Shown: positions 1 through 64,000 of the stretch, piece after piece
Position numbering within the stretch: position 1 is the stretch's first letter
How the letters are laid out: every line of letters starts with the position of its first letter
From: Candidatus Pacearchaeota archaeon
GTDB taxonomy: Archaea; Nanobdellota; Nanobdellia; Pacearchaeales; GW2011-AR1
Assembly (NCBI GenBank): GCA_017608405.1
Contig: JAFCFX010000001.1
Location: forward strand, 7,667-71,666
Length of the DNA stretch: 64,000 nt
Direction of reading: 5' to 3'
The notes under the pieces: model-generated
What the model was told of the DNA's origin: nothing
The model's database searches: none
The model's input: the letters and a program-made list of their open reading frames with translations, nothing else
Program-made: the position numbers and the translations under genes

Positions 1-358
1 CTTTTCTTACTGCTCTAGAAACTTTTCTTCTTGTTATAAGGAAGGGTTTTATTCTTAATTGTGAATCTTTTGATTTTGTTGAAAAAGAATCTTCAACATA
101 ATTTGTTCCTTTTCTTATCATTCTTCTCAAATAATATGCCATTAATTTTAATTCTCTTGGAATGCTTGTCGCTTTGTCGTCTTTAACTTTTACTATTAAT
201 TGAATTAGCATCCCTTTACCTCTTAAAGATCTTGTTAAGTCATATTTGATTAATTTTGATTCTAGTTCTTTGATTTCATATGCTTGTAGTTGTGTTTGTC
301 TTCTGATTAGTGGCATTTCCACATCAAAAAATCTTTTTTTTCTTTTTGCCAACGCCAT
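1..358 (-). CDS. Ribosomal protein S3Ae (eS1)-like, 5'-partial in window (runs off the left edge)
   Basis: Minus-strand ORF starting at ATG (complement of 356-358) and continuing past position 1. Translation MALAKRKKRFFDVEMPLI... has the basic KRKK-then-aromatic-DV start typical of S3Ae. It lies directly after rpl44e on the same strand, a common pairing. The six-frame track misses it because it is truncated. Confidence 0.45.
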   Translation of the reverse strand, partial: MALAKRKKRFFDVEMPLIRRQTQLQAYEIKELESKLIKYDLTRSLRGKGMLIQLIVKVKDDKATSIPRELKLMAYYLRRMIRKGTNYVEDSFSTKSKDSQLRIKPFLITRRKVSRAVRK

Positions 359-360
359 TT

Positions 361-678
361 TTATTCTTGTAAGACTTTGCTTGCTCGTTTATTTCTTCTT
401 GAACTCCTGTATTTTGATTTTTTACATTCATTGCAAGTATACATTATGTTTGTCTTTTTTGTTGTTTTAGTTTTTCTTTTAAATTTAGATACAGCAGGTT
501 TAGATCCCCATTTCCCTTTGTTTCCTATTCCTGTTCCAAGTCCACGCTTTTTAGCTCTTGAAATACTCCCTCTTGTCAAGGTTCCTCTTTTTCCTCCTGT
601 TGATACTACTTTGATTTTTTGTTGTGTTTTTTTCTTACAATATGGACAATAACGCTTTGTTGTTTTAGGTATTTTCAT
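361..678 (-). CDS. rpl44e: Ribosomal protein L44e (eL42)
   Basis: 105 aa, very basic. N-terminal KRYCPYCKKKT and C-terminal YTCNECKKS form the C4 zinc-ribbon signature of eL42; the size fits. Confidence 0.8.
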   Translation of the reverse strand: MKIPKTTKRYCPYCKKKTQQKIKVVSTGGKRGTLTRGSISRAKKRGLGTGIGNKGKWGSKPAVSKFKRKTKTTKKTNIMYTCNECKKSKYRSSRRNKRASKVLQE

Positions 679-720
679 GGTAGAAACAGATTTTTTTGGT
701 TTTTAAAGCTTTTTAGGTGC

Positions 721-825
721 ATGGTCCTGCCAAGAATCGGGCTCTGAATAAATTCAGGCCTAGCACTCAAATAAATTTAAGCACTAAACTAAAGTTCGAT
801 TTTTATATGGTCCTGCCAAGAATCG
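721..825 (-). repeat. 19-nt direct repeat of the tRNA-Val 3' end (721-739 and 807-825) bracketing a 67-nt two-hairpin module
   Basis: ATGGTCCTGCCAAGAATCG occurs twice (plus-strand coordinates). The second copy is the T-loop 3' part, T-stem 3' strand, acceptor 3' strand and discriminator of tRNA-Val. Between the copies are hairpins CTTAAAT/ATTTGAG and GGCCTGAA..TTCAGAGCC, written in tRNA orientation. The G.U pair exists only on the minus strand, which argues for a minus-strand transcript. Confidence 0.6.
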
Positions 826-919
826 AACTTGGGTTTCATCGAATCTGAAGTTATACTCTAAAGTTTATGATACTCATAACCTAGTCAGCGATGTGTCTTA
901 GCCATTGGACTACAGGACC
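808..919 (-). tRNA. tRNA-Val (anticodon GAC) with an intron of about 40 nt near the canonical 37/38 site
   Basis: Minus strand reads GGTCCTG-TA-GTCC-AATGGCTAA-GAC-A-CATCG-CTGACTA. After a 40-nt insert come CGATG, a T arm (CCAAG-TTCGATT-CTTGG), acceptor 3' strand CAGGACC and discriminator A. Acceptor strands are perfectly complementary and U33 is present. Anticodon identity is moderately sure. Confidence 0.7.
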
Positions 920-980
920 TTTAAAACAATTCTTAGACATCTCCCGAAATATTTAAATATAATGTTTTGTATGGTTTGTT

Positions 981-1175
981 ATGAGAAGAGGAAATACACT
1001 TTGGTTCATAATCTACCTTGTTTTTGGAGTATATTTTATTAATTCTGCTTTGAATTTTTTCCCTATGTCAGAATCTTTTTTGATAGTAGATAAGTGGATA
1101 AGTTTGATTGGGGGGGTTTTAATTCTTGTTGGGGCATTTAATCTTTTAAGGTTAGGCAGAAGATATAGATATTAG
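981..1175 (+). CDS. Hypothetical small membrane protein (two predicted TM helices)
   Basis: 64-aa ORF with two hydrophobic stretches and no recognisable family. Support comes only from intergenic position and hydrophobicity. Confidence 0.25.
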   Translation: MRRGNTLWFIIYLVFGVYFINSALNFFPMSESFLIVDKWISLIGGVLILVGAFNLLRLGRRYRY

Positions 1176-1294
1176 ATCTTTATAAAAAACTTTATATATC
1201 CTTGTTATTTCTATATATTCATAAGATTTAACATATGGTTAGTAAGAGGTTATATCATATTATAACTAATAATAACCAACATAAGAGGGGTCAT

Positions 1295-1486
1295 ATGGAA
1301 TCTCATAATAATAAAAAGAGAATATTGGATTTTTTAAAACAACAGAGAATAATTACTTCTTCAGAACTTGCTGAAAATTTAAAGGTTTCTTGGAATACTG
1401 CAGATAAATATCTTTTAGAATTGACTTTAGATGGAAAGATTGAAAGAATTAAAAAAACCGGGGTAAACTTATGGTTATTAAAATAA
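1295..1486 (+). CDS. Small winged-helix (wHTH) DNA-binding protein, putative regulator of the downstream surface-protein operon
   Basis: Internal ATG at 1295 is preceded by AGAGGGG 5 nt upstream (SD-like); the annotated ORF starts at 1235. KRILDFLKQQRIITSSELAENLKVSWNTADKYLLELTLDGKIERIK is a typical HTH plus wing. It overlaps the next gene by 16 nt. Confidence 0.55.
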   Translation: MESHNNKKRILDFLKQQRIITSSELAENLKVSWNTADKYLLELTLDGKIERIKKTGVNLWLLK

Positions 1487-3303
1487 ATAAACAAGGACAG
1501 GTGACAGTCTTTATTATAATTGCAATTGTAATTGTTGCTGCAATTATTTTATTTTTCACACTTAGTAAACCAATAACTACTGATAAAATTCCTGCAAGCA
1601 TTGATCCTGTTTATACTACACTTTTGTCTTGTTTAGAAGAAGATACTTTGGTTGGAGTAAGTATCTTGCAAACTCAAGCAGGATATATTGATGTGCCTGA
1701 GTTTGAACCAGGTTCTTCATATATGCCTTTTTCATCTCAACTAGATTTTCTAGGAAATCCTGTGCCTTATTGGTATTATGTTTCAGGAAATAATATTCAG
1801 AAAGAACAAATTCCCTCTAAAGCAAATATGGAGCAGGAACTTGCTGATTTTGTCGAATCAGAAATAAATACCTGTATTTTTGATAAATATTATGAAGATG
1901 GTTTTGAAATAAGATTTGGAGAACCAGAAGCAAATGTAAAGATTAAGGATACTGAAATTGAGGTTGGATTGGATATGGATTTTAATGTCAATTTTGCAGA
2001 AGATAGTGCACGCGTTTCACAACACAATGTTGTAGTTGATTCAAGATTAGGTAAGCTTTATGATTCTGCTGTTGAAGTTTATGAAAAAGAACAGGAAGAA
2101 TTATTTTTAGAAGAATATGCTGTTGATACTTTGACACTCTATGCTCCTGTTGATGGTGTTGAGTTGAGTTGTTCTCCTGTGACCTGGGCAACAGAAGAAG
2201 TTTTTGATGAATTAGAAATAGCTATTGAGGCCAATACCCTTGCTTTAAAATCAAAAGGAAGTAATAAAGATTATTTTGTAGTTGATTTGGGGGTAGATGA
2301 AGATGTGAGGTTTATTAATTCAAGAAATTGGCCAAGAGGTTTTGAAGTTTCTCCTAGTGAAGGAAATATTTTGATTTCTTCTCCTGTGGGTAATCAAGCA
2401 GGATTGGGAATAATGGGCTTTTGTTATGTGCCATATCATTTTGTTTATAATGTGAGGTACCCTGTTCTAATTCAGATACAAGAGGGAGACGAGATTTTTC
2501 AATTTCCTGTTGCAATTGTTTTACAGGGTAATCAGCCAAGACAAGCTTTAGATGCGAGTGCTGTTGCTCTCGGAATCCCTGATTTATGTGAATATAAGAA
2601 CAATATTATGGAAATAGAAGTTTATGATACTAATGTCCGTCCTATTGATGCCCAAATTAGTTTTGAGTGTTCTGGAACAAAGTGTGATATTGGTGAAACA
2701 ACTTCTGGTTCTTTATCTGGAGAATTTCCACAGTGTGTTAATGGACAAGTTTTAGCAAGAGCAGAAGGATATGAAGATGGTAGAAAAGTGGTTTCTGAGA
2801 TAAATGGGGGAAGTGTAAGCTTGTTTTTAGAAAGGCTATATGATGTGGAGATTGAGTTAGAATTAGATGGAAGCGCTTATGGAAAAGACGCAATAATTAG
2901 TTTTATTTCTGAAGGCAAAGCAAGAACAATTGTTTATCCAGAGCAAACACAGGTTGAGTTGAGTGAAGGAGATTATGAAGTGCAGGTTCATATTTATGAT
3001 AGTTCTTCACTGAGAATTGATAAATCTGTTTCAAAGCAATGTGTTGAAGTTCCTAGGTCAGGACTTGGAGGCTTATTTGGATTAACAAAAGAAGAATGTT
3101 TTGAAGTAGAAATACCTGCCCAAGTTATTTCAAATGCATTAGCTGGAGGAGGAAAACAAGGTTATTACTTTGTGCAGTCTGAATTAAATTCAAGAGCAAT
3201 TGTAATTAATGCAGAAAGTTTGCCAGCTCCAAATTCTCTTGAACAATTGCAAGATAATTATTTATTATTTGAAGATAAATCTTTGGAGATTTCTTTTAAA
3301 TGA
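1471..3303 (+). CDS. Membrane-anchored extracellular protein (N-terminal TM, 610 aa), unknown function
   Basis: N-terminal hydrophobic helix (VTVFIIIAIVIVAAIILFF) is followed by about 570 aa of hydrophilic, Cys-containing sequence. Its stop overlaps the start of the giant downstream gene (ATGA). Confidence 0.6.
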   Translation: MVIKINKQGQVTVFIIIAIVIVAAIILFFTLSKPITTDKIPASIDPVYTTLLSCLEEDTLVGVSILQTQAGYIDVPEFEPGSSYMPFSSQLDFLGNPVPYWYYVSGNNIQKEQIPSKANMEQELADFVESEINTCIFDKYYEDGFEIRFGEPEANVKIKDTEIEVGLDMDFNVNFAEDSARVSQHNVVVDSRLGKLYDSAVEVYEKEQEELFLEEYAVDTLTLYAPVDGVELSCSPVTWATEEVFDELEIAIEANTLALKSKGSNKDYFVVDLGVDEDVRFINSRNWPRGFEVSPSEGNILISSPVGNQAGLGIMGFCYVPYHFVYNVRYPVLIQIQEGDEIFQFPVAIVLQGNQPRQALDASAVALGIPDLCEYKNNIMEIEVYDTNVRPIDAQISFECSGTKCDIGETTSGSLSGEFPQCVNGQVLARAEGYEDGRKVVSEINGGSVSLFLERLYDVEIELELDGSAYGKDAIISFISEGKARTIVYPEQTQVELSEGDYEVQVHIYDSSSLRIDKSVSKQCVEVPRSGLGGLFGLTKEECFEVEIPAQVISNALAGGGKQGYYFVQSELNSRAIVINAESLPAPNSLEQLQDNYLLFEDKSLEISFK

Positions 3304-6300
3304 AAATGAAAAAACAACTTATATTTGCAATGGTTTTGATAGTGGGGATTTTATTATTATCTTTTGTTTCTGCTTCAGCTTCACGTTCTATTTCTCAATA
3401 TATTTCTCCTGGCTTGTCTTCTGGTTTTTTTGGCCAAGCTTATGCTCCTATTGACAGGTCAATGTGTGAAGCAGGACAAGATTTTATTGTTCAAATTGCT
3501 CCGGGGGGGTGTACTCCTCCTGTGATTAGACAAGATTTATTAGAAGAACGAGATGTACCTATTACTTGTCAATTAGCTGCAACAAAAATTAATCCTTTGA
3601 TAGATGTTGAAGCAATTGATTATATTAGTTTTGGAACAAAATTTCCAAGAGGAGTTAAAGCAATGAATTTTTACCCTGCACAAGCTGCTTTAGGGGAAAT
3701 GAGAACTAGGTTAAATTCTCCTATTTTAAATAATATTGGTTATGTTGTGATAGTTTTAGAAAGACAACAAAATGCTTCTAAATTGCCTAATTGCGGACTT
3801 GATCCTATTACAAAAACAGAAGTATGCTGGGTTGAAGGCAATTTAACAGCAAATATTAGATATGATATTAAAAATGCTTTTGGTATTGGTCCAGTAAATT
3901 TCTATCTTCCTGAAATGAGTGATTCAGATTGGGAAGATCAGCATACGCAGTATAGTTTTTGGAATGGTAAAGGTTATTTAAGGGCAGAAGCAATTCAAGA
4001 GGATAGGGCTACAATTTCTCTTTATGATGGAGTTAGGGAAATTGATAGTGTTAGATTAGAAGAAGGACACACTTCTGAAAAAATCTATTTACCTGGATTT
4101 GATTGTTTGACTGCTTTAGAATTAGAATTAAAAGGTTTAGAAAATCCTGGAACAAGAGCTAGATTAGATATTAATGGCGAAGTTGTTGAGGTGGGAGATG
4201 GAGAGAGATTTTTAGAAAATAGGTGTAAGGTCACAGATCTTGAAGTCTTAGGACTTGTACAGACTGTTGAAGGCTATTGTGAAAGAGATAATGGCAAAAA
4301 AGAAGATTTTGTTTTTCCGATTAGTCCTAAAATTAAATTAAAAATTGGAAGTGGAGAGCCAAAAGAATACAGTGTTGGAGATTGGTTATATTCTTCAGGA
4401 GAGACTGCGGTTTATCTTGGTTATGCTGGGACTAGGGGCGACACAAGCAGAGAAGAAGATTTATATGTTTATCTTTTTTCAATACCAGAACATGAGAAAG
4501 AGGGTTTGGGTCATGATAAGTTAAAAGTTATTTCTGATGTTGTTTATAATATTGAATATAAAGATGTTACTGGTAATGCACTTACAAATTTTGTAGCTAA
4601 TATGGGTAAATTTTATATGGGAGTTACTCAACAATTTATGGCATATGTTACTAAAGGAGATAATTATGCTAGGATTGGTTATGGGCAAGATGAAAAGATT
4701 GGTGGGCAAGATGTGTTGGTTGTTGGTTTGGCTGGAGCAGAAGATAGAAGCTTTAATGAGCAGAATCTAGATTTTAGAGAATACTATACTAAAGCAATGC
4801 AAGATTATGATACTGTAATAAATAGTTTTGGAACAGAAGAATATTCTGAAGAAGAAATCGGTTTTGCAGAAAAAGCTTTGTTTGAGAAAATAGCATTTGC
4901 AAGTTCTACTCAGCAAAAAAGAGTAATGTTAGATTTTTGTGATGAATTTAATGAGCTATATCCTGATTCTAGATATGCAGAAAAAATAAAATCATATTGT
5001 GATAATGCTTTAAAGCTCGCAAGTCCTGAAGAACCAAGTGAAGATTTTTTAATTAATGGGAGAATGAAAACAATTTCTTTTGAAGGGATTTATGAACCTG
5101 ATGAAGAAGAATATAGTGCAGATATTAGAATTCAAGGTCCTAATGGGCAATCCCGGGTTTTTACATTTAGGCATAATGAACAAATTTATCTTGATTTATT
5201 TAGAGATAATGGAACACAGCATACAGGAGAGTTTATTCAGTTAATTGATTTAGATCTTGATTCAGCAGAGGTGCAGACGTCTTTTGTTTCTAATAAAAAT
5301 ACTGCTGGAAAGATTAGTGATTTTTTCTTTGCATCTAGTAAAAAAACATTAGAAAAAGGAGTTGTTCAGAGTATTGGGAGTGATTATGTTTTGACTCTGG
5401 AAAAAGTTAGGTTGAAAAAACAAGCATTTGTAAGGGTAAGGCCTGCAATTGATGATGCAGGCACAGAAGCTGATTTTAGATTTAAAATTGGAATAGAGAC
5501 TCGACTAATAAAATTATCTCCTGAAAAGACTAAAGAAAAAATAGAAAAAATAGAAAAAAGACTTGAAAAATGGGAGAAAATTTCTAGTACTCTTAACAAA
5601 GTTGTGAAGACTCTTAATACTGCTTGTTATGCAACTCAATTAGCTTTGACTTTAAAGAATCTTGTTACAGAAGGGATATTAAAGAGTGGAAAATCAATTG
5701 CAAGGCAAGAAGTTATGAGGTTAGAAGAGGGGTGGAATGATGAGTGTGGAAATTTAACAGGACCAGATAAACAATATAAAACAAACAGTGCCTGTTTACT
5801 CGGCGAGGCAAAAAAGATTAATGGTGATGTTGATGAACGTTTTGATGCTATGAAGAGTACTGAAGAGTATTTTAAGACAATGCAAGATGACCCTGAAATA
5901 AAAATAAAAGATTCTCTTTTTGGAGATACTGTTTATGATTCTGAAAAGCTTAAGAAAAAATTATTAGATAATAAATATGAAGAACAATTAACAGATGAAA
6001 TTAATTTTGATTCTGTTGAGATTAAGGGGGAGCAAATTCTTGTTTCAGATATTTTGAAAGGATTAAATTCTAGTTCAACTTCAATAGAGCAAATGAGGGA
6101 CATGAGGATGAATGCTGATCTTTTAGATTCAGATAGTGATGTTTTAAGAAGAATGAGTAAGGCACAATTAGAAAAAGATCTTGTAGAGATTTATCAAAAT
6201 ACTAATAAAGAAATAGAATATAAGAGTGTGCTTAATGATTTGCGTGGGAAAGAGGGGCTTAGTAATATTGATATTGCAGTGGCGAGAAGTGGAGATGTTG

Positions 6301-9300
6301 AAGAAATAATTTATGAGGGAGGAATTAAAGGTACAGGAGGTTTTGGAGATATGCCTGATGGTTCTCAAATAATGGGTCTTCAATTTGGAGGAACATGGTA
6401 TATTGTAGAGTTACAGACTATTAAAGTAAATGAATATTCTGTACTTAATGTTTACAGTTCTCAGACTGGGAAGAAAGAGGGAGATTCAGAGGATTTAGCT
6501 AAAGAGATGAATAAAAAATTTGCTTTTAGATCTTATGATTCATCTGCATATGAAAATCCTTATCTATCTTCTTCAGGAAAAACTTATCCTGTTGTAAGAT
6601 ATTTTGAAACAGAACCATATAAAGGATATCCTGCAATTGTTCCTTTTGATTTGAAAAAAGGATGGTATGCTCGTCTTACACAGACTATGCCTGTTTTTGG
6701 TAATCTTGCTCCTGTTGATGCATCTGGGAGGCCTACTAGTTTTTCTGTGTGTAATGTTTGGGAAGATGGGAAAGAAAATAATGGGAGGCCTGATGATAAA
6801 TGTACTTTGATTAATACAAATACAGGACAACCCTATGATCAAGTTTCTGGGCTTTCAAAAACCGAAGCAGAGAAATTGGTTCATGATGCTAGTGAAGCGA
6901 TTAAACAAGCTAGGAGCCAATACCCTGCAAAAGGTAGAATTGAAATTAATATTGGAGGAAGAGATAAATTTTATGTAAAAGTGGGTGAGCCTGCTGTTGA
7001 TGTTCCTGATTTGCAGTGTGAGGAGGTTATGTCTCCAAAAGAGTGTAATGTATTGTTTAATGTTTGTGATCCTGTTATTTGTCCTTCCAGTAGATGTAAT
7101 CTTGGAGGCAACTACCATGTTCAAGATGTTATTCAATCTGGAATAGTGGGTAGTGTTGCTTTATGTTTTCCTAATTGGGTTGTGCTTGGAGGAGATGTTT
7201 ATGTGCCTGTTTGTTTATCTGGAATTAATGCTGGAGTCAAAGCATGGATTACTGTTGAAAAATCACATAGAGATTGTTTGCAAGATAGTTTAGCAACAGG
7301 AGAAATGACTGGAATTTGTGATCAGGTTTATAGTATACACACATGTGAGTTTTTTTGGAAGCATGGAATTCCCTTAGCAAATTTGCTTATTCCTAAAGCT
7401 TTAGAATTAGCTACAGGACAAAAAGCTAAGGGAGGAGGAGAATATATGGGGATTTCACATGCTTGGGAAAATGCAGGAAAGTCATTTGATTATTTTACAC
7501 AATATTATGCTAAAAACTCATTTAAAGCATTTAAAGAAAGATCAACAGAAGAAGTGGGAGGAGAGTTTTGTAAGGTTGCTGTTTCAGGTGTTTATCCTTT
7601 TATGGGGGGAGATGCGTTTGATGCTTTGACAGATCCTAATACACCTTATATTTCTTATGCACGATTTGAAGAGATACCCCACACAACAGCCACAGTTCCT
7701 GCAATGTCCCAGTATAAAGTGTTTTATCATATTTATGCAGGTGAAAATTCTAGAGCTTATTATAAGGTTTATTTAAAGGGGGGAGCTGAAACCTCATTTT
7801 ATGAAGATTTAGGCATGGTTGTTGTTGCTGAAGGATATATTGATAAGGGAGATTATGCTACAGGTAGTCGTGATATTCTAGGGATTTCTGGGTATAAACA
7901 ATTATGTACCATGGTAAATGGAGATGAAAAATGTGGGTTTAAACAGGTTTCAACAGATTTTGCAGTTAATTATGTAACAGAATTATATATGAAAGAACAA
8001 ACAAGTAAAACAGATATTAAATCAGCAAAAGAATGTTATGCAGGAACTCCGAGTGCATATAGTTTAGCAAATCCTCTTAATTTGGCAGGTTTTGGAGGCC
8101 AAACAGTGGAGAATGTAAATGAAATAACAAATCCTGCAATTTATGATAGAGGGGTTATTAGGATTTGTTCTTCTGGAAATCCAGGAAAAGGAGATGACAT
8201 TTTTTGGAATGATCCAAATCAATCTAGATGGAAACCAGTTGGGGTTTGTGATGAGACTATGGATTGTTGGTTAGATACAGAAAGTGTTGAAAGAGTAATA
8301 AAAGCTACAGATTTAAAAGAAGATGTTTTGAAAAATCAAAATGAAAATTATCAACAGATTTTAGAAAATAGTGGTAATTATTTGAGTGAAACTGAATTTC
8401 AAGAAAAAATTAGTGAGATTAAAAAACAAGAAGATCCAAGCAATCAATTAAGCATGATAACACAAATTTTTGACAATGTTTTTAAGAATAATGATAAAGC
8501 TTATTTATATTATTTAAGGGGTGTTGCTTATGCTGCTTTGGCTCTTCAAAAATATGTAGTGAGTGTTCCTGAAAAAATTTTAGGAAAAGATAATGCTACA
8601 ACAGATTATTTAGAAGAAGTAAAAGTAATAGGAGAAAGAAATCCAAAATATCCTCTCTTTGAATTTCAAGATGGTAGAACAAAAGAGAATTTTTATTTTC
8701 AATATTCTGGAAGTGAATGGTGGTGGTCTCGTGTTAGAGACCATGAAGAATCTTGGTTTCCTGTGACTCTTGTCGAAGACCCTGGATTTACAGCTTTTTT
8801 AGATGAGAGGGGGATAAAATTACCTCCTAATCATGATCGAGAACAAATAGCAAAATTACAAGGTAAAGATTATGTTGGGGGGTTAAAAGAGTTGATTGCA
8901 CGGACAATTAGAAATGATGAACCAAAAGGGGTAATAGATTATGTTAATGTAGTTGGTATTGGGGGAGGAGCAACACTAGATACAGAAACTGTGAAGATGT
9001 CTTCTACTAAAATGTTTTATCTTGAGCAAGAAGAGATGCAAACCCCAACTGGTAAATATAAAGAGGTTTTAATTGATATTGTTGATTCAAGGTGGGCCTG
9101 GTCATTTGATATGGAAAATTGGGACTGGTCTTCTCCAACAGATACAAATAAAGTAAGTTCTGATATTATCTTATTATTTGAAATTTTAGAAAGAGATAAT
9201 CCTGTTTTTCTTGATGGTGCTAATCTTATATTTAGTATTGATGCTGAAACTCCTGTTATGGGGGAAGTGGAGGTTATTGGTAATGGGCAAGATATAACAG

Positions 9301-9734
9301 GGGATAAAATTTGGGAAAAAGCTAGTAAAATGGTTACTGATAAACATAATTCTCAAAGAGGAGAATATTTTGATAATGTTTGTGCAAGATTTGTTACAGA
9401 AGTTTTAACTGCTGCAAGGATAGGGGGTTTTGAAGCTCCTTCAGATGAAGATTTTTGCCCTTTAGATAGTGTTAATACTCTAGTAAATGAGTTAGAGAAA
9501 AGAGATGATTTTATTGAAATTCAAGATCCAACATCTTTTGAAAAAGGAGATGTTGTGGCATTTAAATGGTCTGTAGGGGGACAGCATATGACTATCTTTA
9601 ATCAATATGATTCAAGTAATATAAAACACTTATATGTTTTTGGAGAAGGTGGTGAAGATGATCCTGCAATTTTACAAGATTATGTATTAGGACCAGAGGC
9701 GAGTATTCTTGGGGCTTATAGATATGTTGGATAA
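3300..9734 (+). CDS. Giant secreted protein (2144 aa) with Cys-rich regions, coiled-coil segments and a C-terminal NlpC/P60-CHAP-like papain-fold hydrolase domain
   Basis: Uninterrupted 6.4-kb ORF. Signal peptide MKMKKQLIFAMVLIVGILLLSFVSASAS. The middle has coiled-coil (KEKIEKIEKRLEKWEK) and Cys-rich blocks (CDPVICPSSRCNLGG...). The last 150 aa or so contain a catalytic-type Cys (FDNVCARFVTEV) followed about 67 aa later by GDVVAFKWSVGGQHMTIF, the G-D-hydrophobic ... H-hydrophobic His motif of NlpC/P60-CHAP amidases and peptidases. Confidence 0.75.
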   Translation: MKMKKQLIFAMVLIVGILLLSFVSASASRSISQYISPGLSSGFFGQAYAPIDRSMCEAGQDFIVQIAPGGCTPPVIRQDLLEERDVPITCQLAATKINPLIDVEAIDYISFGTKFPRGVKAMNFYPAQAALGEMRTRLNSPILNNIGYVVIVLERQQNASKLPNCGLDPITKTEVCWVEGNLTANIRYDIKNAFGIGPVNFYLPEMSDSDWEDQHTQYSFWNGKGYLRAEAIQEDRATISLYDGVREIDSVRLEEGHTSEKIYLPGFDCLTALELELKGLENPGTRARLDINGEVVEVGDGERFLENRCKVTDLEVLGLVQTVEGYCERDNGKKEDFVFPISPKIKLKIGSGEPKEYSVGDWLYSSGETAVYLGYAGTRGDTSREEDLYVYLFSIPEHEKEGLGHDKLKVISDVVYNIEYKDVTGNALTNFVANMGKFYMGVTQQFMAYVTKGDNYARIGYGQDEKIGGQDVLVVGLAGAEDRSFNEQNLDFREYYTKAMQDYDTVINSFGTEEYSEEEIGFAEKALFEKIAFASSTQQKRVMLDFCDEFNELYPDSRYAEKIKSYCDNALKLASPEEPSEDFLINGRMKTISFEGIYEPDEEEYSADIRIQGPNGQSRVFTFRHNEQIYLDLFRDNGTQHTGEFIQLIDLDLDSAEVQTSFVSNKNTAGKISDFFFASSKKTLEKGVVQSIGSDYVLTLEKVRLKKQAFVRVRPAIDDAGTEADFRFKIGIETRLIKLSPEKTKEKIEKIEKRLEKWEKISSTLNKVVKTLNTACYATQLALTLKNLVTEGILKSGKSIARQEVMRLEEGWNDECGNLTGPDKQYKTNSACLLGEAKKINGDVDERFDAMKSTEEYFKTMQDDPEIKIKDSLFGDTVYDSEKLKKKLLDNKYEEQLTDEINFDSVEIKGEQILVSDILKGLNSSSTSIEQMRDMRMNADLLDSDSDVLRRMSKAQLEKDLVEIYQNTNKEIEYKSVLNDLRGKEGLSNIDIAVARSGDVEEIIYEGGIKGTGGFGDMPDGSQIMGLQFGGTWYIVELQTIKVNEYSVLNVYSSQTGKKEGDSEDLAKEMNKKFAFRSYDSSAYENPYLSSSGKTYPVVRYFETEPYKGYPAIVPFDLKKGWYARLTQTMPVFGNLAPVDASGRPTSFSVCNVWEDGKENNGRPDDKCTLINTNTGQPYDQVSGLSKTEAEKLVHDASEAIKQARSQYPAKGRIEINIGGRDKFYVKVGEPAVDVPDLQCEEVMSPKECNVLFNVCDPVICPSSRCNLGGNYHVQDVIQSGIVGSVALCFPNWVVLGGDVYVPVCLSGINAGVKAWITVEKSHRDCLQDSLATGEMTGICDQVYSIHTCEFFWKHGIPLANLLIPKALELATGQKAKGGGEYMGISHAWENAGKSFDYFTQYYAKNSFKAFKERSTEEVGGEFCKVAVSGVYPFMGGDAFDALTDPNTPYISYARFEEIPHTTATVPAMSQYKVFYHIYAGENSRAYYKVYLKGGAETSFYEDLGMVVVAEGYIDKGDYATGSRDILGISGYKQLCTMVNGDEKCGFKQVSTDFAVNYVTELYMKEQTSKTDIKSAKECYAGTPSAYSLANPLNLAGFGGQTVENVNEITNPAIYDRGVIRICSSGNPGKGDDIFWNDPNQSRWKPVGVCDETMDCWLDTESVERVIKATDLKEDVLKNQNENYQQILENSGNYLSETEFQEKISEIKKQEDPSNQLSMITQIFDNVFKNNDKAYLYYLRGVAYAALALQKYVVSVPEKILGKDNATTDYLEEVKVIGERNPKYPLFEFQDGRTKENFYFQYSGSEWWWSRVRDHEESWFPVTLVEDPGFTAFLDERGIKLPPNHDREQIAKLQGKDYVGGLKELIARTIRNDEPKGVIDYVNVVGIGGGATLDTETVKMSSTKMFYLEQEEMQTPTGKYKEVLIDIVDSRWAWSFDMENWDWSSPTDTNKVSSDIILLFEILERDNPVFLDGANLIFSIDAETPVMGEVEVIGNGQDITGDKIWEKASKMVTDKHNSQRGEYFDNVCARFVTEVLTAARIGGFEAPSDEDFCPLDSVNTLVNELEKRDDFIEIQDPTSFEKGDVVAFKWSVGGQHMTIFNQYDSSNIKHLYVFGEGGEDDPAILQDYVLGPEASILGAYRYVG

Positions 9735-9777
9735 GGTTTCTAAAGCTTTTTATATTGTTAATTGATCATAATTTTAA

Positions 9778-9861
9778 GCGGAGGTGCCGGAGTGGTCAAA
9801 CGGGCTGGATTTAGGCTCCAGTGGCTTAGTGCCTGCGAGGGTTCGAATCCTTTCCTCCGCA
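9778..9861 (+). tRNA. tRNA-Leu (anticodon UAG), class II with long variable arm, no intron
   Basis: GCGGAGG acceptor pairs with CCTCCGC; anticodon arm CTGGA-TTTAGGC-TCCAG; long variable arm TGGCTTAGTGCCTGCGAG; T loop GGGTTCGAATCC; discriminator A. Confidence 0.8.
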
Positions 9862-9875
9862 TAATGTTTTTAGAA

Positions 9876-10802
9876 TTAGTCTTTTTTCTTGTGTTCTTTT
9901 TCCTTTTGCTTAATTTTTTCTTCTAAATTAAGTCTTTCAATTAGCTCTTTGTATCTGTTTCTGATTGTGACTTCTGTGATTCCTGCAATGTCTGCAACTT
10001 CTCTTTGAGTCTTTTTTTCATCATTCATTAAAGCAGCAACATATAGGGCTGCTGCAGCAATTCCAGCAGGTCCTCTTCCTGAAGTTAATTCAACTTTTTC
10101 TGCTTGCTTTAATACTTTTAAAGCATCATTTTGAGTTCTTGGAGAGAGTTTTAATACACTTGAAAATCTTGAAATATAATCTTTTGGAGAACTTTGTTTA
10201 ACTTTAATCTGTAATTTTCTAATTATGAATCTATAGGTTCTTCCAATTTCTTTTCTTTCAACATCAGAAGCTGTTGCCATTTCATCTAAGGTTCTTGGGA
10301 TATTATAAGATCTACATGCAGCGTATAAACAAGCAGCAATTACAGATTCCATGCTTCTTCCTCTGACAAGTCCTCTTTGAAGAACAAAATTGTAAATTCT
10401 TGAAGCTTCATCTCTTACGACATTTGGTAGATTAAGATATGAAGAAATAACTCTTAATTCGGCCATTGCGAGTCTAAGGTTTCTTTCAATACTCGTAGAT
10501 ACCCTTTCTTGCCACTTTTTTAATCTTAAGAATTTCCTTGTTTGTCCTGGTTCTAGTTTGTAAATATCTGAGATTTCCCCAACATTTGTGGCAAGTCCCT
10601 TATCAAACTTTTGCATGCTTATTGGAGCTCCACCCCTTCCTTTTTTCTCATCTTTATCAAACTTACCTTGTAAATCTACCCCTGTATCTACCATTTTTTC
10701 TTCAATTACAAGGCCACAGTCATTGCAAATAACTTCTCCTAGGTGAGAATCATAGGTTAGATTAATACTACCGCATTCTGGGCATTTTTTTACAAAACTC
10801 AT
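9876..10802 (-). CDS. tfb: Transcription initiation factor IIB (TFB)
   Basis: N-terminal zinc ribbon (CPECGS...CNDCG) followed by two cyclin-fold repeats; 308 aa. Confidence 0.9.
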   Translation of the reverse strand: MSFVKKCPECGSINLTYDSHLGEVICNDCGLVIEEKMVDTGVDLQGKFDKDEKKGRGGAPISMQKFDKGLATNVGEISDIYKLEPGQTRKFLRLKKWQERVSTSIERNLRLAMAELRVISSYLNLPNVVRDEASRIYNFVLQRGLVRGRSMESVIAACLYAACRSYNIPRTLDEMATASDVERKEIGRTYRFIIRKLQIKVKQSSPKDYISRFSSVLKLSPRTQNDALKVLKQAEKVELTSGRGPAGIAAAALYVAALMNDEKKTQREVADIAGITEVTIRNRYKELIERLNLEEKIKQKEKEHKKKD

Positions 10803-10916
10803 TTTACATTAGAACCTTTGCTAATTTCCTAGTTAATAGTAAGTTTTTTAAAGCTTTCCCTTTTTTAAAGCTTTTGGTTTTTGTGGCTATGTTAGAATGG
10901 TAAAAGTAGAAAGATA

Positions 10917-11285
10917 TTACTTAACTAAAACTCCATTAATAAGGCCTTCTTGGCTTGGTCGATTAGTTATCTTAACTTTTCCTAGTTCTGTTTCAACAAT
11001 GGTGCCTTTTGTTAAGACATTTTGTCTTGCTAAGAATCGATTTGAAGGTGTTTCAAGAACATTTTTGATTTCTAATTTTTTTTGTTTTTTGTCTTTATCT
11101 TCAATATTAACAAATTTTGCTTTGAGTAGGAATGTTTTTTTGCTTCCTCCCCTTATTTTTTTTGATTTTCTTTTTTCTTCTCCTAGCTTCACTACTTTTT
11201 TTTGTCCTGCTCTTTCATGGAACTTCTTTTTTCTTCTTTTAATATACTTCCCACCTGAAATTTTTCTTCCTTTTTTGCTTACCAT
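10917..11285 (-). CDS. rps8e: Ribosomal protein S8e (eS8)
   Basis: Starts MVSKKGRKISGGKYIKRRKKKFHERAG, matching the conserved eS8 start (RK.SGG...RKK). GGAGGT sits 7 nt upstream of the ATG. Confidence 0.8.
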   Translation of the reverse strand: MVSKKGRKISGGKYIKRRKKKFHERAGQKKVVKLGEEKRKSKKIRGGSKKTFLLKAKFVNIEDKDKKQKKLEIKNVLETPSNRFLARQNVLTKGTIVETELGKVKITNRPSQEGLINGVLVK

Positions 11286-11302
11286 TTAAAACCTCCACCG
11301 GG

Positions 11303-11320
11303 TTTTAGATCCCCGGACCT
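11303..11320 (-). promoter_or_regulatory. Putative archaeal TATA box/BRE for rps8e
   Basis: On the minus strand, CTTTTTATATAGG lies about 25-35 nt upstream of the rps8e ribosome-binding site and ATG. Confidence 0.3.
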
Positions 11321-11461
11321 ATATAAAAAGAATAAAAATGCTTTAAATAGGTTTCTGTTTCAGGGAGAGAAACGTTTAAAAACTAATTTTGCAGAGATTA
11401 AATATGGTTAGGCTGAAATCTTTTAGATTTCGCTAAAACCATTTGTAAATTAAAATTTAAA

Positions 11462-11713
11462 ATGGTTAATGGAATAGAAAGACCACTAGATTTGTTGAAC
11501 AACTCTAAAGGAAAAGAAGTTTTAGTACATTTGAAAGGAGACAAACAGTTTGTAGGAACTTTGTTAGCCTTTGACATACACATAAATTTGGTGTTGGACA
11601 ACATTAAAGAAATGCAGAATGGTGAGATAAAGCGGAACCTTGGATTGACTTTTCTAAGAGGGGATACAATTATTTTTATTTCTCCGGCTTCAACAGCCTT
11701 AAAGAAAGAATAA
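11462..11713 (+). CDS. Sm-like archaeal protein (LSm/SmAP)
   Basis: The 83-aa sequence (EVLVHLKGDKQFVGTLLAFDIHINLVLDN...RGDTIIFISP) carries Sm1 and Sm2 motifs. Confidence 0.8.
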   Translation: MVNGIERPLDLLNNSKGKEVLVHLKGDKQFVGTLLAFDIHINLVLDNIKEMQNGEIKRNLGLTFLRGDTIIFISPASTALKKE

Positions 11714-11803
11714 GCGTTTACCTGTTAAATTTTCGCAAGGCCCAGAATTTATTTCTAGTTGGCACTTTGATAGTTTTATAAATTAATTCTTCTTATTTAT
11801 TTT

Positions 11804-12706
11804 ATGGCATCAAAGATAAAAATAACATTTTTAGGCACAGGAGATCAGATTCCAAGTGCGCAGAGGAATCATACAGCTGTGCTTTTAACATATGAAGGAG
11901 AAAATATTTTGATTGATTGCGGAGAAGGAACTCAAAGACAATTTAGAAAAGCAAGATTAAATCCTTGCAAAGTAAATAGAATTTTAATTACTCATTGGCA
12001 TGGAGATCATGTTTTAGGACTTCCTGGTTTTTTTGCTACTTTAGCTCATAGTGGTTATAAAAAAACTCTTTATATTTATGGCCCAAGAGGAACAAAAAGA
12101 TTTGTGTTTGAACTTTTCAAGGTTTTTAATTTTAAAAGAGAATATGAAATTAAAATTAAAGAAGTAGCTGGGAAATTTTTTGAAACAAAAGACTTTTATT
12201 TAGAAGCTGAAAAAATGAAGCATGGAATTCCTTGCAATGCTTATAAATTTGTAAAAAAGGGGTTAATAAGAATTGATAAGGTAAAAATGAAAAAAGCAAA
12301 GCTGCTACAAGGACCTCATCTTCAGAAATTAAAACAAGGTAAAGATATTAAGTACAAAGGTAAAAAATACAAGGCTAAAAATTTAACTTTTGTTGATGGA
12401 GATAAAAAAATAAGTTTTGTTTTTGATACCTTAGATAACAAAAATATTCAAAAATTTGCAACAGATTCTGATGTGTTTGTTTGCGAGGCTCCTTTTAGTA
12501 ATGAAATTAAAAAACAAGCTACAGAGCATTTACATATGACTGCAAAACAAGTAGCAGAAAATGCAAAAAAAGCTAAAGTAAAAAAATTAATTTTAACTCA
12601 CCTGAGTCAGAGGTATGAAAAAAATCCCAAAGTAATTTTAAATGAAGCTAAAAAAGTATTTAAGAAGACTTTTATTGCTAATGATTTAGATGTTTTTGAG
12701 ATATAG
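11804..12706 (+). CDS. rnz: Ribonuclease Z (tRNA 3'-processing endonuclease, short form)
   Basis: Metallo-beta-lactamase fold: FLGTGDQIP, DCGEGTQRQ and the HWHGDH (HxHxDH) motif; 300 aa. Confidence 0.8.
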   Translation: MASKIKITFLGTGDQIPSAQRNHTAVLLTYEGENILIDCGEGTQRQFRKARLNPCKVNRILITHWHGDHVLGLPGFFATLAHSGYKKTLYIYGPRGTKRFVFELFKVFNFKREYEIKIKEVAGKFFETKDFYLEAEKMKHGIPCNAYKFVKKGLIRIDKVKMKKAKLLQGPHLQKLKQGKDIKYKGKKYKAKNLTFVDGDKKISFVFDTLDNKNIQKFATDSDVFVCEAPFSNEIKKQATEHLHMTAKQVAENAKKAKVKKLILTHLSQRYEKNPKVILNEAKKVFKKTFIANDLDVFEI

Positions 12707-13049
12707 AAACTTTTATTAATCTGTTTTTGTTTAAGGTTTTATGGAAGAAAAATTAGAAAAAAGAATACATTTGACTGCAAAAAAACATTTATTTTCTTTA
12801 AATACTAGATTGAAATTCAAGAGAAAAATATGTGCTGTTTTTGGACATAGAAAGGAATCAGTTAGAAAAGCAGTTGGTTTAATAGGGCATACTCAATGTT
12901 ATTGTAGTTATTGTTTTAGAGGGTATAAGAGGTCCCCTAAAAGCGGAGATCTTGAAAAAGATATAAATTATATTTCTCCAGAGGTCTGGAGTATGCAATT
13001 TAATTGGTAATAGAAACATTTTAAATATAACTTTTTCTTGTTTTGATTA

Positions 13050-13106
13050 GGGTCTGTAGTTCAGCCTGGATAAGCTGGAATGTAAAATTCTGCTAAATCC
13101 ATCTGA
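13050..13106 (+). ncRNA. Orphan tRNA 5'-half-like sequence (acceptor 5' strand plus D arm, no matching 3' half nearby)
   Basis: GGGTCTG-TA-GTTC-AGCCTGGATA-AGC resembles a tRNA 5' end, and its D loop is identical to that of the adjacent tRNA-Arg. No canonical 7-nt anticodon loop forms and no CAGACCC acceptor partner is found within reach. It ends 1 nt before tRNA-Arg(UCU). Confidence 0.35.
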
Positions 13107-13107
13107 C

Positions 13108-13199
13108 GCCCCTGTAGCTCAGCCTGGATAGAGCGACTGCCTTCTATCTATTGAGGTGAAGAAAGCAGTAGGTCGCAGGTTCGAATCCTGTCGGGGGCA
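13108..13199 (+). tRNA. tRNA-Arg (anticodon UCU) with an intron of about 17 nt
   Basis: GCCCCTG-TA-GCTC-AGCCTGGATA-GAGC-G-ACTGC-CTTCTA, then an insert (TCTATTGAGGTGAAGAA) of about 17 nt, then GCAGT, AGGTC, GCAGG-TTCGAAT-CCTGT, CGGGGGC and discriminator A. Confidence 0.75.
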
Positions 13200-13261
13200 T
13201 GAAATCTCTAATGAGATTCCACGCCACTAGAACGCCCATGCGTGGTCATCCTAGGGCATTT

Positions 13262-13399
13262 GCGGAGGTGGCACAACGGTACTGCAGTCGGTTGCAGCTG
13301 GGGGGCACCAAGGTTCCCCTTACGATAACCCCTCCTTTTTCGAAAGGAGAAGGAAAGGCAAAACCCGACTTTTCGTGGGTTCGACTCCCACCCTCCGCT
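13262..13399 (+). tRNA. tRNA-Cys (anticodon GCA) with a structured intron of about 68 nt; discriminator U73
   Basis: GCGGAGG-TG-GCAC-AACGGTA-CTGC-A-GTCGG-TTGCAG, then an intron of about 68 nt holding two hairpins, then CCGAC-TTTTC-GTGGG-TTCGACT-CCCAC-CCTCCGC-T. U73 is the expected Cys identity element. Spurious ORFs on both strands cover this RNA in the track. Confidence 0.7.
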
Positions 13400-13412
13400 T
13401 ATTTTTTTAGAA

Positions 13413-14204
13413 TTATTTTTTTGATCTTTTTTTTCTAGATCGTCTTTCAATTGCCAGAAGAATTGTTGCACCGAAAATTACAAACACAAAAACATAAACA
13501 AATTTATTATCTTTAACATAACTAAGGAGTGCCATTTCTGAATCTTCATCTGGACTTATTCCTCCTGTTAAAGGAGTCCTTCCAGCAACATTTTGATCTA
13601 AAGCTCCAATTGCTTGCCCTGTCCCTGTTAATCTTACTCCTCCCTTAGTTAAAGCAGGACTTATTCCATCATCTACTCTTATTTCATAATTTCCCTCTGG
13701 GGCAACTAAATTATATACAATAGATTCTCCTGGACTTAAACTAGGAGATTTTGTTCCAGTAGTTTGACCAATTGTGATTTTAATTGTTCTAGTATATTGG
13801 GTATTTCCCATGTTGGTCACTAATAGTTTGTTTCTATCTAATGAAAATCTTGCTAATTCTTTTCTTCCTATTTCAAAAAAATCTACTTCTTCATGATCTT
13901 GATATTTTACAGTTATTGTACCTTGTCCAGATGTTGCCGTTTCTCCAAGATCAATTATGATTGTATCTTTTGAATTAAATGTTTGTTCTATTTTAGATTT
14001 TTTTTCTGAGTCTTCTAAAATAATAAGAACTTCATCATAGACTAAATTGCTTTGATCATCATAGAGATTTATTTTAAAAGTAATTTTTTCTCCTGGTGCA
14101 AAATTATTGTTGTCTTCTGGAAATTCTATTTGAATTGATTGAGCAAGAACTAATGGAGATAATAAGATGGCACAGAATAAGAAAACTAAAACTTTTTCTT
14201 TCAT
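13413..14204 (-). CDS. Secreted protein with signal peptide and C-terminal TM anchor plus basic tail
   Basis: N-terminal MKEKVLVFLFCAILLSPLVLAQS; C-terminal hydrophobic stretch then RRSRKKRSKK. No family recognised. Confidence 0.55.
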   Translation of the reverse strand: MKEKVLVFLFCAILLSPLVLAQSIQIEFPEDNNNFAPGEKITFKINLYDDQSNLVYDEVLIILEDSEKKSKIEQTFNSKDTIIIDLGETATSGQGTITVKYQDHEEVDFFEIGRKELARFSLDRNKLLVTNMGNTQYTRTIKITIGQTTGTKSPSLSPGESIVYNLVAPEGNYEIRVDDGISPALTKGGVRLTGTGQAIGALDQNVAGRTPLTGGISPDEDSEMALLSYVKDNKFVYVFVFVIFGATILLAIERRSRKKRSKK

Positions 14205-14285
14205 ATTTTTTTTAGTTATTTTATATATTTAAATATTGTGGAATTTCATAAGAAAGTATTTAAAATAAAGTTTCTATAGGTATAT

Positions 14286-17174
14286 ATGAGAAAGAGGGAG
14301 AGGATTGTTACTTATTTATTTATTGTAGTTTTACTTGGTTTTGCAATTGGTTTTTTATATGTAGCAGAGGTAAGACTTACTGGATTTGCTGTTTTTGGGG
14401 ATTCTGGAGTGGAAGTTGAAAAAGGAGCTTATTGGGATAAGTATGAAGATGCACAAGGGATTCAAAGACTAAAAATTCATAACACTCCTATTAATTATTA
14501 TGATGGAAATGATTATGTTAGTATTACTTATGGTTCTTGTGGGAGCAATTGTTTCAGAGATTGGAATGGATTAATCTATAGAGTAAGTACAGATCCTCAA
14601 AAAGCGTACATAAATTTATATGATTCTGAAGATAATTATATTTCTAGTTTTGGTTTTGGCATTACTGGACAGATTGGAGCAAATACTTATAAATATACTA
14701 CTTTGAATTTTACATGGACTTGGACCCAAGAAACTGTTGGAGAGGAATATATTTTTACAGGATCGAATAATCAAGCTAATTTTAATTGGACTCAAGAATT
14801 TCATTTTTATCCAAATCAATCAATGAAGATTAAAAATACAATTACAAATAATTTGGGAGTGAGTGTTGATAATACTGAATTTTGGTTTATTCAGACTATT
14901 GGATCAAATCAAGGTGTTTGGTTTAATGGAACTAAATATGATCAAGATGTATATAGGTCAGGAAATTTTGATGCGTTAATGTCAAATATTCAGTTTGAAG
15001 ATAATTATGTTTTTGATTATAGTGATTTGCTTGTTAATGGGTTTAATATTACTTCATTTTATTTAGGGGATGGAGAGGTTGTGGGGGTTGGAGGAACAAG
15101 ATTACTAGCAATTGGAATAACAAGGGGAAGCAGTGTATTTTCAGATGGAGTTGCTGTGGTTGTTGATCCTAGTGTAAAAGTAAGTGAGGGAGGGGATGAT
15201 GCATATGTGGCTTCTGGGAGTCCAAATCAAAATTTTGGAACAAATACAGGATTAGAAGTAAGAAGACAAAGTCCAACAAGAAGATCATATCTTATGTTTA
15301 ATATTTCTGAGATCCCTGTTAATCAAGTGATAGATGATGCAGAATTATGTTTGTATCTTTATGATGACGTGATTTCTGGGGCCACTACAATTTCAATAAA
15401 TCATGTTCACAATATTTCTTGGTGCGAGGGAAATGGAGGGAGTGATGGAAGCCCTGTTTGTGAAATAACTTGGAACAATCAACCTTGCGGAACAAATTTT
15501 GATAATTCTTCTTTATGTAATTTGACTTCAGAATCAAATATTACTAATGATGGAAATCAAGATAATACTTGGCAATGTTGGAATATTACTGCTTTGGTTT
15601 CTAAATCTTACTTGGATGGTAGCAATAAAACTGCAATGGTTTTGACTACAAATGATTCAGGGAGTGCAGATAAATTTAGATCAAAAGAATATAGTGATTC
15701 TGCTTTGTGGCCTTATATTAATGTTACTTATCATACTGCAAATATTGCCCCCTCTATAAGTCTTGTAGAGCCCCAGAACCTTGTGTATGGTTATAATGAA
15801 TCTTTATCTTTGAATTTTTCTGCTTTTGATATTGATGATAATTTAGATACTTGTTGGTATACAATTAATGCAGGGAGTGGGATTATTCTTGCAAATTGCA
15901 CTAATACTACTTTTGATGTTTCTGAAGAGGGAGTTTATAATTTGACAATTTATGTAAATGATACTTTTGGGGAGCAGGCAAGTGATAGTGTTAATTTTAA
16001 TATAGATTTAACAGGAGTAAGTATTTCTGTTTCAGAGCCTCAAGGAGACAAGACTTCTAGAACAGAAATTCCTTTGCAATATTCTGTGGTTGGGAATAAT
16101 TTAACTTGTTGGTATGAGGTAAGAACTTCAATTGGGGGAAGTGTCATTGATAATTTAACCCTTGTAAATTGTTCTGAGTCAAGTTTTGATGTTTCTTCAG
16201 ATGGAGATTATGTTTTGAGTTTATATGCAAATAATAGTTTTGGAACTTTTAATTTAACAAGTTCTAGTTTTAGTGTTTCAACTTCTTCAACTCCACCAGA
16301 TAATGGTGGGGGTAGCGGGGGGGGGAGTAGTAGTGGATCTTATACTTTAGCAACAGGACTCTTTATAGGCCCAGTACAGGATTTAATTATAGAGGCTGGA
16401 AAAACAAAGAAAATAAATGTAAATGTTAAAAATGAAAAGTTGGTTTTTTTACAAGACTGTAGGGTCGTAGGTGATGGAGATTATCCTGATTGGATTTCTC
16501 AAAGTGAAATTAAGGGCTTAGCTGCAGGAGAGTCTTATGATTTTATTTCTGATTTAACTATTCCTGAAGGTTTTGATTCAGGAATATATGGTTTGGGACT
16601 AAAGGTTGTTTGTGAAGGTGAAGAAAAAAATATTAGTTTTAATGTAGAGATTCTTGAAAAGAAATTTGATTTTCATTTAATTGATGTTGAGAGGTTTAGT
16701 GAAGATAAAATGAAAATAGTTTATTCTCTAGAAGAACTTGCAGGATTAGATCAGGAAATAGGAGTGGAATTTTTATTTTTTGATTTAGATGATGAGAAGC
16801 AAGCAGAGGTTAAAGAAAATAAGACAATCACCCCCAATTCAAATCAAGAATTCGAAGCCTTTGTTTCTATTGATCCTGATTTAAAAGGCGATTTAACTAT
16901 GTTAATTAATTTAAATTCAGAAGTTTATTCTTATTTTGTTCAAGAAAATATTGTTTTGGGCCCTTCAATTAGTGGTCTTGCTGTTTTAGCAGACAATGTT
17001 AATCTTAATAATATTTTTAGTATTGTCTTTGTTCTTCTTTTCTTGGTATTTGCTTTTTTTGTGATTAGAAAAATTAGGAGAGGCAAGGTAGGAGTTAAGA
17101 AAAAAAAATCAAGAAGAAAAAAATATGATTATGTAGTGCCTAAATATGTACTAATGGTCTTGTGTGGTGCCTAA
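14286..17174 (+). CDS. Large cell-surface protein (962 aa), N-glycosylation sequon-rich, tandem Ig-like repeats, C-terminal TM anchor with basic tail; S-layer-like
   Basis: N-terminal TM; more than 30 NxS/T sequons (e.g. NSSLCNLTSESNITNDG, NKTAMVLTTNDSG); two repeats of about 90 aa (CWYTINAG...FDVSEEGVYNLTIYVNDTFG / CWYEVRTS...FDVSSDGDYVLSLYANNSFG); GGGSGGGSSSGS linker; C-terminal hydrophobic segment plus IRKIRRGKVGVKKKKSRRKK. Confidence 0.65.
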   Translation: MRKRERIVTYLFIVVLLGFAIGFLYVAEVRLTGFAVFGDSGVEVEKGAYWDKYEDAQGIQRLKIHNTPINYYDGNDYVSITYGSCGSNCFRDWNGLIYRVSTDPQKAYINLYDSEDNYISSFGFGITGQIGANTYKYTTLNFTWTWTQETVGEEYIFTGSNNQANFNWTQEFHFYPNQSMKIKNTITNNLGVSVDNTEFWFIQTIGSNQGVWFNGTKYDQDVYRSGNFDALMSNIQFEDNYVFDYSDLLVNGFNITSFYLGDGEVVGVGGTRLLAIGITRGSSVFSDGVAVVVDPSVKVSEGGDDAYVASGSPNQNFGTNTGLEVRRQSPTRRSYLMFNISEIPVNQVIDDAELCLYLYDDVISGATTISINHVHNISWCEGNGGSDGSPVCEITWNNQPCGTNFDNSSLCNLTSESNITNDGNQDNTWQCWNITALVSKSYLDGSNKTAMVLTTNDSGSADKFRSKEYSDSALWPYINVTYHTANIAPSISLVEPQNLVYGYNESLSLNFSAFDIDDNLDTCWYTINAGSGIILANCTNTTFDVSEEGVYNLTIYVNDTFGEQASDSVNFNIDLTGVSISVSEPQGDKTSRTEIPLQYSVVGNNLTCWYEVRTSIGGSVIDNLTLVNCSESSFDVSSDGDYVLSLYANNSFGTFNLTSSSFSVSTSSTPPDNGGGSGGGSSSGSYTLATGLFIGPVQDLIIEAGKTKKINVNVKNEKLVFLQDCRVVGDGDYPDWISQSEIKGLAAGESYDFISDLTIPEGFDSGIYGLGLKVVCEGEEKNISFNVEILEKKFDFHLIDVERFSEDKMKIVYSLEELAGLDQEIGVEFLFFDLDDEKQAEVKENKTITPNSNQEFEAFVSIDPDLKGDLTMLINLNSEVYSYFVQENIVLGPSISGLAVLADNVNLNNIFSIVFVLLFLVFAFFVIRKIRRGKVGVKKKKSRRKKYDYVVPKYVLMVLCGA

Positions 17175-17210
17175 AGAAAAGTTTATATAGTTTTGTAGTG
17201 CCTAAGTATA

Positions 17211-18860
17211 ATGGCATTTGTTGTTAAGAAAGTGATTTATGGGAAAGAATATTATTATCTTAATGAAAATAAGAGGGTTGATGGAAAAGTAAAGACAAAG
17301 ACACTTGCTTATCTTGGTAAGACAAGAAAAGATGCAGAAAAAAAAGCTAAGCAGATCTTAGAGCAGAATGTGGGTGAGAAAAAAAAGAAAAAACCACCTG
17401 TTCAGTTGATAAAATCTGAGATTTCTATTGAAGATATGGCTGTTTTTTGTAAAAGAAAGGGTTTTGTTTATCAATCAGGCGATATTTACGGGGGATTGGC
17501 AGGATTTTGGGATTTTGGATATTTGGGTGTTGAATTGAAAAGTAATCTTGAGCATGAATGGTGGAAATCCCATGTAAGTCAAAGAGAGGACATAGTGGGG
17601 ATTGACGGCTCAATAATCACCAATCCTAAGGTTTGGGAAGCTTCTGGTCATGTTGAGAATTTTAATGATATTGCTGTGGTTTGTAAAAAATGCAAAAAAG
17701 CAACAAAGTTAGATAAGTCTGAATTAGGAAAAGTTAAATGTGAGTGTGGAGGAGAATATGAAAATAAAGGCGAGTTTAATCAATTGTTTGAAAGTAATGT
17801 TGGACCTTTAAATTCACAAAAAATTTATTTAAGACCAGAGACTGCGCAACTGATGTTTACTAATTTTAAATTTGTTTATGATAATGCAAGAATGAAATTG
17901 CCTTTTGGAATTGCTCAGGTTGGAAAAGCTTTTAGAAATGAAATTGCTCCAAGAGATTTTTTATTTAGGTGTAGAGAATTTAATCAAATGGAAGTTGAGT
18001 ATTTTATTAATTCTAATGAAGATTGTTCATATAAGATCCCAGAAGTAGTTATTTTGATTTATTCTGCAGAAGCACAAGAAAAAAATAAAGAACCTTTAAA
18101 GATGAAGATTTCAGAAGCATTAAAGAAAAAGATTATTAAAAAAGATTGGCATGCATATTGGCTTGCAATAGAATTTTTATGGTTTAAAAATTTGGGGGCA
18201 GATCCTGATAAGTTTAGAATACGGCAGCACACCAAAGAAGAACTTGCACATTATTCAAGTGATTGTTGGGATTTAGAATATAATTTTCCTTTTGGTTGGA
18301 AAGAGCTGGAAGGGATTGCAGATAGAGGAGATTATGATTTAAGTCAGCATGAAAAAGTTTCAAAAAAAGATTTAAAGATTTTTGATGAGAAAAGTAAAAG
18401 TAAGATTTTGCCGTTTGTTGTTGCTGAACCCTCTCTTGGTCTTGAAAGATCTTTCTTAGTTTTTTTGTTTGATGCTTTTTATAAAAATAAAGAAGCAGGC
18501 AATGTTGTTTTGAGGTTGCACCCCAAACTTTCTCCGATCAAAGCTGCGATTTTTCCAATTGTTAAGCAACCAAAGTTTGAAAAGATTGCAGAAGAAATTG
18601 TAAATGATTTGAAAAAGGAATTTGTGATTGTTTACGATAAATCCGGGAGTATTGGAAGAAGGTATGCAAGGAATGATGAAGTTGGAACCCCTTTTTGCAT
18701 AACTGTCGATGGCGATTCTATAAAAAATAAGGATGTGACAATTAGGGACCGGGATACAACAAAACAGATTCGAGTAAAAAATTCCGATTTAAAAGAAGTT
18801 TTGAGAAAATTAATTAATAAAGAGATTGAATTTGAAAGAGCAGGTAAGTTGATTAGTTAA
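17211..18860 (+). CDS. glyS: Glycyl-tRNA synthetase (archaeal/eukaryotic-type class II) with a Lys-rich N-terminal extension of about 75 aa
   Basis: Core starts about aa 76 (alternative ATG at 17436): RKGFVYQSGDIYGGLAGFWDFGYLG, motif-2/3-like FRNEIAPRDFLFRCREFNQMEVEYF, and a C-terminal anticodon-binding domain. Confidence 0.8.
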   Translation: MAFVVKKVIYGKEYYYLNENKRVDGKVKTKTLAYLGKTRKDAEKKAKQILEQNVGEKKKKKPPVQLIKSEISIEDMAVFCKRKGFVYQSGDIYGGLAGFWDFGYLGVELKSNLEHEWWKSHVSQREDIVGIDGSIITNPKVWEASGHVENFNDIAVVCKKCKKATKLDKSELGKVKCECGGEYENKGEFNQLFESNVGPLNSQKIYLRPETAQLMFTNFKFVYDNARMKLPFGIAQVGKAFRNEIAPRDFLFRCREFNQMEVEYFINSNEDCSYKIPEVVILIYSAEAQEKNKEPLKMKISEALKKKIIKKDWHAYWLAIEFLWFKNLGADPDKFRIRQHTKEELAHYSSDCWDLEYNFPFGWKELEGIADRGDYDLSQHEKVSKKDLKIFDEKSKSKILPFVVAEPSLGLERSFLVFLFDAFYKNKEAGNVVLRLHPKLSPIKAAIFPIVKQPKFEKIAEEIVNDLKKEFVIVYDKSGSIGRRYARNDEVGTPFCITVDGDSIKNKDVTIRDRDTTKQIRVKNSDLKEVLRKLINKEIEFERAGKLIS

Positions 18861-18950
18861 TTTTTTATTTTTTGGGCCAGAGATTTTTTCTACCAAAACT
18901 TTTTAAACAAGCGATTCGTTTTTATTTTAATTAAAAAGAGAGGTGCAAAG

Positions 18951-19136
18951 ATGGTAAGACTTAAGACACCAAAACAAATTACAGCGAAGATAAAGAGTTT
19001 GAGTAAGCAGGTTAAGGTGCTTGAAAAGAGGAAGAAAAAAATGGCTGACGCTGCAAAGAAAAAGAAAAAAAAGAAACCTGTGAAGAAGAAAAAAGCTGCA
19101 AAGAAAAAAGCCAAGAAAAGGAAGAAGAGAAGATAA
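18951..19136 (+). CDS. Small lysine-rich basic protein (61 aa), possible nucleic-acid-binding/H1-like
   Basis: AGAGGTG lies 6 nt upstream of the ATG. More than half the residues are K/R (KKKKKKKPVKKKKAAKKKAKKRKKRR). Composition resembles the TFE tail at 30.9-31.2 kb. Confidence 0.35.
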   Translation: MVRLKTPKQITAKIKSLSKQVKVLEKRKKKMADAAKKKKKKKPVKKKKAAKKKAKKRKKRR

Positions 19137-19216
19137 GCAAAATATTTTTTATTTTTGAATTTTTTTAGTTAGGGCTTTGTGATAATGTTTTTAAACTATT
19201 TCTTTTTATTATTACT

Positions 19217-19585
19217 ATGCCTGATGATTGTATTTTTTGTAAGATAGCAAGTGGAGAAACCCCTACAGAAAAAATTATTGATGAAGATAATTTTTTTTCT
19301 ATTTTGAATAAGGATCCCCAATTAGAGGGGCATTCACTAATTATTTCAAAAAAACATTTTGAGACTGTTTTAGATATGCCTAATAGTTTAGGTCCTGAAT
19401 TTTTAGATTGTGCTAAAAAGACCGCCTCGAAGTTAATGGAAAAATATAATGCAGAAGGATTTAATTTAGCAAATAATATTTTTGAAGTAGCAGGTCAAAG
19501 TATTAAACATTTTCATTTTCATATTTTACCAAGAAAGAAAGGTGATGGGTATTCTTTAGCTTTGGGTGGAAAAGGTTCTCTTTAG
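19217..19585 (+). CDS. HIT-family (histidine triad) nucleotide hydrolase
   Basis: CIFCKI N-terminus and HFHFHILPR (HxHxHxx) triad; 122 aa. Confidence 0.8.
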   Translation: MPDDCIFCKIASGETPTEKIIDEDNFFSILNKDPQLEGHSLIISKKHFETVLDMPNSLGPEFLDCAKKTASKLMEKYNAEGFNLANNIFEVAGQSIKHFHFHILPRKKGDGYSLALGGKGSL

Positions 19586-19653
19586 AAAATGTTGTTACTT
19601 TTATGTTAATACAACACCCCAATATTTAAAAAGGATTCTTTCTAGGAGGGATT

Positions 19654-19989
19654 ATGTTAGGGCAAAATAAAGGTAATCCAACTAAAAAGATTATCCAAAC
19701 AGGGGCTTATTGTTTAGTTAGTGGTGTTTGTTTATATTTTGCTAACGAGATGAGTTCTACAGTAAAAGATATCTTAGTCCAGAATAACATGACAATAAAG
19801 GATGTTTTTTTTAATCCTGAAGCCCCTATTACTGCTCCAATGTTGAAGGGTGCGGGTAGTTTTTGTGCAGGAATTATTCCAACAATAAGGTCAGGAATAA
19901 GTTTAGTAGATATTGCTCGTGGGGAATTTAGAACTAGACAAATGGAAACCTATTGGGATGATAGTATTGATTGGGCATTAAAAGATTGA
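19654..19989 (+). CDS. Hypothetical protein
   Basis: 111-aa ORF with no recognisable motif. Confidence 0.3.
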   Translation: MLGQNKGNPTKKIIQTGAYCLVSGVCLYFANEMSSTVKDILVQNNMTIKDVFFNPEAPITAPMLKGAGSFCAGIIPTIRSGISLVDIARGEFRTRQMETYWDDSIDWALKD

Positions 19990-20045
19990 TTATTTGATAT
20001 ACTTTTTCTTAATAAGATCCCTTGCAATATTATCTATTTATTATT

Positions 20046-20147
20046 ATGTCTCTGAGGGGATTTTGGCTCAGAACAAGTTCTGGCCTGCGTTTTGATAAAT
20101 CAAAACACAAACCAAGGTTAAAATCATAATGTCTCTGAGGGGATTTT
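20046..20147 (-). repeat. 19-nt direct repeat of the tRNA-CAU 3' end (20046-20064 and 20129-20147) bracketing a 64-nt two-hairpin module
   Basis: ATGTCTCTGAGGGGATTTT occurs twice. Between the copies (tRNA orientation) are hairpins GTTTTGA/TCAAAAC and GGCCAGAA..TTCTGAGCC, the same architecture as the module downstream of tRNA-Val. Confidence 0.6.
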
Positions 20148-20259
20148 AACCCCCGACCTCTGCCTTTCTCAGTCAACACTGGAATCAAAGATTCCGTGAA
20201 TGTGTTTGAATAAATTCAAACCCATGAGAGCAGCGCTCTAAACCCTGAGCTACAGAGAC
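20130..20259 (-). tRNA. tRNA-Met or tRNA-Ile2 (anticodon CAU) with an intron of about 56 nt
   Basis: Minus strand reads GTCTCTG-TA-GCTC-AGGGTTTA-GAGC-G-CTGCT-CTCATG, then an intron of about 56 nt with two hairpins (GTTTGAAT/ATTCAAAC and GGAATC/GATTCC), then GGCAG-AGGTC-GGGGG-TTAAAAT-CCCCT-CAGAGAC-A. The anticodon stem lacks the GGG/CCC initiator signature, so this is an elongator Met or agmatidine-type Ile2. Confidence 0.7.
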
Positions 20260-20311
20260 CTATTTACAAGAATTAATTCATTTAAAAGTTTTAAGGTATA
20301 TAGAAAACTGT

Positions 20312-20521
20312 TTATTTTGCTAAGGGAATCTTGGGTTGACTTTCTTTTTCTTGTTTTTTTAATCTGGATAAAAAGCCAGCTAATTGATTTCTGATTTTTT
20401 TACTTGGCATTGTTTTCCCAAGTGTTTTTTTATTTTTTTCAAAATCTTCACTAAACTTAACATCTTTTTCTAAGAGTTTGCTTGCTGATTTTTTTACTGT
20501 CTTTGATTTTATTTTTCCCAT
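20312..20521 (-). CDS. rps17e: Ribosomal protein S17e (eS17)
   Basis: MGKIKSKTVKKSASKLLEKDVKFSEDFEKNKK...SKKIRNQLAGF matches the eS17 pattern (MG.IR...K..A..L...Y...F..DF..NK...SKK.RN.IAGY). Confidence 0.75.
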   Translation of the reverse strand: MGKIKSKTVKKSASKLLEKDVKFSEDFEKNKKTLGKTMPSKKIRNQLAGFLSRLKKQEKESQPKIPLAK

Positions 20522-20555
20522 GATAGAAAGGGGAGTTGGGGATTTTTAAAGGTTT

Positions 20556-21431
20556 TTATTTAATTTTTTCAAGTCCAGAAAGATCTTTTATTGCATGAAT
20601 GAAATTTTGTATTTTTTTTGTTGGTTCTCCTAGACTTAAGATTGTATAGGGAAGATTTATCTCAGATGCTCTTTTATGGGCTTTGATTATATCTGCCTCA
20701 GTTATTCTTTTTTTATTATATGCTACAAGAAGTTCTTCCCTTTGATTTTGTCTAACTTTTAATATTAATTCATTTTTACTAAATCCTTCAATACCTGCTA
20801 TTTCAATTGACTTTTCTTCTAAAAAATCTTTTACTTTATTAAAGAATTTTTCATTTGTTTTTTGTGTTGGTGTTTTTCTTTTAAGTGGCTTTTTTTTAGA
20901 CGCGTCGAAGATATCTAATTTTTTTTCAAATACTTTGCTCTTTTGGTCTTTTTCAATTTTTAACTTAGTTGCCATTGGTACTTCTAATTTTTGAGAAAAA
21001 GTTTGTTTTATTTTAAGTTCTGATTCTGGGACTGTTAAATATCTCCAATAAATTTCTTGATTTTTTTTAAAAGGGATTGCAAAGTCTTTAAGTGATCTCA
21101 AGGCCACTCTTATTGCAGGTTGTTGTTTTGTATCTTTTAGAAATTTTTTTTCTTTTAACAATACAAATGCTTCTTTTTCCTTAGTCTTAAGATGCTGTGC
21201 AAAATTTGCGATTAAAGGTTCTTGTCCTGGAATAAAATAAATTGGAGAGTTCCCCACTTTCATATGACTTATTTTAATCTTTTGATCTGAAATTAATTCT
21301 GATAAAAATGCCCCTGCAAAGAGCATACTTAATCCTATTCTTTGTGCAACATGAACTGGTAAGCTTGGGCCTCTTTGTCTAAGGATAATTAATATTTTTT
21401 CTTTTATTTCAGACGGATCTTGAACAGGCAT
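20556..21431 (-). CDS. Hypothetical protein with N-terminal winged-helix domain (291 aa)
   Basis: EIKEKILIILRQRGPSLPVHVAQRIGLSMLFAGAFLSELISDQKIK looks like a wHTH. There is no zinc ribbon or ATPase motif, and the family is not recognised. Confidence 0.5.
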   Translation of the reverse strand: MPVQDPSEIKEKILIILRQRGPSLPVHVAQRIGLSMLFAGAFLSELISDQKIKISHMKVGNSPIYFIPGQEPLIANFAQHLKTKEKEAFVLLKEKKFLKDTKQQPAIRVALRSLKDFAIPFKKNQEIYWRYLTVPESELKIKQTFSQKLEVPMATKLKIEKDQKSKVFEKKLDIFDASKKKPLKRKTPTQKTNEKFFNKVKDFLEEKSIEIAGIEGFSKNELILKVRQNQREELLVAYNKKRITEADIIKAHKRASEINLPYTILSLGEPTKKIQNFIHAIKDLSGLEKIK

Positions 21432-21478
21432 AAATCGATTAAAGAATTAAGGATTATAAATATTTTTATGGCTTTGAG

Positions 21479-21793
21479 TTAGAATAAAGAAGAAGATATT
21501 AGGGCTATTATGTTTAGAATTATTAATGAGTTTAGAATTTTAAGTGTTTTTACTCTTTTTTTTATGCTTTCATTTATGTTGTATTTGTTTGAAAAAGTTG
21601 TTTTAAATATGGGATTTGCAGCAAATAATGTTAGATTGGTTATTTTATGAGTGAACTTGGTAGGGTTTAATTCATGGTATAAGCTTGGAGATTTATTTTT
21701 GATATCGCTCATTATGCTATTCAAATATAGGTATCTAATTATTGCTAGAACCATTAAGGTAACTGCTAGTATTATTGTAAGGTAGAGATTCAT
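21479..21793 (-). CDS. Hypothetical membrane protein
   Basis: 104 aa, hydrophobic N- and C-terminal segments; 4-nt overlap with endA. Confidence 0.35.
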   Translation of the reverse strand: MNLYLTIILAVTLMVLAIIRYLYLNSIMSDIKNKSPSLYHELNPTKFTHKITNLTLFAANPIFKTTFSNKYNINESIKKRVKTLKILNSLIILNIIALISSSLF

Positions 21794-22329
21794 GGCCTAA
21801 CCCAACCTACCTCATAATAACTAACATCTCCTTCTTCATCAAGAATTGCTAGTAAAAGTTTCTTTTTTGTGGAATGTGCAACACGATTTTTTGCACTGAA
21901 TTCGTGCCAGGTCAATCTTTTTGATTCGTGATCTGCAAATACAATCCATTTTGCATGTATTTTTCCTGGTTTTTTTCCTTTGTCATAGACTCTGAAATCT
22001 GCTCCAAATTTTAAGGCTGTTTTTACAATATATCCTTTTTCTCTTAAATTTTTAAACACAGGATATTTTAATTGGATTCTTTTATCTATTCTTTTGAATT
22101 TGTTTAATAGTTCTTTTTTTTCAATTTTTTTGTTTCTCGAGTAGATTTCTATTTTGTTTTTTTCAACTAAGAATAAAGCTTCTGATAAGGTATATTGAAT
22201 TTTTTCCCCAATACGTTCCCCAAAGCAAGATTTTTTGCACAAATTATGAGCTTCACTAGTATTGCTGGATACAATCTGTCCAATAATGTGTGCTTGTATT
22301 TTTTCCATGTTTTGAATACGAGAGGACAA
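21790..22329 (-). CDS. endA: tRNA-splicing endonuclease (EndA), short homotetramer-type
   Basis: 179 aa. The C-terminal catalytic domain KTALKFGADFRVYDKGKKPGKIHAKWIVF carries the conserved G.DFRVY ... H.K motif. This is consistent with the four intron-bearing tRNAs in this window. Confidence 0.8.
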   Translation of the reverse strand: MSSRIQNMEKIQAHIIGQIVSSNTSEAHNLCKKSCFGERIGEKIQYTLSEALFLVEKNKIEIYSRNKKIEKKELLNKFKRIDKRIQLKYPVFKNLREKGYIVKTALKFGADFRVYDKGKKPGKIHAKWIVFADHESKRLTWHEFSAKNRVAHSTKKKLLLAILDEEGDVSYYEVGWVRP

Positions 22330-22360
22330 TATTTAAAAGTTCCTAAGTGATTGTTTTTAT

Positions 22361-24808
22361 ATGAAACATAATTTTAAAAGCATAGAGAAAAAATACCAAA
22401 AGAAGTGGGAATCTAAAAAAATATTTGTAGCTAGACAAGGTAAAGCTAAAGGTAAGAAGTTTTATGTTCTTGAAATGTATCCCTACCCCTCAGGAAGTGG
22501 GCTTCATATGGGACATGCTTTTAATTACATTGTTAGTGATGTTCTTGCAAGAATGAAAAGAATGCAGGGATTTAATGTACTCTATCCTGTTGGTTATGAT
22601 TCTTTAGGATTGCCTGCTGAAAATGCTGCAATAAAGAAAGGAATTCATCCTAAAAAACATACTGAAAAAGCGATTATTAATTTTATGAAACAACAAAAAG
22701 AATTGGGTTTGAGTTATGATTGGACTCGGCTTTTAGCAACTCATGATTCTGGTTATTATAAATGGGATCAATGGATTTTTCTTAAGATGTTTGAAAAAGG
22801 TTTAGCTTATAGAAAAAAATCAAGTGTTAATTATTGTAAAAAATGTAAAACTGTTTTAGCAAATGAACAAGTTCATAATGGAAAGTGTTGGAGACATCCA
22901 GATACTAGTGTTGAAATAAAACAATTAGAACAATGGTTTTTCAAGACTACAAAATATGCTGATGAGCTTTATCAAGGAATTGATAAACTAAGGAATTGGC
23001 CTGAGAGAATAAAATCTATGCAAAAAAACTGGATTGGTAAAAGCCATGGAACTGAAATTAATTTTAAGATAAATAATGAAGATTGGAAAATTTTTACAAC
23101 ACGTCCAGATACTGTTTTTGGTGTGACTTTTATGGTTGTTAGTGCACAACATCCAAAGCTTTTTGATTTAGTTACTGAGAAGCAAAAAAAACAAGTTGAG
23201 AAATTTTTAAAGAAAATAAAGTCAACATCTCAAGAAGATGCTGATAAACTAGATAAAGAAGGGGTATTTACAGGAGCATATGCTACTAATCCCCTAACTA
23301 AAGAAAAAATTCCTGTTTGGGTCGGAAATTTTGTTGTTGCTGATTATGGTAGTGGTATGGTTATGGCTGTTCCAGGTCATGACCAGAGAGATTATGAATT
23401 TGCTAAAAAATATAAATTAAAAATTAAACAAGTTGTTGAAAGTAAAGTTAAAGATTTTGCTTATGAGGGTGATGGAAAGCTGGTCAATTCTCCTGGTTTT
23501 AATGGATTAGATAATATTAAGGCAAAAGAAAAAATAACTAAATTTTTATTAAAGAAAAAGCTTGGAAAAAAAGCAGTTAAGTTTAAACTTAGAGATTGGT
23601 TAGTGAGTAGACAGAGATATTGGGGGACTCCAATTCCCATTGTTTATTGTGATAAATGCGGGATTGTGGCTGTGGATGAAAAAGATTTGCCTGTAAAACT
23701 TCCTGAAAAAGTTAAGTTTGGAAAAGGAAATCCTTTGGAAACTGCAAAATCTTGGGTAAATACAAAATGTCCAAAATGTAATTCAAAAGCTAGGCGTGAA
23801 ACAGACACAATGGATACTTTTGTTAATTCTTCATGGTATTTTTTAAGATATCTTGATGTTAAAAATAAGTCAAAGATTTTTGATGTGAAAAAAGCAAAAT
23901 ACTGGATGCCTATTGACCAATATATTGGGGGCGCAGAACACGCTTGTATGCATTTAATTTATTTTAGATTTTATACAAAATTTTTAAGGGATTTGGGTTT
24001 ACTAAAAATAGATGAACCAACTTATAATTTATTTAATCAAGGAATGCTCCATGGAAAAGATGGTTATGTTATGAGTAAGTCAAGGGGAAATGTTGTATTG
24101 CCAGAAAAAATATCAAAAAAATATGGTATTGATACTGCCAGGTTGTTTTTAATGAGTATAGCGACCCCAGATAAAGATATTGCCTGGAGCGACAAGGGAA
24201 TTGAAGGAAGTTTTAGATTTATTAATAAAGTAATGGATTATTTTCAAGAAGTTAAAATAGTAAAAAATCCCGATGCTAGGACAGAGAGCAAGTTGAATAA
24301 AACAATTATTGAAGTTACAGATTATATTTCTGAGTTTAAATATAATTTAGCTATAATTAAAATCAGGGAATTATTTAATTCACTTCCAAAGTCAATTAGC
24401 AAGGATGTTTTAGAAAACAGTTTAAAATTACTTAGTGTTTTTTGTCCACATATTACTGAAGAACTTTGGGGAAAAATTAGATCTAAAGGTTTTATTTCTT
24501 TGAGTAATTGGCCTAAGTTTGATAAAAAGAAAATAAATCTTAAATTTGAAAAACAAGATCAAGCAGTTGAAAAGATAGTTTCAGATATTATGAATATTTT
24601 AAAGATAATTAAAGCTAGAAAAGAAAAAAGAGATAAGGTTTTTGTTTATGTGATCCCAAATGAAAAAGAGCTTTATGATGAATCTGAGATAAGTAATAGA
24701 GTTAAAAAATTAGTTAGGATATTTGCAGTTAATGATAAGAATAAATATGATCCAACAAATAAATCTAAGAATACAAAGCCCTATCGTCCTAGCATTTATT
24801 TGGAGTAG
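22361..24808 (+). CDS. leuS: Leucyl-tRNA synthetase (archaeal/eukaryotic type)
   Basis: YPYPSGSGLHMGHAFNY (HIGH region) and KMSKSRGNVV (KMSKS); 815 aa. Confidence 0.85.
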   Translation: MKHNFKSIEKKYQKKWESKKIFVARQGKAKGKKFYVLEMYPYPSGSGLHMGHAFNYIVSDVLARMKRMQGFNVLYPVGYDSLGLPAENAAIKKGIHPKKHTEKAIINFMKQQKELGLSYDWTRLLATHDSGYYKWDQWIFLKMFEKGLAYRKKSSVNYCKKCKTVLANEQVHNGKCWRHPDTSVEIKQLEQWFFKTTKYADELYQGIDKLRNWPERIKSMQKNWIGKSHGTEINFKINNEDWKIFTTRPDTVFGVTFMVVSAQHPKLFDLVTEKQKKQVEKFLKKIKSTSQEDADKLDKEGVFTGAYATNPLTKEKIPVWVGNFVVADYGSGMVMAVPGHDQRDYEFAKKYKLKIKQVVESKVKDFAYEGDGKLVNSPGFNGLDNIKAKEKITKFLLKKKLGKKAVKFKLRDWLVSRQRYWGTPIPIVYCDKCGIVAVDEKDLPVKLPEKVKFGKGNPLETAKSWVNTKCPKCNSKARRETDTMDTFVNSSWYFLRYLDVKNKSKIFDVKKAKYWMPIDQYIGGAEHACMHLIYFRFYTKFLRDLGLLKIDEPTYNLFNQGMLHGKDGYVMSKSRGNVVLPEKISKKYGIDTARLFLMSIATPDKDIAWSDKGIEGSFRFINKVMDYFQEVKIVKNPDARTESKLNKTIIEVTDYISEFKYNLAIIKIRELFNSLPKSISKDVLENSLKLLSVFCPHITEELWGKIRSKGFISLSNWPKFDKKKINLKFEKQDQAVEKIVSDIMNILKIIKARKEKRDKVFVYVIPNEKELYDESEISNRVKKLVRIFAVNDKNKYDPTNKSKNTKPYRPSIYLE

Positions 24809-24873
24809 GATTAATTGTGTATTCACTTGAAAAAAGTAGTAAGGCTTATATATTTTGGAGGTTTTGGATTAAC

Positions 24874-26445
24874 ATGGTTAAGAAGAATTTATTTTTATTT
24901 TTGGCAGTGTTTTTTTTAATAGCAAATTTGCAATTTGCCTTTGCAATTGAAGGTAAGAGGGCGATTTTGAAAGAAGATAGATTGACTATTGATGAAATAA
25001 ATCAATTAATTAAGGAAAAAGGGGCTAGTTGGATTGCTAGGGAAAACCCTGTTTATAATCTTCCTGATGAAGAAAGAAAGAAAATGTATGGTTTAGAAAT
25101 TACTGCAGAAGATTTTATGAAAATCTTTGGAGATGAAGAAAGATTAATTGAAAGTAGTGGAGATCTTCCTGAATATTTTGATTGGACAGACTATCATGGA
25201 CAAAATTATATGACTCTTGTAAGAAATCAAGCTGCTTGCGGGGGGTGTTGGGCTTTTAGCACAATTGCAGCTTTAGAAGGAAATGCAAATGTTTTCTATA
25301 ATGATCCTAGTTTAGATTTAGATATGTCTGAACAAGATTTAATTTCTTGTTATATGGGGGACGGTTGTGATGGAGCTAATGAGGAAGAGATTGAATATGG
25401 ATTTAGTAATTATCTTAGAAATACAGGGGTTGCAACAGAATCTTGTTTTAGATTTACTGCTACTAACGATTTTTGCTCAAACAAGTGTGTTGATTGGCAA
25501 GATGATGCTTGGAAAATTTTAGGATATCGAGATGTAACCTTGAGTATGGATGCTATAAAACAAGCAATTATGGATTATGGTCCTGTTGCAGTTGGAATGA
25601 TTGTTTATGAGGATTTTCCTGCATATTCTGAAGGAATATATTCACATACAACAGAAGAAATTGAAGGATATCATTCTGTTGCTCTTGTTGGTTTTGGTGA
25701 GGAAAATGGAGTAAAATATTGGATTGCTAAAAATAGTTGGGCATATTGGTGGGGAGAGAGTGGATATTTTAGAATAAAAATGGGAGATTCAGAAATTGAT
25801 TCTTGGTTTGCTTTTGCAGTAACTCAACCAGATCCTCCTGAACCCCAAACTGTTCTTTGTACAGATGCAGATGCAGATGGTTATTGTTATTGGGGGATAG
25901 GAGATAAGCCTGGGACAGGTTGTCCTGCTTGTAATGATACTGTATTTGATTGTGATGATTCTGATCCTATGATGTTTGAAGGTTGTGGATTTTATCCTGC
26001 AGGACCAGGACTCTTAAATATAAGTTCAGATCCAACAAGTGCTAGGATTTATATTAAGAATTTATTGACTGGAGAATGGAATTATGTGAGCCAAACACCT
26101 TTTTTGTATTTATTAGATTCTGGTGAAAGAGAAATAAACCTTACTAAGTGGGGATATTATGATTATCTCACTACTATTTTAATTGAAGAAGATCTTACAA
26201 CTGATTTATTTGTTGTTTTAGAAAGAGAACCTTGTGGAGATGTTAATAATGATACTAAAATTAATATTTTAGATATTGTTTATTTGATTAATTATATTTA
26301 TAAGGAAGGGCCCGATCCAATTTGTTCTCCTATTGAAATGTGCGCAGATATAAATAATTATGGGGGGATAGATATCTTGGATGTTGTTTATTTGATAAAT
26401 TATGTTTATAAGGGGGGAGGTCCTCCTTGCGGTATCCCTGAATAA
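24874..26445 (+). CDS. Secreted papain-family (C1) cysteine peptidase with C-terminal dockerin-like module
   Basis: Start is supported by GGAGGT upstream of ATG 24874 and a signal peptide (MVKKNLFLFLAVFFLIANLQFAFA). Catalytic QAACGGCWAFS (QxxCGSCWAF), HSVALVGF and NSW are present. The C-terminus has two dockerin-type Ca-binding segments: GDVNNDTKINILDIVYLINYIYK and ADINNYGGIDILDVVYLINYVYK. Confidence 0.8.
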   Translation: MVKKNLFLFLAVFFLIANLQFAFAIEGKRAILKEDRLTIDEINQLIKEKGASWIARENPVYNLPDEERKKMYGLEITAEDFMKIFGDEERLIESSGDLPEYFDWTDYHGQNYMTLVRNQAACGGCWAFSTIAALEGNANVFYNDPSLDLDMSEQDLISCYMGDGCDGANEEEIEYGFSNYLRNTGVATESCFRFTATNDFCSNKCVDWQDDAWKILGYRDVTLSMDAIKQAIMDYGPVAVGMIVYEDFPAYSEGIYSHTTEEIEGYHSVALVGFGEENGVKYWIAKNSWAYWWGESGYFRIKMGDSEIDSWFAFAVTQPDPPEPQTVLCTDADADGYCYWGIGDKPGTGCPACNDTVFDCDDSDPMMFEGCGFYPAGPGLLNISSDPTSARIYIKNLLTGEWNYVSQTPFLYLLDSGEREINLTKWGYYDYLTTILIEEDLTTDLFVVLEREPCGDVNNDTKINILDIVYLINYIYKEGPDPICSPIEMCADINNYGGIDILDVVYLINYVYKGGGPPCGIPE

Positions 26446-26474
26446 TTGGATACTTTTTTATAATTGTTTTAGTT

Positions 26475-27494
26475 TTGTTATCTATGGAAAAGTGGGTGAT
26501 AGTTTCAGCAGTGAGTATTCTTTTGTTCCTTGTTGTGGGGGGCATTTGGATGTTTCAACCTTTTTGGAAACTTTTTACTTGTGGAGATGGAACACTTTAT
26601 GGAACCTGCTCTTCAAGACAACCTTATTTTTGCGGTCAGGGGTTTCTTGTAGAAAATGCCTCTTTTTGTGGATGTCCTGAAATCTTAACTTTAGAAGAAA
26701 ATTCTTGTATTTCTGATTATCAAACAAAACCAAGGAAAACTCTTTTGAAATATATTTTAAGAGGCAAAGAAAATTATATTGATTTTACTGCTTATGGGGG
26801 CCTAGTTGATTATTTATTAGATCTTTCTCCAAATGTTGTTTTTGATGAGCAAGGAGAAGTTTCTTTTAGAGATTTGAAAATTAGAAATATTAATCTCGTG
26901 GAACAAGAATATTTGATTTTACCTTTAGTCACACAAATACAAAATCTTGTTCATGATAAAACAGATCAGATGAGGATTGCTATTAGTTTGGTTCAACATA
27001 TTCCCTATAATGAGTCTGAGAAGATTGTTAGGGTAAGGAATCAAAATTTTAATTATTCTAGATATGCTTATGAGGTTCTTTATGAATCACAAGCTGCTTG
27101 TGGAGGCAAGTCAGAGCTTTTGGCTTTTTTATTAAAAGAAATTGGTTATGGTGTTGTTTTGTTTTATTATCCTGTTGAAGATCATATTGCTGTTGGAGTG
27201 AAATGTCCTCTGGAATATAGTTTAGATAATAGTGGATATTGTTTTATTGAAACTACAGGACCAGCAATAATTACAAATAATCAAAATTACTATATTGGTT
27301 GGGGTAAGCTTAGTCCTAATCCTGAAATAATTTCAATTTCTGAAGGATATTCTTTAGATGATGATTTATATGAATATGATGATGCTGACAAAAGAATTAA
27401 GATTTCTGCAGTCATTGAAGAAAAAGGAGAGATTAATTGGTTTCAGAGTAAAGAATTGAGTAAATTAAAACAAAAATATGGTTTAGAGTTTTAG
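26475..27494 (+). CDS. Membrane-anchored transglutaminase-like (Cys-His-Asp papain-fold) protein
   Basis: N-terminal TM then Cys-rich CGDGTLYGTCSS. Core YESQAACGGKSELLAFLLKEIGYGVVLFYYPVEDHIAVGV matches the transglutaminase-like C...H arrangement. Confidence 0.55.
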   Translation: MLSMEKWVIVSAVSILLFLVVGGIWMFQPFWKLFTCGDGTLYGTCSSRQPYFCGQGFLVENASFCGCPEILTLEENSCISDYQTKPRKTLLKYILRGKENYIDFTAYGGLVDYLLDLSPNVVFDEQGEVSFRDLKIRNINLVEQEYLILPLVTQIQNLVHDKTDQMRIAISLVQHIPYNESEKIVRVRNQNFNYSRYAYEVLYESQAACGGKSELLAFLLKEIGYGVVLFYYPVEDHIAVGVKCPLEYSLDNSGYCFIETTGPAIITNNQNYYIGWGKLSPNPEIISISEGYSLDDDLYEYDDADKRIKISAVIEEKGEINWFQSKELSKLKQKYGLEF

Positions 27495-27495
27495 A

Positions 27496-29181
27496 TTATT
27501 CTAAAACAGCTTTTATTCTTCGAACACCTGCACTAGAAGAAGTTTGTTTTTGTATTTTAAATCTCTTTAGTTCGCTTGTGTTTCTAACGTGTGGGCCTGC
27601 ACAAATCTCTTTTGAAAAATTTCCAATACAATAAACAGAGATTTTATTTCCATATTTTTCGTCAAAAGAACCAAGAGCTCCTTTTTTCTTTGCTTCTTCA
27701 GGAGACATTATTTTCCTTGTAATTTCACAGCATTTTTCAATTTGTTTGTTGACTGTGTCTTCTACTTTTTTTATTTCTTGTTGTGTTAGTTTTCTTGGAA
27801 AAGAAAAATCTAATCTTAATCTCTCTGCAGTTATGTTGCTCCCTCTCTGCACAATGTTTTCATCTTTTAGCACTTTTCTTAATGCTGTTAATAATAAGTG
27901 AGCTGCAGTATGGAGTTTAGTAGTTGCTTGGGAATCGTCTGCCAATCCCGATTTGAATTTGCCTGCCGTAGCTGTTCTCGACAATTTTTGATGTTTTTGC
28001 AATTCTTTTTCGTAATATTTTTCATTTATTTTAATTTTATTTTCTTTAGCAAGTTCTTTTGTCATTTCTAGTGGAAAACCGTAACTTTGGTATAATAAGA
28101 AAGTTTGTTTTCCCGAAAGGATTTTTTTATTTGAAGTGAATTTTTTAAATTTGTTTAAACCTTTTTCAATTGTTCTACTGAATTTTTCTTCTTCTTTTTT
28201 AAGTTCTTCTAAAATGTTTTTTTTATTTTTTAGTTCAGGATAATCATCATAAATATGGAAAATAGGTTCAGCTATTTTTGTGAGTGATTCTTTTATGTTT
28301 AATTTTCTTTTATATCTTACAGCTCTCCTAATCAACCTCCTTAATACATATCCTTGTTCTAGATTACTGGGGGTGATTTTGTTTGCAATCATAAATACAG
28401 AGGCTTTGACATGGTCTGCTATTATTCTCATTTCTTTTTTATGTTGTGTATATTTCTTTTTTGATAAATTTTCTATTTCATTAATTATTGGTTTAAATAT
28501 GTCTGTTAGGTAATTATCTTTTAGATTGTTTAAAATTGCGATTGTTCTTTCAACCCCCATCCCAGTGTCTATGTTTTTTTGTTTTGCTTGCTTATAGTTT
28601 CCTTTTGAGTCTTTGTTATATTCCATAAAAACATTATTCCATATTTCAAATCCATTCACAAACATTTCTGTGTCAGGCCCACAAGGTCCTGTTTTTCCTG
28701 CAGGCCCCCACCAATTATCTTTCTTTCCTAAAAATTTTATTTTTTTTATTGCATGATCTCCCCATATTTGTGCAGATTCTGTATCTTTTTTAGCATTTTT
28801 ATCTCCCTTAAAACATGTTACTAATATTTGGCTTTTTTTGATTTTCAATATTTTGGTTAAGAATTCAACACTATATTCAATAGCTTCTTGCTTCCAATAA
28901 TCTCCTAAACTCCAATTACCTAGCATTTCAAAAAAAGTGTGGTGGTGGGGGTCTCCGACTTCTCCTATGTCTCGTGTTCTTATGCATTTTTGCACATTTA
29001 CAAGACGTTTGCCCTGGGCATGAGATTGTCCTAATAAATAAGGAACTATTGGGTGCATTCCTGCTGTTGTGAATAAGACTGTTGGATCATTTTCAGGAAT
29101 AAGTGGAGCATTCGGAATCTCTTTATGATTTTTAGATTTAAAAAATTCAATATATTCCTTGATTAATTGTTTCCGATTCAT
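27496..29181 (-). CDS. alaS: Alanyl-tRNA synthetase, compact (561 aa), bacterial-like N-terminus, editing-domain motifs present, no C-Ala domain
   Basis: FKSKNHKEIPNAPLIPENDPTVLFTTAGMHP...QKCIRT...HHHTFFEMLGNWSLGDYWK has class II AlaRS motifs. The editing region shows HTAAHLL and CAGPHV. Confidence 0.75.
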   Translation of the reverse strand: MNRKQLIKEYIEFFKSKNHKEIPNAPLIPENDPTVLFTTAGMHPIVPYLLGQSHAQGKRLVNVQKCIRTRDIGEVGDPHHHTFFEMLGNWSLGDYWKQEAIEYSVEFLTKILKIKKSQILVTCFKGDKNAKKDTESAQIWGDHAIKKIKFLGKKDNWWGPAGKTGPCGPDTEMFVNGFEIWNNVFMEYNKDSKGNYKQAKQKNIDTGMGVERTIAILNNLKDNYLTDIFKPIINEIENLSKKKYTQHKKEMRIIADHVKASVFMIANKITPSNLEQGYVLRRLIRRAVRYKRKLNIKESLTKIAEPIFHIYDDYPELKNKKNILEELKKEEEKFSRTIEKGLNKFKKFTSNKKILSGKQTFLLYQSYGFPLEMTKELAKENKIKINEKYYEKELQKHQKLSRTATAGKFKSGLADDSQATTKLHTAAHLLLTALRKVLKDENIVQRGSNITAERLRLDFSFPRKLTQQEIKKVEDTVNKQIEKCCEITRKIMSPEEAKKKGALGSFDEKYGNKISVYCIGNFSKEICAGPHVRNTSELKRFKIQKQTSSSAGVRRIKAVLE

Positions 29182-29221
29182 TGTAGTTTAAAGAAGAAGA
29201 GATATTTTAAAAATTGTGTGG

Positions 29222-29579
29222 TTAATGTAATTTTCTTAGTTTGTTTTGAATATTTTGAAGTTCGAGTTCTATGCTTTCATCGTAAGGCTCATCTCTTTTT
29301 TTTGGTTTTGGTTTTTTTTCAACTTCTTCGTCATCTTTTAGGATCTCTGGAATTTGCATTTTTGGGAGTATTTTTTGTAGTTTACTCATGTTTGTTTTTG
29401 TTTCTGCTAACTTTCTATGGAGTTTAATCTTAGTTTGTAGTTCTTCACCCCTAAAGGAATGATATCTCTTTAAGATCTTTATCATTTTCAATAAATCCAT
29501 TTCTGATTTAAGAACATCTCTTTTTGATTGGATTGCTTCGCTTCTTTCGAGTTTAATATGGATTAGGTTTTTTGCCATT
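29222..29579 (-). CDS. Coiled-coil protein (119 aa from MAKNL), translationally coupled to the upstream gene
   Basis: ATG at 29579 follows the stop of the upstream ORF by 1 nt (TAAAATG). Predicted alpha-helical coiled coil; no family assignment. Confidence 0.45.
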
Positions 29580-30152
29580 TTATTCAACCTTAGAAAAAAT
29601 GTCTTGGTCCACTTTCTCAATTTGTGCCTTGATTGCTTGGATTTCTGCTTCCCATGCTGATAATTCTTTTTCCTCTTCTTCTTTCAACTTCTTTATGTCA
29701 TGCAACATTTTTTCGATTTCGTGGACTTTCTTTTTTGTTTTTTCAAAAACATGCAACCCCTCTTCGAATTTATCTATTCTGATGAAGATTGGTTCATTTT
29801 TTCTCACAATTTTAGCAACTTCTTCAAATTCTTTTGGAATTCTTCCTCCTGAAAGTTCTTTTGTTCTAGGAATTTTAAGAGGTTTTTGCATCCTTTGCAA
29901 CTCATCTTCTGCAAACTCATCTGCATCAAAAACCTCTTCACCTTCTTTTTTCCCAGTTATAGCTTCTTTTATAGTATTTTGTGAGAATTTTTCTCCAAGA
30001 GAAGTATTTGGAAAGCTGGGTAGTTGAGGAATTGACGGCTGCGAATTATTTTCTCCTATTTTTGGCAATTCTGGCAATCTTGGTAATTCTGGCAAGGATT
30101 GGCCTGGCCCCTTTTTCTCTTCTTTTTTTTCGTTTTTACTAAACCACCCCAT
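29580..30152 (-). CDS. Coiled-coil protein with N-terminal LPxLP repeats (190 aa)
   Basis: LPELPRLPELPKI repeats, then a long heptad-like region (EKELSAWEAEIQAIKAQIEK); no family recognised. Confidence 0.45.
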   Translation of the reverse strand: MGWFSKNEKKEEKKGPGQSLPELPRLPELPKIGENNSQPSIPQLPSFPNTSLGEKFSQNTIKEAITGKKEGEEVFDADEFAEDELQRMQKPLKIPRTKELSGGRIPKEFEEVAKIVRKNEPIFIRIDKFEEGLHVFEKTKKKVHEIEKMLHDIKKLKEEEEKELSAWEAEIQAIKAQIEKVDQDIFSKVE

Positions 30153-30286
30153 TTGATATATCCTTTTTTATATAGTCTTTATAATATATATAAAATAGAA
30201 TACAGGTTTAAAAACTTTTATTTTTTTAAAAATTGTTAAAATTACTAACCGAAAGTTATTTAATTGAATTTTTTTTAATATTTAGA

Positions 30287-31192
30287 ATGCTAAATAAGTT
30301 TCTAAAGGATGTTATAATTATTGTTGTTGGTAAACAAGTAGAAGACATTGCTGATCTGCTTAATGCAAAGAAACATGTAAATGAGTTTATAATTGCAAAG
30401 AAATTGGACCTAACAATAAATCAAACCAGAAATATTCTTTATAAAATTTCAGATCATGGGTTAGTTTCCTCAATTAGGAAAAAAGATAAGCGAAAAGGAT
30501 GGTATACTTACTTTTGGAAAATTGAAATTTTGAAGGCTTTAGAATTTTTAAAAGAAATTTTGATTAAGAAGAAATTACAGATCTTAAACCAAATTAAAAG
30601 CCGAGAAACAAAGCAATTTTATGTTTGTGAAAGATGCAATATTGAGTTTAATGAAGAAAATGCATTACTTCATAACTTTACTTGTGATGAGTGTGGGGGA
30701 ATTTTCTCTTTAAAAGATAATTCTAAAGTTTTAAAAGAATTTAAGAGACATTTAGAGAAAATTAATAGAGAATTATCTTTAGTTAACTCAGAAATTGAAA
30801 AAGAATTATTAAAAATAGAAAAACAAAGACAAAAGCAACTGGCAAAACAGAAAAGAGAAAAAGCAAAGAAAACCAAGGCCAGCATTGCTAAGAGGAGGAA
30901 AACTGCCGCACTAAAGGCAAAGGCGAAGGGCAAGGGGGTTAAGAAGAAAGTTAAGAAACCCATAAAAAAGACTAAGAAAAAGAAATTTGTTAAAAAGAAA
31001 TCAAGGGTTGTGAAGAAAAAAAAGCTAGTAAAAAAGATTAAGAAAAAGAAAATTGTAAAGAAGAAGTTAAAGAAGAAACTTAAAAAGAAACCAGGAAAAA
31101 AGAAAAAAATTATGAAGGAGAAGTTTGCTAAAAAGAAGCTAAAGGTTGTGAAGAAACCATTTAAGAAAATTAAAAAAGCTAGAAAAAAGTAA
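30287..31192 (+). CDS. tfe: Transcription factor E (TFE/TFIIE-alpha) with a Lys-rich C-terminal tail of about 120 aa
   Basis: Winged helix (ADLLNAKKHVNEFIIAKKLDLTINQTRNILYKISDHGLVSSIRKKDKRKGWYTYFWKI) plus zinc ribbon (CERCNIEF...FTCDECGG). The last 120 aa or so are about 60% K/R (KKKVKKPIKKTKKKKFVKKKSRVVKKKK...). Confidence 0.75.
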   Translation: MLNKFLKDVIIIVVGKQVEDIADLLNAKKHVNEFIIAKKLDLTINQTRNILYKISDHGLVSSIRKKDKRKGWYTYFWKIEILKALEFLKEILIKKKLQILNQIKSRETKQFYVCERCNIEFNEENALLHNFTCDECGGIFSLKDNSKVLKEFKRHLEKINRELSLVNSEIEKELLKIEKQRQKQLAKQKREKAKKTKASIAKRRKTAALKAKAKGKGVKKKVKKPIKKTKKKKFVKKKSRVVKKKKLVKKIKKKKIVKKKLKKKLKKKPGKKKKIMKEKFAKKKLKVVKKPFKKIKKARKK

Positions 31193-31199
31193 TTCTAAA

Positions 31200-31889
31200 A
31201 TGCCAGGCATTTATCAAATTTACCATAAAAAGAAAAAAAATTTATGGGAAAAATTTACTATTAATACAAATATAATAATATTAAATATTGTGTGTTATTT
31301 TATTTTTTATGTTTTGCTTTTATCTGGGGTTCTTTCTATTGATTCTATAGCAATTAAGCCAGCAAATATTCTTCAAGGAAAATATATTTGGACTTTTTTA
31401 ACAAGTATGTTTATGCATGGGGGAATTTGGCATTTATTTGTAAATATGTTGTCTTTGTTTTTTGTTGGGTCTTTATTGCAAAAGATTTTAGGAGCAAAAA
31501 GATATTTGAAATTTTATTTACTTTCTGGCTTATTTGCAGGTTTGCTCTTTGTTTTGATGAGTCTGGTTTGGATGTCTGATTTTAATGCTTATGCTGTCGG
31601 TGCTTCTGGGGCTTTATTTGGATTAATTGGACTCTTGGTTTTGCTGACCCCCAATCTTCCTGTATATTTGATGTTTATTCCGATTCCAATAAAGATGAAG
31701 TATGCGGGCCCAGGAATGTTGATTGTATTATGGTTAATTTCTCAAGCACCTCTTCTTTTCGGGGGAGAGCAAATTTCTATTGGGCATACTGCTCATTTAG
31801 GGGGTTTTGTTGCTGGACTTGCCTATGGAATCTATTTGAGAAACAAATATAAAAACAAGACTCGTATGATAAGCAAGCATTTTAGGTAA
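31200..31889 (+). CDS. Rhomboid-family intramembrane serine protease
   Basis: Multi-TM; catalytic GASGALFGLIG (GxSG) and downstream HTAHLGG histidine. Confidence 0.75.
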   Translation: MPGIYQIYHKKKKNLWEKFTINTNIIILNIVCYFIFYVLLLSGVLSIDSIAIKPANILQGKYIWTFLTSMFMHGGIWHLFVNMLSLFFVGSLLQKILGAKRYLKFYLLSGLFAGLLFVLMSLVWMSDFNAYAVGASGALFGLIGLLVLLTPNLPVYLMFIPIPIKMKYAGPGMLIVLWLISQAPLLFGGEQISIGHTAHLGGFVAGLAYGIYLRNKYKNKTRMISKHFR

Positions 31890-31893
31890 AAAG

Positions 31894-32493
31894 ATGGTGA
31901 AAAAGAAAGAAAAGCCTTTTAGTTTGAAAAAGCAATATAGAAAAAGTTGGGATTATATTAAGGAATCGAAGAATTTTATTTACATAATTGTGGGGTTTTT
32001 TTTAATCTTTGCTTTAATTGGTTTTTTTGTTCCTGCACCAGAAGCCCTTTCTGAGCAAATTATGAAGTTGATTCAACAACTTTTAGAACAAACAAAAGGA
32101 ATGTCTAATGGAGAATTAATAAAATTTATTTTCTTTAATAATTTGAAAAGTAGTTTTTTTGGATTTTTATTTGGCCTTGTCCTTGGAATTTTTCCTGTAA
32201 TCGGAGCTATTACTAATGGATATTTATTGGGTTTTGTTGCTACCATGGCTACTCAAACAGAAAGCATTTGGGTTTTAGCTAGAATTTTACCTCATGGGAT
32301 TTTTGAATTGCCTGCTGTTTTTATTTCTTTTGGATTGGGACTGAGGTTTGGCATGTTTATTTTTAAGAAAAATAAAATAAAAACATTAAAAGAAACTTTT
32401 TGGAACTCTTTAAGGGTTTTTTTGTTGGTAGTTCTTCCGCTTCTAATTATCGCAGCCATCATAGAAGCAACCCTTATTTCTATTTCAGGATAA
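31894..32493 (+). CDS. Integral membrane protein (SpoIIM/DUF95-like)
   Basis: 199 aa, 5-6 predicted TM segments; weak resemblance to stage II sporulation protein M family topology. Confidence 0.4.
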   Translation: MVKKKEKPFSLKKQYRKSWDYIKESKNFIYIIVGFFLIFALIGFFVPAPEALSEQIMKLIQQLLEQTKGMSNGELIKFIFFNNLKSSFFGFLFGLVLGIFPVIGAITNGYLLGFVATMATQTESIWVLARILPHGIFELPAVFISFGLGLRFGMFIFKKNKIKTLKETFWNSLRVFLLVVLPLLIIAAIIEATLISISG

Positions 32494-32709
32494 TTAATCT
32501 CTTAAATCACTAATTCCAAGCATTAGTAAAAGAAAACCAATCATAACTACAAACCAGAAAATTCCTCCCTTGAGAAATATCCACGCAGCACTTAAAAAAT
32601 TAAGACTTTTTCCGAATAATGTCCAAGAATATATTGATGAACACCAAGCAATCAAAATTATCCCCACTAAGAGAACAAGCCCCAATAAGATTTCTACCCA
32701 TTTATTCAT
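32494..32709 (-). CDS. Small hypothetical membrane protein
   Basis: 71 aa, two hydrophobic helices. Confidence 0.3.
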   Translation of the reverse strand: MNKWVEILLGLVLLVGIILIAWCSSIYSWTLFGKSLNFLSAAWIFLKGGIFWFVVMIGFLLLMLGISDLRD

Positions 32710-32888
32710 TGTATTATTTTTTGTTGTTCTTCATTTAAAAAGATTTTTGTGATTAAATATATGTTACAAAACTCTTAAAAACCCGGTTATAATCAATAAG
32801 ATATGGAAACTGAGATGATTTGTAAGTCATTAGCAATTCCAATTTTGTAATTCTAGCTAGAACTTTAATTAAAATACCTTATTATTTT

Positions 32889-33839
32889 ATGGCACAAGTT
32901 AAAGATTTTTTATGGAAACCTGGATTGTCTGTGGAAGAATTAGTTGAAAATATGGGAAATATTGGTTTTCAGAGTGTTGAGTTGAAAAAAGCAGCAGATG
33001 TTATTGTTAAGATGAAGAAAAATAATTCAGATATTTTTTTAACTTTTACTTCAAACATGGTTAGTTCTGGTTTAAGAGGCTTTTTTGCTCAGGTTATTAG
33101 GTTGGGTCTTTGCAATGTGATTGTTACAACTGCAGGAGCTATTGAAGAAGATATTATGAAAGCAACAGGCGAGAAATTTTTAATTGGAAAATTTGATAGT
33201 GATGATGTTGAATTGCATGAACGAGGAGTTAATAGGATTGGAAATTTGCTTTTAAAAAATGAAAGTTATATGAATTTTGAGACTTGGATTTATTCTGCTC
33301 TTGATAAATTTTATGCAAAAAAGAAAAAATGGAGTGTGTCTAGCCTTTTAAGGGAAATTGGGCTGATGATTGATGATAAAGATTCAATTTTATATCAGGC
33401 AGCTAAAAATAATATTCCTATTTTTTGTCCTGCAATAACAGATGGAGCAATTGGATTTCATCTTTATTTATTTCAACAAAAACATAAAGATTTTGAAATA
33501 GATGTTGTCAATGATTTTGGGAATATTTTACTTTCAACTAGTTTTGATGCAAAGAAAGCGGTTATTGCTCTTGGGGGGGGCATTTCAAAACACCACGCTA
33601 TTTTATGCACTTTGTTAAATGGAGGAGCTGAATATGCAGTCTATATGACCACCGCACATAAAACTTCAGGAAGTATGTCTGGAGCCACGACTAGCGAAGC
33701 AAAGTCTTGGGGGAAGATTAAGGATGATAGTGATGTAGCAACTGTGATAGGAGATGTTACTGTTATGTTTCCCTTGGTGATGATTAAAGCCCTAGAAGAA
33801 TTAAATAGAGAAGGCTTTTTGAAAAATGCAACCTCCTAA
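32889..33839 (+). CDS. dys: Deoxyhypusine synthase
   Basis: FTSNMVSSGLRG...VIVTTAGAIEEDI...GVNRIGNLL match conserved DHS blocks; 316 aa. Confidence 0.8.
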   Translation: MAQVKDFLWKPGLSVEELVENMGNIGFQSVELKKAADVIVKMKKNNSDIFLTFTSNMVSSGLRGFFAQVIRLGLCNVIVTTAGAIEEDIMKATGEKFLIGKFDSDDVELHERGVNRIGNLLLKNESYMNFETWIYSALDKFYAKKKKWSVSSLLREIGLMIDDKDSILYQAAKNNIPIFCPAITDGAIGFHLYLFQQKHKDFEIDVVNDFGNILLSTSFDAKKAVIALGGGISKHHAILCTLLNGGAEYAVYMTTAHKTSGSMSGATTSEAKSWGKIKDDSDVATVIGDVTVMFPLVMIKALEELNREGFLKNATS

Positions 33840-34878
33840 ATTTATTATTTCTAAGAAGAAAGTTCTAGAACAATATCATAAGGTTGAGGAAATTTGTGAT
33901 TTTGTTTCATATAGCTCTAAGACAAATCAAATTGTTACAAAAATATTAGAAGAAAACACAAATAGCTTGTTTAGTGTGCATTTTATGAATGAACTTAAAC
34001 ATATTAAAGATAATTCAAGAGTTTTATTTATTGCCCAGGCATGGACTCAATCTCAAATACAACATTTAGTAAATAAGGGAATAAATTCTTTTATTATAGA
34101 TAATGAAGTTGATTTAAACAAATTAGTTTTGTTTTTAGAAGGCACTGAGGTAAAGATTAATCTTTTTTTGAGAATTAAATTTAAAGAAAATACTATTAGG
34201 ACAGAAAGGTATTTTGTTTTTGGAATGAATTCTGAAATTGTAAATAAAAGAATAAGGGAATTGAGAAGTAATGAAGAAATAAAATCTAAAATAATGAGTT
34301 TAGGGATTCATTTTCATAGAAAGTCTCAAAATATTAGTGAGTGGAATCTAGAATCTGAAGTTGAAAGTATAATTGATAAAGATGTTTTTGATTTAATCGA
34401 TGTTGTGAATATTGGAGGAGGATTACCTTCAGAATATGCAAATACAAATGGAAATGTTGTTGGAGGAGCAATTAAAGGGATAAAAAATTTTAGACTTTGG
34501 CTAAACCAGAGAAAAATTAAGATGATTGTAGAACCTGGAAGATTCTTAGCTGCTTCTAGTACAAAACTGGTAACAGAAATTATTGGAATACATGGAAATA
34601 ATATTATTGTTAATGCATCTGTTTACGGGGGGAATATGGATGCTTTGATTATCCCTGTAAAATTGCTTGTTGAAGGAGAATTGACTGATCAAGACGACTT
34701 AGCAAAGCCATATGTTGTTAAGGGCATTACTCCTTGTTCCTTAGATTTATTTAGATATAAGGTTTATTTAAGAGAACCAAAACTTGGAGACAAAATTACT
34801 TTTCTCAATGCTGGAGCGTATAATTTCTCAACTGATTTTTGCGATTTAGATAAAATAGATTATGAGATTGTTGATTAG
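33826..34878 (+). CDS. PLP-dependent Orn/DAP/Arg decarboxylase-family (alanine-racemase fold) protein
   Basis: VSYSSKTN (PLP-Lys block), GGG(LP) and MIVEPGRFLAASSTKLVTEIIG (EPGR motif). Overlaps dys by 14 nt, so probably an operon. Confidence 0.6.
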   Translation: MQPPKFIISKKKVLEQYHKVEEICDFVSYSSKTNQIVTKILEENTNSLFSVHFMNELKHIKDNSRVLFIAQAWTQSQIQHLVNKGINSFIIDNEVDLNKLVLFLEGTEVKINLFLRIKFKENTIRTERYFVFGMNSEIVNKRIRELRSNEEIKSKIMSLGIHFHRKSQNISEWNLESEVESIIDKDVFDLIDVVNIGGGLPSEYANTNGNVVGGAIKGIKNFRLWLNQRKIKMIVEPGRFLAASSTKLVTEIIGIHGNNIIVNASVYGGNMDALIIPVKLLVEGELTDQDDLAKPYVVKGITPCSLDLFRYKVYLREPKLGDKITFLNAGAYNFSTDFCDLDKIDYEIVD

Positions 34879-34920
34879 TTTTACATAAAAATTTATATAA
34901 TTCTGTGCTTTTTTTATTGT

Positions 34921-36003
34921 ATGGATATTAAAGTTAATCCTGAAAAAGACTTGGGGAAAAAAAAGAAAAATGCAGATGAAACAACTTTTATTGATGTCTT
35001 GAAGATTTTTTCACCAGGAACTGTTATGAGGACAGCATTTGATGATATTTTGCGTGCAAGAATGGGTGCCTTGGTTGTAGTGGATAAAGAAGGATTTTCT
35101 TCTATTTGTGAGGGAGGATTTAAAGTTAATTGTAAATTTAGTTCTCAAAGATTGGTAGAGCTTGCTAAAATGGATGGGGCAATTATTCTTTCTTCTGATA
35201 GAAAGAAAATACTTTCTGCTAATACCCTTTTAGTACCAAATATTAATTTACATACGAGTGAAACAGGCACAAGACACAGGGCAGCTGAAAGAACTTCTAA
35301 GCAATTTAAAACAATAGTGGTGGCTGTTTCTGAAAGAAGAAACAAGATTACTTTGTATTGGGGAGATGAAAAACATGTTTTGGAAAAAAGCTCTGAAATT
35401 TTAAGAAGAGCTACAGAGACACTACAAATATTAGAAAAACAAAAAGATATTTTTGAAGATGCTTTATTGCATTTGAATATTTTAGAAATAACTAATCTTG
35501 CAACTACAAGTGATGTTTGTAATGTTTTGCAAAGAATGGAGATTATTAGAAGAATTTCAGAAAGTGTAAAAAGATATTTAGTGGAGTTAGGAAAAGAAGG
35601 GATTATTGTTAGTATGAGATTAAAAGAATTAACAAGGAATTTGAGTTCAGAAAGAGAAATGATATTAATAGATTATTTTAAATCGCGTGCACCCAAAATT
35701 AAGACGCTTCTCAATAATATGAATTTTGATTTTTTATTGGAAACTTCTAATATTGTGAGGCTAATTTTTGAAAAACTCCATGACGAGTCTGTTTCTGGTA
35801 AAGGCGAAAGGATTTTAAGTAAGATAAATCTTCTTGAAAAAGAGAGAAGACTTTTAATGACTCATTTTAAAACCTTGGATAAGGTTTTTGATGCAGATAA
35901 AGAATCTCTCTTGGAAATTGTTCAGAGACAAGCAATTGTGGACTCATTAAAAGAAAAATTAGAAAATTTAAGAGAAAAAATTTTGAATGGGAAACGAATT
36001 TAA
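34921..36003 (+). CDS. Diadenylate cyclase (DAC domain, DisA-like) c-di-AMP synthase
   Basis: N-terminal DAC motifs: DGAIILS, TGTRHRAAERTS, VSERRNKITLY; 360 aa with a helical C-terminal region. Confidence 0.75.
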   Translation: MDIKVNPEKDLGKKKKNADETTFIDVLKIFSPGTVMRTAFDDILRARMGALVVVDKEGFSSICEGGFKVNCKFSSQRLVELAKMDGAIILSSDRKKILSANTLLVPNINLHTSETGTRHRAAERTSKQFKTIVVAVSERRNKITLYWGDEKHVLEKSSEILRRATETLQILEKQKDIFEDALLHLNILEITNLATTSDVCNVLQRMEIIRRISESVKRYLVELGKEGIIVSMRLKELTRNLSSEREMILIDYFKSRAPKIKTLLNNMNFDFLLETSNIVRLIFEKLHDESVSGKGERILSKINLLEKERRLLMTHFKTLDKVFDADKESLLEIVQRQAIVDSLKEKLENLREKILNGKRI

Positions 36004-37044
36004 ATGTTAACTGAAAAACAAGTGATGGAGATTAAATCTCATCTTGAAAAGGCACAGAATCCTTTGTTTTTTTTTGATAATGATGCAGATGGATTATGTA
36101 GTTTTCTTTTACTGCAAAGATGGATTGGGAGAGGAAAAGGATTTCCTGTTAAATCTTTTCCTGATTTAACTGTTGATTATTTTAGGAAAGTTAATGAATT
36201 AAATGCAGATTATATTTTCATTTTAGATAAACCAGTTGTTTCTGAGGATTTTTTTAAAGAAGTAAAACAAGTCAATATTCCTGTTGTTTGGATTGATCAT
36301 CATGGAGCGCAAAGCAATATACCGGATTTTGTTAATTATTATGACCCCACATTAAATAAGCCTCCTTCTAATGAACCTGTGACTGCTTTGTGTTATCAAA
36401 TAACAAATAAAAAAGATGATTTGTGGATTGCAGTAATGGGGTGTGTAGCAGATGGGTATGTTCCTGATTTTTATGAAGATTTTAAAAAGGATTTTCCTGA
36501 TTTGACAGTAGATTCAAAAGATGCTTTCCATGTTCTTTATAGTTCCCAGATAGGGCAAATTGCCCAAACCCTTGGAAATGGATTAAAAGACAGGACAACT
36601 AATGTTATCAGTATGTTGAAGTTTTTAATGCGAGCAGCAGGCCCTTATGATGTTTTAGAAGAGACAAATAAAAATCATACAATGCATGAACGTTCTAAAC
36701 AAATTCAGAAAAAATTTAATGAATTAATAGATAGGGCAAAAATTCTTGCTAAATCTTCTGATAAGATTTTATTTTTTAAATATGGCGGGGATTTGAGTAT
36801 TAGTGCTGAATTGGCAAATAAATTATGCTATCTGTTTCCAGAAAAGGTTGTTGTTGTGGCTTATATGAGTGGGATTAAGGCGAACGTTTCCATAAGGGGG
36901 AAAAACGTAAAAAAGCTTGTTGAACAGGCAATTAAAGGATTGGAGAATGCTACAGGGGGAGGCCACGAGATGGCTGTTGGTGCCCAGGTGAGGATAGAAG
37001 ATGTTGATAAATTTAAAGAAAATTTAAATAGAATTTTAGTATAG
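36004..37044 (+). CDS. DHH-family phosphoesterase (NrnA/GdpP-like)
   Basis: FDNDADGLCSF (DxD) and WIDHHG (DHH) motifs. Start codon abuts the stop of the DAC gene. Confidence 0.7.
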   Translation: MLTEKQVMEIKSHLEKAQNPLFFFDNDADGLCSFLLLQRWIGRGKGFPVKSFPDLTVDYFRKVNELNADYIFILDKPVVSEDFFKEVKQVNIPVVWIDHHGAQSNIPDFVNYYDPTLNKPPSNEPVTALCYQITNKKDDLWIAVMGCVADGYVPDFYEDFKKDFPDLTVDSKDAFHVLYSSQIGQIAQTLGNGLKDRTTNVISMLKFLMRAAGPYDVLEETNKNHTMHERSKQIQKKFNELIDRAKILAKSSDKILFFKYGGDLSISAELANKLCYLFPEKVVVVAYMSGIKANVSIRGKNVKKLVEQAIKGLENATGGGHEMAVGAQVRIEDVDKFKENLNRILV

Positions 37045-37404
37045 AAAATTATAAAAGTATGGTTTTTCTGTGTAGGTTATGATAAAGCAACTAAGTTACC
37101 AGATATGTATGATTAACTTAGTTTGCATTATAACAAAAACAAAAAAATACTCTTCAAATTAATTCAGTCTTTTGATCTGGGTTGAATGGAGAGAGATTTC
37201 TTATTTTATCTGGATTTTAAAGGATTTTGTTTTAATTTGAAAAAATTAAAATGAAAATACAGGAGAAAATGGAAAAGGAATTTGTAGAAAAAGAGTTAAA
37301 TTTGTTAATTGAATTTACTCTAGAATTGGAAAAGGAATTAGATTCTATTGTTCAAAATAAAAGATGATTTATTTAATTAAGAATTTCTCTTATTTGTAAT
37401 TATG

Positions 37405-38853
37405 TTAATATGATTTGCCCACATAAACAACAACATCTGCTTTTTTGTTGCAGATTATGCATTTTCCTGTGGCTTTTTCATTTTTGCTTGCCAAAGTTCC
37501 CCGCACTTCTGCATTTATTTGCTTTTCAATTATTTCTGCGCATTTTTCCCCTTGAACATCTGTTGAACAGAAATTCACCCTCGCTATTTTCCCAGAATTG
37601 ATTGTCTTTTTTAATTCCTGTTTTGTTTTGCAATTTGTTATTTTTCCTTTTGTAAAATTATCTGCTTTTTTAAGAAGCCTTTTGTCATAGTCTTGACCTA
37701 GTTTTGTTAATTTTGATAATTGGGTTATATTTATTTTTTCTTTTTTTCCAGAATCTCTTGTGAAAAGAGTTAAAGATTTATTTTTTAGCTCTTGTTCCCC
37801 AATTTCTAACCTAAATGGAACCCCCTTTAATTCATATTCATTGTATTTTTCTCCAGGACGTTTTTCACTTGCGTCTATTTCTGTTTTTATTTTTAGAGTT
37901 TCTAGTGCTGATTTTATTTTTTCTGATTCTTTAAGTATTTTATTCTTGTTTTTGGTTGAATAAATTGGGATGATTATTACTTGAATAGGCGAAATGCAAA
38001 AAGGAAGGATGAGTCCTTTATTGTCTCCATGTTGGGAGATTATTGAAACAAGGATTCTTGACATTGCTGGTCCATAAGCTGTTGTGTAAAGATATTCTTC
38101 AGATCCAGATTCAGTTTTAAATTTAGCTTCAAAAGCTCTTGAGAATTTCTGCCCCATCATGTGTGTGGAAGGTTGTTGAATTAATTTATTATCTGGCATT
38201 AAAACATCTGAGCCAACAGTATATTCTGCTCCTGCAAATTTATCCCATGATGGTCTTTTCATGGCAAAGAACGGAATTCCAAGATTTTGATGCATTATTT
38301 TTTCTGTTGTGTCTATGTCTTCTTGAACTTGTGCTTCTGCTTGCTTTTTTGTTGCAAATGCATCATGACACTCTACCCATAATATTTCTCTAGTTCTTAT
38401 TAAGGGTCTTGTGGCTTTAGTGTCTAATCTAAATACAGAACCTCTTTGATATAATTTCATTGGCAAGTCTCTATGACTTCTTATCCAGAGTTTAAACATT
38501 GGGGTGTATAGAGTTTCGCTTGTGGGTCTTAGTGCAAGTTTTCCTTCTCCTTTTATTTTTTCTAGCCAAAAAACTTCCGGAGTAAATCCCTTTATGTGGG
38601 AAGATTCTTTTGTTAGGTTTTTTTCTGGAATGACTGTGGGCATAAAAGTTGGTTTGTGGCCCTTGGATTGAATTTCTTTTTCATAGAGTTTATACATGTT
38701 TTCAATAATCATTGCTCCCCAGGGTCTTACAACCATGAATCCTTTTACTTTATTTCTAATGTCTACTATTTCTGCTTTTTCAAGAACTTGAGTGTACCAC
38801 TCACCAAAGTTTTCTTTTTTCACTGTTAATCCTTCTTGCGACTTTTTTGCCAT
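37405..38853 (-). CDS. proS: Prolyl-tRNA synthetase (archaeal-type class II)
   Basis: 482 aa. Class II core with anticodon-binding and C-terminal Zn-binding domain ending ...VVYVGKSY, characteristic of archaeal/eukaryotic ProRS. Confidence 0.8.
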   Translation of the reverse strand: MAKKSQEGLTVKKENFGEWYTQVLEKAEIVDIRNKVKGFMVVRPWGAMIIENMYKLYEKEIQSKGHKPTFMPTVIPEKNLTKESSHIKGFTPEVFWLEKIKGEGKLALRPTSETLYTPMFKLWIRSHRDLPMKLYQRGSVFRLDTKATRPLIRTREILWVECHDAFATKKQAEAQVQEDIDTTEKIMHQNLGIPFFAMKRPSWDKFAGAEYTVGSDVLMPDNKLIQQPSTHMMGQKFSRAFEAKFKTESGSEEYLYTTAYGPAMSRILVSIISQHGDNKGLILPFCISPIQVIIIPIYSTKNKNKILKESEKIKSALETLKIKTEIDASEKRPGEKYNEYELKGVPFRLEIGEQELKNKSLTLFTRDSGKKEKINITQLSKLTKLGQDYDKRLLKKADNFTKGKITNCKTKQELKKTINSGKIARVNFCSTDVQGEKCAEIIEKQINAEVRGTLASKNEKATGKCIICNKKADVVVYVGKSY

Positions 38854-38935
38854 TATAGATAAAAGAAAGTTTGGTATTTAAGATTAACTTTTAGATCATA
38901 GCAATATTTAAAAATATTAAAAGAGATTTTATTTT

Positions 38936-39268
38936 ATGACAGAAATGATTAGGCTTGAGGAGGTTATGGGGGTTAAGAAAGCTTTGGAAGATGGGCAATT
39001 CGTTATTTCTGATAGATATGTTTATGATAAATATATTATGGAAAAGCTTCCTCAATTAAAACAAAATAATTATCCAAAATCTCTGTATGATAATAAAGCT
39101 CCTGGTGAAAATAAATTAGATCATATATTGCCTTGTGCTTATTTATGGGGAAATACTTTTTCTGGAGTTTGTTGGTTAGAGTTTCTACATGATGATAATT
39201 GGTTTGTTCAGAGTTCTCATTTGAAGATAAAAAAATTCTTAAAAATGGAATCTTGTGAAGAATTTTAA
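38936..39268 (+). CDS. Hypothetical protein
   Basis: 110-aa ORF, no motif recognised. Confidence 0.3.
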   Translation: MTEMIRLEEVMGVKKALEDGQFVISDRYVYDKYIMEKLPQLKQNNYPKSLYDNKAPGENKLDHILPCAYLWGNTFSGVCWLEFLHDDNWFVQSSHLKIKKFLKMESCEEF

Positions 39269-40125
39269 ATTAGTGTTTCTCCTAAAAATTCTTCAGATAT
39301 ACTATTTGTAGTGTCTTTTATATAATTTGATTCTAATGCAAATCCTAGGCTTTCTCCCCCACCTATTTTAAAATTGTTTATGCCTATGACTTCTCCTTGT
39401 TTATTTATTAGAGGACCCCCTGAATTTCCGGGATTTAATGCTGCATCTGTTTGAACATATGCTTCTATTTGACTTGGTCCTTGTCTGTGAACTCCAGAAA
39501 CAATTCCTTCTGAGACAGAAAATTGTAATCCAAGGGGATTTCCAATTGCAATTACTTTTTCCCCTATTTGAATATCATTTGAATTACCTAGGCTTAGTTT
39601 TTCGTATCTCCCAGGTATTTTTAATAAAGCTATATCAAATTGTTTATTATATCCAATAAATTCTGCTTCTATGGCTTCTTGATTGTAGGTTAGGGCATAG
39701 ACTTCAGAGCTTCCTGCTAGAACATGAGAATTAGTAACAATGTACCCTTCTGAAGCAATGATGAATCCTGTGCCTTGACCAACATTTGTTCTGATTGTGA
39801 CAACTGATTTTATTGATTCTTCTATTATGCCTGAGAAATCTTCACTTGCTGACGTTTTTAGTAAGTCTACTTCTTGATTAATTGAGCCGAGTTCAACATC
39901 TAGGCTAGATAAACTTTCTTTTGTTTGTATTAGGTTTTTTGTTAGTGAGTTAAATTTGCTTTGTGTGTCTGCTTGAAGTCCTATTATGTCTTTTTCTAGA
40001 CTATTGTAGCTTAGTTGAAGTTGTCCATATAGCACATAAATTAATAAGCTGTTTGCTATTATTGTGAGAATTAAGAATCCACTCACCCCCCCTATCATCC
40101 ATTTATGGTGTCTTTTTAATGGCAT
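39265..40125 (-). CDS. Trypsin-like serine protease (HtrA/DegP family, membrane-anchored, no obvious PDZ)
   Basis: N-terminal TM. Catalytic triad context: TNSHV (His), DIALLKI (Asp), GNSGGPLIN (Ser). Confidence 0.75.
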   Translation of the reverse strand: MPLKRHHKWMIGGVSGFLILTIIANSLLIYVLYGQLQLSYNSLEKDIIGLQADTQSKFNSLTKNLIQTKESLSSLDVELGSINQEVDLLKTSASEDFSGIIEESIKSVVTIRTNVGQGTGFIIASEGYIVTNSHVLAGSSEVYALTYNQEAIEAEFIGYNKQFDIALLKIPGRYEKLSLGNSNDIQIGEKVIAIGNPLGLQFSVSEGIVSGVHRQGPSQIEAYVQTDAALNPGNSGGPLINKQGEVIGINNFKIGGGESLGFALESNYIKDTTNSISEEFLGETLI

Positions 40126-40182
40126 TTTACATTATATACTAAGAAATAACATATAAAAACCTTAAGTTTTTATTTAGATTAA

Positions 40183-40254
40183 GGGCGCATAGTTTAATGG
40201 ATAGAATTTCCGGTTTCGGCCCGGTTGGTGGAGGTTCGATCCCTCCTGCGCCCG
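40183..40254 (+). tRNA. tRNA-Arg (anticodon UCG), no intron
   Basis: GGGCGCA-TA-GTTT-AATGGATA-GAAT ... TCCGG-TTTCGGC-CCGGT ... GGAGG-TTCGATC-CCTCC-TGCGCCC-G. Anticodon assignment is moderately confident; position 27.43 is mismatched. Confidence 0.6.
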
Positions 40255-40262
40255 TTTTTAAA

Positions 40263-41528
40263 ATGAAAAAATCAAAAGCAGTTCCAGGAGATTATGTAGA
40301 AGTGCATTTGACTAGATTAATTTATGAAGGAGTTCTTTTGGAAGTTCCTGAGTCTGAGAAATCTATGATCTTGTTGAAGTTGGATAATGGATACAATATT
40401 GGATTGTCTAAAAAAGATATTTTAGAGATTAAGCTTATTAAAAGAGCTAAAGAAGAAAAAAGTAAAATTGAAATAAAAAAAGATCCAGGTAAGCCAAATA
40501 TTGCCATGATTATTACCGGGGGAACAATTGCCGCAAGACTAAATCCAAGAAAAGGGGGGGTGGATTGGTTGACAAGTTCTGAGGATTTGTTTAAATTTTA
40601 TCCTGAATTATTTGAAAAGGTTAATGTTTCTAGGGTTGAAATTCCTTTTATGAAAGCTTCTGAAGATATGGATTTTAAAGATTGGCAAAAGCTTGCGCGA
40701 GTTGTTCAAAAGTTATTGAATGATCAACAGATTAAAGGAGTCGTAATTACCCATGGAACTGATTTTTTACATTATACTGCTGAAGCTTTGTCTTTCTTTT
40801 TGAGGGATTTGAATAAGCCAGTTGTTTTAACTTATAGCCAGAGATCTATTGATAGGGCTTCAAGTGATGCTAATTTAAATTTGCAGTGTTCTGCTTTGGC
40901 TGCGATTTCAAATATTGCTGAGGTTATGCTTGTTGGCCATGCTAATTCTAATGATGATTTTTGTTATGCAATGCCTGGAACGAAAGTAAGAAAACTTCAT
41001 TCTTCTAGGAGAGATGCTTTTAGAGTTGTTAATTCTAAGGTTTTTGCTAAGATTTTTAGTAGTAAAATGGAAATTTTAAGTGAGCATAAAATTAGAAATA
41101 AAGGGAAAGTTAAACTAGATTTGGATTTTGAAGACAAAGTCGCGTTAGTTAAATTTTATCCAGGGCAAGATCCAGACATACTGGATTATTATGTTAAAAA
41201 AAAGTATAAAGGAATAGTCTTAGAGATGGGGGGATTGGGGCATGTTGCGACTAAAAGGGCTAGAAATTCTTGGACAAAGAAGTTAACAGAAGTTCAGAAA
41301 AAGGGTTTGATTGTTTGTGCTACTGCCCAGACAATTAATGGAAGATTAGATCCTTTGGTTTATTCTAATGGTAGGGAATTGTTAGAGACAGGAATTATCT
41401 ATCTAGAAGATATGTTGAGTGAGACAGCCTTAATTAAGTTAAGTTGGGTTTTAGGACATAAAGATTGGAATGTTAAAGAAAAAATGTTAGAAAATGTTTC
41501 TAAAGAATTTGGGGATAGATTGGGGTGA
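40263..41528 (+). CDS. gatD: Glu-tRNA(Gln) amidotransferase subunit D (GatD)
   Basis: Asparaginase-like domain with IITGGTIA and THGTDFL motifs after a GatD-specific N-terminal domain. The track ORF begins inside the tRNA; the internal ATG at 40263 (MKKSKAV...) is the plausible start. Confidence 0.75.
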   Translation: MKKSKAVPGDYVEVHLTRLIYEGVLLEVPESEKSMILLKLDNGYNIGLSKKDILEIKLIKRAKEEKSKIEIKKDPGKPNIAMIITGGTIAARLNPRKGGVDWLTSSEDLFKFYPELFEKVNVSRVEIPFMKASEDMDFKDWQKLARVVQKLLNDQQIKGVVITHGTDFLHYTAEALSFFLRDLNKPVVLTYSQRSIDRASSDANLNLQCSALAAISNIAEVMLVGHANSNDDFCYAMPGTKVRKLHSSRRDAFRVVNSKVFAKIFSSKMEILSEHKIRNKGKVKLDLDFEDKVALVKFYPGQDPDILDYYVKKKYKGIVLEMGGLGHVATKRARNSWTKKLTEVQKKGLIVCATAQTINGRLDPLVYSNGRELLETGIIYLEDMLSETALIKLSWVLGHKDWNVKEKMLENVSKEFGDRLG

Positions 41529-41960
41529 TTATTTTTTATATTTTCTTCTTAATATTAGATTCTTAATTTCCCGAATTTCTTTTTCTGCTTTTTTATTTAT
41601 TTTATAATCAAATTCTGCTTTTGCTCTATCTCTCTGGGTTTGTCTGTTCTGGCTCATTAATATGATTGGTGCTTGGATAGCTGCAAGGCAAGATAATGCT
41701 AGATTTAATAAGATAAATGGGTATGGATCAAAAGCTCCTGTTTGTTTGTATTGGATTAGATAATATCCATTGATAAACATCCATGCACCAATAAAAATGA
41801 AGAAAATTATTATAAATGTCCAGCTTCCTGCCCAATTTGTGATCTTATCTGATGCTTTTTGTCCAAAGGTTCTTGGCCCCCTAAAAATTGGATGTTTTAA
41901 TTTAAAGAAGAGTTTTTCTCTTAATTCTTTTTTTGCTTTCTTTTCTTCATCCTTTTTCAT
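41529..41960 (-). CDS. Membrane protein, DUF1003-like
   Basis: Two TM helices (WTFIIIFFIFIGAWMFINGYY, FILLNLALSCLAAIQAPIILMSQNR) flanked by charged helical regions. Confidence 0.45.
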   Translation of the reverse strand: MKKDEEKKAKKELREKLFFKLKHPIFRGPRTFGQKASDKITNWAGSWTFIIIFFIFIGAWMFINGYYLIQYKQTGAFDPYPFILLNLALSCLAAIQAPIILMSQNRQTQRDRAKAEFDYKINKKAEKEIREIKNLILRRKYKK

Positions 41961-42031
41961 ATTTATACAGGGAAAAGGTTTTTTATAAACTTTACCAAAA
42001 AAGTAATAAACTCTTTTGTTTTGTTAGCTTA

Positions 42032-43471
42032 ATGCAGTTAGATTATGAAAAACTTGGATTTAAGTCAGGATTAGAAATTCACCAGCAGCTTGATACCAAT
42101 AAACTATTTTGTAATTGTCCTTTTTTGTTAAGAAAAGATGAACCTGATTTTGAAATTAAAAGAAGACTTCATGCAGTAGCAGGAGAGAGCGGAAAAGTTG
42201 ATATAGCTGCCAAACACGAAGCTAGTTTAGACAAGGATTTTATTTATCAAGGATATGATACTACTTGTTTAGTTGAGTTAGATGAAGAACCGCCTCACGA
42301 AATTAATTCAGAAGCTTTGGAAATAGCTTTACATATTTCTTTATTATTAAATTGTGAGATTCAGCCAATTACCCAGGTAATGCGAAAAACAGTTATTGAT
42401 GGTTCTAATACTTCTGGTTTTCAGAGAACCGTTATGATAGCAAGGGATGGTTATATTGAAACAAGTAAAGGTAAGGTGGGTATCTGGTATATTTATTTAG
42501 AAGAAGATGCTGCTAGAACAATTAGTGAGGACGAGAATTCTAAAACTTATAGGTTAGATAGATTGGGGGGTCCGATGGTTGAAGTTGTGACAGCTCCAGA
42601 TATAAAAGATGCAGAACATGTAAAAGAAGTTGCTTTGAAAATAGGAGATATTTTAAGGAGTTGTAAAGTTAAAAGAGGTATTGGAACAATTAGACAAGAT
42701 ATTAATGTTTCAATAAGAGGGCACCCAAGAGCTGAAATTAAGGGTTTTCAGGATCCAAAGGTATTTCTTGAAGTTGTGAATAAAGAGATTGAAAGGCAAT
42801 TAGGAAATGTAGGAAAAAAAATAAAAACAAAGCCAGAGGTAAGAGGAGCAAATGAAGACAATACAACTAAATTTCTAAGACCAATGCCAGGAGCAGCTAG
42901 GATGTATCCTGAGACAGATCTTCCTATTTTAAAGATTTCTCAACAAGTGATTAATCAGGCTAAGAAATCTCTTCCTATGTTAAGAAGTGACTTACAATCT
43001 GAATTAAGAAAAGAAGGGCTTAGTGAAGAGTATATTAGGATGTTGTTTAAGCAAAACAAGATCGAAGAATATAAGGAACTTTTAGAAGTAATTAATAAGC
43101 CCCAGTTAATTGCAAAGACTCTTTTGGTTTTTCCAAAAGATATTGCTAAAAGAAAAAATAAATCTTTAGCAGAAGTTGAAAAGATTTTAGAAGATAATTA
43201 TAATGGTGTTTTTTATTTAGTCAAAAGAAGACAAATTTCTGAGTCTCATGTTAAAGATGTTTTAAGTGCTATTGTTGATGGAAAGGGCTTAGATGATGCA
43301 ATTAAACTTGAGAAAGTAGATATTGGTGATGTTGAGGAAAAAATCCATAAGATTATTAAGGAAAAACCAGGACTTTCTGAAAAAGCTTATATGGGGTTAG
43401 TTATGAAGGAATTTAAGGGTCAGATTGATGGTAAACAAGTTATGGAGATAATTAAGAAATTTGTAAAATAA
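42032..43471 (+). CDS. gatE: Glu-tRNA(Gln) amidotransferase subunit E (GatE)
   Basis: Start at internal ATG 42032. GLEIHQQLDTNKLFCNCP is the GatB/GatE N-terminal signature; 480 aa with the GatE-type insertion and C-terminal YqeY-like tail. Confidence 0.7.
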   Translation: MQLDYEKLGFKSGLEIHQQLDTNKLFCNCPFLLRKDEPDFEIKRRLHAVAGESGKVDIAAKHEASLDKDFIYQGYDTTCLVELDEEPPHEINSEALEIALHISLLLNCEIQPITQVMRKTVIDGSNTSGFQRTVMIARDGYIETSKGKVGIWYIYLEEDAARTISEDENSKTYRLDRLGGPMVEVVTAPDIKDAEHVKEVALKIGDILRSCKVKRGIGTIRQDINVSIRGHPRAEIKGFQDPKVFLEVVNKEIERQLGNVGKKIKTKPEVRGANEDNTTKFLRPMPGAARMYPETDLPILKISQQVINQAKKSLPMLRSDLQSELRKEGLSEEYIRMLFKQNKIEEYKELLEVINKPQLIAKTLLVFPKDIAKRKNKSLAEVEKILEDNYNGVFYLVKRRQISESHVKDVLSAIVDGKGLDDAIKLEKVDIGDVEEKIHKIIKEKPGLSEKAYMGLVMKEFKGQIDGKQVMEIIKKFVK

Positions 43472-43483
43472 GTTTATTTGATA

Positions 43484-44839
43484 TTATTTTAATTTTTTTT
43501 CTAAGATTTCTTTGGCTATTTTAAAGTCAGCTCTTTTGTTTGTCAATCTCATAATTTGTCCGACTAAAAAATTAATTGCCCAAGATTTTCCATTTTTGTA
43601 ATCTTCTACTGCTTTTTTGTTTTCTTTTATAACTTTTATAGCTAATTTTTCTATTTCTTGTTTTCCTGAAATTGTTGAATGTTTTTTAAGATCTTTTTTT
43701 GGTGAAAAAGATTTTGGAATAAATTTTCTTAAAATTTCTTGTGCTTTGAGTTCTGTTATTTCTTTTTTCTCTATTAAGTTTAACAGTTCTATGAAATGTT
43801 CTGGTTGTATGTTGACTTCATCTAGTTCTTTTTTATTGTAGTTTAAAATGTTGAGCAGTTCCACAATTACCCAGCGTATTGCTAGGCTTGGATCTGATTT
43901 TTCTATTATTTTTTCAAAAAATTCAACAATTTCTATTTTCTTAGTTAGAATTTGAGCATATTTTTTTCCTACTTTGTATTTTTTAATTAATTTTTCTAGT
44001 TTTGTTTTTGGTGTTTCTGGTAAAGATGCTTTTAGACTTTGTATTCTTTTTTTATTTATTTTTATTGTTGGAAGATCGGGGTCAGAAATAAATCTATAAT
44101 CTTGAGCTTCTTCTTTCGATCTCATTTTGGCTGTTGTTTTTCTTGATTCATCATATCTTCTTGTTTCTTGTTTTCTTGGTAAATCTTTATGTTGCCTTTT
44201 GATTTCATATTCGATTGCATTTTTTATGTTGTTTAGGCTGTTGATGTTTTTTACTTCTACTCTTTCTCCACCTTTAATTGATATATTTACATCTGCTTTT
44301 AATCCTGCAAATTTATCAATTGTTTTTATATAACTTAAAACAGAAATTAGTTCTTTTAACCATTCTATTACTTGTGTTGAATTTTTAAAATCTGGTTCTG
44401 TTACAATTTCTATTAAAGGGGATCCTGAACGATTATAGTCAATTCCTCCTGTTTTTGGGTTCCATGCTGCAGGGTCTTCTTCTAAATGAACTTCTGTTAT
44501 TTTTATTCCTAAAAATTTTCCTTTTTCTCCATTTGGAATTGCATGGGGGCCAGACATTGTATTTTGATATCCTTTTGGCAGATCTGGCCAATCATAATGT
44601 TTCCTTTGCCAAGTTATTTTTTCATTGATTTTGCACCCTAAAATTAGGGCTATTTTAATTGCCTTATCTAGTGCTTCTTTATTTGGGAGTAGGGGTTTGG
44701 CTCCTGGTTGTCCTGTACAAATTGGACAAATATTTATATTTGGTTTTGAATGTTTGATTCCGTGTTCAGCTTTGCATGTACAAAATAATTTTTCTTTTGT
44801 TGCAATATAACCATGAATTTCTAAACCTATTTTTGCCAT
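43484..44839 (-). CDS. gatB: Asp/Glu-tRNA amidotransferase subunit B (GatB)
   Basis: IGLEIHGYIATKEKLFCTC...ICPICTGQPGAKP...RKHYDWPDLPKGYQ are conserved GatB blocks; 451 aa. Confidence 0.8.
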   Translation of the reverse strand: MAKIGLEIHGYIATKEKLFCTCKAEHGIKHSKPNINICPICTGQPGAKPLLPNKEALDKAIKIALILGCKINEKITWQRKHYDWPDLPKGYQNTMSGPHAIPNGEKGKFLGIKITEVHLEEDPAAWNPKTGGIDYNRSGSPLIEIVTEPDFKNSTQVIEWLKELISVLSYIKTIDKFAGLKADVNISIKGGERVEVKNINSLNNIKNAIEYEIKRQHKDLPRKQETRRYDESRKTTAKMRSKEEAQDYRFISDPDLPTIKINKKRIQSLKASLPETPKTKLEKLIKKYKVGKKYAQILTKKIEIVEFFEKIIEKSDPSLAIRWVIVELLNILNYNKKELDEVNIQPEHFIELLNLIEKKEITELKAQEILRKFIPKSFSPKKDLKKHSTISGKQEIEKLAIKVIKENKKAVEDYKNGKSWAINFLVGQIMRLTNKRADFKIAKEILEKKLK

Positions 44840-44925
44840 AATTGTTTGACGGGCTAGTTATTTAATAAACTTTTTATTCTGTGCTTTTAGCAAAGATTTA
44901 TAAATTATTTCTCTAGATTATCTTT

Positions 44926-45990
44926 ATGGTAAAATCAAGAATTTTGTTAATAAAAACAGGCGGAACAATAGCGCAAAAACCAGATGTAAATGGAGTTCTA
45001 AATGTTTCTTCTGCTGATTATCTTATAAAAGTGGGGGGTTTGAGAGATCTAGCGAATGTAGATGTAAAAGATGTGGGATCTATCGATAGTACAGATATGG
45101 AAACAAATTTACGATTTGAAAATTCTGGAGATAAAGGGAAAGATAGGGCAGCAATTGCAGGGGAAATTTATAAAAATGCTTCAAAATATGATGGTTTTGT
45201 TGTTGTTCATGGCACAGACACAATGGTTGAAACAGCTGCCGCATTAACTTATATGCTTCCTAATTTTAGAAAGCCGATTGTATTGACTGGCTCTCAAAGA
45301 TCTGCTTGGGTTCCTAGGAGTGATGGCCCTAATAATGTTTTTACTGCAGTGCAAACAGCTACAAAAGATTTGGGAGAGGTTGCGGTTGTCTTTGGAAATT
45401 ATGTTTTAAGAGGAACACGTGCTAAAAAAATTGATGAAGAAGGTTTTGATGCTTTTCATAGTCCAGGTGTTGAACCTATTGGAAAAGTAATTGCCTTAGA
45501 AGAGGGGGTAAGACTCGCTCCACACGCAATCAAAAGAAAGAAGTTTAGACCCAAATTATTTACAGATTTTGATACAAGAGTTTTTAATTATGATCATGTT
45601 TCTGGAGCTACTATAGATGGCGTTTTAAATGATATTGCTAAAGGTAATGAAGTACAAGGCATTTTAATGGGGGGTTTTGGTGCAGGGAATATTCCAAGCA
45701 GATTACTTGGATTTATTAAAACTGCTAAGGAAAACTATAAACCTGTTTATGTTTATACAAAATGTGATATTGGTGCTGCAGACATGGGACTTTATGCTGT
45801 GGGGGCTGCACCTTTGCAAGCAGGAGCTATTCCTGCAGGAGACATGACCCCAGAAGCTTTAGGTCAGAAACTGATGTGTGCTTTGGGGATAGGGAGAAAA
45901 TTCAAAGGCCAGAAAAGGTTAGATTTTATAGAGTCGCTTATAAGAACTCCCTTTAATGGGGATATTACTGTTACAGAAGCAAGGAAATAA
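44926..45990 (+). CDS. L-asparaginase (type I-like; GatD-related)
   Basis: IKTGGTIA and VVHGTDTM motifs; 354 aa without the GatD N-terminal domain. Confidence 0.7.
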   Translation: MVKSRILLIKTGGTIAQKPDVNGVLNVSSADYLIKVGGLRDLANVDVKDVGSIDSTDMETNLRFENSGDKGKDRAAIAGEIYKNASKYDGFVVVHGTDTMVETAAALTYMLPNFRKPIVLTGSQRSAWVPRSDGPNNVFTAVQTATKDLGEVAVVFGNYVLRGTRAKKIDEEGFDAFHSPGVEPIGKVIALEEGVRLAPHAIKRKKFRPKLFTDFDTRVFNYDHVSGATIDGVLNDIAKGNEVQGILMGGFGAGNIPSRLLGFIKTAKENYKPVYVYTKCDIGAADMGLYAVGAAPLQAGAIPAGDMTPEALGQKLMCALGIGRKFKGQKRLDFIESLIRTPFNGDITVTEARK

Positions 45991-46042
45991 TTTTAATTCT
46001 TCTTATAGAAATTATTAAAAACTATTAAACACACTTTTTAAT

Positions 46043-47359
46043 ATGGGGGATTTAAATTTAGACAAGTTTGATAAAAAGAGAAATCTAATAAGAAGTGTTT
46101 TTAGTAATAAGAAAAAAGAAGTGGAAATTGCTGGCTGGGTGTCTAATACCCGTGCATTGGGGAAAATAAGGTTTATTCTTTTAAAGGATTTTTCTGGAGA
46201 AATTCAGATTACTGCAATAAAAGGCAAAACAGATAAAAAAGTTTTTGAGGTAATGGATAAAGTTACAAGAGAATCTGTTGTTTATGTTAGAGGTTCTGTA
46301 AAAGATTCAAAACAAGCGCCAGGAGGGAAAGAAGTTATTCCAAATGAGATAAAAGTTATTGCGGGGGCAGAAAAATTGCCTATTGATGTTTCTGATTTTT
46401 CTAAGACAGATATTTCCAAGAGGCTTGATTATCGGTTTTTAGATTTACATAGAAAAAAGATTCAAGCAATTTTTAAAATACAATCAACAGTTTCAATGGC
46501 TTTTAGAGAATATTTTGTTGATCAAGATTTTATTGAGATGCAGCCTCCTTTGGTTATTGGCTCAAGTAGTGAGGGGGGAACAGAATTATTTGAAGCAAAA
46601 TATTTTGAGAAAAAAGCATATCTTGCACAAAGCCCTCAATTGTATAAGCAAATGGTTGCTTGCTCTATGGAAAAAGCCATGACTATTGCTCCTGTTTGGA
46701 GAGCAGAAAAACATAATACTGTCAGACATTTAAATGAATGTAGGCAAATGGATATTGAGGTGGCCTTTGCAAATACCATGATTGTTATGAAAAAATTAGA
46801 AGAAGTTGTGAAGTATGTTGTTAAAAAAGTTTTAGAAAAAAATAAACCCGAATTAGATTTTTTAGAAATTAAGTTGAAAATTCCTAAAGCAAAATATATG
46901 ACTTTTGCAGAAGCATCTTCTTTGATGAAGAAGAAGAAGGTTCATGTTGGAGAAGACGATTTAACAGGAGAAGCTGAGAAAAAATTAGACGAGTTATTCC
47001 CAGATACAATTGTGTTTGTTTATGATTGGCCTCTTTCTGGTAAACCATTTTATATTATGCCTAAAGATGAAAAGGTTAATGCAAAGTTAAGTGAGGGTTT
47101 TGATGCAGTCTATAAAGGAATGGAGATTTCTTCAGGAGGTCAACGGATTCATCTGCCTGATTTATTAATTTCCAGATTAAAAGCAAAGAAACTCAATATT
47201 AAGAATTTTAAGGCATACATTGATAGTTTTAGATTTGGAGCTCCTCCTCATGCAGGATGGTCAATTGGTCTTGAAAGATTTACTCAAGTTCTTTTAAGTT
47301 TGAAAAATGTTAGGGAGGCTTGCATGTTTCCTAGGGATAGGGACAGGTTGGTTCCTTGA
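46043..47359 (+). CDS. aspS: Aspartyl-tRNA synthetase (archaeal type, class IIb)
   Basis: N-terminal OB anticodon-binding domain, class II motifs (FREYFVDQDFIEMQPP; GGTELF; GAPPHAGWSIGLERF); 438 aa. Confidence 0.7.
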   Translation: MGDLNLDKFDKKRNLIRSVFSNKKKEVEIAGWVSNTRALGKIRFILLKDFSGEIQITAIKGKTDKKVFEVMDKVTRESVVYVRGSVKDSKQAPGGKEVIPNEIKVIAGAEKLPIDVSDFSKTDISKRLDYRFLDLHRKKIQAIFKIQSTVSMAFREYFVDQDFIEMQPPLVIGSSSEGGTELFEAKYFEKKAYLAQSPQLYKQMVACSMEKAMTIAPVWRAEKHNTVRHLNECRQMDIEVAFANTMIVMKKLEEVVKYVVKKVLEKNKPELDFLEIKLKIPKAKYMTFAEASSLMKKKKVHVGEDDLTGEAEKKLDELFPDTIVFVYDWPLSGKPFYIMPKDEKVNAKLSEGFDAVYKGMEISSGGQRIHLPDLLISRLKAKKLNIKNFKAYIDSFRFGAPPHAGWSIGLERFTQVLLSLKNVREACMFPRDRDRLVP

Positions 47360-47360
47360 A

Positions 47361-48692
47361 ATGAAAAAAGAGTATATTAAAGATATTTTAAAGAGAAAAA
47401 ACAAGGATGTTGTTCTTTATGGTTGGATAAAGTCTAAAAGAGTTTCTAAAGAGATTGTTTTTTTGGATGTTGTAGATTCTTCTGGCCAGATGCAAGCTGT
47501 TGTAGATAAAAAGAATGTTTCTTCTTGGAATTTGGCTAATCAAATAGCTCCTGAATCTTCTGTCCTAATTAAAGGAGTTTTGAAGCGGGGAAAAAATAAT
47601 CTTGAAGTAGGAGTAAAAACTATTCAATTGGTGGGAGATGCAAAATTAAATTTATCTCCCCGTCCGAGGCAAGATTTTGATATTTTTGGTTCATCCTATG
47701 CAGATTATGTTTTGAAAAATAGACATTTGTTTTTGAGGAATCCGAAGTTGCAGGCAGTATTAAAATTTAAGCATAAATTTCTTATTAATCTTCATAAGTG
47801 GTTTACTGAAAGAGAATTTTTGTTTTTGGATGCTCCGGTATTAACTGAGCTTTTATTGTATGATGATGATAGTGCCTTTAAATTAGACTATTCTGACAAA
47901 ATTAGTGGCAAGCAGGAAGTGTTTTTGTCTCAATGCAATACTTTTCAATTGGAGGCCGCAATACACTCTTTTGAAAAAGTATACAACATGACTCCTTCTT
48001 TTAGGGCAGAGCACAGCAAATCTAGCAGACATTTAAGAGAATACTGGCATTTGAAGGTTGAAATTGCTTGGGCAAATCTGGATGATTTGATTAAAATAGC
48101 AGGGGAAATGTTATATGCGGTGGCTAAGAATACTGTTGAGGAGTGTGGAAATGAGTTGGAGGTTTTAGGGGTTAAGGTAGATTTGGATAAACTGAAGCCC
48201 CCATATAAGCAAATAACTTATGATGAAGCATTGAAAATTATTCATTCAAAAGGCAACAAGATGAAATGGGGGAAGAGTTTTGGTGTTGAGGAAGAGATGA
48301 TTTTAACCAAAGAATTTGGGGAGAATTTTTTGTTTATTCGAGGAATCCCCTGTAGTGCAGAAGGCTTTCCTTTTTCTAGAGATAAATCAAATATTAAAAT
48401 TACTCGAACTTGTGATTTAATTGCCCCTGAAGGATTTGGAGAACTCTTGGGTACAGCAGAAAAAATTACTGACAAAAAAGAATTATTAGAAAGGATGAAG
48501 GAAAAAGGAAAAACCACTCCTGAGCAAATGAAAAGATATCAATGGTATGTTGATTTGAGAGATTATGGAATTATTCCTCATGGAGGTATAGGAATGGGCA
48601 TAGAAAGGGTTGTAAGGTATTTACTAAAAATCCCCCATGTTAGGGATACTATTTCATTTCCGAGGCTTTATGGAAGGTACCCCAACCCTTAA
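47361..48692 (+). CDS. Class IIb aaRS paralog (AsnRS-like, or a second AspRS)
   Basis: Starts 2 nt after the aspS stop. OB domain plus class II core (PSFRAEHSKSSRHLREYWHLKVEIAW; GIIPHGGIGMGIERV). Asn versus Asp specificity cannot be told from sequence by eye. Confidence 0.6.
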   Translation: MKKEYIKDILKRKNKDVVLYGWIKSKRVSKEIVFLDVVDSSGQMQAVVDKKNVSSWNLANQIAPESSVLIKGVLKRGKNNLEVGVKTIQLVGDAKLNLSPRPRQDFDIFGSSYADYVLKNRHLFLRNPKLQAVLKFKHKFLINLHKWFTEREFLFLDAPVLTELLLYDDDSAFKLDYSDKISGKQEVFLSQCNTFQLEAAIHSFEKVYNMTPSFRAEHSKSSRHLREYWHLKVEIAWANLDDLIKIAGEMLYAVAKNTVEECGNELEVLGVKVDLDKLKPPYKQITYDEALKIIHSKGNKMKWGKSFGVEEEMILTKEFGENFLFIRGIPCSAEGFPFSRDKSNIKITRTCDLIAPEGFGELLGTAEKITDKKELLERMKEKGKTTPEQMKRYQWYVDLRDYGIIPHGGIGMGIERVVRYLLKIPHVRDTISFPRLYGRYPNP

Positions 48693-48693
48693 A

Positions 48694-49671
48694 ATGACTT
48701 TTGAAAAGAAGGGAATAGATTACATGTATGACTTATATCTGGCAACTTCTAAAAAAAAATTTACCAAAGTAGTTGTCTGTCCTGAATTGTATCCTTACGC
48801 GAAATTAATTTATGAAGCTTATGACAATCCTATTAGTTTAATAGATAATTCTGGAAAATTGTTATTTTCTAGGAAAAAGAGGAAAAAACCTTTTTTTGTT
48901 TTTTTAGTGAGTAGTGGAAAAGATTCTTTAGCTACTTTTTTTAAACACAGAAAAAAACAAAAAAAACAAAATAAGTTGGTGCATGTTCTTAATATAAATC
49001 CCCTGTATCCTTTTGAAAAGAAATTGGCTAAAAGAATTTTTAAACTTTTAAGGTTAAATGTAGATTTTTTTAATTTTAAACTGAGAAAAACGGGATTATG
49101 GCTCCCTGAATCAGTTATAAAAAATCAAATGATTTATGCTTTTGTTTTAGAGAAATTAGATTTTCTCCCTTTGGCTATTGGATTTGGGGGGACTAGATAT
49201 GTTGGACCGCAATCTATGGCTTTTTTTCATGATAATTTTTTGGCTTTCAAACTTTTCCATGAGTTTGCAAACAAAGCCTGGGGAACCCATAAATTACTTC
49301 CTTTTTTAGATGACGAAATAATGGCTTATCAAATTTTGTTTAAAAAAGCTCCTACTTCAGTTTTAAATATTTTGGGGAGTTGTATGGCAGATTATAAGGA
49401 GAAAGGTAAAATAAAAAGATCGGTAGAAACGAAGTTTAACTTTTCTATCTCTAACAAATATGAATGTGGGAAGTGCTATAAGTGTGCAGAAAAAGCGATC
49501 ATTGAAGATAAATTTTTAAACAAAAAATATCCAAAAAAATATCTTTCTTTTTGTAAAAAGATAATTTCTGATAAAATAAAAGAAACTTTGAAATTAAATG
49601 GATATCCTGCTAGTTGTTTAAAACAGAGGTTTCCAAAACACTATTTGGAACGAATGGGTTTCCGCAATTAA
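48694..49671 (+). CDS. PP-loop ATP pyrophosphatase family protein (QueC/ExsB-like) with C-terminal Cys cluster
   Basis: SSGKDSL (SGGxDS PP-loop) and C-terminal CGKCYKC. Starts 2 nt after the preceding stop. Confidence 0.5.
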   Translation: MTFEKKGIDYMYDLYLATSKKKFTKVVVCPELYPYAKLIYEAYDNPISLIDNSGKLLFSRKKRKKPFFVFLVSSGKDSLATFFKHRKKQKKQNKLVHVLNINPLYPFEKKLAKRIFKLLRLNVDFFNFKLRKTGLWLPESVIKNQMIYAFVLEKLDFLPLAIGFGGTRYVGPQSMAFFHDNFLAFKLFHEFANKAWGTHKLLPFLDDEIMAYQILFKKAPTSVLNILGSCMADYKEKGKIKRSVETKFNFSISNKYECGKCYKCAEKAIIEDKFLNKKYPKKYLSFCKKIISDKIKETLKLNGYPASCLKQRFPKHYLERMGFRN

Positions 49672-49701
49672 TCTTATAAATACCTAGTTCTTTTTTAATT
49701 A

Positions 49702-49956
49702 ATGGCAGATTTCCTATTTCATAAGGTTTCAGAAGCAGAAAAAAAACAAATTCAAAAGCAGGCAAAGGTTCTTATGGATAAATTTTCCCAGAGGCTTTCT
49801 AAGATTGGGAAGCAAATAGATGACCCTCTAATTGAGAGGGGAGAAGGAGAAAGAAGAGAGGGAGGAGAAAAAATAGATTTTTCTAGGAAAATTATGTTTG
49901 AGAATGCTCCCAATAAAAATAAAGATTTTTTTGTTGTAGAGAGAAAATCATGGTAG
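49702..49956 (+). CDS. gatC: Putative GatC (amidotransferase subunit C)
   Basis: 84-aa helical protein immediately upstream of gatA and overlapping it by 7 nt, giving the classical gatC-gatA arrangement. Sequence similarity to GatC is weak, so the call rests mainly on context. Confidence 0.35.
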   Translation: MADFLFHKVSEAEKKQIQKQAKVLMDKFSQRLSKIGKQIDDPLIERGEGERREGGEKIDFSRKIMFENAPNKNKDFFVVERKSW

Positions 49957-51266
49957 TTGTTGAAAAGTTAAAAATTTATTTAGAAGAAATAAAGAAAAAT
50001 GATAAACAAGGAAATAAAATAAATTCCTTTTTACAATTAAATCCTGATGTTCTAGAACAAGCCAAGGCCATTGATTCTAAAAAAAATAAAGGAAAACTTT
50101 TTGGAAAGGTTATTGGGGTTAAGGCTAATATTAATGTTGAGGGTATGAATATAAGTTGTGCTTCTAAAACTTTGGAAAAATATAAGGCTCCTTATGATGC
50201 TACTGTGATTAAGAAAATTAAGCAAGAAGAGGGTTTGATTTTGGGTTTAACAAATATGGATGAATTTGCTTCAGGAGGAAGTGGGGAAACTTCTGCATTT
50301 GGGGCTGTTAAAAATCCCAAGGTCTTAGGCTTGATTCCTGGGGGATCTAGTGCTGGAAGTGCTGCTTCTGTTGCTGCGGGTTTTTGTGATGTGGCTTTGG
50401 GCAGTGATACAGGTGGGAGCATAAGAAATCCAGCAAGTCATTGCGGGGTTGTTGGATTAAAACCGACTTACTCAAGTGTTTCAAGATATGGTTTAATTGA
50501 TTTGAGTATGGGTTTAGATCAAATTGGTGTTTTGGCTAGGAGTGTAGGTGATGTGGCATTGTTTTTTTCAATTATCCAGGGCAAAGATGAAAAAGATGCA
50601 ATAAGTCAGGCTAGTGAGAAAATAAATTTGAAAGCCATTGAAAAAATTCCCAAGGCAATAACAGTGGGAGTTTTGGATTTTAAAATACAAGATAAGAGAA
50701 TTCAGAAATTGATTGATGAAAAAGTTAAACAGGTAGCAAAAACTAATTCTTGGAAAATAAAAAAAATTAAAATTAATAATATTGATCTTGCTGTTGAGAC
50801 TTATTATCCTTTAGTATATGTTGAGTTTTTTTCTGGAACAAGGCGTTTTGATGCTAGAAGATACGGTCAGAAAATTGAAGATGTTGCGGGGTCAGAGGTA
50901 TTAAGAAGGATTTTGGGGGGGAGTGAGATTTCAAAAGCAGAATATCGTGGAAGATATTATCATTTGGCATTGAAAGCAAAAAAACTAATTAAAGAAGAAT
51001 TTGAACAGGCATTTAAAAAAGTAGATTGTATTATTTCTCCTACTGTTCCCAAACTTCCCCATAAGATTGGTGAAAAGATTTCTGTTGAAGACATGTATGA
51101 GTATGATGCTTTAACTGCACCTGCAAATCTTGCTGGAAATTGTGCTATTTCTATTCCTTGTGGAACTGTGGACAATATTCCTGTAGGGATGCAGATAATG
51201 TGTGATAAGTTTAAAGAACAAAAACTCTTGCAAATAGCAAGAAGTTTTGAAAAGATTTTTCTTTGA
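49950..51266 (+). CDS. gatA: Glutamyl-tRNA(Gln)/Asp-tRNA(Asn) amidotransferase subunit A (amidase signature family)
   Basis: Amidase signature GGSSAGSAASVAAGFCDVALGSDTGGSIRNPAS with catalytic Ser/Ser/Lys context; 438 aa. Confidence 0.75.
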   Translation: MVVVEKLKIYLEEIKKNDKQGNKINSFLQLNPDVLEQAKAIDSKKNKGKLFGKVIGVKANINVEGMNISCASKTLEKYKAPYDATVIKKIKQEEGLILGLTNMDEFASGGSGETSAFGAVKNPKVLGLIPGGSSAGSAASVAAGFCDVALGSDTGGSIRNPASHCGVVGLKPTYSSVSRYGLIDLSMGLDQIGVLARSVGDVALFFSIIQGKDEKDAISQASEKINLKAIEKIPKAITVGVLDFKIQDKRIQKLIDEKVKQVAKTNSWKIKKIKINNIDLAVETYYPLVYVEFFSGTRRFDARRYGQKIEDVAGSEVLRRILGGSEISKAEYRGRYYHLALKAKKLIKEEFEQAFKKVDCIISPTVPKLPHKIGEKISVEDMYEYDALTAPANLAGNCAISIPCGTVDNIPVGMQIMCDKFKEQKLLQIARSFEKIFL

Positions 51267-51347
51267 CTTTTTGTCCCTAGAAAGGGGAAAGGTAGTTTTA
51301 AAAACTAGAAAGTCAGATAGATTTATTTAAAATTGGAGGGATTTTAA

Positions 51348-51404
51348 ATGCCTGAAGACGAATATGAAGATGATGAAGATGATGAAGATGAAGAGGATGA
51401 TTGA
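51348..51404 (+). CDS. Possible 18-aa acidic micro-ORF (MPEDEYEDDEDDEDEEDD)
   Basis: ATG is preceded by GGAGGG 7 nt upstream. Entirely D/E after the first four residues. Could be a spacer artefact. Confidence 0.2.
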   Translation: MPEDEYEDDEDDEDEEDD

Positions 51405-51446
51405 TCTTAATTAACCTTTTAAACTTTATTTTTTTATTAATTTCCT

Positions 51447-52553
51447 ATGTTAAAGAATCTTTATACTGTTATAAGAAAAACAGGGGGTTATATTCCTACT
51501 GTGAGAGTTTCAAATAGTGATTTTCTTAAGGGTGAATTTTATGGGTCTGATGGCAAAAAAGTAAAATATACTAGTGGTCCTAAAGAAGGACAAGAAAAAC
51601 CAATTGAAGAAATTGTCCAGACTTTTGAAAAAATAACTGGAATAAAAGAGAGGAGATATGTTACAGATGATCTTAATGCATCTGATATTGGAACTTTAGC
51701 TGTAAAGGAATTTTTTAATGGTTCTGACATAGAAAATCTAAAATATATTATATTTGCACATAATTTTGGGGATATAAGTGCAGAGAATAAAAGATCTGAA
51801 TTTGTTCCTAGTTTGGGTGCAAGAGTTAAACTTAATCTTGGAATTGAAGATCCAAATGTAATTGCTTATGATTTGCCTTTTGGCTGTCCTGGTTGATTAG
51901 AGGCTTTTATTCAAGCAGATGAAAGATTAAAAAAAGGTGAAAAAGCATGGGCTATTGGTGCAGAAACACTATCAAGGGTTTCTCCTAGTGAGGATATGGA
52001 TGGTATGCTTTATTCTGATGGATCAGGAGCTGCAGAACTTGAAAAAATTGAAAGTGATAAACCTGTTGGGGTCTTATCTCATGTGACTCATTCTGATAGT
52101 TCTTATCTCTTGAAAATGGGAAGATCATATAATCCAAATCATAAAGGAAATGAATTATTTTTAAAAATGAATGGGCATGCTCTTTATGAATATGCTTTAA
52201 GGAATGTTCCAAAGGTTGTTAAAAAAAGCCTGGATAAAGCAGGGTTAAAACTAAAAGATGTGAAAAAGATTTTAATTCATCAAGCTAATGAGAAAATGGA
52301 TGAAGCAATAGTAAAGCGCCTGTTTAAGTTATATGGTGAAAAACCTAGTGCAGAGGAAATTAGGAATATTATACCAATGATAATTTCCTGGTTAGGAAAT
52401 AGTTCTGTTGCCACTTTGCCAACATTGCTTGATTTAGTACTTAAGGGAAAAGTAAATAATCATGGTTTAAATCCCAGAGATATTGTTGTTTTTGCTTCTG
52501 TTGGAGGGGGAATGAATATTAACTCTCTTGTTTATAAGATGCCTTGGGCTTAG
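51447..52553 (+). pseudogene. FabH-like 3-oxoacyl synthase III / thiolase-fold condensing enzyme interrupted by an in-frame TGA (51894-51896)
   Basis: Two track ORFs (51447-51896 and 51996-52553) are in the same frame and together form one thiolase-fold protein. The active-site context YDLPFGCPG-[TGA]-LEAF corresponds to FabH ...CAG-F/W..., and the downstream HQAN motif is present. TGA is used as a true stop by neighbouring genes. Confidence 0.55.
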
Positions 52554-52587
52554 AAATACTTTTAAACTGGAACTTGTTTTTGATAAT

Positions 52588-53253
52588 ATGAAAATAGATG
52601 ATATAGAGATAAAATGGCTTGGACATGCAGGGTTTTTAATTAAAAACTCAAAAGTAATTTATGTTGACCCGTATAATATTAAAGAAGATTGCGAAAAAGC
52701 AGATTTGATCTTAATTACACATAGTCATTATGATCATTGCAGTGTGGCTGATTTAAATAAAATTGTAAAAGAAGGAACAAGGATTGTGGTGACAGCAGAT
52801 TGTCAAAGTAAATTAATGCATTTTGATGTGCCAATTAAAATAGAAATTATTGAGGCTTTGCAAGAATTGGTTTTTGGGGATGTTAAAGTATCTGCTTTTC
52901 CAGCATATAATACAGATAAACCTTTTCATCCAAATGATGAAGCCTGGATTGGTTATTTAATAAAAATGAATAATCTTCTTATTTATCATGCAGGAGATAC
53001 AGATGTGATTCCTGAGATGCAAAAACTTACTGGTTTTAAACAAGCAGATAAGAAGTTTATTGCTTTGCTTCCTATAGGAGGAAGATTTACAATGAGTGTT
53101 GAAGAAGCTGTTGATGCAGCTAAAATAATTAAGCCAACTTTAGCAATTCCAATGCATTATGGAAGTATTGTTGGAAGTGAAGAAGATGCTAAGGAATTTG
53201 TAGAACTTTGTAAAGAGGAAGGAGTAGAAGCTGAGATTTTGGAGAAAGAATGA
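52588..53253 (+). CDS. Metallo-beta-lactamase-fold metal-dependent hydrolase (UPF0173-like)
   Basis: LITHSHYDHC (HxHxDH) and downstream His/Asp ligands (YHAGDTD, PMHYG); start at internal ATG 52588. Confidence 0.6.
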   Translation: MKIDDIEIKWLGHAGFLIKNSKVIYVDPYNIKEDCEKADLILITHSHYDHCSVADLNKIVKEGTRIVVTADCQSKLMHFDVPIKIEIIEALQELVFGDVKVSAFPAYNTDKPFHPNDEAWIGYLIKMNNLLIYHAGDTDVIPEMQKLTGFKQADKKFIALLPIGGRFTMSVEEAVDAAKIIKPTLAIPMHYGSIVGSEEDAKEFVELCKEEGVEAEILEKE

Positions 53254-53801
53254 ATCCTGATTTTCTTAAAAGAAAAAAAGATATTTTATCTAAGCAAGAT
53301 AAATCTTCTAAGCAAGGTTATGATGAGAAAATTAAAGATCTTTGTGAAAAGATAAATCAAAAACAAAATTATTATACAACTTCATCTTGTTCTGGGAGAG
53401 TTGTGGTTGTGAAAGATATTTCTAAGAGTCCGGGGGTTTTTTTATTTGCTAGTCATGATTTAATTGATTTTGAGAATCTAAAAAAAGAGTTAGAAGGGAT
53501 TAAGGATAATGGTATTTTTAAGCAGGAGCCCTGTATACTTCATGTTGCATGTAGAGAATTTAAAGATGCTGAGAAATTATTGAAAAAGGCCCAGCTTGGG
53601 GGATGGAAAAGAAGTGGCATTATTTCAAGTAAAGATAAATTTATTTGTGAATTGCTTAGTACTGAAAAACTTGAATTCCCAATTGCTGATAAGGGAAAAT
53701 TATTAGTTGATGATGATTTTTTGAAAGTAGTTGTTGAGAAGAGCAATGAGAATCTTGAGAAGAGCTGGGAGAAGATTGGAAGATTGAAGAGTTTGTTGTG
53801 A
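53250..53801 (+). CDS. taw3: tRNA wyosine-derivative methyltransferase Taw3 (TYW3 family)
   Basis: YYTTSSCSGRVVVV contains the family-defining TSSCSGR motif; 183 aa. Confidence 0.65.
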   Translation: MNPDFLKRKKDILSKQDKSSKQGYDEKIKDLCEKINQKQNYYTTSSCSGRVVVVKDISKSPGVFLFASHDLIDFENLKKELEGIKDNGIFKQEPCILHVACREFKDAEKLLKKAQLGGWKRSGIISSKDKFICELLSTEKLEFPIADKGKLLVDDDFLKVVVEKSNENLEKSWEKIGRLKSLL

Positions 53802-54184
53802 TTTAGTATCTAAATATTTATAATATTTTTCTTATTTGTTTCTTTATGGCAGGTTATTAAGGGAGTTTAAGGGTTGTGTTTGTCCTACCTATCTTACTAA
53901 GACTGGAGATAGTTATTCTGAGTCAACAGTTCTCTGTTGTGAAGCAGCAGGTAAAAGACATACTTTTAATGTTGAATGGGTGAAGATAAATTAGATTGGC
54001 TTGCTAAAGTCTATAGTGAAGATTTAATGCAGGCTCGTGCAGATGGGATTAAATGTTTTGTTAAGGAGATACAAAAGAAACAAAAAAGTATCGAGGATTT
54101 TATTGGGGGATGGGGAACGAATTTAAATCATTGTTAAATGAAGATAAAAGTTAATTTAATAAATCATTTTACATTATCTAATTC

Positions 54185-54652
54185 ATGTATCCGCAGACAC
54201 ATTTATTGTTTTCATATTTTGTTGCATTGATATTTGTAAAGTTTACAGTCTTTGACCATAACACAGCTATTTTTGTTGCACTTGTTGCACTGCTTATTGA
54301 TGTTGACCATTACTTAACTTTTATTTTCAAATACAAAGAAATGGATTTTAAGCATGCTTGGAATAAGGCAGTTAAAGGAGTCTATAAGGGTAGAAGTTTT
54401 ATTCACCATAAGATCGGTTTTGCTGTAATTACTGCTATTGTTGTGGTTTTGTATTTTATAGATAGGAATTTATTTTGGATTATTGGACTTGGGTATTATT
54501 CCCATATGTTTTTAGATTATGCGCATCTTAATTTCTTAAAGATTAGAGGAAAGATGACTTTCAAAGAGTTTGGGATTGTAGAAAGAATAGGTAAGTTTGA
54601 GGTTTTACTTGATGTTTTTTTAATTATTGGCATTATTCTGCTGTTTCTGTGA
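54185..54652 (+). CDS. Membrane-bound metal-dependent hydrolase-like protein (DUF457-like)
   Basis: 155 aa, 4 predicted TM helices with His/Asp-rich loops (DVDHY, HHK). Confidence 0.4.
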   Translation: MYPQTHLLFSYFVALIFVKFTVFDHNTAIFVALVALLIDVDHYLTFIFKYKEMDFKHAWNKAVKGVYKGRSFIHHKIGFAVITAIVVVLYFIDRNLFWIIGLGYYSHMFLDYAHLNFLKIRGKMTFKEFGIVERIGKFEVLLDVFLIIGIILLFL

Positions 54653-54728
54653 TATGTGTTAAAACAGCAAAATCTTTAAATACAATTACCTATTTTCCAG
54701 GTTATATAGTTACAAGGAGGTATAAAAT

Positions 54729-55808
54729 ATGGTTTTAGATTTTGCAAAAGAGGCAATAGAAAAAACAGATTCCCATAGTATTAACTTTGATGAATTAAGA
54801 GCTGGTAAGGCTAATATTAAAGTTGTTGGTGTTGGGGGAATGGGAGGAAACGGAGTTACCTGGCTTTTTAATAAAGGGATCAATGGAGCTACAATTTATG
54901 CAGTAAATACAGATGCACTTCATCTTAGTGTTACAAAAGCAGATGAAAAAGTTCTCATTGGTAAAGAATTGACTAGAGGTTTGGGTGCTGGTGGAAAACC
55001 CAAGATAGGTAGAGAAGCTGCTAAAGAGGCTGTTGTCGATTTAAAGAAAACAGTTGGTGGAGCAGACATGGTTTTTGTTATTGCCGGATTAGGCGGTGGA
55101 ACCGGAACAGGTGCAGCCCCAGTAATTGCACAGATGGCTAAGGAAACTGGTGCAGTTGTTATTGGAGTTGTTACAATGCCGTTTGAATCAGAAAGAGCAA
55201 GAATTGATAAAGCAGAATTTGGTTTGCAAGAATTAAGAGAAGTGACTGATACTTGTATTGTTCTAGACAATAATAGACTTGTTGATATTGCTGGACAATT
55301 ACCTATTGAGCAAGCTTTTGCTGTTGCTAATGAATTAGTAAGTACTATGGTAAAAGGAATTGTTGAAACTATTACTTTGCCAAGTTTAATTAATTTGGAT
55401 TATGCAGATGTTTCCTCAATTATGAAGAATGGTGGTGTTGCTGTCATTGGTATTGGAGAAGCAGATACCCAAGATCGTGTTAATGAAGCTGTAAAGCAAG
55501 CCCTAACTCATCCTCTACTTGATGTGGATTATGCAGGTGCTGGCGGAGCTTTAATACATATTACTTGTGGTCCTGACTTAAAGCTAGAAGAGTTTGATTT
55601 GATAGGAAGAATTGTTTCTGAAAACCTGAGCCCAGATGCACAGGTAATTATTGGAGCGAGAATTAGCAAGGACTTTGTTGGTAAGGTTAGAGTGATTACA
55701 ATTATGACAGGAGTTAAGTCTCCATATGTCTTAGGAAGCGAGGTTGAACAGGAATCAATTCCTGTTTCTAAGGAAATGTCTGATTTAGGTATTGAAGTTT
55801 TAAGATAA
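54729..55808 (+). CDS. ftsZ: Cell division GTPase FtsZ
   Basis: Tubulin signature GGGTGTGAAPVIA, T4 loop, and GVGGMGGNGV nucleotide-binding N-terminus; 359 aa. Confidence 0.9.
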   Translation: MVLDFAKEAIEKTDSHSINFDELRAGKANIKVVGVGGMGGNGVTWLFNKGINGATIYAVNTDALHLSVTKADEKVLIGKELTRGLGAGGKPKIGREAAKEAVVDLKKTVGGADMVFVIAGLGGGTGTGAAPVIAQMAKETGAVVIGVVTMPFESERARIDKAEFGLQELREVTDTCIVLDNNRLVDIAGQLPIEQAFAVANELVSTMVKGIVETITLPSLINLDYADVSSIMKNGGVAVIGIGEADTQDRVNEAVKQALTHPLLDVDYAGAGGALIHITCGPDLKLEEFDLIGRIVSENLSPDAQVIIGARISKDFVGKVRVITIMTGVKSPYVLGSEVEQESIPVSKEMSDLGIEVLR

Positions 55809-55860
55809 ATTTATTCTAGCCTGCATTTGCGGGCTTTTTTTCTTTTTTGGAGTTTTTTTT

Positions 55861-56415
55861 CTAAATATTAATTAAAATAGAAGTAAGAGAAAGAGCTATA
55901 ATAATTCCAAGACAAACCCAAGGACCTATTCTTTTTTCATATTCTTTGTTTTCCATTATTCTATTTATTTCGTATTGTAGATAAAAGATGTTGAAGATAA
56001 GTGTGAAAAACCATGAAATTTTTTTTGTAACTCCTTTTTTAGTAAGGGTTTCATTTATTATTGTTCTTATACAGAAGGACATAAATAAAACTAAAATAAG
56101 GATGAAGAGGGCTATAATTGAATAAATTATTGCTATAATTGTAAAAATTGAAGCATAATCCAGGTTTGGTTTTGTAATGGCTAAAGTGCTAAAGACAAAT
56201 AATAAGATTAAGATAGGGATAGCGACAATTGTAATAATTAAATAAATAACTGTGAGTGTTTCTTTTAATTTTTTTTGGGTTCCCAAAGTGTTTAATTCTC
56301 TTGATTTTTTAATAAACCATATTGCAGAATAAATATTAAGAGTTATGGTAGATAAGATCCATAATAATGCCACGTTCTTTTTTTGGGGTGGGGTTTGTTG
56401 TTCTTGATCTTTCAT
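55861..56415 (-). CDS. Hypothetical integral membrane protein
   Basis: 184 aa, 5-6 hydrophobic helices; abuts the nitroreductase gene. Confidence 0.4.
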   Translation of the reverse strand: MKDQEQQTPPQKKNVALLWILSTITLNIYSAIWFIKKSRELNTLGTQKKLKETLTVIYLIITIVAIPILILLFVFSTLAITKPNLDYASIFTIIAIIYSIIALFILILVLFMSFCIRTIINETLTKKGVTKKISWFFTLIFNIFYLQYEINRIMENKEYEKRIGPWVCLGIIIALSLTSILINI

Positions 56416-56973
56416 TTAAACATCTAGCTTTTTAGCAGGTTTTAGTTTTGTATTGCTATAAGCATTAAAATAAAGAATATTGTCTAGGTCTATTTTTATT
56501 TTTTTTGTAGGTTTTTTCTCAAACTCATATCCAATAGGAAAGAGAGCTTCTACATTGACTTCTTTTGGTATTGATAATGCTCTTTTTACTTGACTTTCTA
56601 CAAAATGGCCTACCCAACAGCTTGAGAGTTTTGCTTCTTGAATTTTTAATAAGAAATTTTGAATTGCTGCGCCTGCTTGTTGCCTTGTGTAGGTTTTTCC
56701 TTTTTCTCCATAACTATTTATTGTTCTTGAAGGGTTTGAACAGGCCACCACAACATAATGTGCTTGCGCAATAAAATTTTGTTGTGCTGCTTTTGCTAAT
56801 TTTTTTATTTTTTCTTTATCATCGACTATAATAAATTTTACAGTGTAATTATTTCCTGCCATTGGAGCATAGCGCGCAGCGTTTATGCATTCAATTATCT
56901 TTCTCCAGTCTGGTTTTTTATTGCTGAATTTTCTTACACTTTTTCTAGATTGTATTGCTTTGTCTAATTCCAT
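56416..56973 (-). CDS. Nitroreductase-family flavoprotein
   Basis: QSRKSVRKFSNKKP...CINAARYAPMAGNNYTVKFIIV is the nitroreductase N-terminal FMN-binding signature. Confidence 0.7.
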   Translation of the reverse strand: MELDKAIQSRKSVRKFSNKKPDWRKIIECINAARYAPMAGNNYTVKFIIVDDKEKIKKLAKAAQQNFIAQAHYVVVACSNPSRTINSYGEKGKTYTRQQAGAAIQNFLLKIQEAKLSSCWVGHFVESQVKRALSIPKEVNVEALFPIGYEFEKKPTKKIKIDLDNILYFNAYSNTKLKPAKKLDV

Positions 56974-57052
56974 GAAAAAATTAAGAAATATGGTTATAAA
57001 AATGTTTTTGAATTCGTAACCTTTAAAAGTAAATAGAATTTATCATTATCAT

Positions 57053-57126
57053 GTCCCCGTGGCTCAGTTGGTTAGAGCGATCGGCTGTTAACCGATAGGT
57101 CGGAGGTTCGAGTCCTCCCGGGGACG
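57053..57126 (+). tRNA. tRNA-Asn (anticodon GUU), no intron
   Basis: GTCCCCG-TG-GCTC-AGTTGGTTA-GAGC-G-ATCGG-CTGTTAA-CCGAT-AGGTC-GGAGG-TTCGAGT-CCTCC-CGGGGAC-G; clean cloverleaf. Confidence 0.85.
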
Positions 57127-57127
57127 T

Positions 57128-57628
57128 TTACCTCTTCAACCCTAAATCAATTACTGGTTTGACTTGGTGTTTTTCAAGATGAGCATATACATTTGAATGT
57201 TTTGATCCTTTGATAATTAAGATGATTGCTTCTTGAGCATTTTCAATATTTTCTGCATCTCCAACTATGCCTATTTTATTATCTTTTAATTCAAAATAAC
57301 ATTTTGTTAACTGACTTAGAGTTTGGAGTGCTTTTCCTTTTTTCCCTATTATTCTGGCTCTGATTCTTTCCAAGTCTTTTCGTGTTGTATGGTCTTTTAT
57401 GTGTATTGTTTCAAAAACAAAGTCTTCTTCTTTAATTAAAATTGCAACAGAAAAAGGAAACCCGAGATTTAAGGCATCAATGACTTTTTCTGCAATAAAT
57501 TCATCTTCTGGTTTGCCAGAAATATTTACTTCCTTGCCCCTATTAGTGATTTTAACCTTTAGAATTTTTTCTAATCTCTTCTTATTTTTTGTTATTCTTG
57601 GAACTTTGTCGATTAAGAGAGTTTTCAT
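57128..57628 (-). CDS. KH-domain RNA-binding protein (Dim2/Pno1-like)
   Basis: Two KH-type segments including RIIGKKGKALQTL (GxxG loop); 166 aa. Confidence 0.55.
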   Translation of the reverse strand: MKTLLIDKVPRITKNKKRLEKILKVKITNRGKEVNISGKPEDEFIAEKVIDALNLGFPFSVAILIKEEDFVFETIHIKDHTTRKDLERIRARIIGKKGKALQTLSQLTKCYFELKDNKIGIVGDAENIENAQEAIILIIKGSKHSNVYAHLEKHQVKPVIDLGLKR

Positions 57629-57678
57629 ATTAAGAATAATTTAGGTAATTATTTAAATGTTTATTAACTATTCAATAT

Positions 57679-57936
57679 ATGAAGAGTAAATTAGCTATTT
57701 GGAGCTTTATTTCAGTAATTGTTATAATAATTTTGGGATTTTTACTAGGAGATTTACTATATGTGTCTGGGATAATTTGGATTTTTTGGATATTATATGC
57801 TGTCCCTTTGGTTTTAGGTATATTGGGCTTAGTTGATATTCGTAAAAATAAACTAGAAGGTAAAAGCTTAGCAATAATAGGAATTATTTTGGCTGCTTTG
57901 TTGTATCTTGTTAATTTGGTAGCCCCCTTTTTTTAA
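57679..57936 (+). CDS. Small hypothetical membrane protein
   Basis: 85 aa, three hydrophobic helices. Confidence 0.3.
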   Translation: MKSKLAIWSFISVIVIIILGFLLGDLLYVSGIIWIFWILYAVPLVLGILGLVDIRKNKLEGKSLAIIGIILAALLYLVNLVAPFF

Positions 57937-57941
57937 TATAA

Positions 57942-58292
57942 TTAAAATTCTTGTTTTTCTGTTTTAAGATAACCATTTCTTTTTAACCAAGCTACTTGAT
58001 TTGGCCTGTGTTTAAATATAATATCTGCCTTTTCATCATCTAGTTCCCAAGGCTCTACAGTAACAATATCTCCTGGCCTAAGCCATAATCTTCTTCTTAA
58101 TCTTCCTGGGACTCTGCAGTTCCGTGTTTTTCCATCTGTGCAAACAATTAACATTTTATTTCCTCCAAGTCTTTGTTCCATTATTCCTAGTATTTCTCTT
58201 CCTCTTGGAAGTTTAGCTCTGACTATTTTTTGTTCTTCTTGTCCTGGTTTTTCTGGTTCTGGTTTTACAGTCTTGTCTTCAAATTCTTCCAT
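57942..58292 (-). CDS. eif1a: Translation initiation factor 1A (aIF1A)
   Basis: LGGNKMLIVCTDGKTRNCRVPGRLRRRLWLRPGDIVTVEPW matches the S1-like OB core of a/eIF1A. Confidence 0.8.
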   Translation of the reverse strand: MEEFEDKTVKPEPEKPGQEEQKIVRAKLPRGREILGIMEQRLGGNKMLIVCTDGKTRNCRVPGRLRRRLWLRPGDIVTVEPWELDDEKADIIFKHRPNQVAWLKRNGYLKTEKQEF

Positions 58293-58370
58293 GTTTATTT
58301 TAGAAAGCAGGTGTTTATAAAACTAATCACATCAATACAAAAGCGAATCAAAGATTCTTATTAGTCCTTA

Positions 58371-58667
58371 TTACATAAGAACTAGTGCGAAAGGTATTCT
58401 TTGGATCTTTTTTATTCCTTCCTCTGAGATGATTCCTGCTTTAAGGGCTGTTGCAGTTGATTTTTCTCCCACGATATTAAATGTTGCATCTTCTGCTATC
58501 ATGTCTTTCATGATTTCCATTGCTTTTTCTTGGGAAGTTTGTTCTCCTTTAAAGAATTCTCCTGTTAAATCTAATTGAAAATTATCTTCTTCAAATTTTT
58601 GCCCTAAGAGTTCTTTATCACAAATAGCAACAATATCTCTATAGGATTTAATAATTCTTAATAACAT
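58371..58667 (-). CDS. Hypothetical protein (98 aa)
   Basis: Intact ORF between aIF1A and a Zn-ribbon gene; no motif recognised. Confidence 0.35.
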   Translation of the reverse strand: MLLRIIKSYRDIVAICDKELLGQKFEEDNFQLDLTGEFFKGEQTSQEKAMEIMKDMIAEDATFNIVGEKSTATALKAGIISEEGIKKIQRIPFALVLM

Positions 58668-58715
58668 TTTAAATAGTTCCCATACAAATAAAATTAAAAA
58701 TAAAAAATAAAAAAA

Positions 58716-58910
58716 TTAAAAAGCCTTTTTAGCTTCGCCAGCTTGGATTGCTTTTTCTGCATTGTCTTTTGACATCATAGCACACATCTTTGTACCGCAC
58801 GCAGTACATGTTCCTTTAGCCATAAATCCCCCTTTAACAGTTTGATTTATTGCTACTTCTTTCATTTCTTGTCCTTTTTTCTTACATTTGACGCAATATC
58901 CTTTTACCAT
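58716..58910 (-). CDS. Small zinc-ribbon protein (64 aa)
   Basis: CVKCKKKG ... CTACGTKMC gives two CxxC pairs. Confidence 0.4.
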   Translation of the reverse strand: MVKGYCVKCKKKGQEMKEVAINQTVKGGFMAKGTCTACGTKMCAMMSKDNAEKAIQAGEAKKAF

Positions 58911-59013
58911 GTTTTTATCTCCTTTTTATTTAATTATTTGGTGGATTATTAAGGAGATTTTGTTTTATAAAGATATCTGAGAAGGATTTTATATAGAAAT
59001 CTTTTAATACCTG

Positions 59014-59442
59014 TTGCATTTGGTGTGGGTTATGGGGTTAAAAAATTTTCTTCGTAAACTTTTTGAAGAGGAAGAAGACAATACTGTTTCTCTTCTTATG
59101 GCTATGGCTGATTTTACTATTAAGATGAAAAATGCTAAATATGAAAGAAATAGTAGTGTTTGTTTTGATCCAAGATCTTTGGCTACTAATTTTGGAAGTG
59201 TTAATGTTGGTCTCTGTGATGATGTTATGTTAGAAAAAAAGGCATTAAATTATCTGAGTATTTTATCTAGAAATAAATTATATGATGAGTATAACCGGGC
59301 TTATCTTCTTGCAGAAATAACAGATAATAGTTTTTTTGATCTTAAATTTCCTGATCCAGACCATCCTAGAATAAAATATTTTATAAAACCTACACAATAC
59401 ATGTTTTTAACCCAAAAGCAGATGGGTGTAAAAACCAGTTAA
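59014..59442 (+). CDS. Hypothetical protein (142 aa)
   Basis: ORF only. Confidence 0.3.
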   Translation: MHLVWVMGLKNFLRKLFEEEEDNTVSLLMAMADFTIKMKNAKYERNSSVCFDPRSLATNFGSVNVGLCDDVMLEKKALNYLSILSRNKLYDEYNRAYLLAEITDNSFFDLKFPDPDHPRIKYFIKPTQYMFLTQKQMGVKTS

Positions 59443-59445
59443 TAA

Positions 59446-59853
59446 TTATATCTTCCCCCTAACACTATGTTTAGCCCCACATGCGAGGCATTGCAAAAAC
59501 ATTAATCTGTCTTGTTTTTTGAGTTCTGTGTCTGGTTTTCCACATTCTTTACAAAGAACAAACTCTTTTACATATTGTTCTATTTTTTGATTCATTATTG
59601 AACTTGAGACTCTTTTGTTTAGAACTAACCTATCTCCTTCTTTTTGACCTGAAGCTGCAACTTCTTTTAATAGAAATTTTTGAAAGTGTTCTGGCCTTCT
59701 TCTTATATGGGAAGCGACTTGGAAAAAGTTAGTCAAGATTGTTTTTTTACCTTGGAAATGCCCTGATATTTTTGGAATTTCAAATCTATCGCTAGTAGAA
59801 TCAACTTGTTTTACTTTTTCATATGCTTTGTCTAATAATTTTTCGTATTCCAT
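59446..59853 (-). CDS. eif2b: Translation initiation factor 2 beta subunit (aIF2-beta)
   Basis: C-terminal C4 zinc ribbon CKECGKPDTEL...CLACGA and conserved central helix-turn; 135 aa. Confidence 0.8.
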   Translation of the reverse strand: MEYEKLLDKAYEKVKQVDSTSDRFEIPKISGHFQGKKTILTNFFQVASHIRRRPEHFQKFLLKEVAASGQKEGDRLVLNKRVSSSIMNQKIEQYVKEFVLCKECGKPDTELKKQDRLMFLQCLACGAKHSVRGKI

Positions 59854-59883
59854 ATTTTAGGGGTGTAGAAAGAGTTTATAAAA

Positions 59884-60513
59884 CTAACCCAGGTATCTTA
59901 TTTTTCCTGGTCTCGGTTCAAAAGTAATGCCTTCTTCTAGAAATTTTTGCACTTCTTGATTAATTATTTCTGGTGAAATATCTCTTAAATCCATTATTAG
60001 TTGATCCATTTCAATTCCTCCATTTTCTTCTGCATTCTTTATTGCCCCCAAGATCCTATCTTTTACTGCGACTATTTGTTCTCTCCCCAGACTTTCTGTA
60101 TTTTTGCTTTTTTCTTTTTCAAGCTCAAGTTTTCTTACAACAAGGTATCTTGGATCTTGTTCTTTTATTATTTCAGGAGCAATATAGGTTTCATTATTCC
60201 AATGTCTTAGGAGCCCTATGATGAGCACTGTTTGGCCTTGATTTAGGTTTTTTAACTTTTCTACATCATCTCCAAACGATTTTAATTTTATTTGTCCAGA
60301 ACCGTCATCTAGTGTTACAAAAGAATATTGTTTTTCTCCTTCACTATCATATTTTTCAACAATATTGCCTAAGATATTGACTCTCACTATATTTTTTTCT
60401 CCTAATTCTAAAAATGAAAATCTTTCTCCATCGATTATTGGCTTTCCAATTAAAATATCTCCAATTCTTAACTTAAATGCAATATTTCTTTTAAATTGTT
60501 GTTCTTCTGGCAT
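59884..60513 (-). CDS. OB-fold / winged-helix protein adjacent to mcm (RPA32-like?)
   Basis: 209 aa. Beta-rich N-terminal region then a helical C-terminal domain; sits immediately downstream of mcm. Family uncertain. Confidence 0.35.
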   Translation of the reverse strand: MPEEQQFKRNIAFKLRIGDILIGKPIIDGERFSFLELGEKNIVRVNILGNIVEKYDSEGEKQYSFVTLDDGSGQIKLKSFGDDVEKLKNLNQGQTVLIIGLLRHWNNETYIAPEIIKEQDPRYLVVRKLELEKEKSKNTESLGREQIVAVKDRILGAIKNAEENGGIEMDQLIMDLRDISPEIINQEVQKFLEEGITFEPRPGKIRYLG

Positions 60514-60551
60514 TTTGATAGTGAAGAAAATCTCTATTTATTTTTAAAGAT

Positions 60552-62591
60552 TTATGTTCTTCCAACATAACCTCTTCTTGGTTTAAAGATTTCTCCTTGA
60601 GTATTTAGCTTATTTATTGCTTCATCTATCTCTTCTTTACTTAATTTGCCTTCTAATTCTTTTTCAATTTCTTCAATAGGAATCATTTTTCCTAAACGAT
60701 TTTCTAATTCAATAATTATGTCTCTTACTGTAAAGATTTTTCCCCTCTGAGAAGAAGTCATCCCTGTTGTCGCTTTATCAATATCAAATGTTTTTGATTC
60801 ATAATCATATCCTACTTGTATTAAATAATATTTCATTAATTCGATTGCTTCTTTAGCATCTTTAGATTCTACTGTTTTGTTTAATCTTAATCTTGCAGAT
60901 GCTTCTGCCATTCTAATTAATGCTTGTAATTGCCTTGCAGAAATTGGAATCGGTCTCATCGCGCTTTCTGATGTTACTGGTTTATTTCTTAAATCAACAT
61001 AGAATTTTCTTATTTCTGCAACTGCATCATCACTTAGTTTTGGACTTATCTTTTGTTTTGCATATGCTACATATTTTCTAAAGATTTCTCTTGGGATTAG
61101 CATATCTTCACCTGTTTTTTGATGTTCATATAAAACATGCGTAGCAATTTTTTCATCTTTGCTTCTATCTGGAATATCTCTTAAGGTGAAAATAACATCA
61201 AAACGATTAATTAGGGTTGGGGGAAGGTCAATTTGTTGCGCAATTGTTTGATAGGGATCAAATCTTCCAAATTTGGGATTGGCTGCTGCTAAAACCGAGG
61301 TTTCTGCCCTTAAAGTTGCTTGAACATTGGCTTTTGTCACGGTAATTGTTTGCTGTTCCATTGCCTCGTGCATTGCACTCCTATCTTGAGGATCCATTTT
61401 TTCTAATTCATCAATGCAAACAAGTCCTTTGTTTGCTAATACCATTGCTCCTGCTTCTAGGCTCCAGCCTCTTAGATATTCGTCTCTGACTACTGTGGCT
61501 GTTAATCCTGCCCCCGATGCAGATTTTCCTACAACATATCTTCCTTTTGGAGAAATACTAGCCATAAAGTTTAACATAACAGATTTAGCTACTCCTGGAT
61601 CTCCAATTAATAAAATATGCATATCCCCCCTGCTTCTTTGTCCGTCTGCCATTATTTTTTTCACCCCTCCAAATAATTGTAAAATAAGGGCTTTTTTTAT
61701 TTCTTCATAACCCCATACACTTGGTGCAATGCTTCTTGACAATTTATCAAAGATTTTTGGATCTTGTGCAAGTTCTTGAATATGTTGTTCGTCTTCATCA
61801 TTTATATCTAATTCTTCAAATGTTTCTTCTAAGGGAATAATGTTGTTTGCTTCTATTGCTAATTCAAATCTTGTTGAAAGTCCGCCTGTTCTTAGTGGAA
61901 CTGGGACTTCTTTTAATATTCCAATGATTTTTACTCTACTTCCAGGAGTTGTTTTTTCCTCCATTTTTGGTTCAACTAAATCTTCTTTTACAAATACATT
62001 GATTCTCTTTGGCTGCTCTCCCCCTGATAAAGATTCTGGAGCTTCTTCTATTACTAATCTTTGAGTATCGACCATTTCTTTGCTAATTAATTTAAAACCT
62101 CCTCTTCTACCACATGAACACCTCATCGGTTCTTGAAACTTTTTTTCTATTTGCAATACTGCAATGACTGTTCCGCAGCTTGGACATTCAAATTTTGCGT
62201 TTACTACCTGGGGCCTAACATCTGAGGCTTGTCTTATTATTCCTTCAACTACAATGAGTTCATTTAAATTTTTTGAACGAATATTTCTTACTTTTAGTTC
62301 TTGGGTTTTTGGAAGATTTTGGAGTCTTATTCTTACGTTTTGGACTAAACCAGATTCTTCAATTGCTAATTCTATTATTCTTAATATCTCTTCTGGGTCT
62401 GCGAGTATTTCGTCTGATAATATATTGGAAAATTCTGTTAGTTGCATAAAATCAAGATATATTACTTTGTCCCCTTTTCTTAAAGATTCACCTAATTCCT
62501 TTTTATGGAAATCAAAAAACTTCTTTGCTTCAATAATTAGGTCTTCTTTTTTAGGCCTTGCTTCGCTCTCTTTTTTTACTTCTTCTTCCAT
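60552..62591 (-). CDS. mcm: MCM replicative helicase
   Basis: Zn finger CPSCG...CSCG, Walker A IGDPGVAKS, Walker B CIDELEKM, arginine finger SARQ; 679 aa. Confidence 0.9.
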   Translation of the reverse strand: MEEEVKKESEARPKKEDLIIEAKKFFDFHKKELGESLRKGDKVIYLDFMQLTEFSNILSDEILADPEEILRIIELAIEESGLVQNVRIRLQNLPKTQELKVRNIRSKNLNELIVVEGIIRQASDVRPQVVNAKFECPSCGTVIAVLQIEKKFQEPMRCSCGRRGGFKLISKEMVDTQRLVIEEAPESLSGGEQPKRINVFVKEDLVEPKMEEKTTPGSRVKIIGILKEVPVPLRTGGLSTRFELAIEANNIIPLEETFEELDINDEDEQHIQELAQDPKIFDKLSRSIAPSVWGYEEIKKALILQLFGGVKKIMADGQRSRGDMHILLIGDPGVAKSVMLNFMASISPKGRYVVGKSASGAGLTATVVRDEYLRGWSLEAGAMVLANKGLVCIDELEKMDPQDRSAMHEAMEQQTITVTKANVQATLRAETSVLAAANPKFGRFDPYQTIAQQIDLPPTLINRFDVIFTLRDIPDRSKDEKIATHVLYEHQKTGEDMLIPREIFRKYVAYAKQKISPKLSDDAVAEIRKFYVDLRNKPVTSESAMRPIPISARQLQALIRMAEASARLRLNKTVESKDAKEAIELMKYYLIQVGYDYESKTFDIDKATTGMTSSQRGKIFTVRDIIIELENRLGKMIPIEEIEKELEGKLSKEEIDEAINKLNTQGEIFKPRRGYVGRT

Positions 62592-62676
62592 GATTATGGA
62601 ATAAGCTTGTAGTTTTTATAGATTTATATAGATTCTATAGTAGTTTTAGAAATAAATGATTATTCTTGGGGGGTGA

Positions 62677-63237
62677 TTATTTCTTATAGTTTTTTAATGC
62701 AGCCTTTACATTTTTTAAAAGCTGAATCATGCTGAATTCAAGCTGTTGTTTGTTTTTTGTTCCTGTGCAAACAAGTTTTCCATTGCTAAAGAGTAAGAAG
62801 GTGGCATTTGGCTCTATTAATTTATATACTAAACCAGGAAATTGTTCTGGTTCATATTCTGTATTTTGCATTTCTAATGCTAAAAAGTTTAGATTAAGTT
62901 TTAAGTTGATTGAGCCTGAAGCAACAATATTTTGAACTGTTATTTTTGGTTTTGTTGTTATTTTAACATTGATTTTTTTGAGTTGTTTTATTACTGCTTG
63001 TATTACTTGCTTTACTTGTGCAACTGATTTTGTTCCTGTACACACAAGATTTCCTGAAGAAAATACAAGAACAGCTGATTTTGGCTCTTTTATTCTTAAA
63101 ACTAAACCTGGAAAAGTTTCAGGATTATACTCTGTATTTGGTTGGGTTCTTGCTAACTTTGTCAATGGCACAGGTTTTTCTAGAGAAGTTGTTGCTACAA
63201 TGTTTTGTATTTTGTAATTTGACTTAGATTTTACCAT
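62677..63237 (-). CDS. tbp: TATA-box binding protein
   Basis: Two direct repeats (QNIVATTSL...FPGLVLRIKEP...LVFSSGNLVCTGTK / QNIVASGSI...FPGLVYKLIEP...LLFSNGKLVCTGTK). Confidence 0.9.
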   Translation of the reverse strand: MVKSKSNYKIQNIVATTSLEKPVPLTKLARTQPNTEYNPETFPGLVLRIKEPKSAVLVFSSGNLVCTGTKSVAQVKQVIQAVIKQLKKINVKITTKPKITVQNIVASGSINLKLNLNFLALEMQNTEYEPEQFPGLVYKLIEPNATFLLFSNGKLVCTGTKNKQQLEFSMIQLLKNVKAALKNYKK

Positions 63238-63318
63238 TTTAAACTAGTAAAACTATGGAAAAATCCATTTATAAAGGTATCGAGGAGGGTTTTTAAAGAA
63301 TTTATTACTGATTTTTAC

Positions 63319-63879
63319 ATGAAAAATAGATGTCCCTGGCCTGGAAAAAATGAATTAATGATTGACTACCATGATAAAGAATGGGGGGTTCCATTACATG
63401 ATGATAGAAAATTGTTTGAGTTTTTAGTACTTGATGCTTTTCAAGCAGGGCTTTCGTGGCAGATTGTCTTGAATAAGCGTGAGGGATTTAGAAAGGCATT
63501 TGATAATTTTAATTATAAAAAAATAGCTAAATATTCTGAAAAAGATTTTGATAGGCTTGTTAATGATGCTGGAATAATTAGAAATAGATTAAAGATAAGG
63601 GCAACTATTAATAATGCTCAGAAGTTTTTAGAAATTCAAAAAGAGTTTGGAAGTTTTGATAAATATATATGGCAGTTTGTAAATAATAGGCCTATTGACA
63701 ACAAGTGTAAGACCCTAAAAGACATTCCTGTGAAGACAAAAGAGTCAGATGCAATGAGTGAGGATCTTAGGAAAAGAGGATTTAAGTTTGTGGGCTCAAC
63801 AATATGCTACGCTTTTATGCAAGCAGCAGGAATGGTTAATGATCATGTGATTGATTGTTTTAGATGTAGTGAGGTATAA
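63319..63879 (+). CDS. tag: DNA-3-methyladenine glycosylase I (Tag)
   Basis: CPW...YHDKEWGVPLHDDRKLFEFLVLDAFQAGLSWQIVLNKRE and C-terminal Cys/His zinc ligands. Confidence 0.75.
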   Translation: MKNRCPWPGKNELMIDYHDKEWGVPLHDDRKLFEFLVLDAFQAGLSWQIVLNKREGFRKAFDNFNYKKIAKYSEKDFDRLVNDAGIIRNRLKIRATINNAQKFLEIQKEFGSFDKYIWQFVNNRPIDNKCKTLKDIPVKTKESDAMSEDLRKRGFKFVGSTICYAFMQAAGMVNDHVIDCFRCSEV

Positions 63880-64000
63880 TAGGGATTAGGAGTCATTGAT
63901 TCTAATAATTTGAGATAATTAGTCTGTAAATGGTTCTAGTAACTTAAGATAATCAACCCTATTTTCCTAATTATGTTTTATATTCTTTATCCTAAGCTCT

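Follow-up and report, generated by a model that had tools for sequence, protein, structure and literature searches.

A 66-nt intron in tRNA-Cys(GCA) of a Pacearchaeota-like archaeon begins with a hairpin-plus-tail module recurring in tRNA introns of DPANN archaea

RESULTS

The interrupted tRNA-Cys gene

The DNA analysed here, called the window throughout, is a stretch of 64 kb with a G+C content of 31.6%, and its source is a DPANN archaeon of Pacearchaeota-like affinity. Seven tRNA genes were detected in it with the Rfam tRNA model, four of which carry large inserts in the anticodon loop. One of these four is a tRNA-Cys(GCA) gene on the plus strand at 13262-13399, with the following parts.

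13262..13297, plus strand: tRNA-Cys 5' exon (Rfam alignment, BHB scan, spliced-product call)
13298..13363, plus strand: tRNA-Cys intron, 66 nt, at the canonical position 37/38 (ARAGORN, strict hBHB scan, intronless orthologues)
13298..13335, plus strand: module copy, G-rich variant, CUGGGGGGCACC-AA-GGUUCCCCUUAC followed by GAUAACCCCUCC (covariance model R1, alignment)
13299..13322, plus strand: hairpin 1 of the intron, U2-A25 of the intron (folds, pair counts across the module family)
13332..13349, plus strand: hairpin 2 of the intron, CUCCUUU-UUCG-AAAGGAG (fold)
13358..13364, plus strand: 3' strand of the central helix, GCAA, then the 3' bulge A-A-C (BHB scan, constrained fold)
13364..13399, plus strand: tRNA-Cys 3' exon (Rfam alignment, ARAGORN on the spliced RNA)

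The gene matches RF00005 with 44.4 bits (gathering score 29) over model positions 1-71, and the alignment places an insert of about 69 nt within the anticodon loop. ARAGORN in intron mode returned tRNA-Cys(gca) with a 66-nt intron; run without this mode, it missed the gene. When spliced by hand, the product is 72 nt long, is called tRNA-Cys(GCA) by ARAGORN and has a normal cloverleaf with U73 (base 13399 = T). The tRNA identity and exon boundaries given in a preliminary description of this DNA are borne out by these results. That description had also named an outcome that would count against it, namely boundaries placed elsewhere or a different RNA such as SRP RNA; RF00005 covers 13262-13399 and no other Rfam family was found there. 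The overlapping ORFs (79 aa on the plus strand, 87 aa on the minus strand), which it had dismissed as artefacts, are absent from the gene calls of the source record.

The 5' exon holds the 5' strand of the acceptor, the D arm, the 5' strand of the anticodon stem and U32 U33 G34 C35 A36 G37, with UUGC at 13292-13295 forming the 5' strand of the central BHB helix. The 3' exon holds C38, the 3' strand of the anticodon stem, the variable loop, the T arm, the 3' strand of the acceptor and U73. Splice sites were set in three ways, from intronless orthologues, by a strict BHB scan and by a cloverleaf-constrained fold. Intronless tRNA-Cys orthologues (e.g. L004, L006) read ...UUGCAG|CCCGA... across the junction. 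The scan, which required a 4-bp helix with 3-nt bulges on both sides plus the anticodon stem, gave a single sensible solution, at 37/38, in which the outer helix is UCGG/CCGA, the central helix UUGC/GCAA, the 5' bulge AGC and the 3' bulge AAC; 3' cleavage is predicted between A13363 and C13364. The energy of the cloverleaf-constrained precursor fold is -53.9 kcal/mol, as compared with -54.7 kcal/mol for the free MFE structure.

Under the cloverleaf constraint the 5' bulge continues into a multiloop and no two-stranded inner helix h' forms, so that the precursor falls short of the strict hBHBh' structure. The 5' splice site instead lies in a short unpaired stretch (A36 G37 C1 U2) that leads directly into hairpin 1. 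As modelled, the intron is a relaxed BHB form at the canonical position. This position agrees with the preliminary description, while the length of about 68 nt given there is corrected to 66 nt (13298-13363). Nor is the intron "unusually long", as had been suggested, given that related module-bearing introns measure 57-198 nt and about 200 nt is reached in the clade.

Other interrupted tRNAs and the splicing endonuclease

The remaining interrupted tRNA genes of the window, and the gene for the splicing endonuclease, are listed below.

808..919, minus strand: tRNA-Val(GAC) with a 40-nt canonical intron at 843-882 (Rfam 51.8 bits, BHB scan)
13108..13199, plus strand: tRNA-Arg(UCU) with a 17-nt canonical intron at 13147-13163 (Rfam 58.7 bits, BHB scan)
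20130..20259, minus strand: tRNA(CAU) with a 57-nt canonical intron at 20166-20222 (Rfam 52.2 bits, BHB scan)
21790..22308, minus strand: endA, tRNA-splicing endonuclease, 172 aa from ATG (Pfam PF01974 and PF02778, PDB matches)

The BHB scan found a 4-bp central helix, 3-nt bulges and an anticodon stem in the Val, Arg, Cys and CAU tRNAs alike. The earlier count of four interrupted tRNAs among seven therefore stands, with introns of 40 (Val), 17 (Arg(UCU)), 66 (Cys) and 57 nt (CAU), all of the BHB type and all at the canonical position. The earlier report of an endA gene is likewise confirmed, through Pfam matches to the N-terminal and catalytic domains (E = 7e-28).

The endA gene lies 8.4 kb from tRNA-Cys, and its product is an exact match to a 172-aa database protein encoded in groundwater DNA, with "Candidatus Pacearchaeota" as the closest relatives that bear a name. 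Tyr, His and Lys are present in the expected catalytic motifs, and the best PDB matches are archaeal EndA catalytic subunits. Residues 29-172 align with M. jannaschii 1a79 (α4) and the loop lengths are M. jannaschii-like, the protein being about equally similar to the M. jannaschii α4 enzyme and to the α subunit of the N. equitans heterotetramer. The homotetrameric type named in the preliminary description is a candidate assignment. In size and domain content (172 aa, PF02778 plus PF01974) it is as expected for the single catalytic subunit of an α4 enzyme. No second EndA-like ORF or paralogue was found within the 64-kb window, and a 104-aa ORF overlapping the endA stop was rejected as a β subunit, having no similarity to one. 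An α4-type EndA has been assigned to several DPANN lineages by Kaneta et al. (2018; PMC5829648), who also described a C-terminal "L3" insert in DPANN α4-type enzymes and linked it to a larger number of disrupted tRNA genes. Relaxed BHB motifs usually go with broad-specificity forms of EndA (PMC5829648). The Cys precursor lacks a clean 3-nt 5' bulge with a two-stranded h' to close it, and a strict M. jannaschii-like α4 enzyme might reject it.

Hairpins of the Cys intron

Both intron hairpins named in the preliminary description do fold, with energies of -10.4 and -6.3 kcal/mol. Hairpin 1 keeps 11 of the 12 pair positions of the module described below, and its base lies 1-2 nt beyond the 5' cleavage site. 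Because this base starts 1 nt past the site of cleavage, hairpin 1 would be able to replace the BHB inner helix h'. Hairpin 2, whose 5' arm is the module tail, has an alternative register of 9 bp at 13333-13354 with a GAAA loop. The thermodynamics alone are unexceptional (folding z = -0.85 for the intron region and -2.3 for the whole precursor), and the support for hairpin 1 comes instead from homology and compensatory changes.

The suggestion that the intron might host a C/D-box or similar small RNA did not hold up. The intron contains no box C (RUGAUGA), box D (CUGA), C', D' or ACA motif, also when one mismatch is allowed in C and C'; it has no k-turn signature, and up to E = 10 its only Rfam match is tRNA, with no hit to a snoRNA or sRNA family. 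A C/D-box guide RNA is rejected on the absence of boxes and of Rfam matches, and an H/ACA guide RNA on the absence of ACA and on the continuous 12-bp stem of hairpin 1, which has no pseudouridylation pocket.

A conserved hairpin-plus-tail module

The 5' ends of the Cys introns of the window and of three related loci (L018, L020 and L007) have a hairpin in common, which is followed by CUUACGA(Y)A...CUCC. For a metagenome scan, the hairpin and the start of the tail were reverse-complemented and used as the query pattern, and 110 stretches were returned. About 20 of these are G+C-rich, bacterial and apparently unrelated; the others have GUAAAAAGAACC-nn(n)-GGUUCUUCUUACGACAUCUCC in common. The module comprises a 12-bp hairpin and a single-stranded tail, ACGAYA..CUCC, with GUAAAAAGAACC-nn(n)-GGUUCUUCUUACGACAUCUCC as its main form, and the first 38 nt of the window Cys intron are a G-rich variant of it. 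R1, a covariance model of the module with 12 bp, scores the Cys copy at 41 bits (E = 4e-7).

Relative to the family, the Cys copy has exchanged two A-U pairs for G-C, an A.C mismatch for G-C and two A-U pairs for G.U, and has lost one pair. The A-U to G-C exchanges are compensatory double changes at pairs 6:22 and 7:21, and the repaired A.C mismatch is at 5:23. Further compensated variants of the hairpin were found in L098 (AAGGAC/GUCCUU) and L047. Judged from the compensatory changes and the L098 variant, the proposal that the module hairpin is under selection reads as supported. The window copy is closer to tRNA-Ser(GGA) introns than to the Cys introns of its relatives, nucleotides 10-41 of the Cys intron being identical at 31 of 32 positions to the Ser(GGA) introns of L108 and L119.

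A second hairpin of at least 5 bp that makes use of the tail is found in 23 of 71 family copies, where shuffled sequences would give an expectation of 3.6, and the CUCCUUU-UUCG-AAAGGAG of the Cys intron is one example. Orthologous tRNAs compared across organisms show a mean pairwise identity of 0.76-0.88 in the exons, 0.83-0.96 in the module and 0.37-0.62 in the remaining intron sequence, figures that are inflated because the search pattern fixes or restricts about 24 of 35 positions. Outside the constraints of the pattern, G1-A3, an 8-nt stretch of the tail and the choice of A or U at the R and Y positions are near-invariant.

At E <= 0.5, Rfam searches of 14 module-bearing loci returned nothing but tRNA, SRP RNA and RNase P RNA, and no description of the module was found in Rfam or in the searchable literature. 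The module is apparently an undescribed, conserved, intron-associated element of DPANN archaea.

Genomic settings of the module

In total, 78 distinct copies of the module were collected. Thirty-two of them lie in tRNA introns, every one in the sense orientation, and the hosts amount to 11-12 isoacceptors (Cys, Ser-GGA, Ser-GCU, Lys-UUU, Lys-CUU, Gly-GCC, Asp-GUC, Glu-UUC, Trp, Tyr and Arg-UCU, plus a Leu variant). All module introns found are at the canonical position, and a strict hBHB is present in all tRNA-intron copies tested, with the intron starting 0-4 nt ahead of the module. At an offset of 0-1 nt (e.g. the window Cys) the hairpin itself abuts the 5' bulge, and at 2-4 nt (Asp and Tyr introns, and part of the Glu and Lys introns) the module lies within a normal two-stranded h' helix. 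The same strict hBHB scan found no motif in the non-tRNA copies (intergenic, SRP RNA and RNase P), and the idea that the module is always an intron was dropped on this difference.

The clearest pair of similar introns is found in L007, where adjacent tRNA-Arg(UCU) and tRNA-Cys genes carry 104-nt introns that are identical at 98 of 106 aligned positions. Most of the differences are found in the hairpin loop and among the 4 nt complementary to the anticodon loop, where GAAG pairs with CUUC in Arg and GUAG with CUGC in Cys. Parts of the module are tandemly duplicated within the introns of L027, L087, L095 and L128, partial tRNA copies are fused to modules or lie beside them in L007, L037, L047, L087 and L098, and some module copies follow duplicated tRNA 3' ends.

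Outside introns, the module was found inside an archaeal RNase P RNA (P7/P8 region), directly 3' of an SRP RNA, in a 16S-tRNAAla-23S spacer and, in L023, in antisense 2 nt upstream of a tRNA. Beside protein genes, which are unrelated housekeeping genes, there are 11 sense copies, in which the left end of the hairpin overlaps the stop codon of a co-directional gene, and 10 antisense copies, in which a divergent gene has its ATG 0-3 nt from the left end.

Copies per genome appear to be few; a 565-kb contig and a 27-kb contig each contain two exact copies. R1 found one good copy in the 64-kb window, that of the Cys intron, and 6-7 copies in 380 kb of unbiased related loci, all of them beside tRNA-Cys or tRNA-Arg. 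One weak additional match was obtained in the window.

930..944, plus strand: possible partial second copy of the module, UUCUUA-GACAUCUCC, matching at 15 of 16 positions with one deletion (R1 13 bits, E = 1.6; weak)

Antisense to tRNA-Val, this stretch is found some 10 nt upstream of the tRNA-Val 5' end. Across the copies we saw no target-site duplications and no terminal repeats beyond the hairpin, and the only flanking duplications were occasional tRNA fragments.

Presence and absence among relatives

Gene order around tRNA-Cys is conserved in relatives. The adjacent 263-aa ORF is fast-evolving, its best homologues being 55-59% identical; an alignment of 41 homologues led to 19 loci from species-representative genomes, all of them DPANN MAGs labelled Pacearchaeota, Woesearchaeota or Nanoarchaeota. 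A scan of genome contigs with the 263-aa neighbour protein alone gave no matches. Among the tRNA-Cys genes of the syntenic and related loci (n=19, L002 counted), 13 are intronless and 6 interrupted. Four of the six interrupted genes carry the module, such that this unbiased set divides into two main-form modules, two variants and two unrelated inserts.

In L002, whose EndA is 83% identical to that of the window, tRNA-Cys and tRNA(CAU) are both intronless, and the tRNA(CAU) orthologue of L003 lacks an intron as well. The 13 to 6 split and the absence of both introns from L002 point to fast intron turnover at the Cys and CAU loci, and comparison of these sequences suggests that the Cys intron is recent or unstable. 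The preliminary description had missed both the membership of the Cys intron in a widespread, sequence-conserved module family and the lack of an intron in most relatives.

DISCUSSION

A proposed spliced intron on a duplicating cassette

The results above firmly establish a tRNA-Cys gene whose relaxed BHB intron, at the canonical position, is a member of a recurrent module family. We consider it likely, from the comparisons above, that the tRNA-Cys locus is a functional gene split between G37 and C38 by this 66-nt BHB intron, and that the intron is an ordinary spliced one built on a duplicating cassette. The precursor can pair the anticodon stem and a 4-bp helix, formed by U32-C35 with GCAA at the intron 3' end, leaving the 3-nt 3' bulge AAC. 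The EndA encoded at 21790-22308 would cut both splice sites and an RtcB-type ligase would join the tRNA-Cys exons. Hairpin 1, set against the 5' bulge, may substitute for the inner helix h', and the module tail would usually pair downstream to give the second hairpin. Module introns may be gained, lost and copied between tRNA genes as a recombining cassette, after which only the last few intron bases would be re-tailored to the anticodon loop of each host.

This proposal draws on the twin introns of L007, the sharing of sequence between Cys and Ser introns, the presence and absence of introns among relatives, the tandem duplications and the tRNA fragments fused to modules. Near-identical introns in different isoacceptors, together with presence and absence among close relatives, are the features expected of a transposed intron family. 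If module introns do behave as cassettes, the window Cys copy would be a fairly recent acquisition or replacement. Against the cassette stand the apparently low copy number and the lack of target-site duplications and of terminal repeats beyond the hairpin, in both of which it is unlike a classical mobile repeat. Substitution for h' is also too narrow a role for the module as a whole, to judge from its offset in the introns of Asp and Tyr and in part of those of Glu and Lys, the conserved tail and the copies without a BHB.

Alternative explanations

An intron on a duplicating cassette leaves the conservation of stem and tail and the non-intron copies unexplained, and two alternatives were therefore kept. 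In one, which we hold to be possible rather than probable, the module is a functional RNA element of Pacearchaeota-like DPANN archaea that is recognised in trans by a conserved protein or RNA. Its main carriers would be tRNA introns, which would release stable, probably circular small RNAs, the excised Cys intron among them, and it would also be built into RNase P RNA and placed at SRP RNA, at the tRNA of the rRNA spacer and at mRNA ends. The positions of these extra copies (in RNase P RNA, against the SRP RNA 3' end and in the rRNA spacer) agree with such a role, as do the low copy number per genome combined with wide environmental spread and the high expression of the neighbouring housekeeping genes. 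Between orthologous tRNAs, conservation is higher in the module than in the exons, with the hairpin loop and the rest of the intron varying freely, and the positions outside the pattern constraints (G1-A3, the 8-nt tail stretch, the A/U choices) are nearly invariant, although these conservation estimates suffer from ascertainment bias. In a concrete version, the tail would pair with leaders of housekeeping genes and could compete for Shine-Dalgarno-like sequences, because it is exactly complementary to GGAGAUGUCGU, located 25-36 nt upstream of the start codons of genes with an antisense module, and because its main form, CAUCUCC, and its window Cys form, CCCCUCC, are each one base off the 16S 3' end CACCUCC. 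The 16S 3' end of L087, GGAUCACCUCCU, fits this version, but the likeness between 16S and tail is short and was noticed post hoc. The Cys and CAU introns also come and go between close relatives, which would not be expected of an essential motif, the orientation beside protein genes is close to 50:50 (10 antisense, 11 sense), and this analysis identified no partner for the element.

In the other alternative, the module is a selfish palindromic DNA repeat of the REP/MITE kind, moved into any tolerated site by a transposase specific for hairpin DNA. The use of both orientations beside protein genes, with the left end against a start codon or supplying the stop (TA|G or G|TAA), agrees with this. 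With bacterial REP/REPIN and archaeal MITE-type repeats the module shares the form of a short near-perfect palindrome and a place between genes, right after stop codons and in either orientation. The module hairpin is an almost perfect DNA palindrome (GTAARAAGAACC-nn-GGTTCTTYTTAC on both strands), and the tandem module parts in the introns of L027, L087, L095 and L128, the adjoining tRNA fragments and the patchy distribution among relatives would all follow. The exclusively sense orientation in tRNAs could be explained in the same way, since only spliceable inserts would survive there. We nevertheless regard this origin as unlikely. To be spliceable, an insert must have a 3' end that complements the anticodon loop of its host, a match that DNA inserted at random would not supply, and the G.U pairs on the sense strand of the window variant become A.C mismatches on the other strand. 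The module differs from the known repeats in its low copy number and its strictly sense orientation in structured RNA genes; no terminal repeats, target duplications or second conserved end were seen, and an unsystematic look noticed no transposase gene beside any copy. It thus lacks the many copies per genome, terminal inverted repeats and target-site duplications expected of a REP/MITE-like repeat. It is, finally, highly improbable that the Cys intron is just a lineage-specific BHB intron with incidental hairpins, whose likeness to others reflects shared tRNA-Cys ancestry alone. Its 3' end (AAAGGCAAAA) does resemble that of other Cys introns (AAACGCAAAA) and its folding energy is unexceptional, but the module is also present in 11-12 other isoacceptors and in non-tRNA contexts, the nearest match of the window copy is a Ser(GGA) intron, and R1 recognises this copy at E = 4e-7. 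On these three counts that explanation is contradicted.

Comparison with known systems

A spliced intron built on a duplicating cassette, the reading we favour, has partial counterparts elsewhere. With canonical archaeal BHB introns, which are inserted at 37/38, cut by EndA and joined by RtcB, the Cys intron shares its position, the 4-bp central helix, the 3-nt 3' bulge, the anticodon stem and the presence of an EndA gene in the genome. It differs at the 5' bulge, which leads into a three-way junction, with a local hairpin in place of the two-stranded inner helix. Near-identical introns in different isoacceptors have been described as "intron transposition" in the Thermoproteales (Fujishima et al. 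2010, as summarised in PMC4090602). As far as that summary goes, the module introns resemble these families in being near-identical across isoacceptors and in their rapid gain and loss among relatives. Unlike them, they belong to DPANN archaea and are all at the canonical position; only the 35-38-nt 5' module is shared across genomes, with the remainder diverging, and the module also occurs outside introns, in RNase P RNA, at an SRP RNA flank, in an rRNA spacer and at gene boundaries.

In Euryarchaeota, a C/D-box guide RNA lies within the tRNA-Trp intron (Clouet d'Orval 2001 and Omer 2000, as cited in PMC12558985). From what is cited there, that intron is like the Cys intron long and structured, with a conserved internal element and an excised form that is likely circularised, but boxes C, D, C' and D' and a k-turn are absent from the Cys intron, and the module has many hosts rather than Trp alone. 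An integrating mobile element has disrupted tRNA genes in Caldiarchaeum subterraneum (Sugahara et al. 2012, PMC3293823). Stray 5' and 3' tRNA fragments similarly lie near intron-bearing tRNA genes in L007, L037, L047, L087 and L098 and suggest recombination at tRNA genes, although here no recombinase-encoding element lies between the fragments and the inserts measure only 43-103 nt.

Significance

The origin and spread of archaeal tRNA introns is a long-standing question. To our knowledge, the copying of introns from one tRNA gene to another is well documented in the Thermoproteales alone, and the module introns would constitute a second, independent case, in DPANN archaea. The signature of this case would be a conserved 5' module, 3' ends adapted to the individual anticodon loops, near-identical introns in neighbouring genes, fused tRNA fragments and extra-intronic copies, and the family offers material with which DNA-level and RNA-level models of intron gain can be tested. 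Should the module instead prove to be a functional RNA motif, it would represent a new RNA family absent from Rfam, and archaeal tRNA introns would be carriers of regulatory RNA. The locus itself is ordinary as a tRNA gene and a good entry point to the module family; it also allows a hairpin-closed relaxed BHB to be tested as a substrate of the short DPANN EndA.

Several other readings of the module were tried and dropped. An autoregulatory leader of one RNA-binding protein does not suit the genes behind the antisense modules, which are unrelated housekeeping genes. The geometry of a tRNA-like 12-bp minihelix, cut at its base by RNase P or tRNase Z, is attractive, but stop codons intervene in 11 cases, and as the stop of the upstream gene lies in or overlaps the first hairpin bases in these, cleavage would give non-stop mRNAs. 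Sequence inspection for an archaeal promoter found no suitably spaced TATA-like box, and promoter elements would not lie where the module is conserved. Regarding a link to IS200/IS605 omega-RNA, the literature consulted on omega-RNA held nothing relevant. A mimic of 16S rRNA helix 45 plus tail was also considered, but the likeness to GUCGUAACAAGG weakens when set against the real 16S 3' end of the clade. From that comparison, the short anti-SD-like tail was left as the only lead.

Module copies at structural RNA genes

Among loci from related archaeal genomes and metagenomes, the module is found at or within the genes for SRP RNA (L026), RNase P RNA (L066) and rRNA (L087).

L026, 1111-1370 and 1078-1112, both minus strand: archaeal SRP RNA and module
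L066, 1685-2041, minus strand: archaeal RNase P RNA, scored by Rfam at 67.8 bits (E = 8.5e-19), under the gathering score
L066, 1882-1917, sense to the RNase P RNA: module, directly after AGGAAGGUCCGCACAC
L087, 3791-9543, minus strand: rRNA operon in which 16S and tRNA-Ala are followed by the module, with its 47-nt tandem repeats, and then by 23S

The SRP RNA ends in ...GAGUCUAC, and the module begins with the next base. In the RNase P RNA, the module occupies the expected P7/P8 place of the archaeal molecule; no BHB can be drawn around it, and it may either expand the structure or be an intron of non-canonical type. Within the rRNA operon, the module comes after a second copy, 10-12 nt long, of the tRNA-Ala 3' end. 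Rfam also places a group I intron in the 23S gene of this operon, at 76 bits.

tRNA-end fragments and partial copies

Pieces of tRNA ends also accompany modules elsewhere, and the window carries a partial module match beside tRNA-Val.

L007, 10850-10935; L037, 12090-12110; L047, 895-1045; L098, 2975-3050: partial tRNA-end copies near modules
Window, 930-944, plus strand: partial module-tail match TTCTTAGACATCTCC, adjoining tRNA-Val (808-919, minus strand)

In the four related loci, 10-24-nt pieces of tRNA 5' or 3' ends adjoin or are fused to module copies and are found near an intact intron-bearing tRNA, which suggests recombination or integration at these tRNA genes. Compared with the main-form tail, the window match has one deletion and agrees at 15 of 16 positions; it lies about 10 nt upstream of the tRNA-Val 5' end in antisense orientation, a geometry shared with L023, where a full antisense module lies 2 nt upstream of a tRNA. 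The module covariance model gives it only 13 bits (E = 1.6).

Other introns of tRNA-Cys and tRNA-Arg

Two tRNA-Cys genes have apparent double inserts.

L010, 1504-1628, and L012, 10397-10549, both minus strand: tRNA-Cys

Each seems to be interrupted at the non-canonical anticodon-stem position 30/31 and at 37/38. The module is absent from both inserts of each gene, and a strict BHB scan of these inserts found no motifs. The 17-nt intron of the window tRNA-Arg-UCU (13147-13163) ends in GAGGUGAAGAA. A similar sequence, GUGAGAAAAGAAGAA, closes the Arg intron of L007, which is 104 nt long and carries the module. The short intron may be an internally deleted derivative.

Other recurrent elements and flanking ORFs

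A second conserved hairpin element recurs downstream of the module, in the L007 introns, in L026 (1030-1075, after the SRP RNA and module) and in L032, L039, L041, L043, L088 and L100. Its stem, GCGAUUyy/rrAAUCGC, shows compensatory changes, its 13-16-nt loop includes AAUUGCCUCCGAC, and UUUCGACGCUGAA often precedes it; comparison of the element with Rfam, up to E = 0.5, yielded nothing. In a number of introns and intergenic copies, tail plus hairpin is repeated in tandem as 33-47-nt units (L095, 2463-2731, minus strand; L048/L067; L128), which bring the L095 tRNA-Trp intron to 198 nt. A further short element, AGAACC-nnn-GGTTCGACGAG-nnATyTCGTGG, is shared by the tRNA 3' flanks downstream of tRNA-Cys in L020/L053 and at 940-985 in L047.

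The tRNA cluster of the window is itself flanked by very large ORFs.

Window, 3300-9734, plus strand: ORF of 2144 aa
Window, 14286-17174, plus strand: ORF of 962 aa

Both look typical of DPANN surface proteins, and the 962-aa ORF contains a CBM96/disaggregatase-like domain.

Follow-up and report, generated by a model that had tools for sequence, protein, structure and literature searches.

Downstream of the tRNA(CAU) gene of a Pacearchaeota archaeon, a 64-nt insert and a second copy of the tRNA 3' end together probably represent, at a rough probability of 0.55, one member of a family of structured, protein-less insertions, mobile or hitch-hiking, in DPANN archaea of the Pacearchaeota/Woesearchaeota type. 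The most likely reading of the family is that its members are non-autonomous elements inserting specifically at the 3' ends of tRNAs. The insert and its flanking repeat (hereinafter, the module) were analyzed within a contig stretch of 64,000 nucleotides (the window), which carries another module at a tRNA-Val(GAC) gene. Mini-inserts of this family accompany roughly one tRNA gene in fifteen, and the mobile DNA of the tiny DPANN genomes is little known.

The insert at the tRNA(CAU) gene

The tRNA(CAU) gene occupies positions 20130..20259 of the minus strand (130 nt; 52.2 bits with Rfam RF00005), with exon 1 at 20223-20259 and exon 2 at 20130-20165. A scan for bulge-helix-bulge (BHB) motifs located a canonical 57-nt intron at position 37/38 (20166..20222, minus strand), with a central helix of H = 4 bp (CUCA:UGAG) and flanking helices of h = 5 and h' = 3 bp. 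This placement defines the anticodon as CAU, in agreement with the preliminary description of an intron-containing CAU tRNA; the gene encodes either elongator tRNA-Met or tRNA-Ile2. As read from the sequence, CCA is not encoded, and the T-arm, GGGGG-TTAAAAT-CCCCT, has an unusual T-loop. The splicing endonuclease EndA is encoded at 21790-22329, 1.5 kb from this locus.

The module is bounded by a direct repeat. Copy 1 (20129..20147, minus strand) comprises tRNA positions 56-73 (AAAATCCCCTCAGAGACA) and one additional T and lies within the functional tRNA, whereas copy 2 (20046..20064, minus strand) repeats the same positions, again followed by T. In the 64-kb window, the 19-mer ATGTCTCTGAGGGGATTTT has exactly two occurrences, 83 nt apart, as originally noticed; the expected count is 0.04, and two copies were obtained in none of 100 dinucleotide shuffles, with up to 3 mismatches allowed. 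Copy 1 completes a full tRNA (positions 1-71 of the Rfam tRNA model), and the module lies in the 3' flank of an intact gene. The 64-nt insert between the copies is non-coding; a 52-aa ORF spanning the module (20030-20188) was taken as spurious because it overlaps the tRNA.

The insert starts with a 5' arm ('anti-T'), GATTTTAACC (20116..20125, minus strand), which is the reverse complement of tRNA positions 52-61 (GGTTAAAATC) and thus antisense, over 10 nt, to the T-loop of tRNA(CAU). Helix P1 joins the first 6 nt of the arm to the 6 nt at the start of copy 2 (AAAAUC); it is seen both in the minimum free energy (MFE) fold and in the covariance model alignment, and leaves the other 12 nt of copy 2 as a single-stranded tail. 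The 3' end of the arm doubles as the 5' strand of a small hairpin, hp0 (AAC-CUUG-GUU; 20110..20119, minus strand), which is assigned by the model alignment and by the family parse and is weak in the tRNA(CAU) copy. It is followed by hp1 (UGUGUUUUGA-UUUA-UCAAAACGCA; 20086..20109, minus strand), a G.U-rich, longer version of the hairpin with the core GUUUUGA-UUUA-UCAAAAC that had been described previously, and by hp2 (GGC-C-AGAA-CUUG-UUCU-GA-GCC; 20065..20085, minus strand), which directly adjoins copy 2. The latter hairpin, in short form GGCCAGAA-CUUG-UUCUG(A)GCC with a bulged A, has a lower stem of 3 bp and an upper stem of 4-5 bp, separated by a small internal loop in which GA is conserved on the 3' strand, and ends in a loop of 4 nt.

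Taken together, the whole insert is predicted to be a closed, cloverleaf-like four-way junction, P1/hp0/hp1/hp2, with no unpaired bases at the junction. The 96-nt stretch that includes the spacer folds with an MFE of -27.5 kcal/mol, compared to -14.1 +/- 3.0 kcal/mol for 200 dinucleotide shuffles (z = -4.5, 0/200). Thus, the two hairpins named in the preliminary description are real and, as shown by the covariation analyzed below, conserved; that account was incomplete, though, having overlooked the anti-T arm, hp0 and the junction closed by P1.

A family of modules with a common fold

The module at tRNA(CAU) had been considered the second instance of one found at a tRNA-Val locus, and the homology of the two is borne out. 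The tRNA-Val(GAC) gene, which contains a 40-nt intron, is located at 808-919 of the minus strand, and the entire instance spans 721..919. Its repeat copies, at 807-825 (copy 1) and 721-739 (copy 2) on the minus strand, are spaced by 86 nt, and the insert between them (740-806, minus strand) has the same anatomy as that at tRNA(CAU), including the arm AATCGAAC, hp1, and hp2 at 740-760, with a module hairpin of the form GGCCUGAA-UUUA-UUCAG(A)GCC. The ribosomal protein gene rpL44e (361-678) follows this module on the same strand. Within the window, the motif GGCCNGAANNNNTTCNGAGCC is present in these two modules only.

Because MAFFT alone could not align the hairpins, we used a covariance model, R1, trained on five metagenome copies, none of which comes from the window. 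R1 matched the tRNA(CAU) module over its full length at 20057..20126 of the minus strand with 47.3 bits (E = 1.3e-12 over 1.14 Mb), compared to only 14.9 bits for the antisense strand, and the tRNA-Val module with 24.1 bits at 732-803 of the minus strand, compared to 5.1 bits antisense. In addition to both window modules, the model detected about 50 others on Pacearchaeota-like contigs, with 42 matches in metagenome loci and further ones in Pacearchaeota/Woesearchaeota MAGs from GTDB (loci L033, L031, L010, L050 and L018). The modules of the family reside behind Leu, Arg, Lys, Gln, Met, Val and Cys tRNAs, always in the orientation of the tRNA and immediately 3' of its gene; they are about 55-100 nt in size and encode no protein.

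Covariation supports the fold, which is specific to the tRNA-sense strand. In the R1 alignment, 94.3% of the paired cells are complementary, compared to 72.6% in shuffled alignments and at most 58% in slid controls. Compensatory changes were detected in 22 of the 29 pairs, amounting to 171 cells against 54, and none of 500 shuffles reached the observed value. Such changes involve all 12 family pairs of the hp1 helix and all 7 pairs of helices 4 and 5, which make up hp2, and both the GA internal loop of hp2 and the junction bases are conserved across the family. The family consensus of hp0 is AACC-NNN-GGUU, with helix 2 paired in 97.6% of the cases; because the canonical arm was fixed in the pattern used to assemble the metagenome set, the covariation of P1 and hp0 rests on a smaller, unbiased set. 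The four-way junction was obtained from MFE folding alone for most of the 34 unique copies, and in 27 of 30 copies the fold of the sense strand was more stable than that of the antisense strand (-23.0 vs -17.8 kcal/mol, p = 1e-5). Composition alone does not account for the hairpins, and relatives carry them, so that an explanation by AT-richness with no conservation in relatives, which the preliminary description had allowed for, failed on both counts.

In the Rfam scan at gathering thresholds, only tRNAs were found and the module remained unmatched; E-value scans of both module regions yielded only chance-level matches of at most 17 bits, and no match to the Rfam tRNA model. The box C motifs RUGAUGA or UGAUGA are represented in none of the 34 modules, and CUGA near the 3' end in 3 of the 34. 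A C/D-box guide for T-loop methylation (for example, Cm56) was ruled out, the boxes being absent in the 34 modules. A literature search found no description of such modules, only general background on att sites and casposons, and the family is apparently undescribed so far.

Repeat, arm and genomic context

Each module is bracketed by a direct duplication that extends from T-loop position 56 of the local tRNA to the 3' end of the gene plus 0-5 nt, the upstream copy completing an intact tRNA such that the gene is undamaged. The left edge of the repeat falls at position 56 in 31 of the 49 copies, the right edge varies, and the duplication is 18-23 nt long or longer. Module interiors that are 84-94% identical have 12-nt tails differing at 3-8 positions, and over all comparisons, interiors with 84-97% identity are accompanied by different repeats, each matching the local tRNA. 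On contig L199, the modules behind the Arg and Cys tRNAs are identical at 59 of the 61 positions after the arm; their first 10 positions differ at 5, and their repeats differ as well.

The 5' arm of each module is antisense to the T-loop of its own tRNA and base-pairs with that half of the downstream repeat which corresponds to the T-loop. Thus, the tRNA(CAU) module combines the T-loop TTAAAAT with the arm GATTTT, and the tRNA-Val module combines TTCGATT with AATCG. At other loci (L106/L110/L192 and L184), the T-loop TTCAAAT goes with the arm ATTTGAAC, and in L007, L141, L112/L166 and L128, the arms are complementary to tRNA-specific bases. The arm GACGAGAA is recurrent at TTCGAGT loops.

The distribution of the modules is patchy: only 2 of the 68 syntenic tRNA(CAU) loci carry one, as do 9 of the 139 tRNAs overall (about 6%), and most family members are located behind intron-less tRNAs. 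When the contig was extended by 10 kb, one further tRNA (Ala) was found, with the module absent. Tandem copies are present in 9 of 49 cases, mixed arrays also occur, and the newest unit is the one next to the tRNA; locus L033 contains three serial modules, of which the related locus L062 has the distal one only. Decay is evident as well, in the truncated L018 and in L010, where the second repeat copy has decayed. Two loci, L240 and L196, contain forms without the two inner hairpins. In the orthologous pair L126/L150, the module is 88% identical, compared to 63-69% identity in the flanks, and in L121/L124 it is likewise more conserved than the flanks. A run of four or more T separates the tRNA from the module in about half of the copies and could stop read-through transcription.

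The 36 ORFs of the window, compared with Pfam, are all housekeeping genes (MCM, TBP, FtsZ, aminoacyl-tRNA synthetases, GatDE, EndA and others), with no mobile-element genes among them, that is, no transposase, integrase, reverse transcriptase or Cas1; neither TnpA nor TnpB was seen in the window. The module itself has no coding capacity, as no ORF fits inside it. A search for long-range repeats revealed no further copy of any tRNA 3' end within the 10-20-kb loci, and a large integrated element was therefore rejected. Scanning IMG/VR with the pattern yielded 78 loci with no module and one hairpin form without the inner hairpins (L240), and blastn against phage and plasmid records found no module.

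Possible origins of the modules

The architecture of the modules resembles that of the att repeats left by archaeal tyrosine integrases. These att sites are typically found in the 3'-distal part of tRNA genes (median length 17 bp in Thaumarchaeota), and arrays build up when integrating elements use one tRNA repeatedly; an approximately 17-20-nt repeat of the 3'-distal tRNA, an intact tRNA and arrays are features that the modules share with these elements (PMC6563490). Other tRNA-targeting elements (tycheposon preprint) also leave arrays of partial tRNAs. One could therefore take the repeats for attL and attR of a tyrosine-recombinase element and the 64 nt for a CIME-like passenger or remnant, with an integrase encoded elsewhere acting in trans, given that the repeat is of the classic type, running from the T-loop to the tRNA end as expected of a gene-restoring element, and that tandem and mixed arrays are observed. 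We consider this unlikely. Conservative recombination carries the repeat along, and the attP core would travel with the element, yet modules with near-identical interiors differ in their repeats and arms, which match the local tRNA. A double-stranded circle of 83 bp is too small to serve as a recombination substrate, and the sequence upstream of copy 2 does not resemble the 5' strand of the T-stem, as would be required for a symmetric core site. Furthermore, the modules are only 55-100 nt long and geneless, with no integrase in the window, no large element with the same repeats and no module on viral contigs; and their uniform size, strand asymmetry and conserved fold with compensatory changes would not be expected of deletion remnants. 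The insert also differs from att-flanked elements in being a conserved four-way junction with a closing helix built from the repeat itself.

Casposons provide another point of comparison. The target site duplication (TSD) of casposons at tRNA 3' ends is 14 bp in M. mazei and 35 bp in a distant relative, and the duplication derived from the target, the targeting of tRNA 3' ends and the tandem arrays with a common duplication are all shared with the modules (PMC4779613). Unlike casposons, the modules lack terminal inverted repeats (0-2 nt in register, with the repeat excluded), Cas1 is absent among the scanned ORFs, the duplication covers position 56 to the tRNA end rather than the terminal 4 nt of the tRNA together with flanking sequence, the right edge of the repeat varies, and the modules are smaller by a factor of 100. 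CRISPR arrays are similar in that the newest unit is next to the 'leader', here the tRNA, and that distal repeats decay.

MITEs are defined by terminal inverted repeats and short fixed duplications (2-10 bp), whereas the module duplication is 18-23 nt or longer with a variable right edge. A MITE or casposon identity was rejected, in view of the lack of terminal inverted repeats and the use of the repeat in the closing helix of the module. Similarly to MITEs and IS200/IS605 elements, the modules are small, non-coding and highly folded, with a fold that favors one strand. IS200/IS605 elements do not duplicate their target and can insert throughout the genome, 3' of a motif of 4-5 nt, and in IS608, the target is chosen by pairing between a segment of the element and the target. 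If hp1 and hp2 alone were an element of this type, it would be located 3' of GGTT and would itself lack a duplication, leaving the 18-nt repeat and the arm unexplained. Like tRNA-derived SINEs (retroposons of eukaryotes) and tRNA-like structures (tRNA mimics of viruses or lncRNAs), the modules are short units of cloverleaf topology with a variable duplication that has one precise junction. SINEs are short, non-autonomous and transcribed in the manner of tRNAs, and have a variable target duplication with one precise and one imprecise junction; the modules differ in having no sequence similarity to tRNA, no internal promoter, no A-rich tail and no known linked reverse transcriptase.

We favor the reading of the modules as non-autonomous mobile or hitch-hiking DNA. 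Insertion would create the repeat from the target, in the manner of a target site duplication, rather than bring it along, and the strand-specific fold would be recognized by machinery acting in trans. The folded form may be a single-stranded DNA consisting of the sense strand or, alternatively, a read-through RNA initiated at the tRNA promoter. The complementarity between the arm and the T-loop may tie the element to tRNA genes, either as a guide for target recognition or through the need to form P1. Against this reading, no candidate enzyme is encoded in the window, and no autonomous relative was found among the long-range repeats, viral contigs, or phage and plasmid records. We know of no insertion chemistry that yields a duplication fixed inside the T-loop and at the tRNA end. 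The interior identity within one genome could also stem from gene conversion between resident modules instead of recent transposition, and the conservation of L126/L150 fits purifying selection, possibly for a host function, as well as recent spread. If the modules are mobile, they would represent an undescribed insertion mechanism, with a junction fixed in the T-loop, a target-matched arm and a strand-specific fold.

A more specific version, which we put forward tentatively, is that the modules constitute a new class of guide-bearing miniature mobile elements, with the arm choosing the target and an RNA or single-stranded DNA intermediate. Such a protein-less element would be a four-way junction of ~70 nt; its 5' arm would pair with the T-loop of a tRNA, in either the gene or the transcript, and would be re-specified at each tRNA, as suggested by two copies in one genome that are otherwise 97% identical and differ in 5 of their first 10 bases. 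The strand-specific intermediate would be generated by read-through from the tRNA promoter, and the last 18 nt of the tRNA would be duplicated upon insertion. In a variant of this scheme, the junction itself may be catalytic or may be treated as a tRNA mimic by tRNA-processing enzymes. The family bears on whether short pairing arms can direct insertion without a dedicated guide-RNA system, and on why tRNA 3' ends are hot spots for foreign DNA.

The covariation and the sense-strand specificity point to an RNA or to one DNA strand and hence are also relevant for the improbable alternative that the module is a host-useful, tRNA-like small RNA produced from the 3' trailer and spread by duplication. 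It could act as a processing or stability element, an antisense RNA binding the T-loop, or a decoy, and selection would maintain both the fold and the complementarity to the T-loop. The order of the helices is that of a tRNA, with P1 corresponding to the acceptor, hp0 to the D arm, hp1 to the anticodon arm and hp2 to the T arm; the GA internal loop of hp2 and the junction bases are conserved, the modules of L126/L150 and L121/L124 are better conserved than their flanks, and the arm still pairs where the T-loop is non-canonical. However, presence at 2 of 68 tRNA(CAU) loci and at about 6% of tRNAs, together with the many decayed or truncated copies, is hard to reconcile with a host function, as are the lack of Rfam matches and of C/D boxes (0/34), and the T-runs that precede half of the copies may terminate transcription before the module. 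Function alone would also leave the exact duplication of positions 56-73 unexplained.

Less probable still is a by-product of replication or repair, whereby polymerase stalling and snap-back template switching at the T-arm would generate the modules with no dedicated machinery, and the nearly universal microhomology of T-loops would enable copying between loci. The layout of direct (56-73), inverted (61-52) and direct segments is indeed that of a two-switch event, the left edge of the repeat is fixed at the limit of T-loop homology, the left junction is variable with filler, and L240 and L196 lack the two inner hairpins. This scenario fails to explain the conserved hp1/hp2 fold with its compensatory changes, the abundance of the family, and why arm and repeat fit the local tRNA exactly even where its T-loop is non-homologous to the canonical one (for example, the tRNA(CAU) module and L141).

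The modules share with archaeal tRNA introns, transposed introns and split tRNAs the character of structured, tRNA-linked extras, with similar inserts at different tRNAs. Mobile elements have been proposed as the source of archaeal tRNA introns and split genes (PMC3293823), and the origin of extra sequence in archaeal tRNA genes, including introns, split genes and partial copies, is a question on which the modules bear. Unlike introns, the module lies outside the mature tRNA, has no BHB, leaves the gene uninterrupted and is flanked by a 3'-end duplication. A second 5' tRNA part with the acceptor strand GTCTCTG was not seen within the window, and the adjacent complete tRNA makes it unnecessary to read copy 2 as the 3' fragment of a split tRNA.

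It is very improbable that the module is an alternative exon or T-loop intron at the RNA level, akin to the tRNA intron, with EndA removing copy 1 and the module so that copy 2 supplies the 3' end. Both module-bearing tRNAs of the window contain introns, with EndA encoded nearby, and the tRNA(CAU) intron shares 12 identical nucleotides with hp2 of the Val module, but most modules are found behind intron-less tRNAs, and splicing would produce the same tRNA as the unspliced form. Splicing of the module via a BHB was rejected: the scan recovered the canonical introns of both tRNAs at 37/38, whereas among 20 in-register options for joining copy 1 to copy 2, none (H = 4, both flanking helices) is common to both loci.

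The relationship suggested in the preliminary description between the first hairpin of the intron and the module was not supported by alignment, BLAST controls or R1 scores. The similarity of the intron hairpin to the module is marginal, with a local alignment score of 18, compared to 13.0 +/- 2.3 for shuffled sequences (p about 0.05). Across loci (61 introns and 34 modules), the BLAST matches did not clearly exceed those of antisense and reversed-sequence controls, both of which retain composition and hairpin character: the best intron-module match, 28.2 bits, equals the best antisense one (28.2 bits), the reversed control being lower (24.3 bits), and the excess of matches at 24-26 bits is inflated by homologous tRNA-Met introns. 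R1 assigned 5-7 bits to the tRNA(CAU) intron region, compared to 47.3 bits for the module; the intron does not belong to the module family.

Folded inserts and partial tRNA copies of this kind will confuse the annotation of tRNAs and att sites in metagenome-assembled genomes. ARAGORN in default mode missed 3 of the 7 tRNAs of the window, including both module-bearing ones, tRNA(CAU) among them, and in intron mode it misplaced the intron of the tRNA(CAU) gene, which was called Ser(AGA).

Anatomy of the module behind two tRNA genes

The 19-nt repeat reported in the preliminary description behind the intron-containing tRNA(CAU) gene (20130-20259, minus strand; Rfam score of 52.2 bits) is present in exactly two copies (20046-20064 and 20129-20147), compared with an expected count of 0.04, and none of 100 shuffles reached two, even at three mismatches. 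It consists of tRNA positions 56-73 plus one T, and the copy that is upstream in tRNA orientation forms the end of the tRNA gene. The likeness to the tRNA-Val(GAC) locus (808-919, minus strand) was borne out: the build is the same, with a 19-nt repeat (positions 56-73 plus T) whose copies lie 86 nt apart. Both claimed hairpins are present, and the spacer with its flanks folds at -27.5 kcal/mol, versus -14.1 ± 3.0 kcal/mol for shuffles (z = -4.5). The last hairpin differs between the Val and Met loci by one compensated pair (GGCCNGAA....TTCNGAGCC, where N is A:T or T:A).

The two-hairpin description was nevertheless incomplete, overlooking a T-loop-antisense arm, a closing stem (P1) and a third hairpin (hp0). 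The insert starts 4-6 nt past the tRNA, and at both loci its first segment is antisense to that tRNA's own T-loop region, namely, arm ATTTTAACC opposite GGTTAAAAT at the Met locus and AATCGAACTT opposite AAGTTCGATT at the Val locus. Because these two T-loops, TTAAAAT and TTCGATT, differ from the canonical TTCGAAT, the match is a specific one. The arm also pairs, through its first six bases, with the first six of the downstream repeat, and the resulting stem, P1, encloses the whole insert. The short hairpin hp0 (AACC-NNN-GGUU) is built from the 3' part of the arm and is followed by hp1 and hp2, the two hairpins described previously, both inside P1. There are no unpaired bases between the helices, which thus form a perfect four-way junction, with the helix order of the tRNA cloverleaf; a single-stranded tail of 12 nt, corresponding to tRNA positions 62-73, comes after it.

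A bulge-helix-bulge (BHB) scan custom-written for this analysis places a canonical 57-nt intron of tRNA(CAU) at 37/38, with the central helix CUCA:UGAG, and the anticodon is therefore CAU. In its default mode, ARAGORN missed three of the seven window tRNAs (808-919, 13262-13399 and 20130-20259), all with long introns (40, 66 and 57 nt, respectively); its intron mode misplaces the tRNA(CAU) intron, labels that tRNA Ser(AGA), and turns tRNA-Arg(TCT) into SeC(TCA). Position 37 of tRNA-Val(GAC) is U under the canonical BHB reading. Introns are present in 50 of the 139 tRNAs of Pacearchaeales loci. A 5' tRNA-like fragment, GGGTCTGTAGTTCAGCCTGGATAAGC (13050-13107, plus strand), lies 58 nt upstream of the complete tRNA-Arg(TCT) (13108-13199) and shares 18 of 19 nt with its 5' portion (repeat D13, 13054-13072 versus 13112-13130). 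The fragment could have arisen as a mirror-image partial duplication of the 5' end, or be what is left of a different tRNA.

A conserved, strand-specific fold

The preliminary description had allowed that the hairpins might reflect AT-rich composition and lack conservation in relatives; the data contradict both possibilities. A covariance model (R1), for which five metagenome copies and the four-way junction structure were used, detects the Met-locus module with a score of 47.3 bits (E = 1e-12 over 1.14 Mb); the Val-locus module scores 24.1 bits with filters off, and the corresponding antisense scores are 14.9 and 5.1 bits, respectively. Across 42 R1 matches in metagenome loci, paired cells amount to 94.3%, versus 72.6% with partners shuffled and at most 58% with partners slid by 1-3 columns. 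Changes on both sides are seen in 22 of 29 pairs (171 cells versus 54 shuffled), including all 12 pairs of hp1 and all seven of hp2, and none of 500 shuffles attains the observed pairing or two-sided change. This alignment was fitted to R1, and because the search pattern partly fixed P1 and hp0, support for these two helices was taken from an unbiased set, the arm compared with the local T-loop.

Thermodynamic folding alone yields the junction in most of the 34 unique copies. In 27 of 30 copies, folding is more stable for the sense strand than for its complement (mean -23.0 versus -17.8 kcal/mol; Wilcoxon p = 1e-5), a signature of G.U (or G.T) pairs which argues that the structure is used on the tRNA-sense strand.

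Target-matched ends, family interiors and distribution

Repeat and arm go with the target tRNA, the interior with the module family. Interiors that are 84-94% identical are found behind tRNAs that differ from one another at 3-8 of their last 12 nt. In L199, one of the compared loci, tRNA-Arg(TCT) and tRNA-Cys(GCA) are followed by modules that differ at five of their first ten positions and agree at 59 of the next 61, and each module is flanked by the 3' end of its own tRNA; other subfamilies, in L110 and L128, follow the same pattern. TTCAAAT loops go with the arm ATTTGAAC (L106/L110/L192 and L184). The arm extends into the tRNA-specific bases 62-64 in L112, L166, L184 and L171, and the L128 arm complements 15 of 17 local bases. 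In L141 and L007, the repeat has another starting point, yet its first 7-8 nt again have their reverse complement in the arm. In L141, an intron-containing tRNA-Met with the aberrant T-arm GAGGTCAGCACTC... (4053-4181, minus strand) is followed by an 80-nt insert whose arm begins with 8 nt (CTGACCTC) that pair with the opening 8 nt of a 24-nt repeat starting in the T-stem; the pairing of the arm with the repeat start thus holds despite the shifted boundary. At TTCGAGT loops, two independent, unrelated subfamilies (L199 tRNA-Cys, 3039-3111, plus strand; L128 tRNA-Leu(TAA), 2714-2799, minus strand) carry the arm GACGAGAA, where the exact complement would be GACTCGAA, reproducibly placing tandem G.A in the helix opposite positions 57-58.

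In the window and 80 syntenic loci of GTDB species representatives, retrieved via a neighbouring 291-aa protein, 9 of 139 tRNAs have a downstream copy of their own 3' end within 250 nt: three Leu(TAG), two Arg(TCT), one Met, one Cys and the two window tRNAs. Such a copy accompanies 2 of 68 orthologous tRNA(CAU) genes (window and L007). A metagenome scan (tRNA T-loop, gap, canonical arm, gap, GGTTT) gave at least 120 loci; among the matches listed, about half are true modules and the others are convergent tRNA genes. Position 56 is the exact start of the downstream repeat in 31 of 49 modules; the repeat ends 0-5 nt past the tRNA end, and in nine of the 49, identity continues into a second, tandem module. 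The linker between tRNA and module comprises 2-21 nt, with filler. A precise T-loop junction combined with this variable filler junction recalls target-primed or nick-primed copying, not cut-and-paste.

In L033 (7590-8070, minus strand), three modules, belonging to two types, stand one behind another after tRNA-Arg(TCT), so that the 3' end is present four times; the first module is of the cloverleaf type, and the next two are longer (type II, about 130 nt), starting with a hairpin and an A-run and containing the T-arm-like CCTGGGTTCGA. The distal repeats of the series carry mismatches. Its relative L062 (10630-10850, minus strand) has only one type II unit, the orthologous counterpart of the outermost L033 module; new units are thus added beside the tRNA. 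L018 holds a truncated copy and L010 a decayed one.

Origin, related designs and surroundings

Partial tRNA repeats adjoining tRNA genes are well-known integration footprints, and the modules are probably to be classed with tRNA-3'-end insertion elements, a known kind. They have a defined anatomy, a conserved strand-specific fold and a target-matched repeat and arm, are patchily distributed, and occur in arrays and decayed forms. We favor, with a probability of about 0.55, a non-autonomous insertion element specialized on the 3' flank of tRNA genes. The repeat would be made from the target at insertion, the active form would be the folded sense strand, as read-through RNA or single-stranded DNA, and arm-to-T-loop pairing would tie the element to tRNA genes. 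A miniature integrase-dependent passenger or att scar seems unlikely: the repeat is of the classic att kind (PMC6563490), but conservative recombination should bring the repeat along with the element. We hold it equally unlikely that the module is a host-useful tRNA-like RNA, given its patchiness and decay, even though it is conserved above its flanks in L126/L150. The existence of forms without hp1 and hp2 (L240 and L196) fits a template-switch by-product, which is less probable still.

A splicing-related reading appears highly improbable. In none of the 20 equivalent registers that would join the upstream to the downstream repeat copy is a BHB common to both loci, and the same scan recovers both real introns. 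The proposed kinship between intron and module hairpins finds no backing in the present evidence (alignment p ~0.05; 5-7 bits for R1 on the intron), and when 61 introns and 34 modules were compared all against all by BLAST, the best score, 28.2 bits, equalled that of the antisense control (28.2) and exceeded that of the reversed control (24.3).

No module match was found in Rfam, the C/D-box check was negative, the module lacks the terminal inverted repeats of its own expected of a MITE or casposon, and long-range repeats indicating a larger integrated element are absent from the loci searched. Searches of IMG/VR contigs and of phage and plasmid records yielded no module, and none of the 36 window ORFs encodes an integrase or transposase. 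Casposons at tRNA 3' ends likewise duplicate their target and form tandem arrays (PMC4779613). In the literature, we found no description of a 55-100-nt four-way-junction insert family closed by a T-loop-antisense arm and a duplicated T-loop half, with arm and repeat re-specified for each tRNA; there is a fair chance that the insertion mechanism itself is new.

Forms that lack the two inner hairpins or have other interiors occur in L240 (13640-13760, plus strand; an IMG/VR contig), L196 (8780-8920, plus strand) and L050 (10090-10340, plus strand), and may be precursors or other module types. In L240 and L196, an antisense T-arm is directly followed by a sense T-arm-like segment (GGTTTGAAATCC..., GGTTTCGAATCC...); L196 and L050 share an additional repeated piece (CAAATCCGAGCGACTT / GGGGTCGGGAGT). 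The same design with folded interiors of 100-200 nt, between a T-loop-antisense arm and a repeat that begins around position 56-60 and reaches the 3' end, is seen in the metagenome loci L121, L124 and L181; L128 and L188; L138, L144 and L164; and L142. These contigs have 21-52% G+C, and the tRNAs in several (L128/L188, L138/L144/L164 and L142) encode CCA, in which case the repeat takes in CCA and some flank; the contigs thus probably represent other lineages. Given such analogous designs in higher-GC, CCA-encoding contigs (L121/L124, L128/L188, L138/L144/L164), the principle may extend beyond DPANN.

The window (31% G+C) is part of a 152-kb contig of JGI metagenome 3300033153 (Ga0366824_1000030), and the closest relatives of its proteins are from Pacearchaeota, Woesearchaeota and Nanoarchaeota MAGs (identity of 65% or less). 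The Met locus is surrounded by archaeal housekeeping genes: GlyRS, a HIT protein, ribosomal protein S17e, the conserved 291-aa protein, EndA and LeuRS. The tRNA-splicing endonuclease EndA (21790-22329, minus strand; Pfam tRNA_int_endo N and C domains), encoded close to the tRNAs, has 179 aa, the length of the homotetrameric alpha4 type. A 300-aa metallo-beta-lactamase-fold protein (11804-12706, plus strand; Pfam), also encoded near tRNAs, may be RNase Z. Lysine-rich imperfect tandem repeats (AAAAAGA...GAAGAAA, four copies; 30965-31156, plus strand) inside ORF 30233-31192, whose counterpart in L001 is a TFIIE-alpha-like gene, are ordinary low-complexity coding sequence.

Follow-up and report, generated by a model that had tools for sequence, protein, structure and literature searches.

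The closest described counterparts of the locus considered here are cohesin–dockerin systems, papain-like cysteine peptidases and the transglutaminase-like superfamily. Non-cellulosomal dockerins and cohesins are on record from several archaea, Archaeoglobus and ANME among them, and dockerin-bearing archaea often come without scaffoldins (PMC9012536); binding has been demonstrated for archaeal dockerin–cohesin pairs in work that this source cites. In the ultra-small Omnitrophota, dockerins on a giant protein have been proposed as adhesins (PMC10066038). A first-pass annotation of the present locus had called dockerin–cohesin systems rare in archaea, which is overstated in view of this record.

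The papain-like relatives belong to MEROPS C1A (cathepsins L, K and H; dipeptidyl peptidase I), while the transglutaminase-like superfamily (clan Peptidase_CA; PF01841, PF04473) includes bacterial cysteine proteinases of the LapG type, PNGase and the pseudomurein endoisopeptidases PeiW/PeiP. Makarova, Aravind and Koonin in 1999 reportedly predicted most of its prokaryotic members to be proteases. DPANN archaea rely on other cells and scavenge their nutrients; the small number of enzymes that they secrete and of proteins at their surface is therefore where their way of feeding and attaching can best be read. Herein we describe two neighbouring genes of a small, symbiont-type, Pacearchaeota-like archaeon whose products both belong to known kinds of protein: gene A encodes a papain-family protease whose dockerin tag is genuine, and gene B a membrane-anchored transglutaminase-like protein. 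The literature searched turned up nothing specific on C1 proteases in Pacearchaeota, or on the gene B family in DPANN archaea.

Layout of the locus and its papain-family protease

Both genes lie on the + strand, 38 nt apart, within a window of 64 kb (the whole stretch of DNA that was analysed), and the list of open reading frames (ORFs) places them where the first-pass annotation had them (Table 1), with gene A running from 24817 or 24874 to 26445 and gene B from 26475 or 26484 to 27494. For gene A, the gene caller chose the GTG at 24817 (542 aa), while the ATG at 24874 leads into a canonical Sec signal peptide. For gene B, an alternative TTG at 26475 yields 339 aa, and it is this form that the gene B residue numbers follow. 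By eye, a promoter-like element, TTATATAT (24846–24853, 21–28 nt 5′ of the ATG), and a putative ribosome-binding GGAGG (24857–24861, 12 nt 5′ of the ATG) were recognized ahead of gene A. The T-run and TATA-like box ahead of the gene B ATG suggest, as far as sequence goes, that this gene has retained its own promoter.

Table 1 Features of the two-gene locus (positions in the 64-kb window)
Feature	Position	Strand	Basis or detail
Gene A promoter-like and ribosome-binding elements	24846..24861	+	By eye from sequence
Gene A, predicted secreted papain-family cysteine protease precursor, 523 aa	24874..26445	+	ATG 24874, giving canonical Sec signal peptide
Gene A signal peptide MVKKNLFLFLAVFFLIANLQFAFA, aa 1–24	24874..24945	+	By eye; A-F-A cleavage motif
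Gene A putative short propeptide, aa 25–97	24946..25164	+	phmmer alignments
Gene A Peptidase_C1 catalytic domain, aa 98–310	25165..25803	+	Pfam, E 4.4e-53
Gene A Cys/Asp-rich linker, aa 311–379	25804..26010	+	Sequence; six Cys, motifs CTDADADGY and DCDDSDP
Gene A PEGA beta-sandwich domain, aa 380–452	26011..26229	+	Pfam PF08308
Gene A dockerin, aa 453–523, two calcium-binding loop-helix repeats	26230..26442	+	Pfam PF00404, DNA repeat, model
Gene B T-run, then TATA-like box (TTTTTTATAA), 21–30 nt 5′ of ATG	26454..26463	+	By eye
Gene B, membrane-anchored, predicted outward-facing transglutaminase-like protein	26484..27494	+	336 aa from ATG
Gene B N-terminal transmembrane anchor, aa 4–26	26484..26552	+	Hydrophobic stretch, modelled as single helix
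Gene B six-cysteine module	26580..26708	+	Invariant Cys36, 45, 53, 65, 67, 78
Gene B transglutaminase-like (papain-fold) core, aa 184–290	27024..27344	+	Invariant residues, fold matches, weak Pfam

The catalytic domain of gene A matches Peptidase_C1 (PF00112) over aa 98–306 (E 4.4e-53, 181 bits vs. a cut-off of 20.7, profile positions 1–207 of 220), and its closest solved relative is dipeptidyl peptidase I (phmmer, E 1.4e-37). All four catalytic residues are intact, namely Gln119 (codon at 25228), Cys125 (25246), His267 (25672) and Asn287 (25732), and in alignments they fall on the catalytic residues of dipeptidyl peptidase I and the cathepsins. Together with the Pfam score, this bears out the C1 protease call of the first-pass annotation, which had it as secreted and with textbook catalytic motifs. 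With the C1A peptidases gene A shares the Gln/Cys/His/Asn set, the Cys-Gly-Gly-Cys-Trp active-site motif, a full-length domain match, a signal peptide and, behind it, a putative N-terminal prosegment. When aligned by phmmer to procathepsins L and K, the query matches from aa 25/26 onward and the alignments reach into the prosegments of both, but the putative gene A propeptide is short and a Pfam scan assigned it to no propeptide family (neither I29 nor the C1 propeptide). Gene A further differs from its best solved relative in lacking the exclusion domain, and from C1A peptidases in having a DPANN archaeon as its host. NCBIfam gave zero matches for the products of both genes.

Downstream of the catalytic domain the protein departs from its C1A relatives, and its C-terminal tail, in which the Cys/Asp-rich linker is followed by PEGA and the dockerin, is peculiar to it: among the matches recovered from a 5.8-billion-sequence collection, C1, PEGA and dockerin are combined in the gene A product only. 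The PEGA domain scored above its Pfam threshold (PF08308, aa 380–452, E 1.2e-7, 32 bits vs. a cut-off of 20.8). The linker drew no family in the Pfam scan, and model confidence is low across it. The linker and PEGA part of the model is unreliable because the underlying alignment had zero homologues there.

The dockerin and its possible partner

At the C-terminus, Dockerin_1 (PF00404) matches aa 455–511 (E 5.3e-9, profile positions 2–56 of 57), and its 36.6 bits lie above the cut-off of 22.9, as the dockerin with two calcium-binding repeats named in the first-pass annotation would have it. Each repeat, a segment of about 22 residues, consists of a 12-residue calcium-binding loop followed by a helix (DVNNDTKINILD-IVYLINYIYK and DINNYGGIDILD-VVYLINYVYK), and at the DNA level the pair appears as a 73-nt direct repeat (26233–26305 and 26341–26413, 75% identical, 108 nt apart). 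The structure prediction that had been proposed for the C-terminal ~70 aa likewise returned a dockerin fold. In the AlphaFold2 model the mean pLDDT per 10-residue block is 85–96 over about the last 70 residues, and the best 20 Foldseek matches in the PDB are dockerins throughout (probability 0.97–1.00, and 1.00 for the best 18), with target TM-scores of 0.8–0.87 for the free-standing modules of the first 16 matches and rmsd values of 1.2–2.5 Å.

The duplicated calcium-binding loop-helix segments are shared with the type I dockerins of cellulosomes and with non-cellulosomal dockerins of bacteria and archaea (Archaeoglobus fulgidus, ANME, Zixibacteria, Omnitrophota). The modelled fold, which matches that of solved type I dockerins, superposes on solved dockerins at the same 1.2–2.5 Å, and as in other non-cellulosomal dockerins the module sits on a peptidase and not on a glycoside hydrolase. 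It differs from known dockerins in the following: Tyr at position 5 of the second calcium loop, where Asp or Asn is usual; four flanking cysteines; and, in both repeats, the hydrophobic pair Ile-Leu at recognition positions 10–11. The type I dockerins of Clostridium thermocellum carry Ser-Thr at these positions.

A cohesin partner was looked for in several ways. The first-pass annotation had suggested searching for cohesins, including within the 962-aa and 2144-aa surface proteins; run on the 64-kb window, that search came back empty. No cohesin was identified by Pfam among the window ORFs with 150 aa or more, by phmmer with five cohesin-bearing bacterial proteins against the six-frame translation of the window, or by searching the PDB with the sequences of three products (2144, 962 and 610 aa) that the Pfam result also covers. 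Nor was a dockerin besides that of gene A found in the window, and the syntenic stretches of related genomes, some 0.9 Mb together, yielded none. One dockerin and zero cohesins in 64 kb do not make up a cellulosome-like cohesin–dockerin system.

Our preferred reading is that the dockerin would tether the enzyme to a putative surface partner, of the cohesin type or other. An alternative is that it works without any cohesin, by binding another surface component (S-layer or glycan), by serving as a calcium-dependent stabilising or adhesive tag, or by targeting another cell. The lack of a detected cohesin in the 64-kb window is in keeping with this, as is the Ile-Leu pair, which is unlike the Ser-Thr of C. 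thermocellum. Non-cellulosomal dockerins are moreover widespread, and many genomes have dockerins without cohesins; the archaea in which scaffoldins are often lacking (PMC9012536) and the adhesin role proposed for the giant-protein dockerins of Omnitrophota (PMC10066038) fit the same picture. However, the fold and calcium loops of the gene A module are those of a canonical dockerin, archaeal dockerin–cohesin pairs do bind according to work cited in PMC9012536, and the cohesin search covered about 64 kb of the genome. We regard a cohesin-independent dockerin, with all of these variants taken together, as possible though somewhat unlikely.

The transglutaminase-like neighbour

The product of gene B, a predicted single-pass membrane protein, begins with a hydrophobic helix, and since its homologues have Lys/Arg-rich N-termini, the N-terminus is predicted to lie inside and the C-terminus outside. 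In its core, Cys209 (27099), His237 (27183) and Glu259 (27249) are invariant across 44 family sequences. A helix opens with the putative catalytic Cys, the His follows 28 residues further on in the next strand, and the acidic residue lies another 22 residues away; the third position of the triad is thus Glu in place of the canonical Asp. The gene B protein itself gave no match in a Pfam scan, and PDB sequence searches gave no meaningful match, whether it was used singly or as a family profile. Among the 44 family members, 36 matched Transglut_core weakly (best E 2e-4) and 18 matched DUF553 (best E 1.8e-5), and two relatives reached the Pfam gathering scores (P0250 for DUF553, 22.1 vs. 20.5; P0234 for Transglut_core, 23.2 vs. 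23).

The AlphaFold2 model of gene B (mean pLDDT 87) supports the assignment at the level of fold. Its Foldseek matches are transglutaminase-like only (LapG, PNGase, 3isr, Rad4, TglA, PeiP, CPR-C4, TgpA and TG2), at probabilities of 0.6–1.0 but with E-values of just about 1e-3 to 5e-2. The membrane-anchored Cys-His transglutaminase-like protein of the first-pass annotation is borne out by the helix at aa 4–26, the invariant triad and the fold matches. As a candidate dockerin partner the gene B product was rejected, since no cohesin-type match is among the 50 Foldseek matches listed for its model.

Compared with the transglutaminase-like superfamily, gene B shares the order of the triad and the fold and, like LapG and TgpA, is predicted to be extracytoplasmic. 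It differs in having no significant Pfam or PDB sequence match of its own, in the Glu of its triad, in the family's domain order (membrane anchor, 1–4 six-cysteine modules, helical stalk, core), and in its conserved place between two tRNA synthetase genes. Relatives were found in 268 species-representative genomes and among 2956 cluster representatives, and the best 80 genome loci with gene B are DPANN throughout, mostly labelled Pacearchaeota, Woesearchaeota or Nanoarchaeota.

The six-cysteine unit (about 48 aa) is present in 2–4 copies in longer members of the gene B family. Elsewhere it is strung together in long tandem arrays of 15–37 copies, in giant surface proteins. When four proteins with 2–15 copies were scanned with Pfam, the repeats were assigned to no family, with one sub-threshold match to cEGF, and no second six-cysteine module was found in the 64-kb window.

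The gene B product most likely works at the cell surface as a cysteine peptidase or isopeptidase in the processing of surface proteins. It might instead be a true transglutaminase that cross-links proteins to build or stabilise the cell envelope, given that the Cys-His-acid triad and the fold are common to animal and bacterial transglutaminases and that gene B is an outward-facing, conserved core gene. Yet its best structural matches are hydrolases (the protease LapG, PNGase, the putative protease 3isr and the isopeptidase PeiP), most prokaryotic members of the superfamily were reportedly predicted to be proteases, and we consider cross-linking unlikely.

Two more far-reaching proposals concern the genes separately. 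The Zixibacteria-type dockerin of gene A might let this ultra-small archaeon dock its protease onto cohesin-bearing surface scaffolds of another organism, be it a host or a neighbouring bacterium. As for gene B, its product might act at the surface as a protease in the manner of LapG, freeing or maturing the giant adhesins that consist of the same six-cysteine module. If true, the former would amount to inter-species ‘cellulosome piracy’, and the latter would make gene B a controller of the attachment of DPANN archaea to their hosts. Taken jointly, cross-species docking by gene A and control of adhesins by gene B seem to us quite improbable.

Gene order and the origin of the protease gene

The first-pass annotation had also joined the two genes into one extracellular protein-processing or cross-linking module. 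We compared the neighbourhood of gene B across 86 related DPANN loci (80 from species-representative genomes), or 87 including the present one. A leucyl-tRNA synthetase gene lies upstream of gene B in 82 of the 87 loci, and an alanyl-tRNA synthetase gene follows downstream, in convergent orientation, in 71; gene B is a core syntenic gene and, on our preferred reading, a vertically inherited one of Pacearchaeota-like DPANN archaea. The median distance from the leucyl-tRNA synthetase gene to gene B is 115 nt, and this gap holds other, unrelated inserts in 18 of 82 loci, gene A being the largest insert. Only at the present locus does a gene with C1, PEGA or dockerin parts adjoin gene B (0/86 related loci), and the suggested check of co-occurrence failed to turn up the pair a second time.

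As a module, the protease would activate or trim substrates that its neighbour then cross-links, with both genes co-transcribed. Their shared strand and 38-nt spacing would suit this, as would the prediction that both products are extracellular cysteine enzymes, but gene B keeps its place without the protease in 80 species-representative genomes, a separate TATA-like element precedes each gene (21–28 nt 5′ of its ATG), and the gene B model has no cohesin-like fold. With the protease gene missing beside gene B in all 86 related loci, synteny largely refutes the module, to which we assign very little probability.

The affinities of gene A itself are bacterial. Its closest C1 relatives in the 5.8-billion-sequence collection cover 58% of the query at 37–38% identity; the neighbourhood of one of them was examined, and this relative sits among bacterial genes. 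The relatives of its dockerin reach up to 68% identity, and their named sources are bacterial throughout, mostly Zixibacteria, and not archaeal. Judged by these best-hit affinities at modest identity, gene A was most probably acquired horizontally from bacteria. Nothing in its composition hints at misassembly or at a recent foreign source: third-position GC is 0.174 (0.166–0.235 in the other genes measured), and overall GC (0.334) and codon-usage divergence (0.19) fall inside the range of the flanking archaeal genes. No direct or inverted repeats flank gene A as the mark of a mobile element, with short chance-level matches only. Its bacterial relatives and its uniqueness among related archaeal loci could suggest that gene A came into an archaeal contig as bacterial DNA, through misassembly or mis-binning. 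This has next to no probability, given its fit to the flanking genes in GC, third-position GC and codon usage, its position exactly in the intergenic gap between two syntenic archaeal genes, the archaeal-type TATA element ahead of it, and the recovery of an identical contig from two samples.

Since gene A is apparently derived from bacteria and stands beside gene B only here, and gene B is an unrelated core gene, the locus reads as ordinary gene gain and not as a two-gene system. We consider it probable, with good though not full confidence, that these are two independent genes for extracellular enzymes, neighbours by an accident of insertion, and gene A is probably a horizontally acquired, surface-tethered scavenging protease. 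As a lineage-specific gene of bacterial origin, it would have been inserted next to gene B, in the variable gap that follows the leucyl-tRNA synthetase gene, and would since have taken on the base composition of its host and an archaeal-type promoter. Its product would be exported by Sec and then lose its short propeptide, after which the catalytic domain may degrade extracellular proteins to peptides and amino acids for an archaeon with reduced biosynthesis; the Cys/Asp-rich linker and PEGA would act as a spacer, and the calcium-binding dockerin, with its two nearly symmetric repeats, as the tether. Gene B, with its N-terminal anchor, outward six-cysteine module and Cys209-His237-Glu259 core, would process surface proteins.

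Current understanding is unchanged by the locus unless a partner or substrate emerges, and the products of both genes are tractable candidates for expression. What the locus presents is the apparent gain, by a Pacearchaeota-like genome, of a protease of bacterial type that came ready-made with its dockerin tag, and its analysis brings out an uncharacterised, widely conserved family of membrane-anchored transglutaminase-like proteins.

Architecture of a dockerin-bearing papain-family protease

The two ORFs proposed by the first-pass annotation, a papain-family (C1) protease gene (gene A) and a transglutaminase-like gene (gene B), are both present on the same strand. For gene A, we prefer the start at ATG 24874, because translation from there begins with a canonical signal peptide (MVKKNLFLFLAVFFLIANLQFAFA) and because GGAGG and TTATATAT precede it. 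All three of its domain matches passed the curated Pfam cut-offs. The best solved relative is dipeptidyl peptidase I (E 1.4e-37), with cathepsins H, K and L also among the best; Gln119, Cys125, His267 and Asn287 align with the catalytic residues of these enzymes, and the alignments to procathepsins reach into the prosegment.

The dockerin repeats are also visible in the DNA, as a 73-nt repeat (75% identical). In an AlphaFold2 model of residues 311-523 the dockerin part is confident (block mean pLDDT 85-96), while the PEGA and linker part is unreliable because the alignment had no homologues there. The best 20 Foldseek matches of the modelled dockerin in the PDB were all dockerins (probability 0.97-1.00, rmsd 1.2-2.5 Å), with target TM-scores of 0.8-0.87 for the free-standing dockerin modules of the first 16. 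Given these matches and the Dockerin_1 profile, the dockerin call stands. Dockerin-cohesin systems were described earlier as rare in archaea; a dockerin in an archaeon is uncommon but not new, since non-cellulosomal dockerins and cohesins are documented from many bacteria as well as from Archaeoglobus and ANME archaea, often with scaffoldins absent (PMC9012536). In ultra-small Omnitrophota, an adhesin role has been proposed for dockerins on a giant protein (PMC10066038).

The suggestion that the 962-aa or 2144-aa surface proteins might carry the partner cohesin was not borne out: within the 64 kb of genome covered, and with searches that could miss divergent cohesins, none was found by Pfam in any ORF of at least 150 aa (2144-aa, 962-aa and 610-aa proteins included), by phmmer with the cohesin-bearing proteins of a bacterial contig (L089), or by PDB sequence searches with the three large proteins. 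In L089 itself (4744-13557), two C1 peptidases carry fused cohesin domains and have further cohesin proteins and one cohesin-plus-dockerin protein as neighbours, so papain-family enzymes do join cohesin-dockerin assemblies elsewhere. Searches of the overlapping 610-aa and 2144-aa ORFs turned up neither a cohesin nor a dockerin nor the six-cysteine module; the two probably form a giant DPANN surface protein pair, and the 962-aa protein may be a glycan-binding surface protein. The window also holds a further protease candidate of trypsin-like type.

Features of the two genes, their neighbourhood and the window (window coordinates unless stated otherwise; tblastn counts cover 87 gene B loci, this contig included)
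Feature	Position	Evidence or content
Gene A	24817/24874-26445 (+)	523 aa
GGAGG	12 nt upstream of gene A ATG	
TATA-like box TTATATAT	21-28 nt upstream of gene A ATG	
Peptidase_C1	gene A aa 98-306	Pfam E 4.4e-53
Cys/Asp-rich linker (CTDADADGY...DCDDSDP)	between gene A catalytic domain and PEGA	no family match
PEGA	gene A aa 380-452	Pfam E 1.2e-7
Dockerin_1	gene A aa 455-511	Pfam E 5.3e-9
Dockerin calcium loop and helix, repeat 1	gene A	DVNNDTKINILD-IVYLINYIYK
Dockerin calcium loop and helix, repeat 2	gene A	DINNYGGIDILD-VVYLINYVYK
Gene B	26475/26484-27494 (+)	
N-terminal helix	gene B aa 4-26	AlphaFold2 model
Small hairpins bearing six cysteines, then helical stalk, alpha+beta core	gene B	AlphaFold2 model
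Six-cysteine module	26580-26708	C-x-D-G-T...C-S...P-x-[YF]-C...C-x-C-P...C
Six-cysteine module repeats		proteins P0223, P0346, P0250, P0234, P0231
Conserved gene block	21790-33839; loci L002-L087	about 80 DPANN species genomes
Leucyl-tRNA synthetase		82/87 loci (tblastn)
Alanyl-tRNA synthetase		71/87 loci (tblastn)
C1 domain, PEGA or dockerin		1/87 loci, this contig only (tblastn)
GHSxG ORFs of about 190 aa	L016 4725-5297; L026 5325-5894; L030 5435-6001; L032 5414-5986; L084 5375-5938	
610-aa and 2144-aa ORFs	1471-9734	no Pfam or PDB sequence match
tRNA-Arg(TCT)	13108-13199 (listed alongside: 9778-9861)	92 nt
962-aa protein	14286-17174	CBM96 E 7e-19; disaggregatase-related repeat below cut-off
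tRNA-splicing endonuclease	21790-22329	
DisA-type diadenylate cyclase, then directly DHH/DHHA1 phosphoesterase	34921-37044	
Trypsin-like serine protease	39265-40125	Trypsin_2 E 3e-34
tRNA-dependent amidation cluster	40197-51266	

A transglutaminase-like family of DPANN archaea

The gene B protein has no match of its own in Pfam, NCBIfam or PDB sequence searches, and it belongs to a family of more than 444 proteins in a 90%-identity collection; a profile search at E <= 1e-3 gave 2956 cluster representatives. Relatives occur in 268 species-representative genomes, the best 80 of which are all DPANN. Weak Transglut_core matches were found in 36 of 44 family members and DUF553 matches in 18, with two relatives reaching gathering scores. 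The AlphaFold2 model (mean pLDDT 87, pTM 0.85) has a core that matches transglutaminase-like structures only (LapG, PNGase, 3isr, Rad4/XPC, TglA, PeiP, CPR-C4, TgpA and TG2), at probabilities up to 1.0 and E-values of only about 1e-3, and no cohesin-like fold appeared among the structural matches. All nine cysteines, His237 and Glu259 are invariant across the family (numbering of the 339-aa form), and Cys209, His237 and Glu259, spaced by 28 and 22 residues, fit the canonical transglutaminase-like triad, although Glu replaces Asp. Lys/Arg-rich N-termini in the homologues imply an outward-facing catalytic part. Triad, fold matches, family Pfam matches and N-termini together bear out the membrane-anchored transglutaminase-like description at superfamily level.

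The six-cysteine module is a mobile repeat unit of about 48 aa. Longer family members have two to four of these units in tandem, and giant proteins hold whole arrays, with about 15 copies in P0346 (1809 aa) and 37 matched stretches in P0223 (7312 aa). P0346 has a C-terminal membrane anchor, as read from its sequence, and is presumably a surface protein. In four proteins with 2-15 copies, Pfam found no family over the repeats save one sub-threshold cEGF match.

Synteny of the gene pair and probable origin of the protease

We compared the gene B neighbourhood in four long metagenome contigs and 80 species-representative genomes. The conserved block runs from tRNA-splicing endonuclease through leucyl-tRNA synthetase, gene B and a convergent alanyl-tRNA synthetase to TFE, rhomboid, SpoIIM and deoxyhypusine synthase. 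The leucyl-tRNA synthetase gene and gene B lie a median of 115 nt apart, and 18 of 82 loci carry other, unrelated inserts at this variable spot (a serine hydrolase-like ORF of about 190 aa, small membrane proteins, a 301-aa protein), the protease insert being the largest at 1670 nt. Thus, while the domain calls of the first-pass annotation hold, its extracellular protein-processing or cross-linking module finds no support: gene B keeps its synteny without the protease, the two co-occur in only this one of the 87 loci, and either gene has a TATA-like box of its own, 21-28 nt ahead of the ATG. Their adjacency results from insertion into a permissive junction and does not reflect a common function. 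One relative's leucyl-tRNA synthetase (L005 1443-4562, 1039 aa) matches the Ser_hydrolase family, and in several others a free-standing GHSxG ORF directly follows the synthetase gene, which suggests that hydrolase and synthetase have repeatedly been fused or split.

The window is AT-rich (32% GC), with archaeal gene content (TFIIB, TBP, TFE, MCM, tRNA-splicing endonuclease, many aminoacyl-tRNA synthetases), and the genomes closest to it, which are all from DPANN archaea, carry the labels Pacearchaeota, Nanoarchaeota or Woesearchaeota. The amidation cluster is dense, with a GatD-like asparaginase, a second asparaginase, two GatB/GatE-type proteins, a GatA-type amidase and two class II Asp/Asn-type tRNA synthetases; among these genes sits a 344-aa ORF without family match. 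The DisA-type cyclase and phosphoesterase look like a cyclic di-AMP synthesis/degradation pair. The tRNA-Arg(TCT) gene exceeds the length of a standard tRNA, perhaps because of an intron; an intron would fit the presence of the splicing endonuclease gene.

Among the matches from a 5.8-billion-sequence collection, gene A's product was alone in combining C1, PEGA and dockerin. The best C1 relatives share 37-38% identity over 58% of the query, and the one neighbourhood examined holds bacterial genes (PheT with FDX-ACB domain, Fur, ZnuA). With the C-terminal 144 aa, the dockerin alone was matched with few exceptions (identity up to 68%), and organism-named matches were all bacterial, overwhelmingly candidate division Zixibacteria. 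Gene A is fully host-like in composition (third-position GC 0.174), a repeat search found no insertion scars around it, and its contig recurs in two samples; the window matches a section of a 152-kb metagenome contig (JGI 3300033153) exactly. Misassembly is therefore unlikely, and bacterial relatives with host-like composition are best read as pointing to an old or ameliorated horizontal acquisition.

Predicted roles at the cell surface

The gene A product would be exported via the Sec pathway, activated through propeptide loss and held at a surface by its calcium-dependent dockerin, with PEGA domain and linker as a putative spacer, where it may degrade extracellular protein. Gene B would act as a membrane-tethered, outward-facing cysteine hydrolase on surface proteins, a transamidase being less likely. 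The sequence, models and locus comparison show architecture, catalytic residues, folds and synteny directly, and from these we infer localisation, substrates, a partner and the horizontal origin. The protease is a new member of well-known kinds in a unique domain combination, and the gene B family is a so far uncharacterised, recognisably transglutaminase-like family of DPANN archaea.
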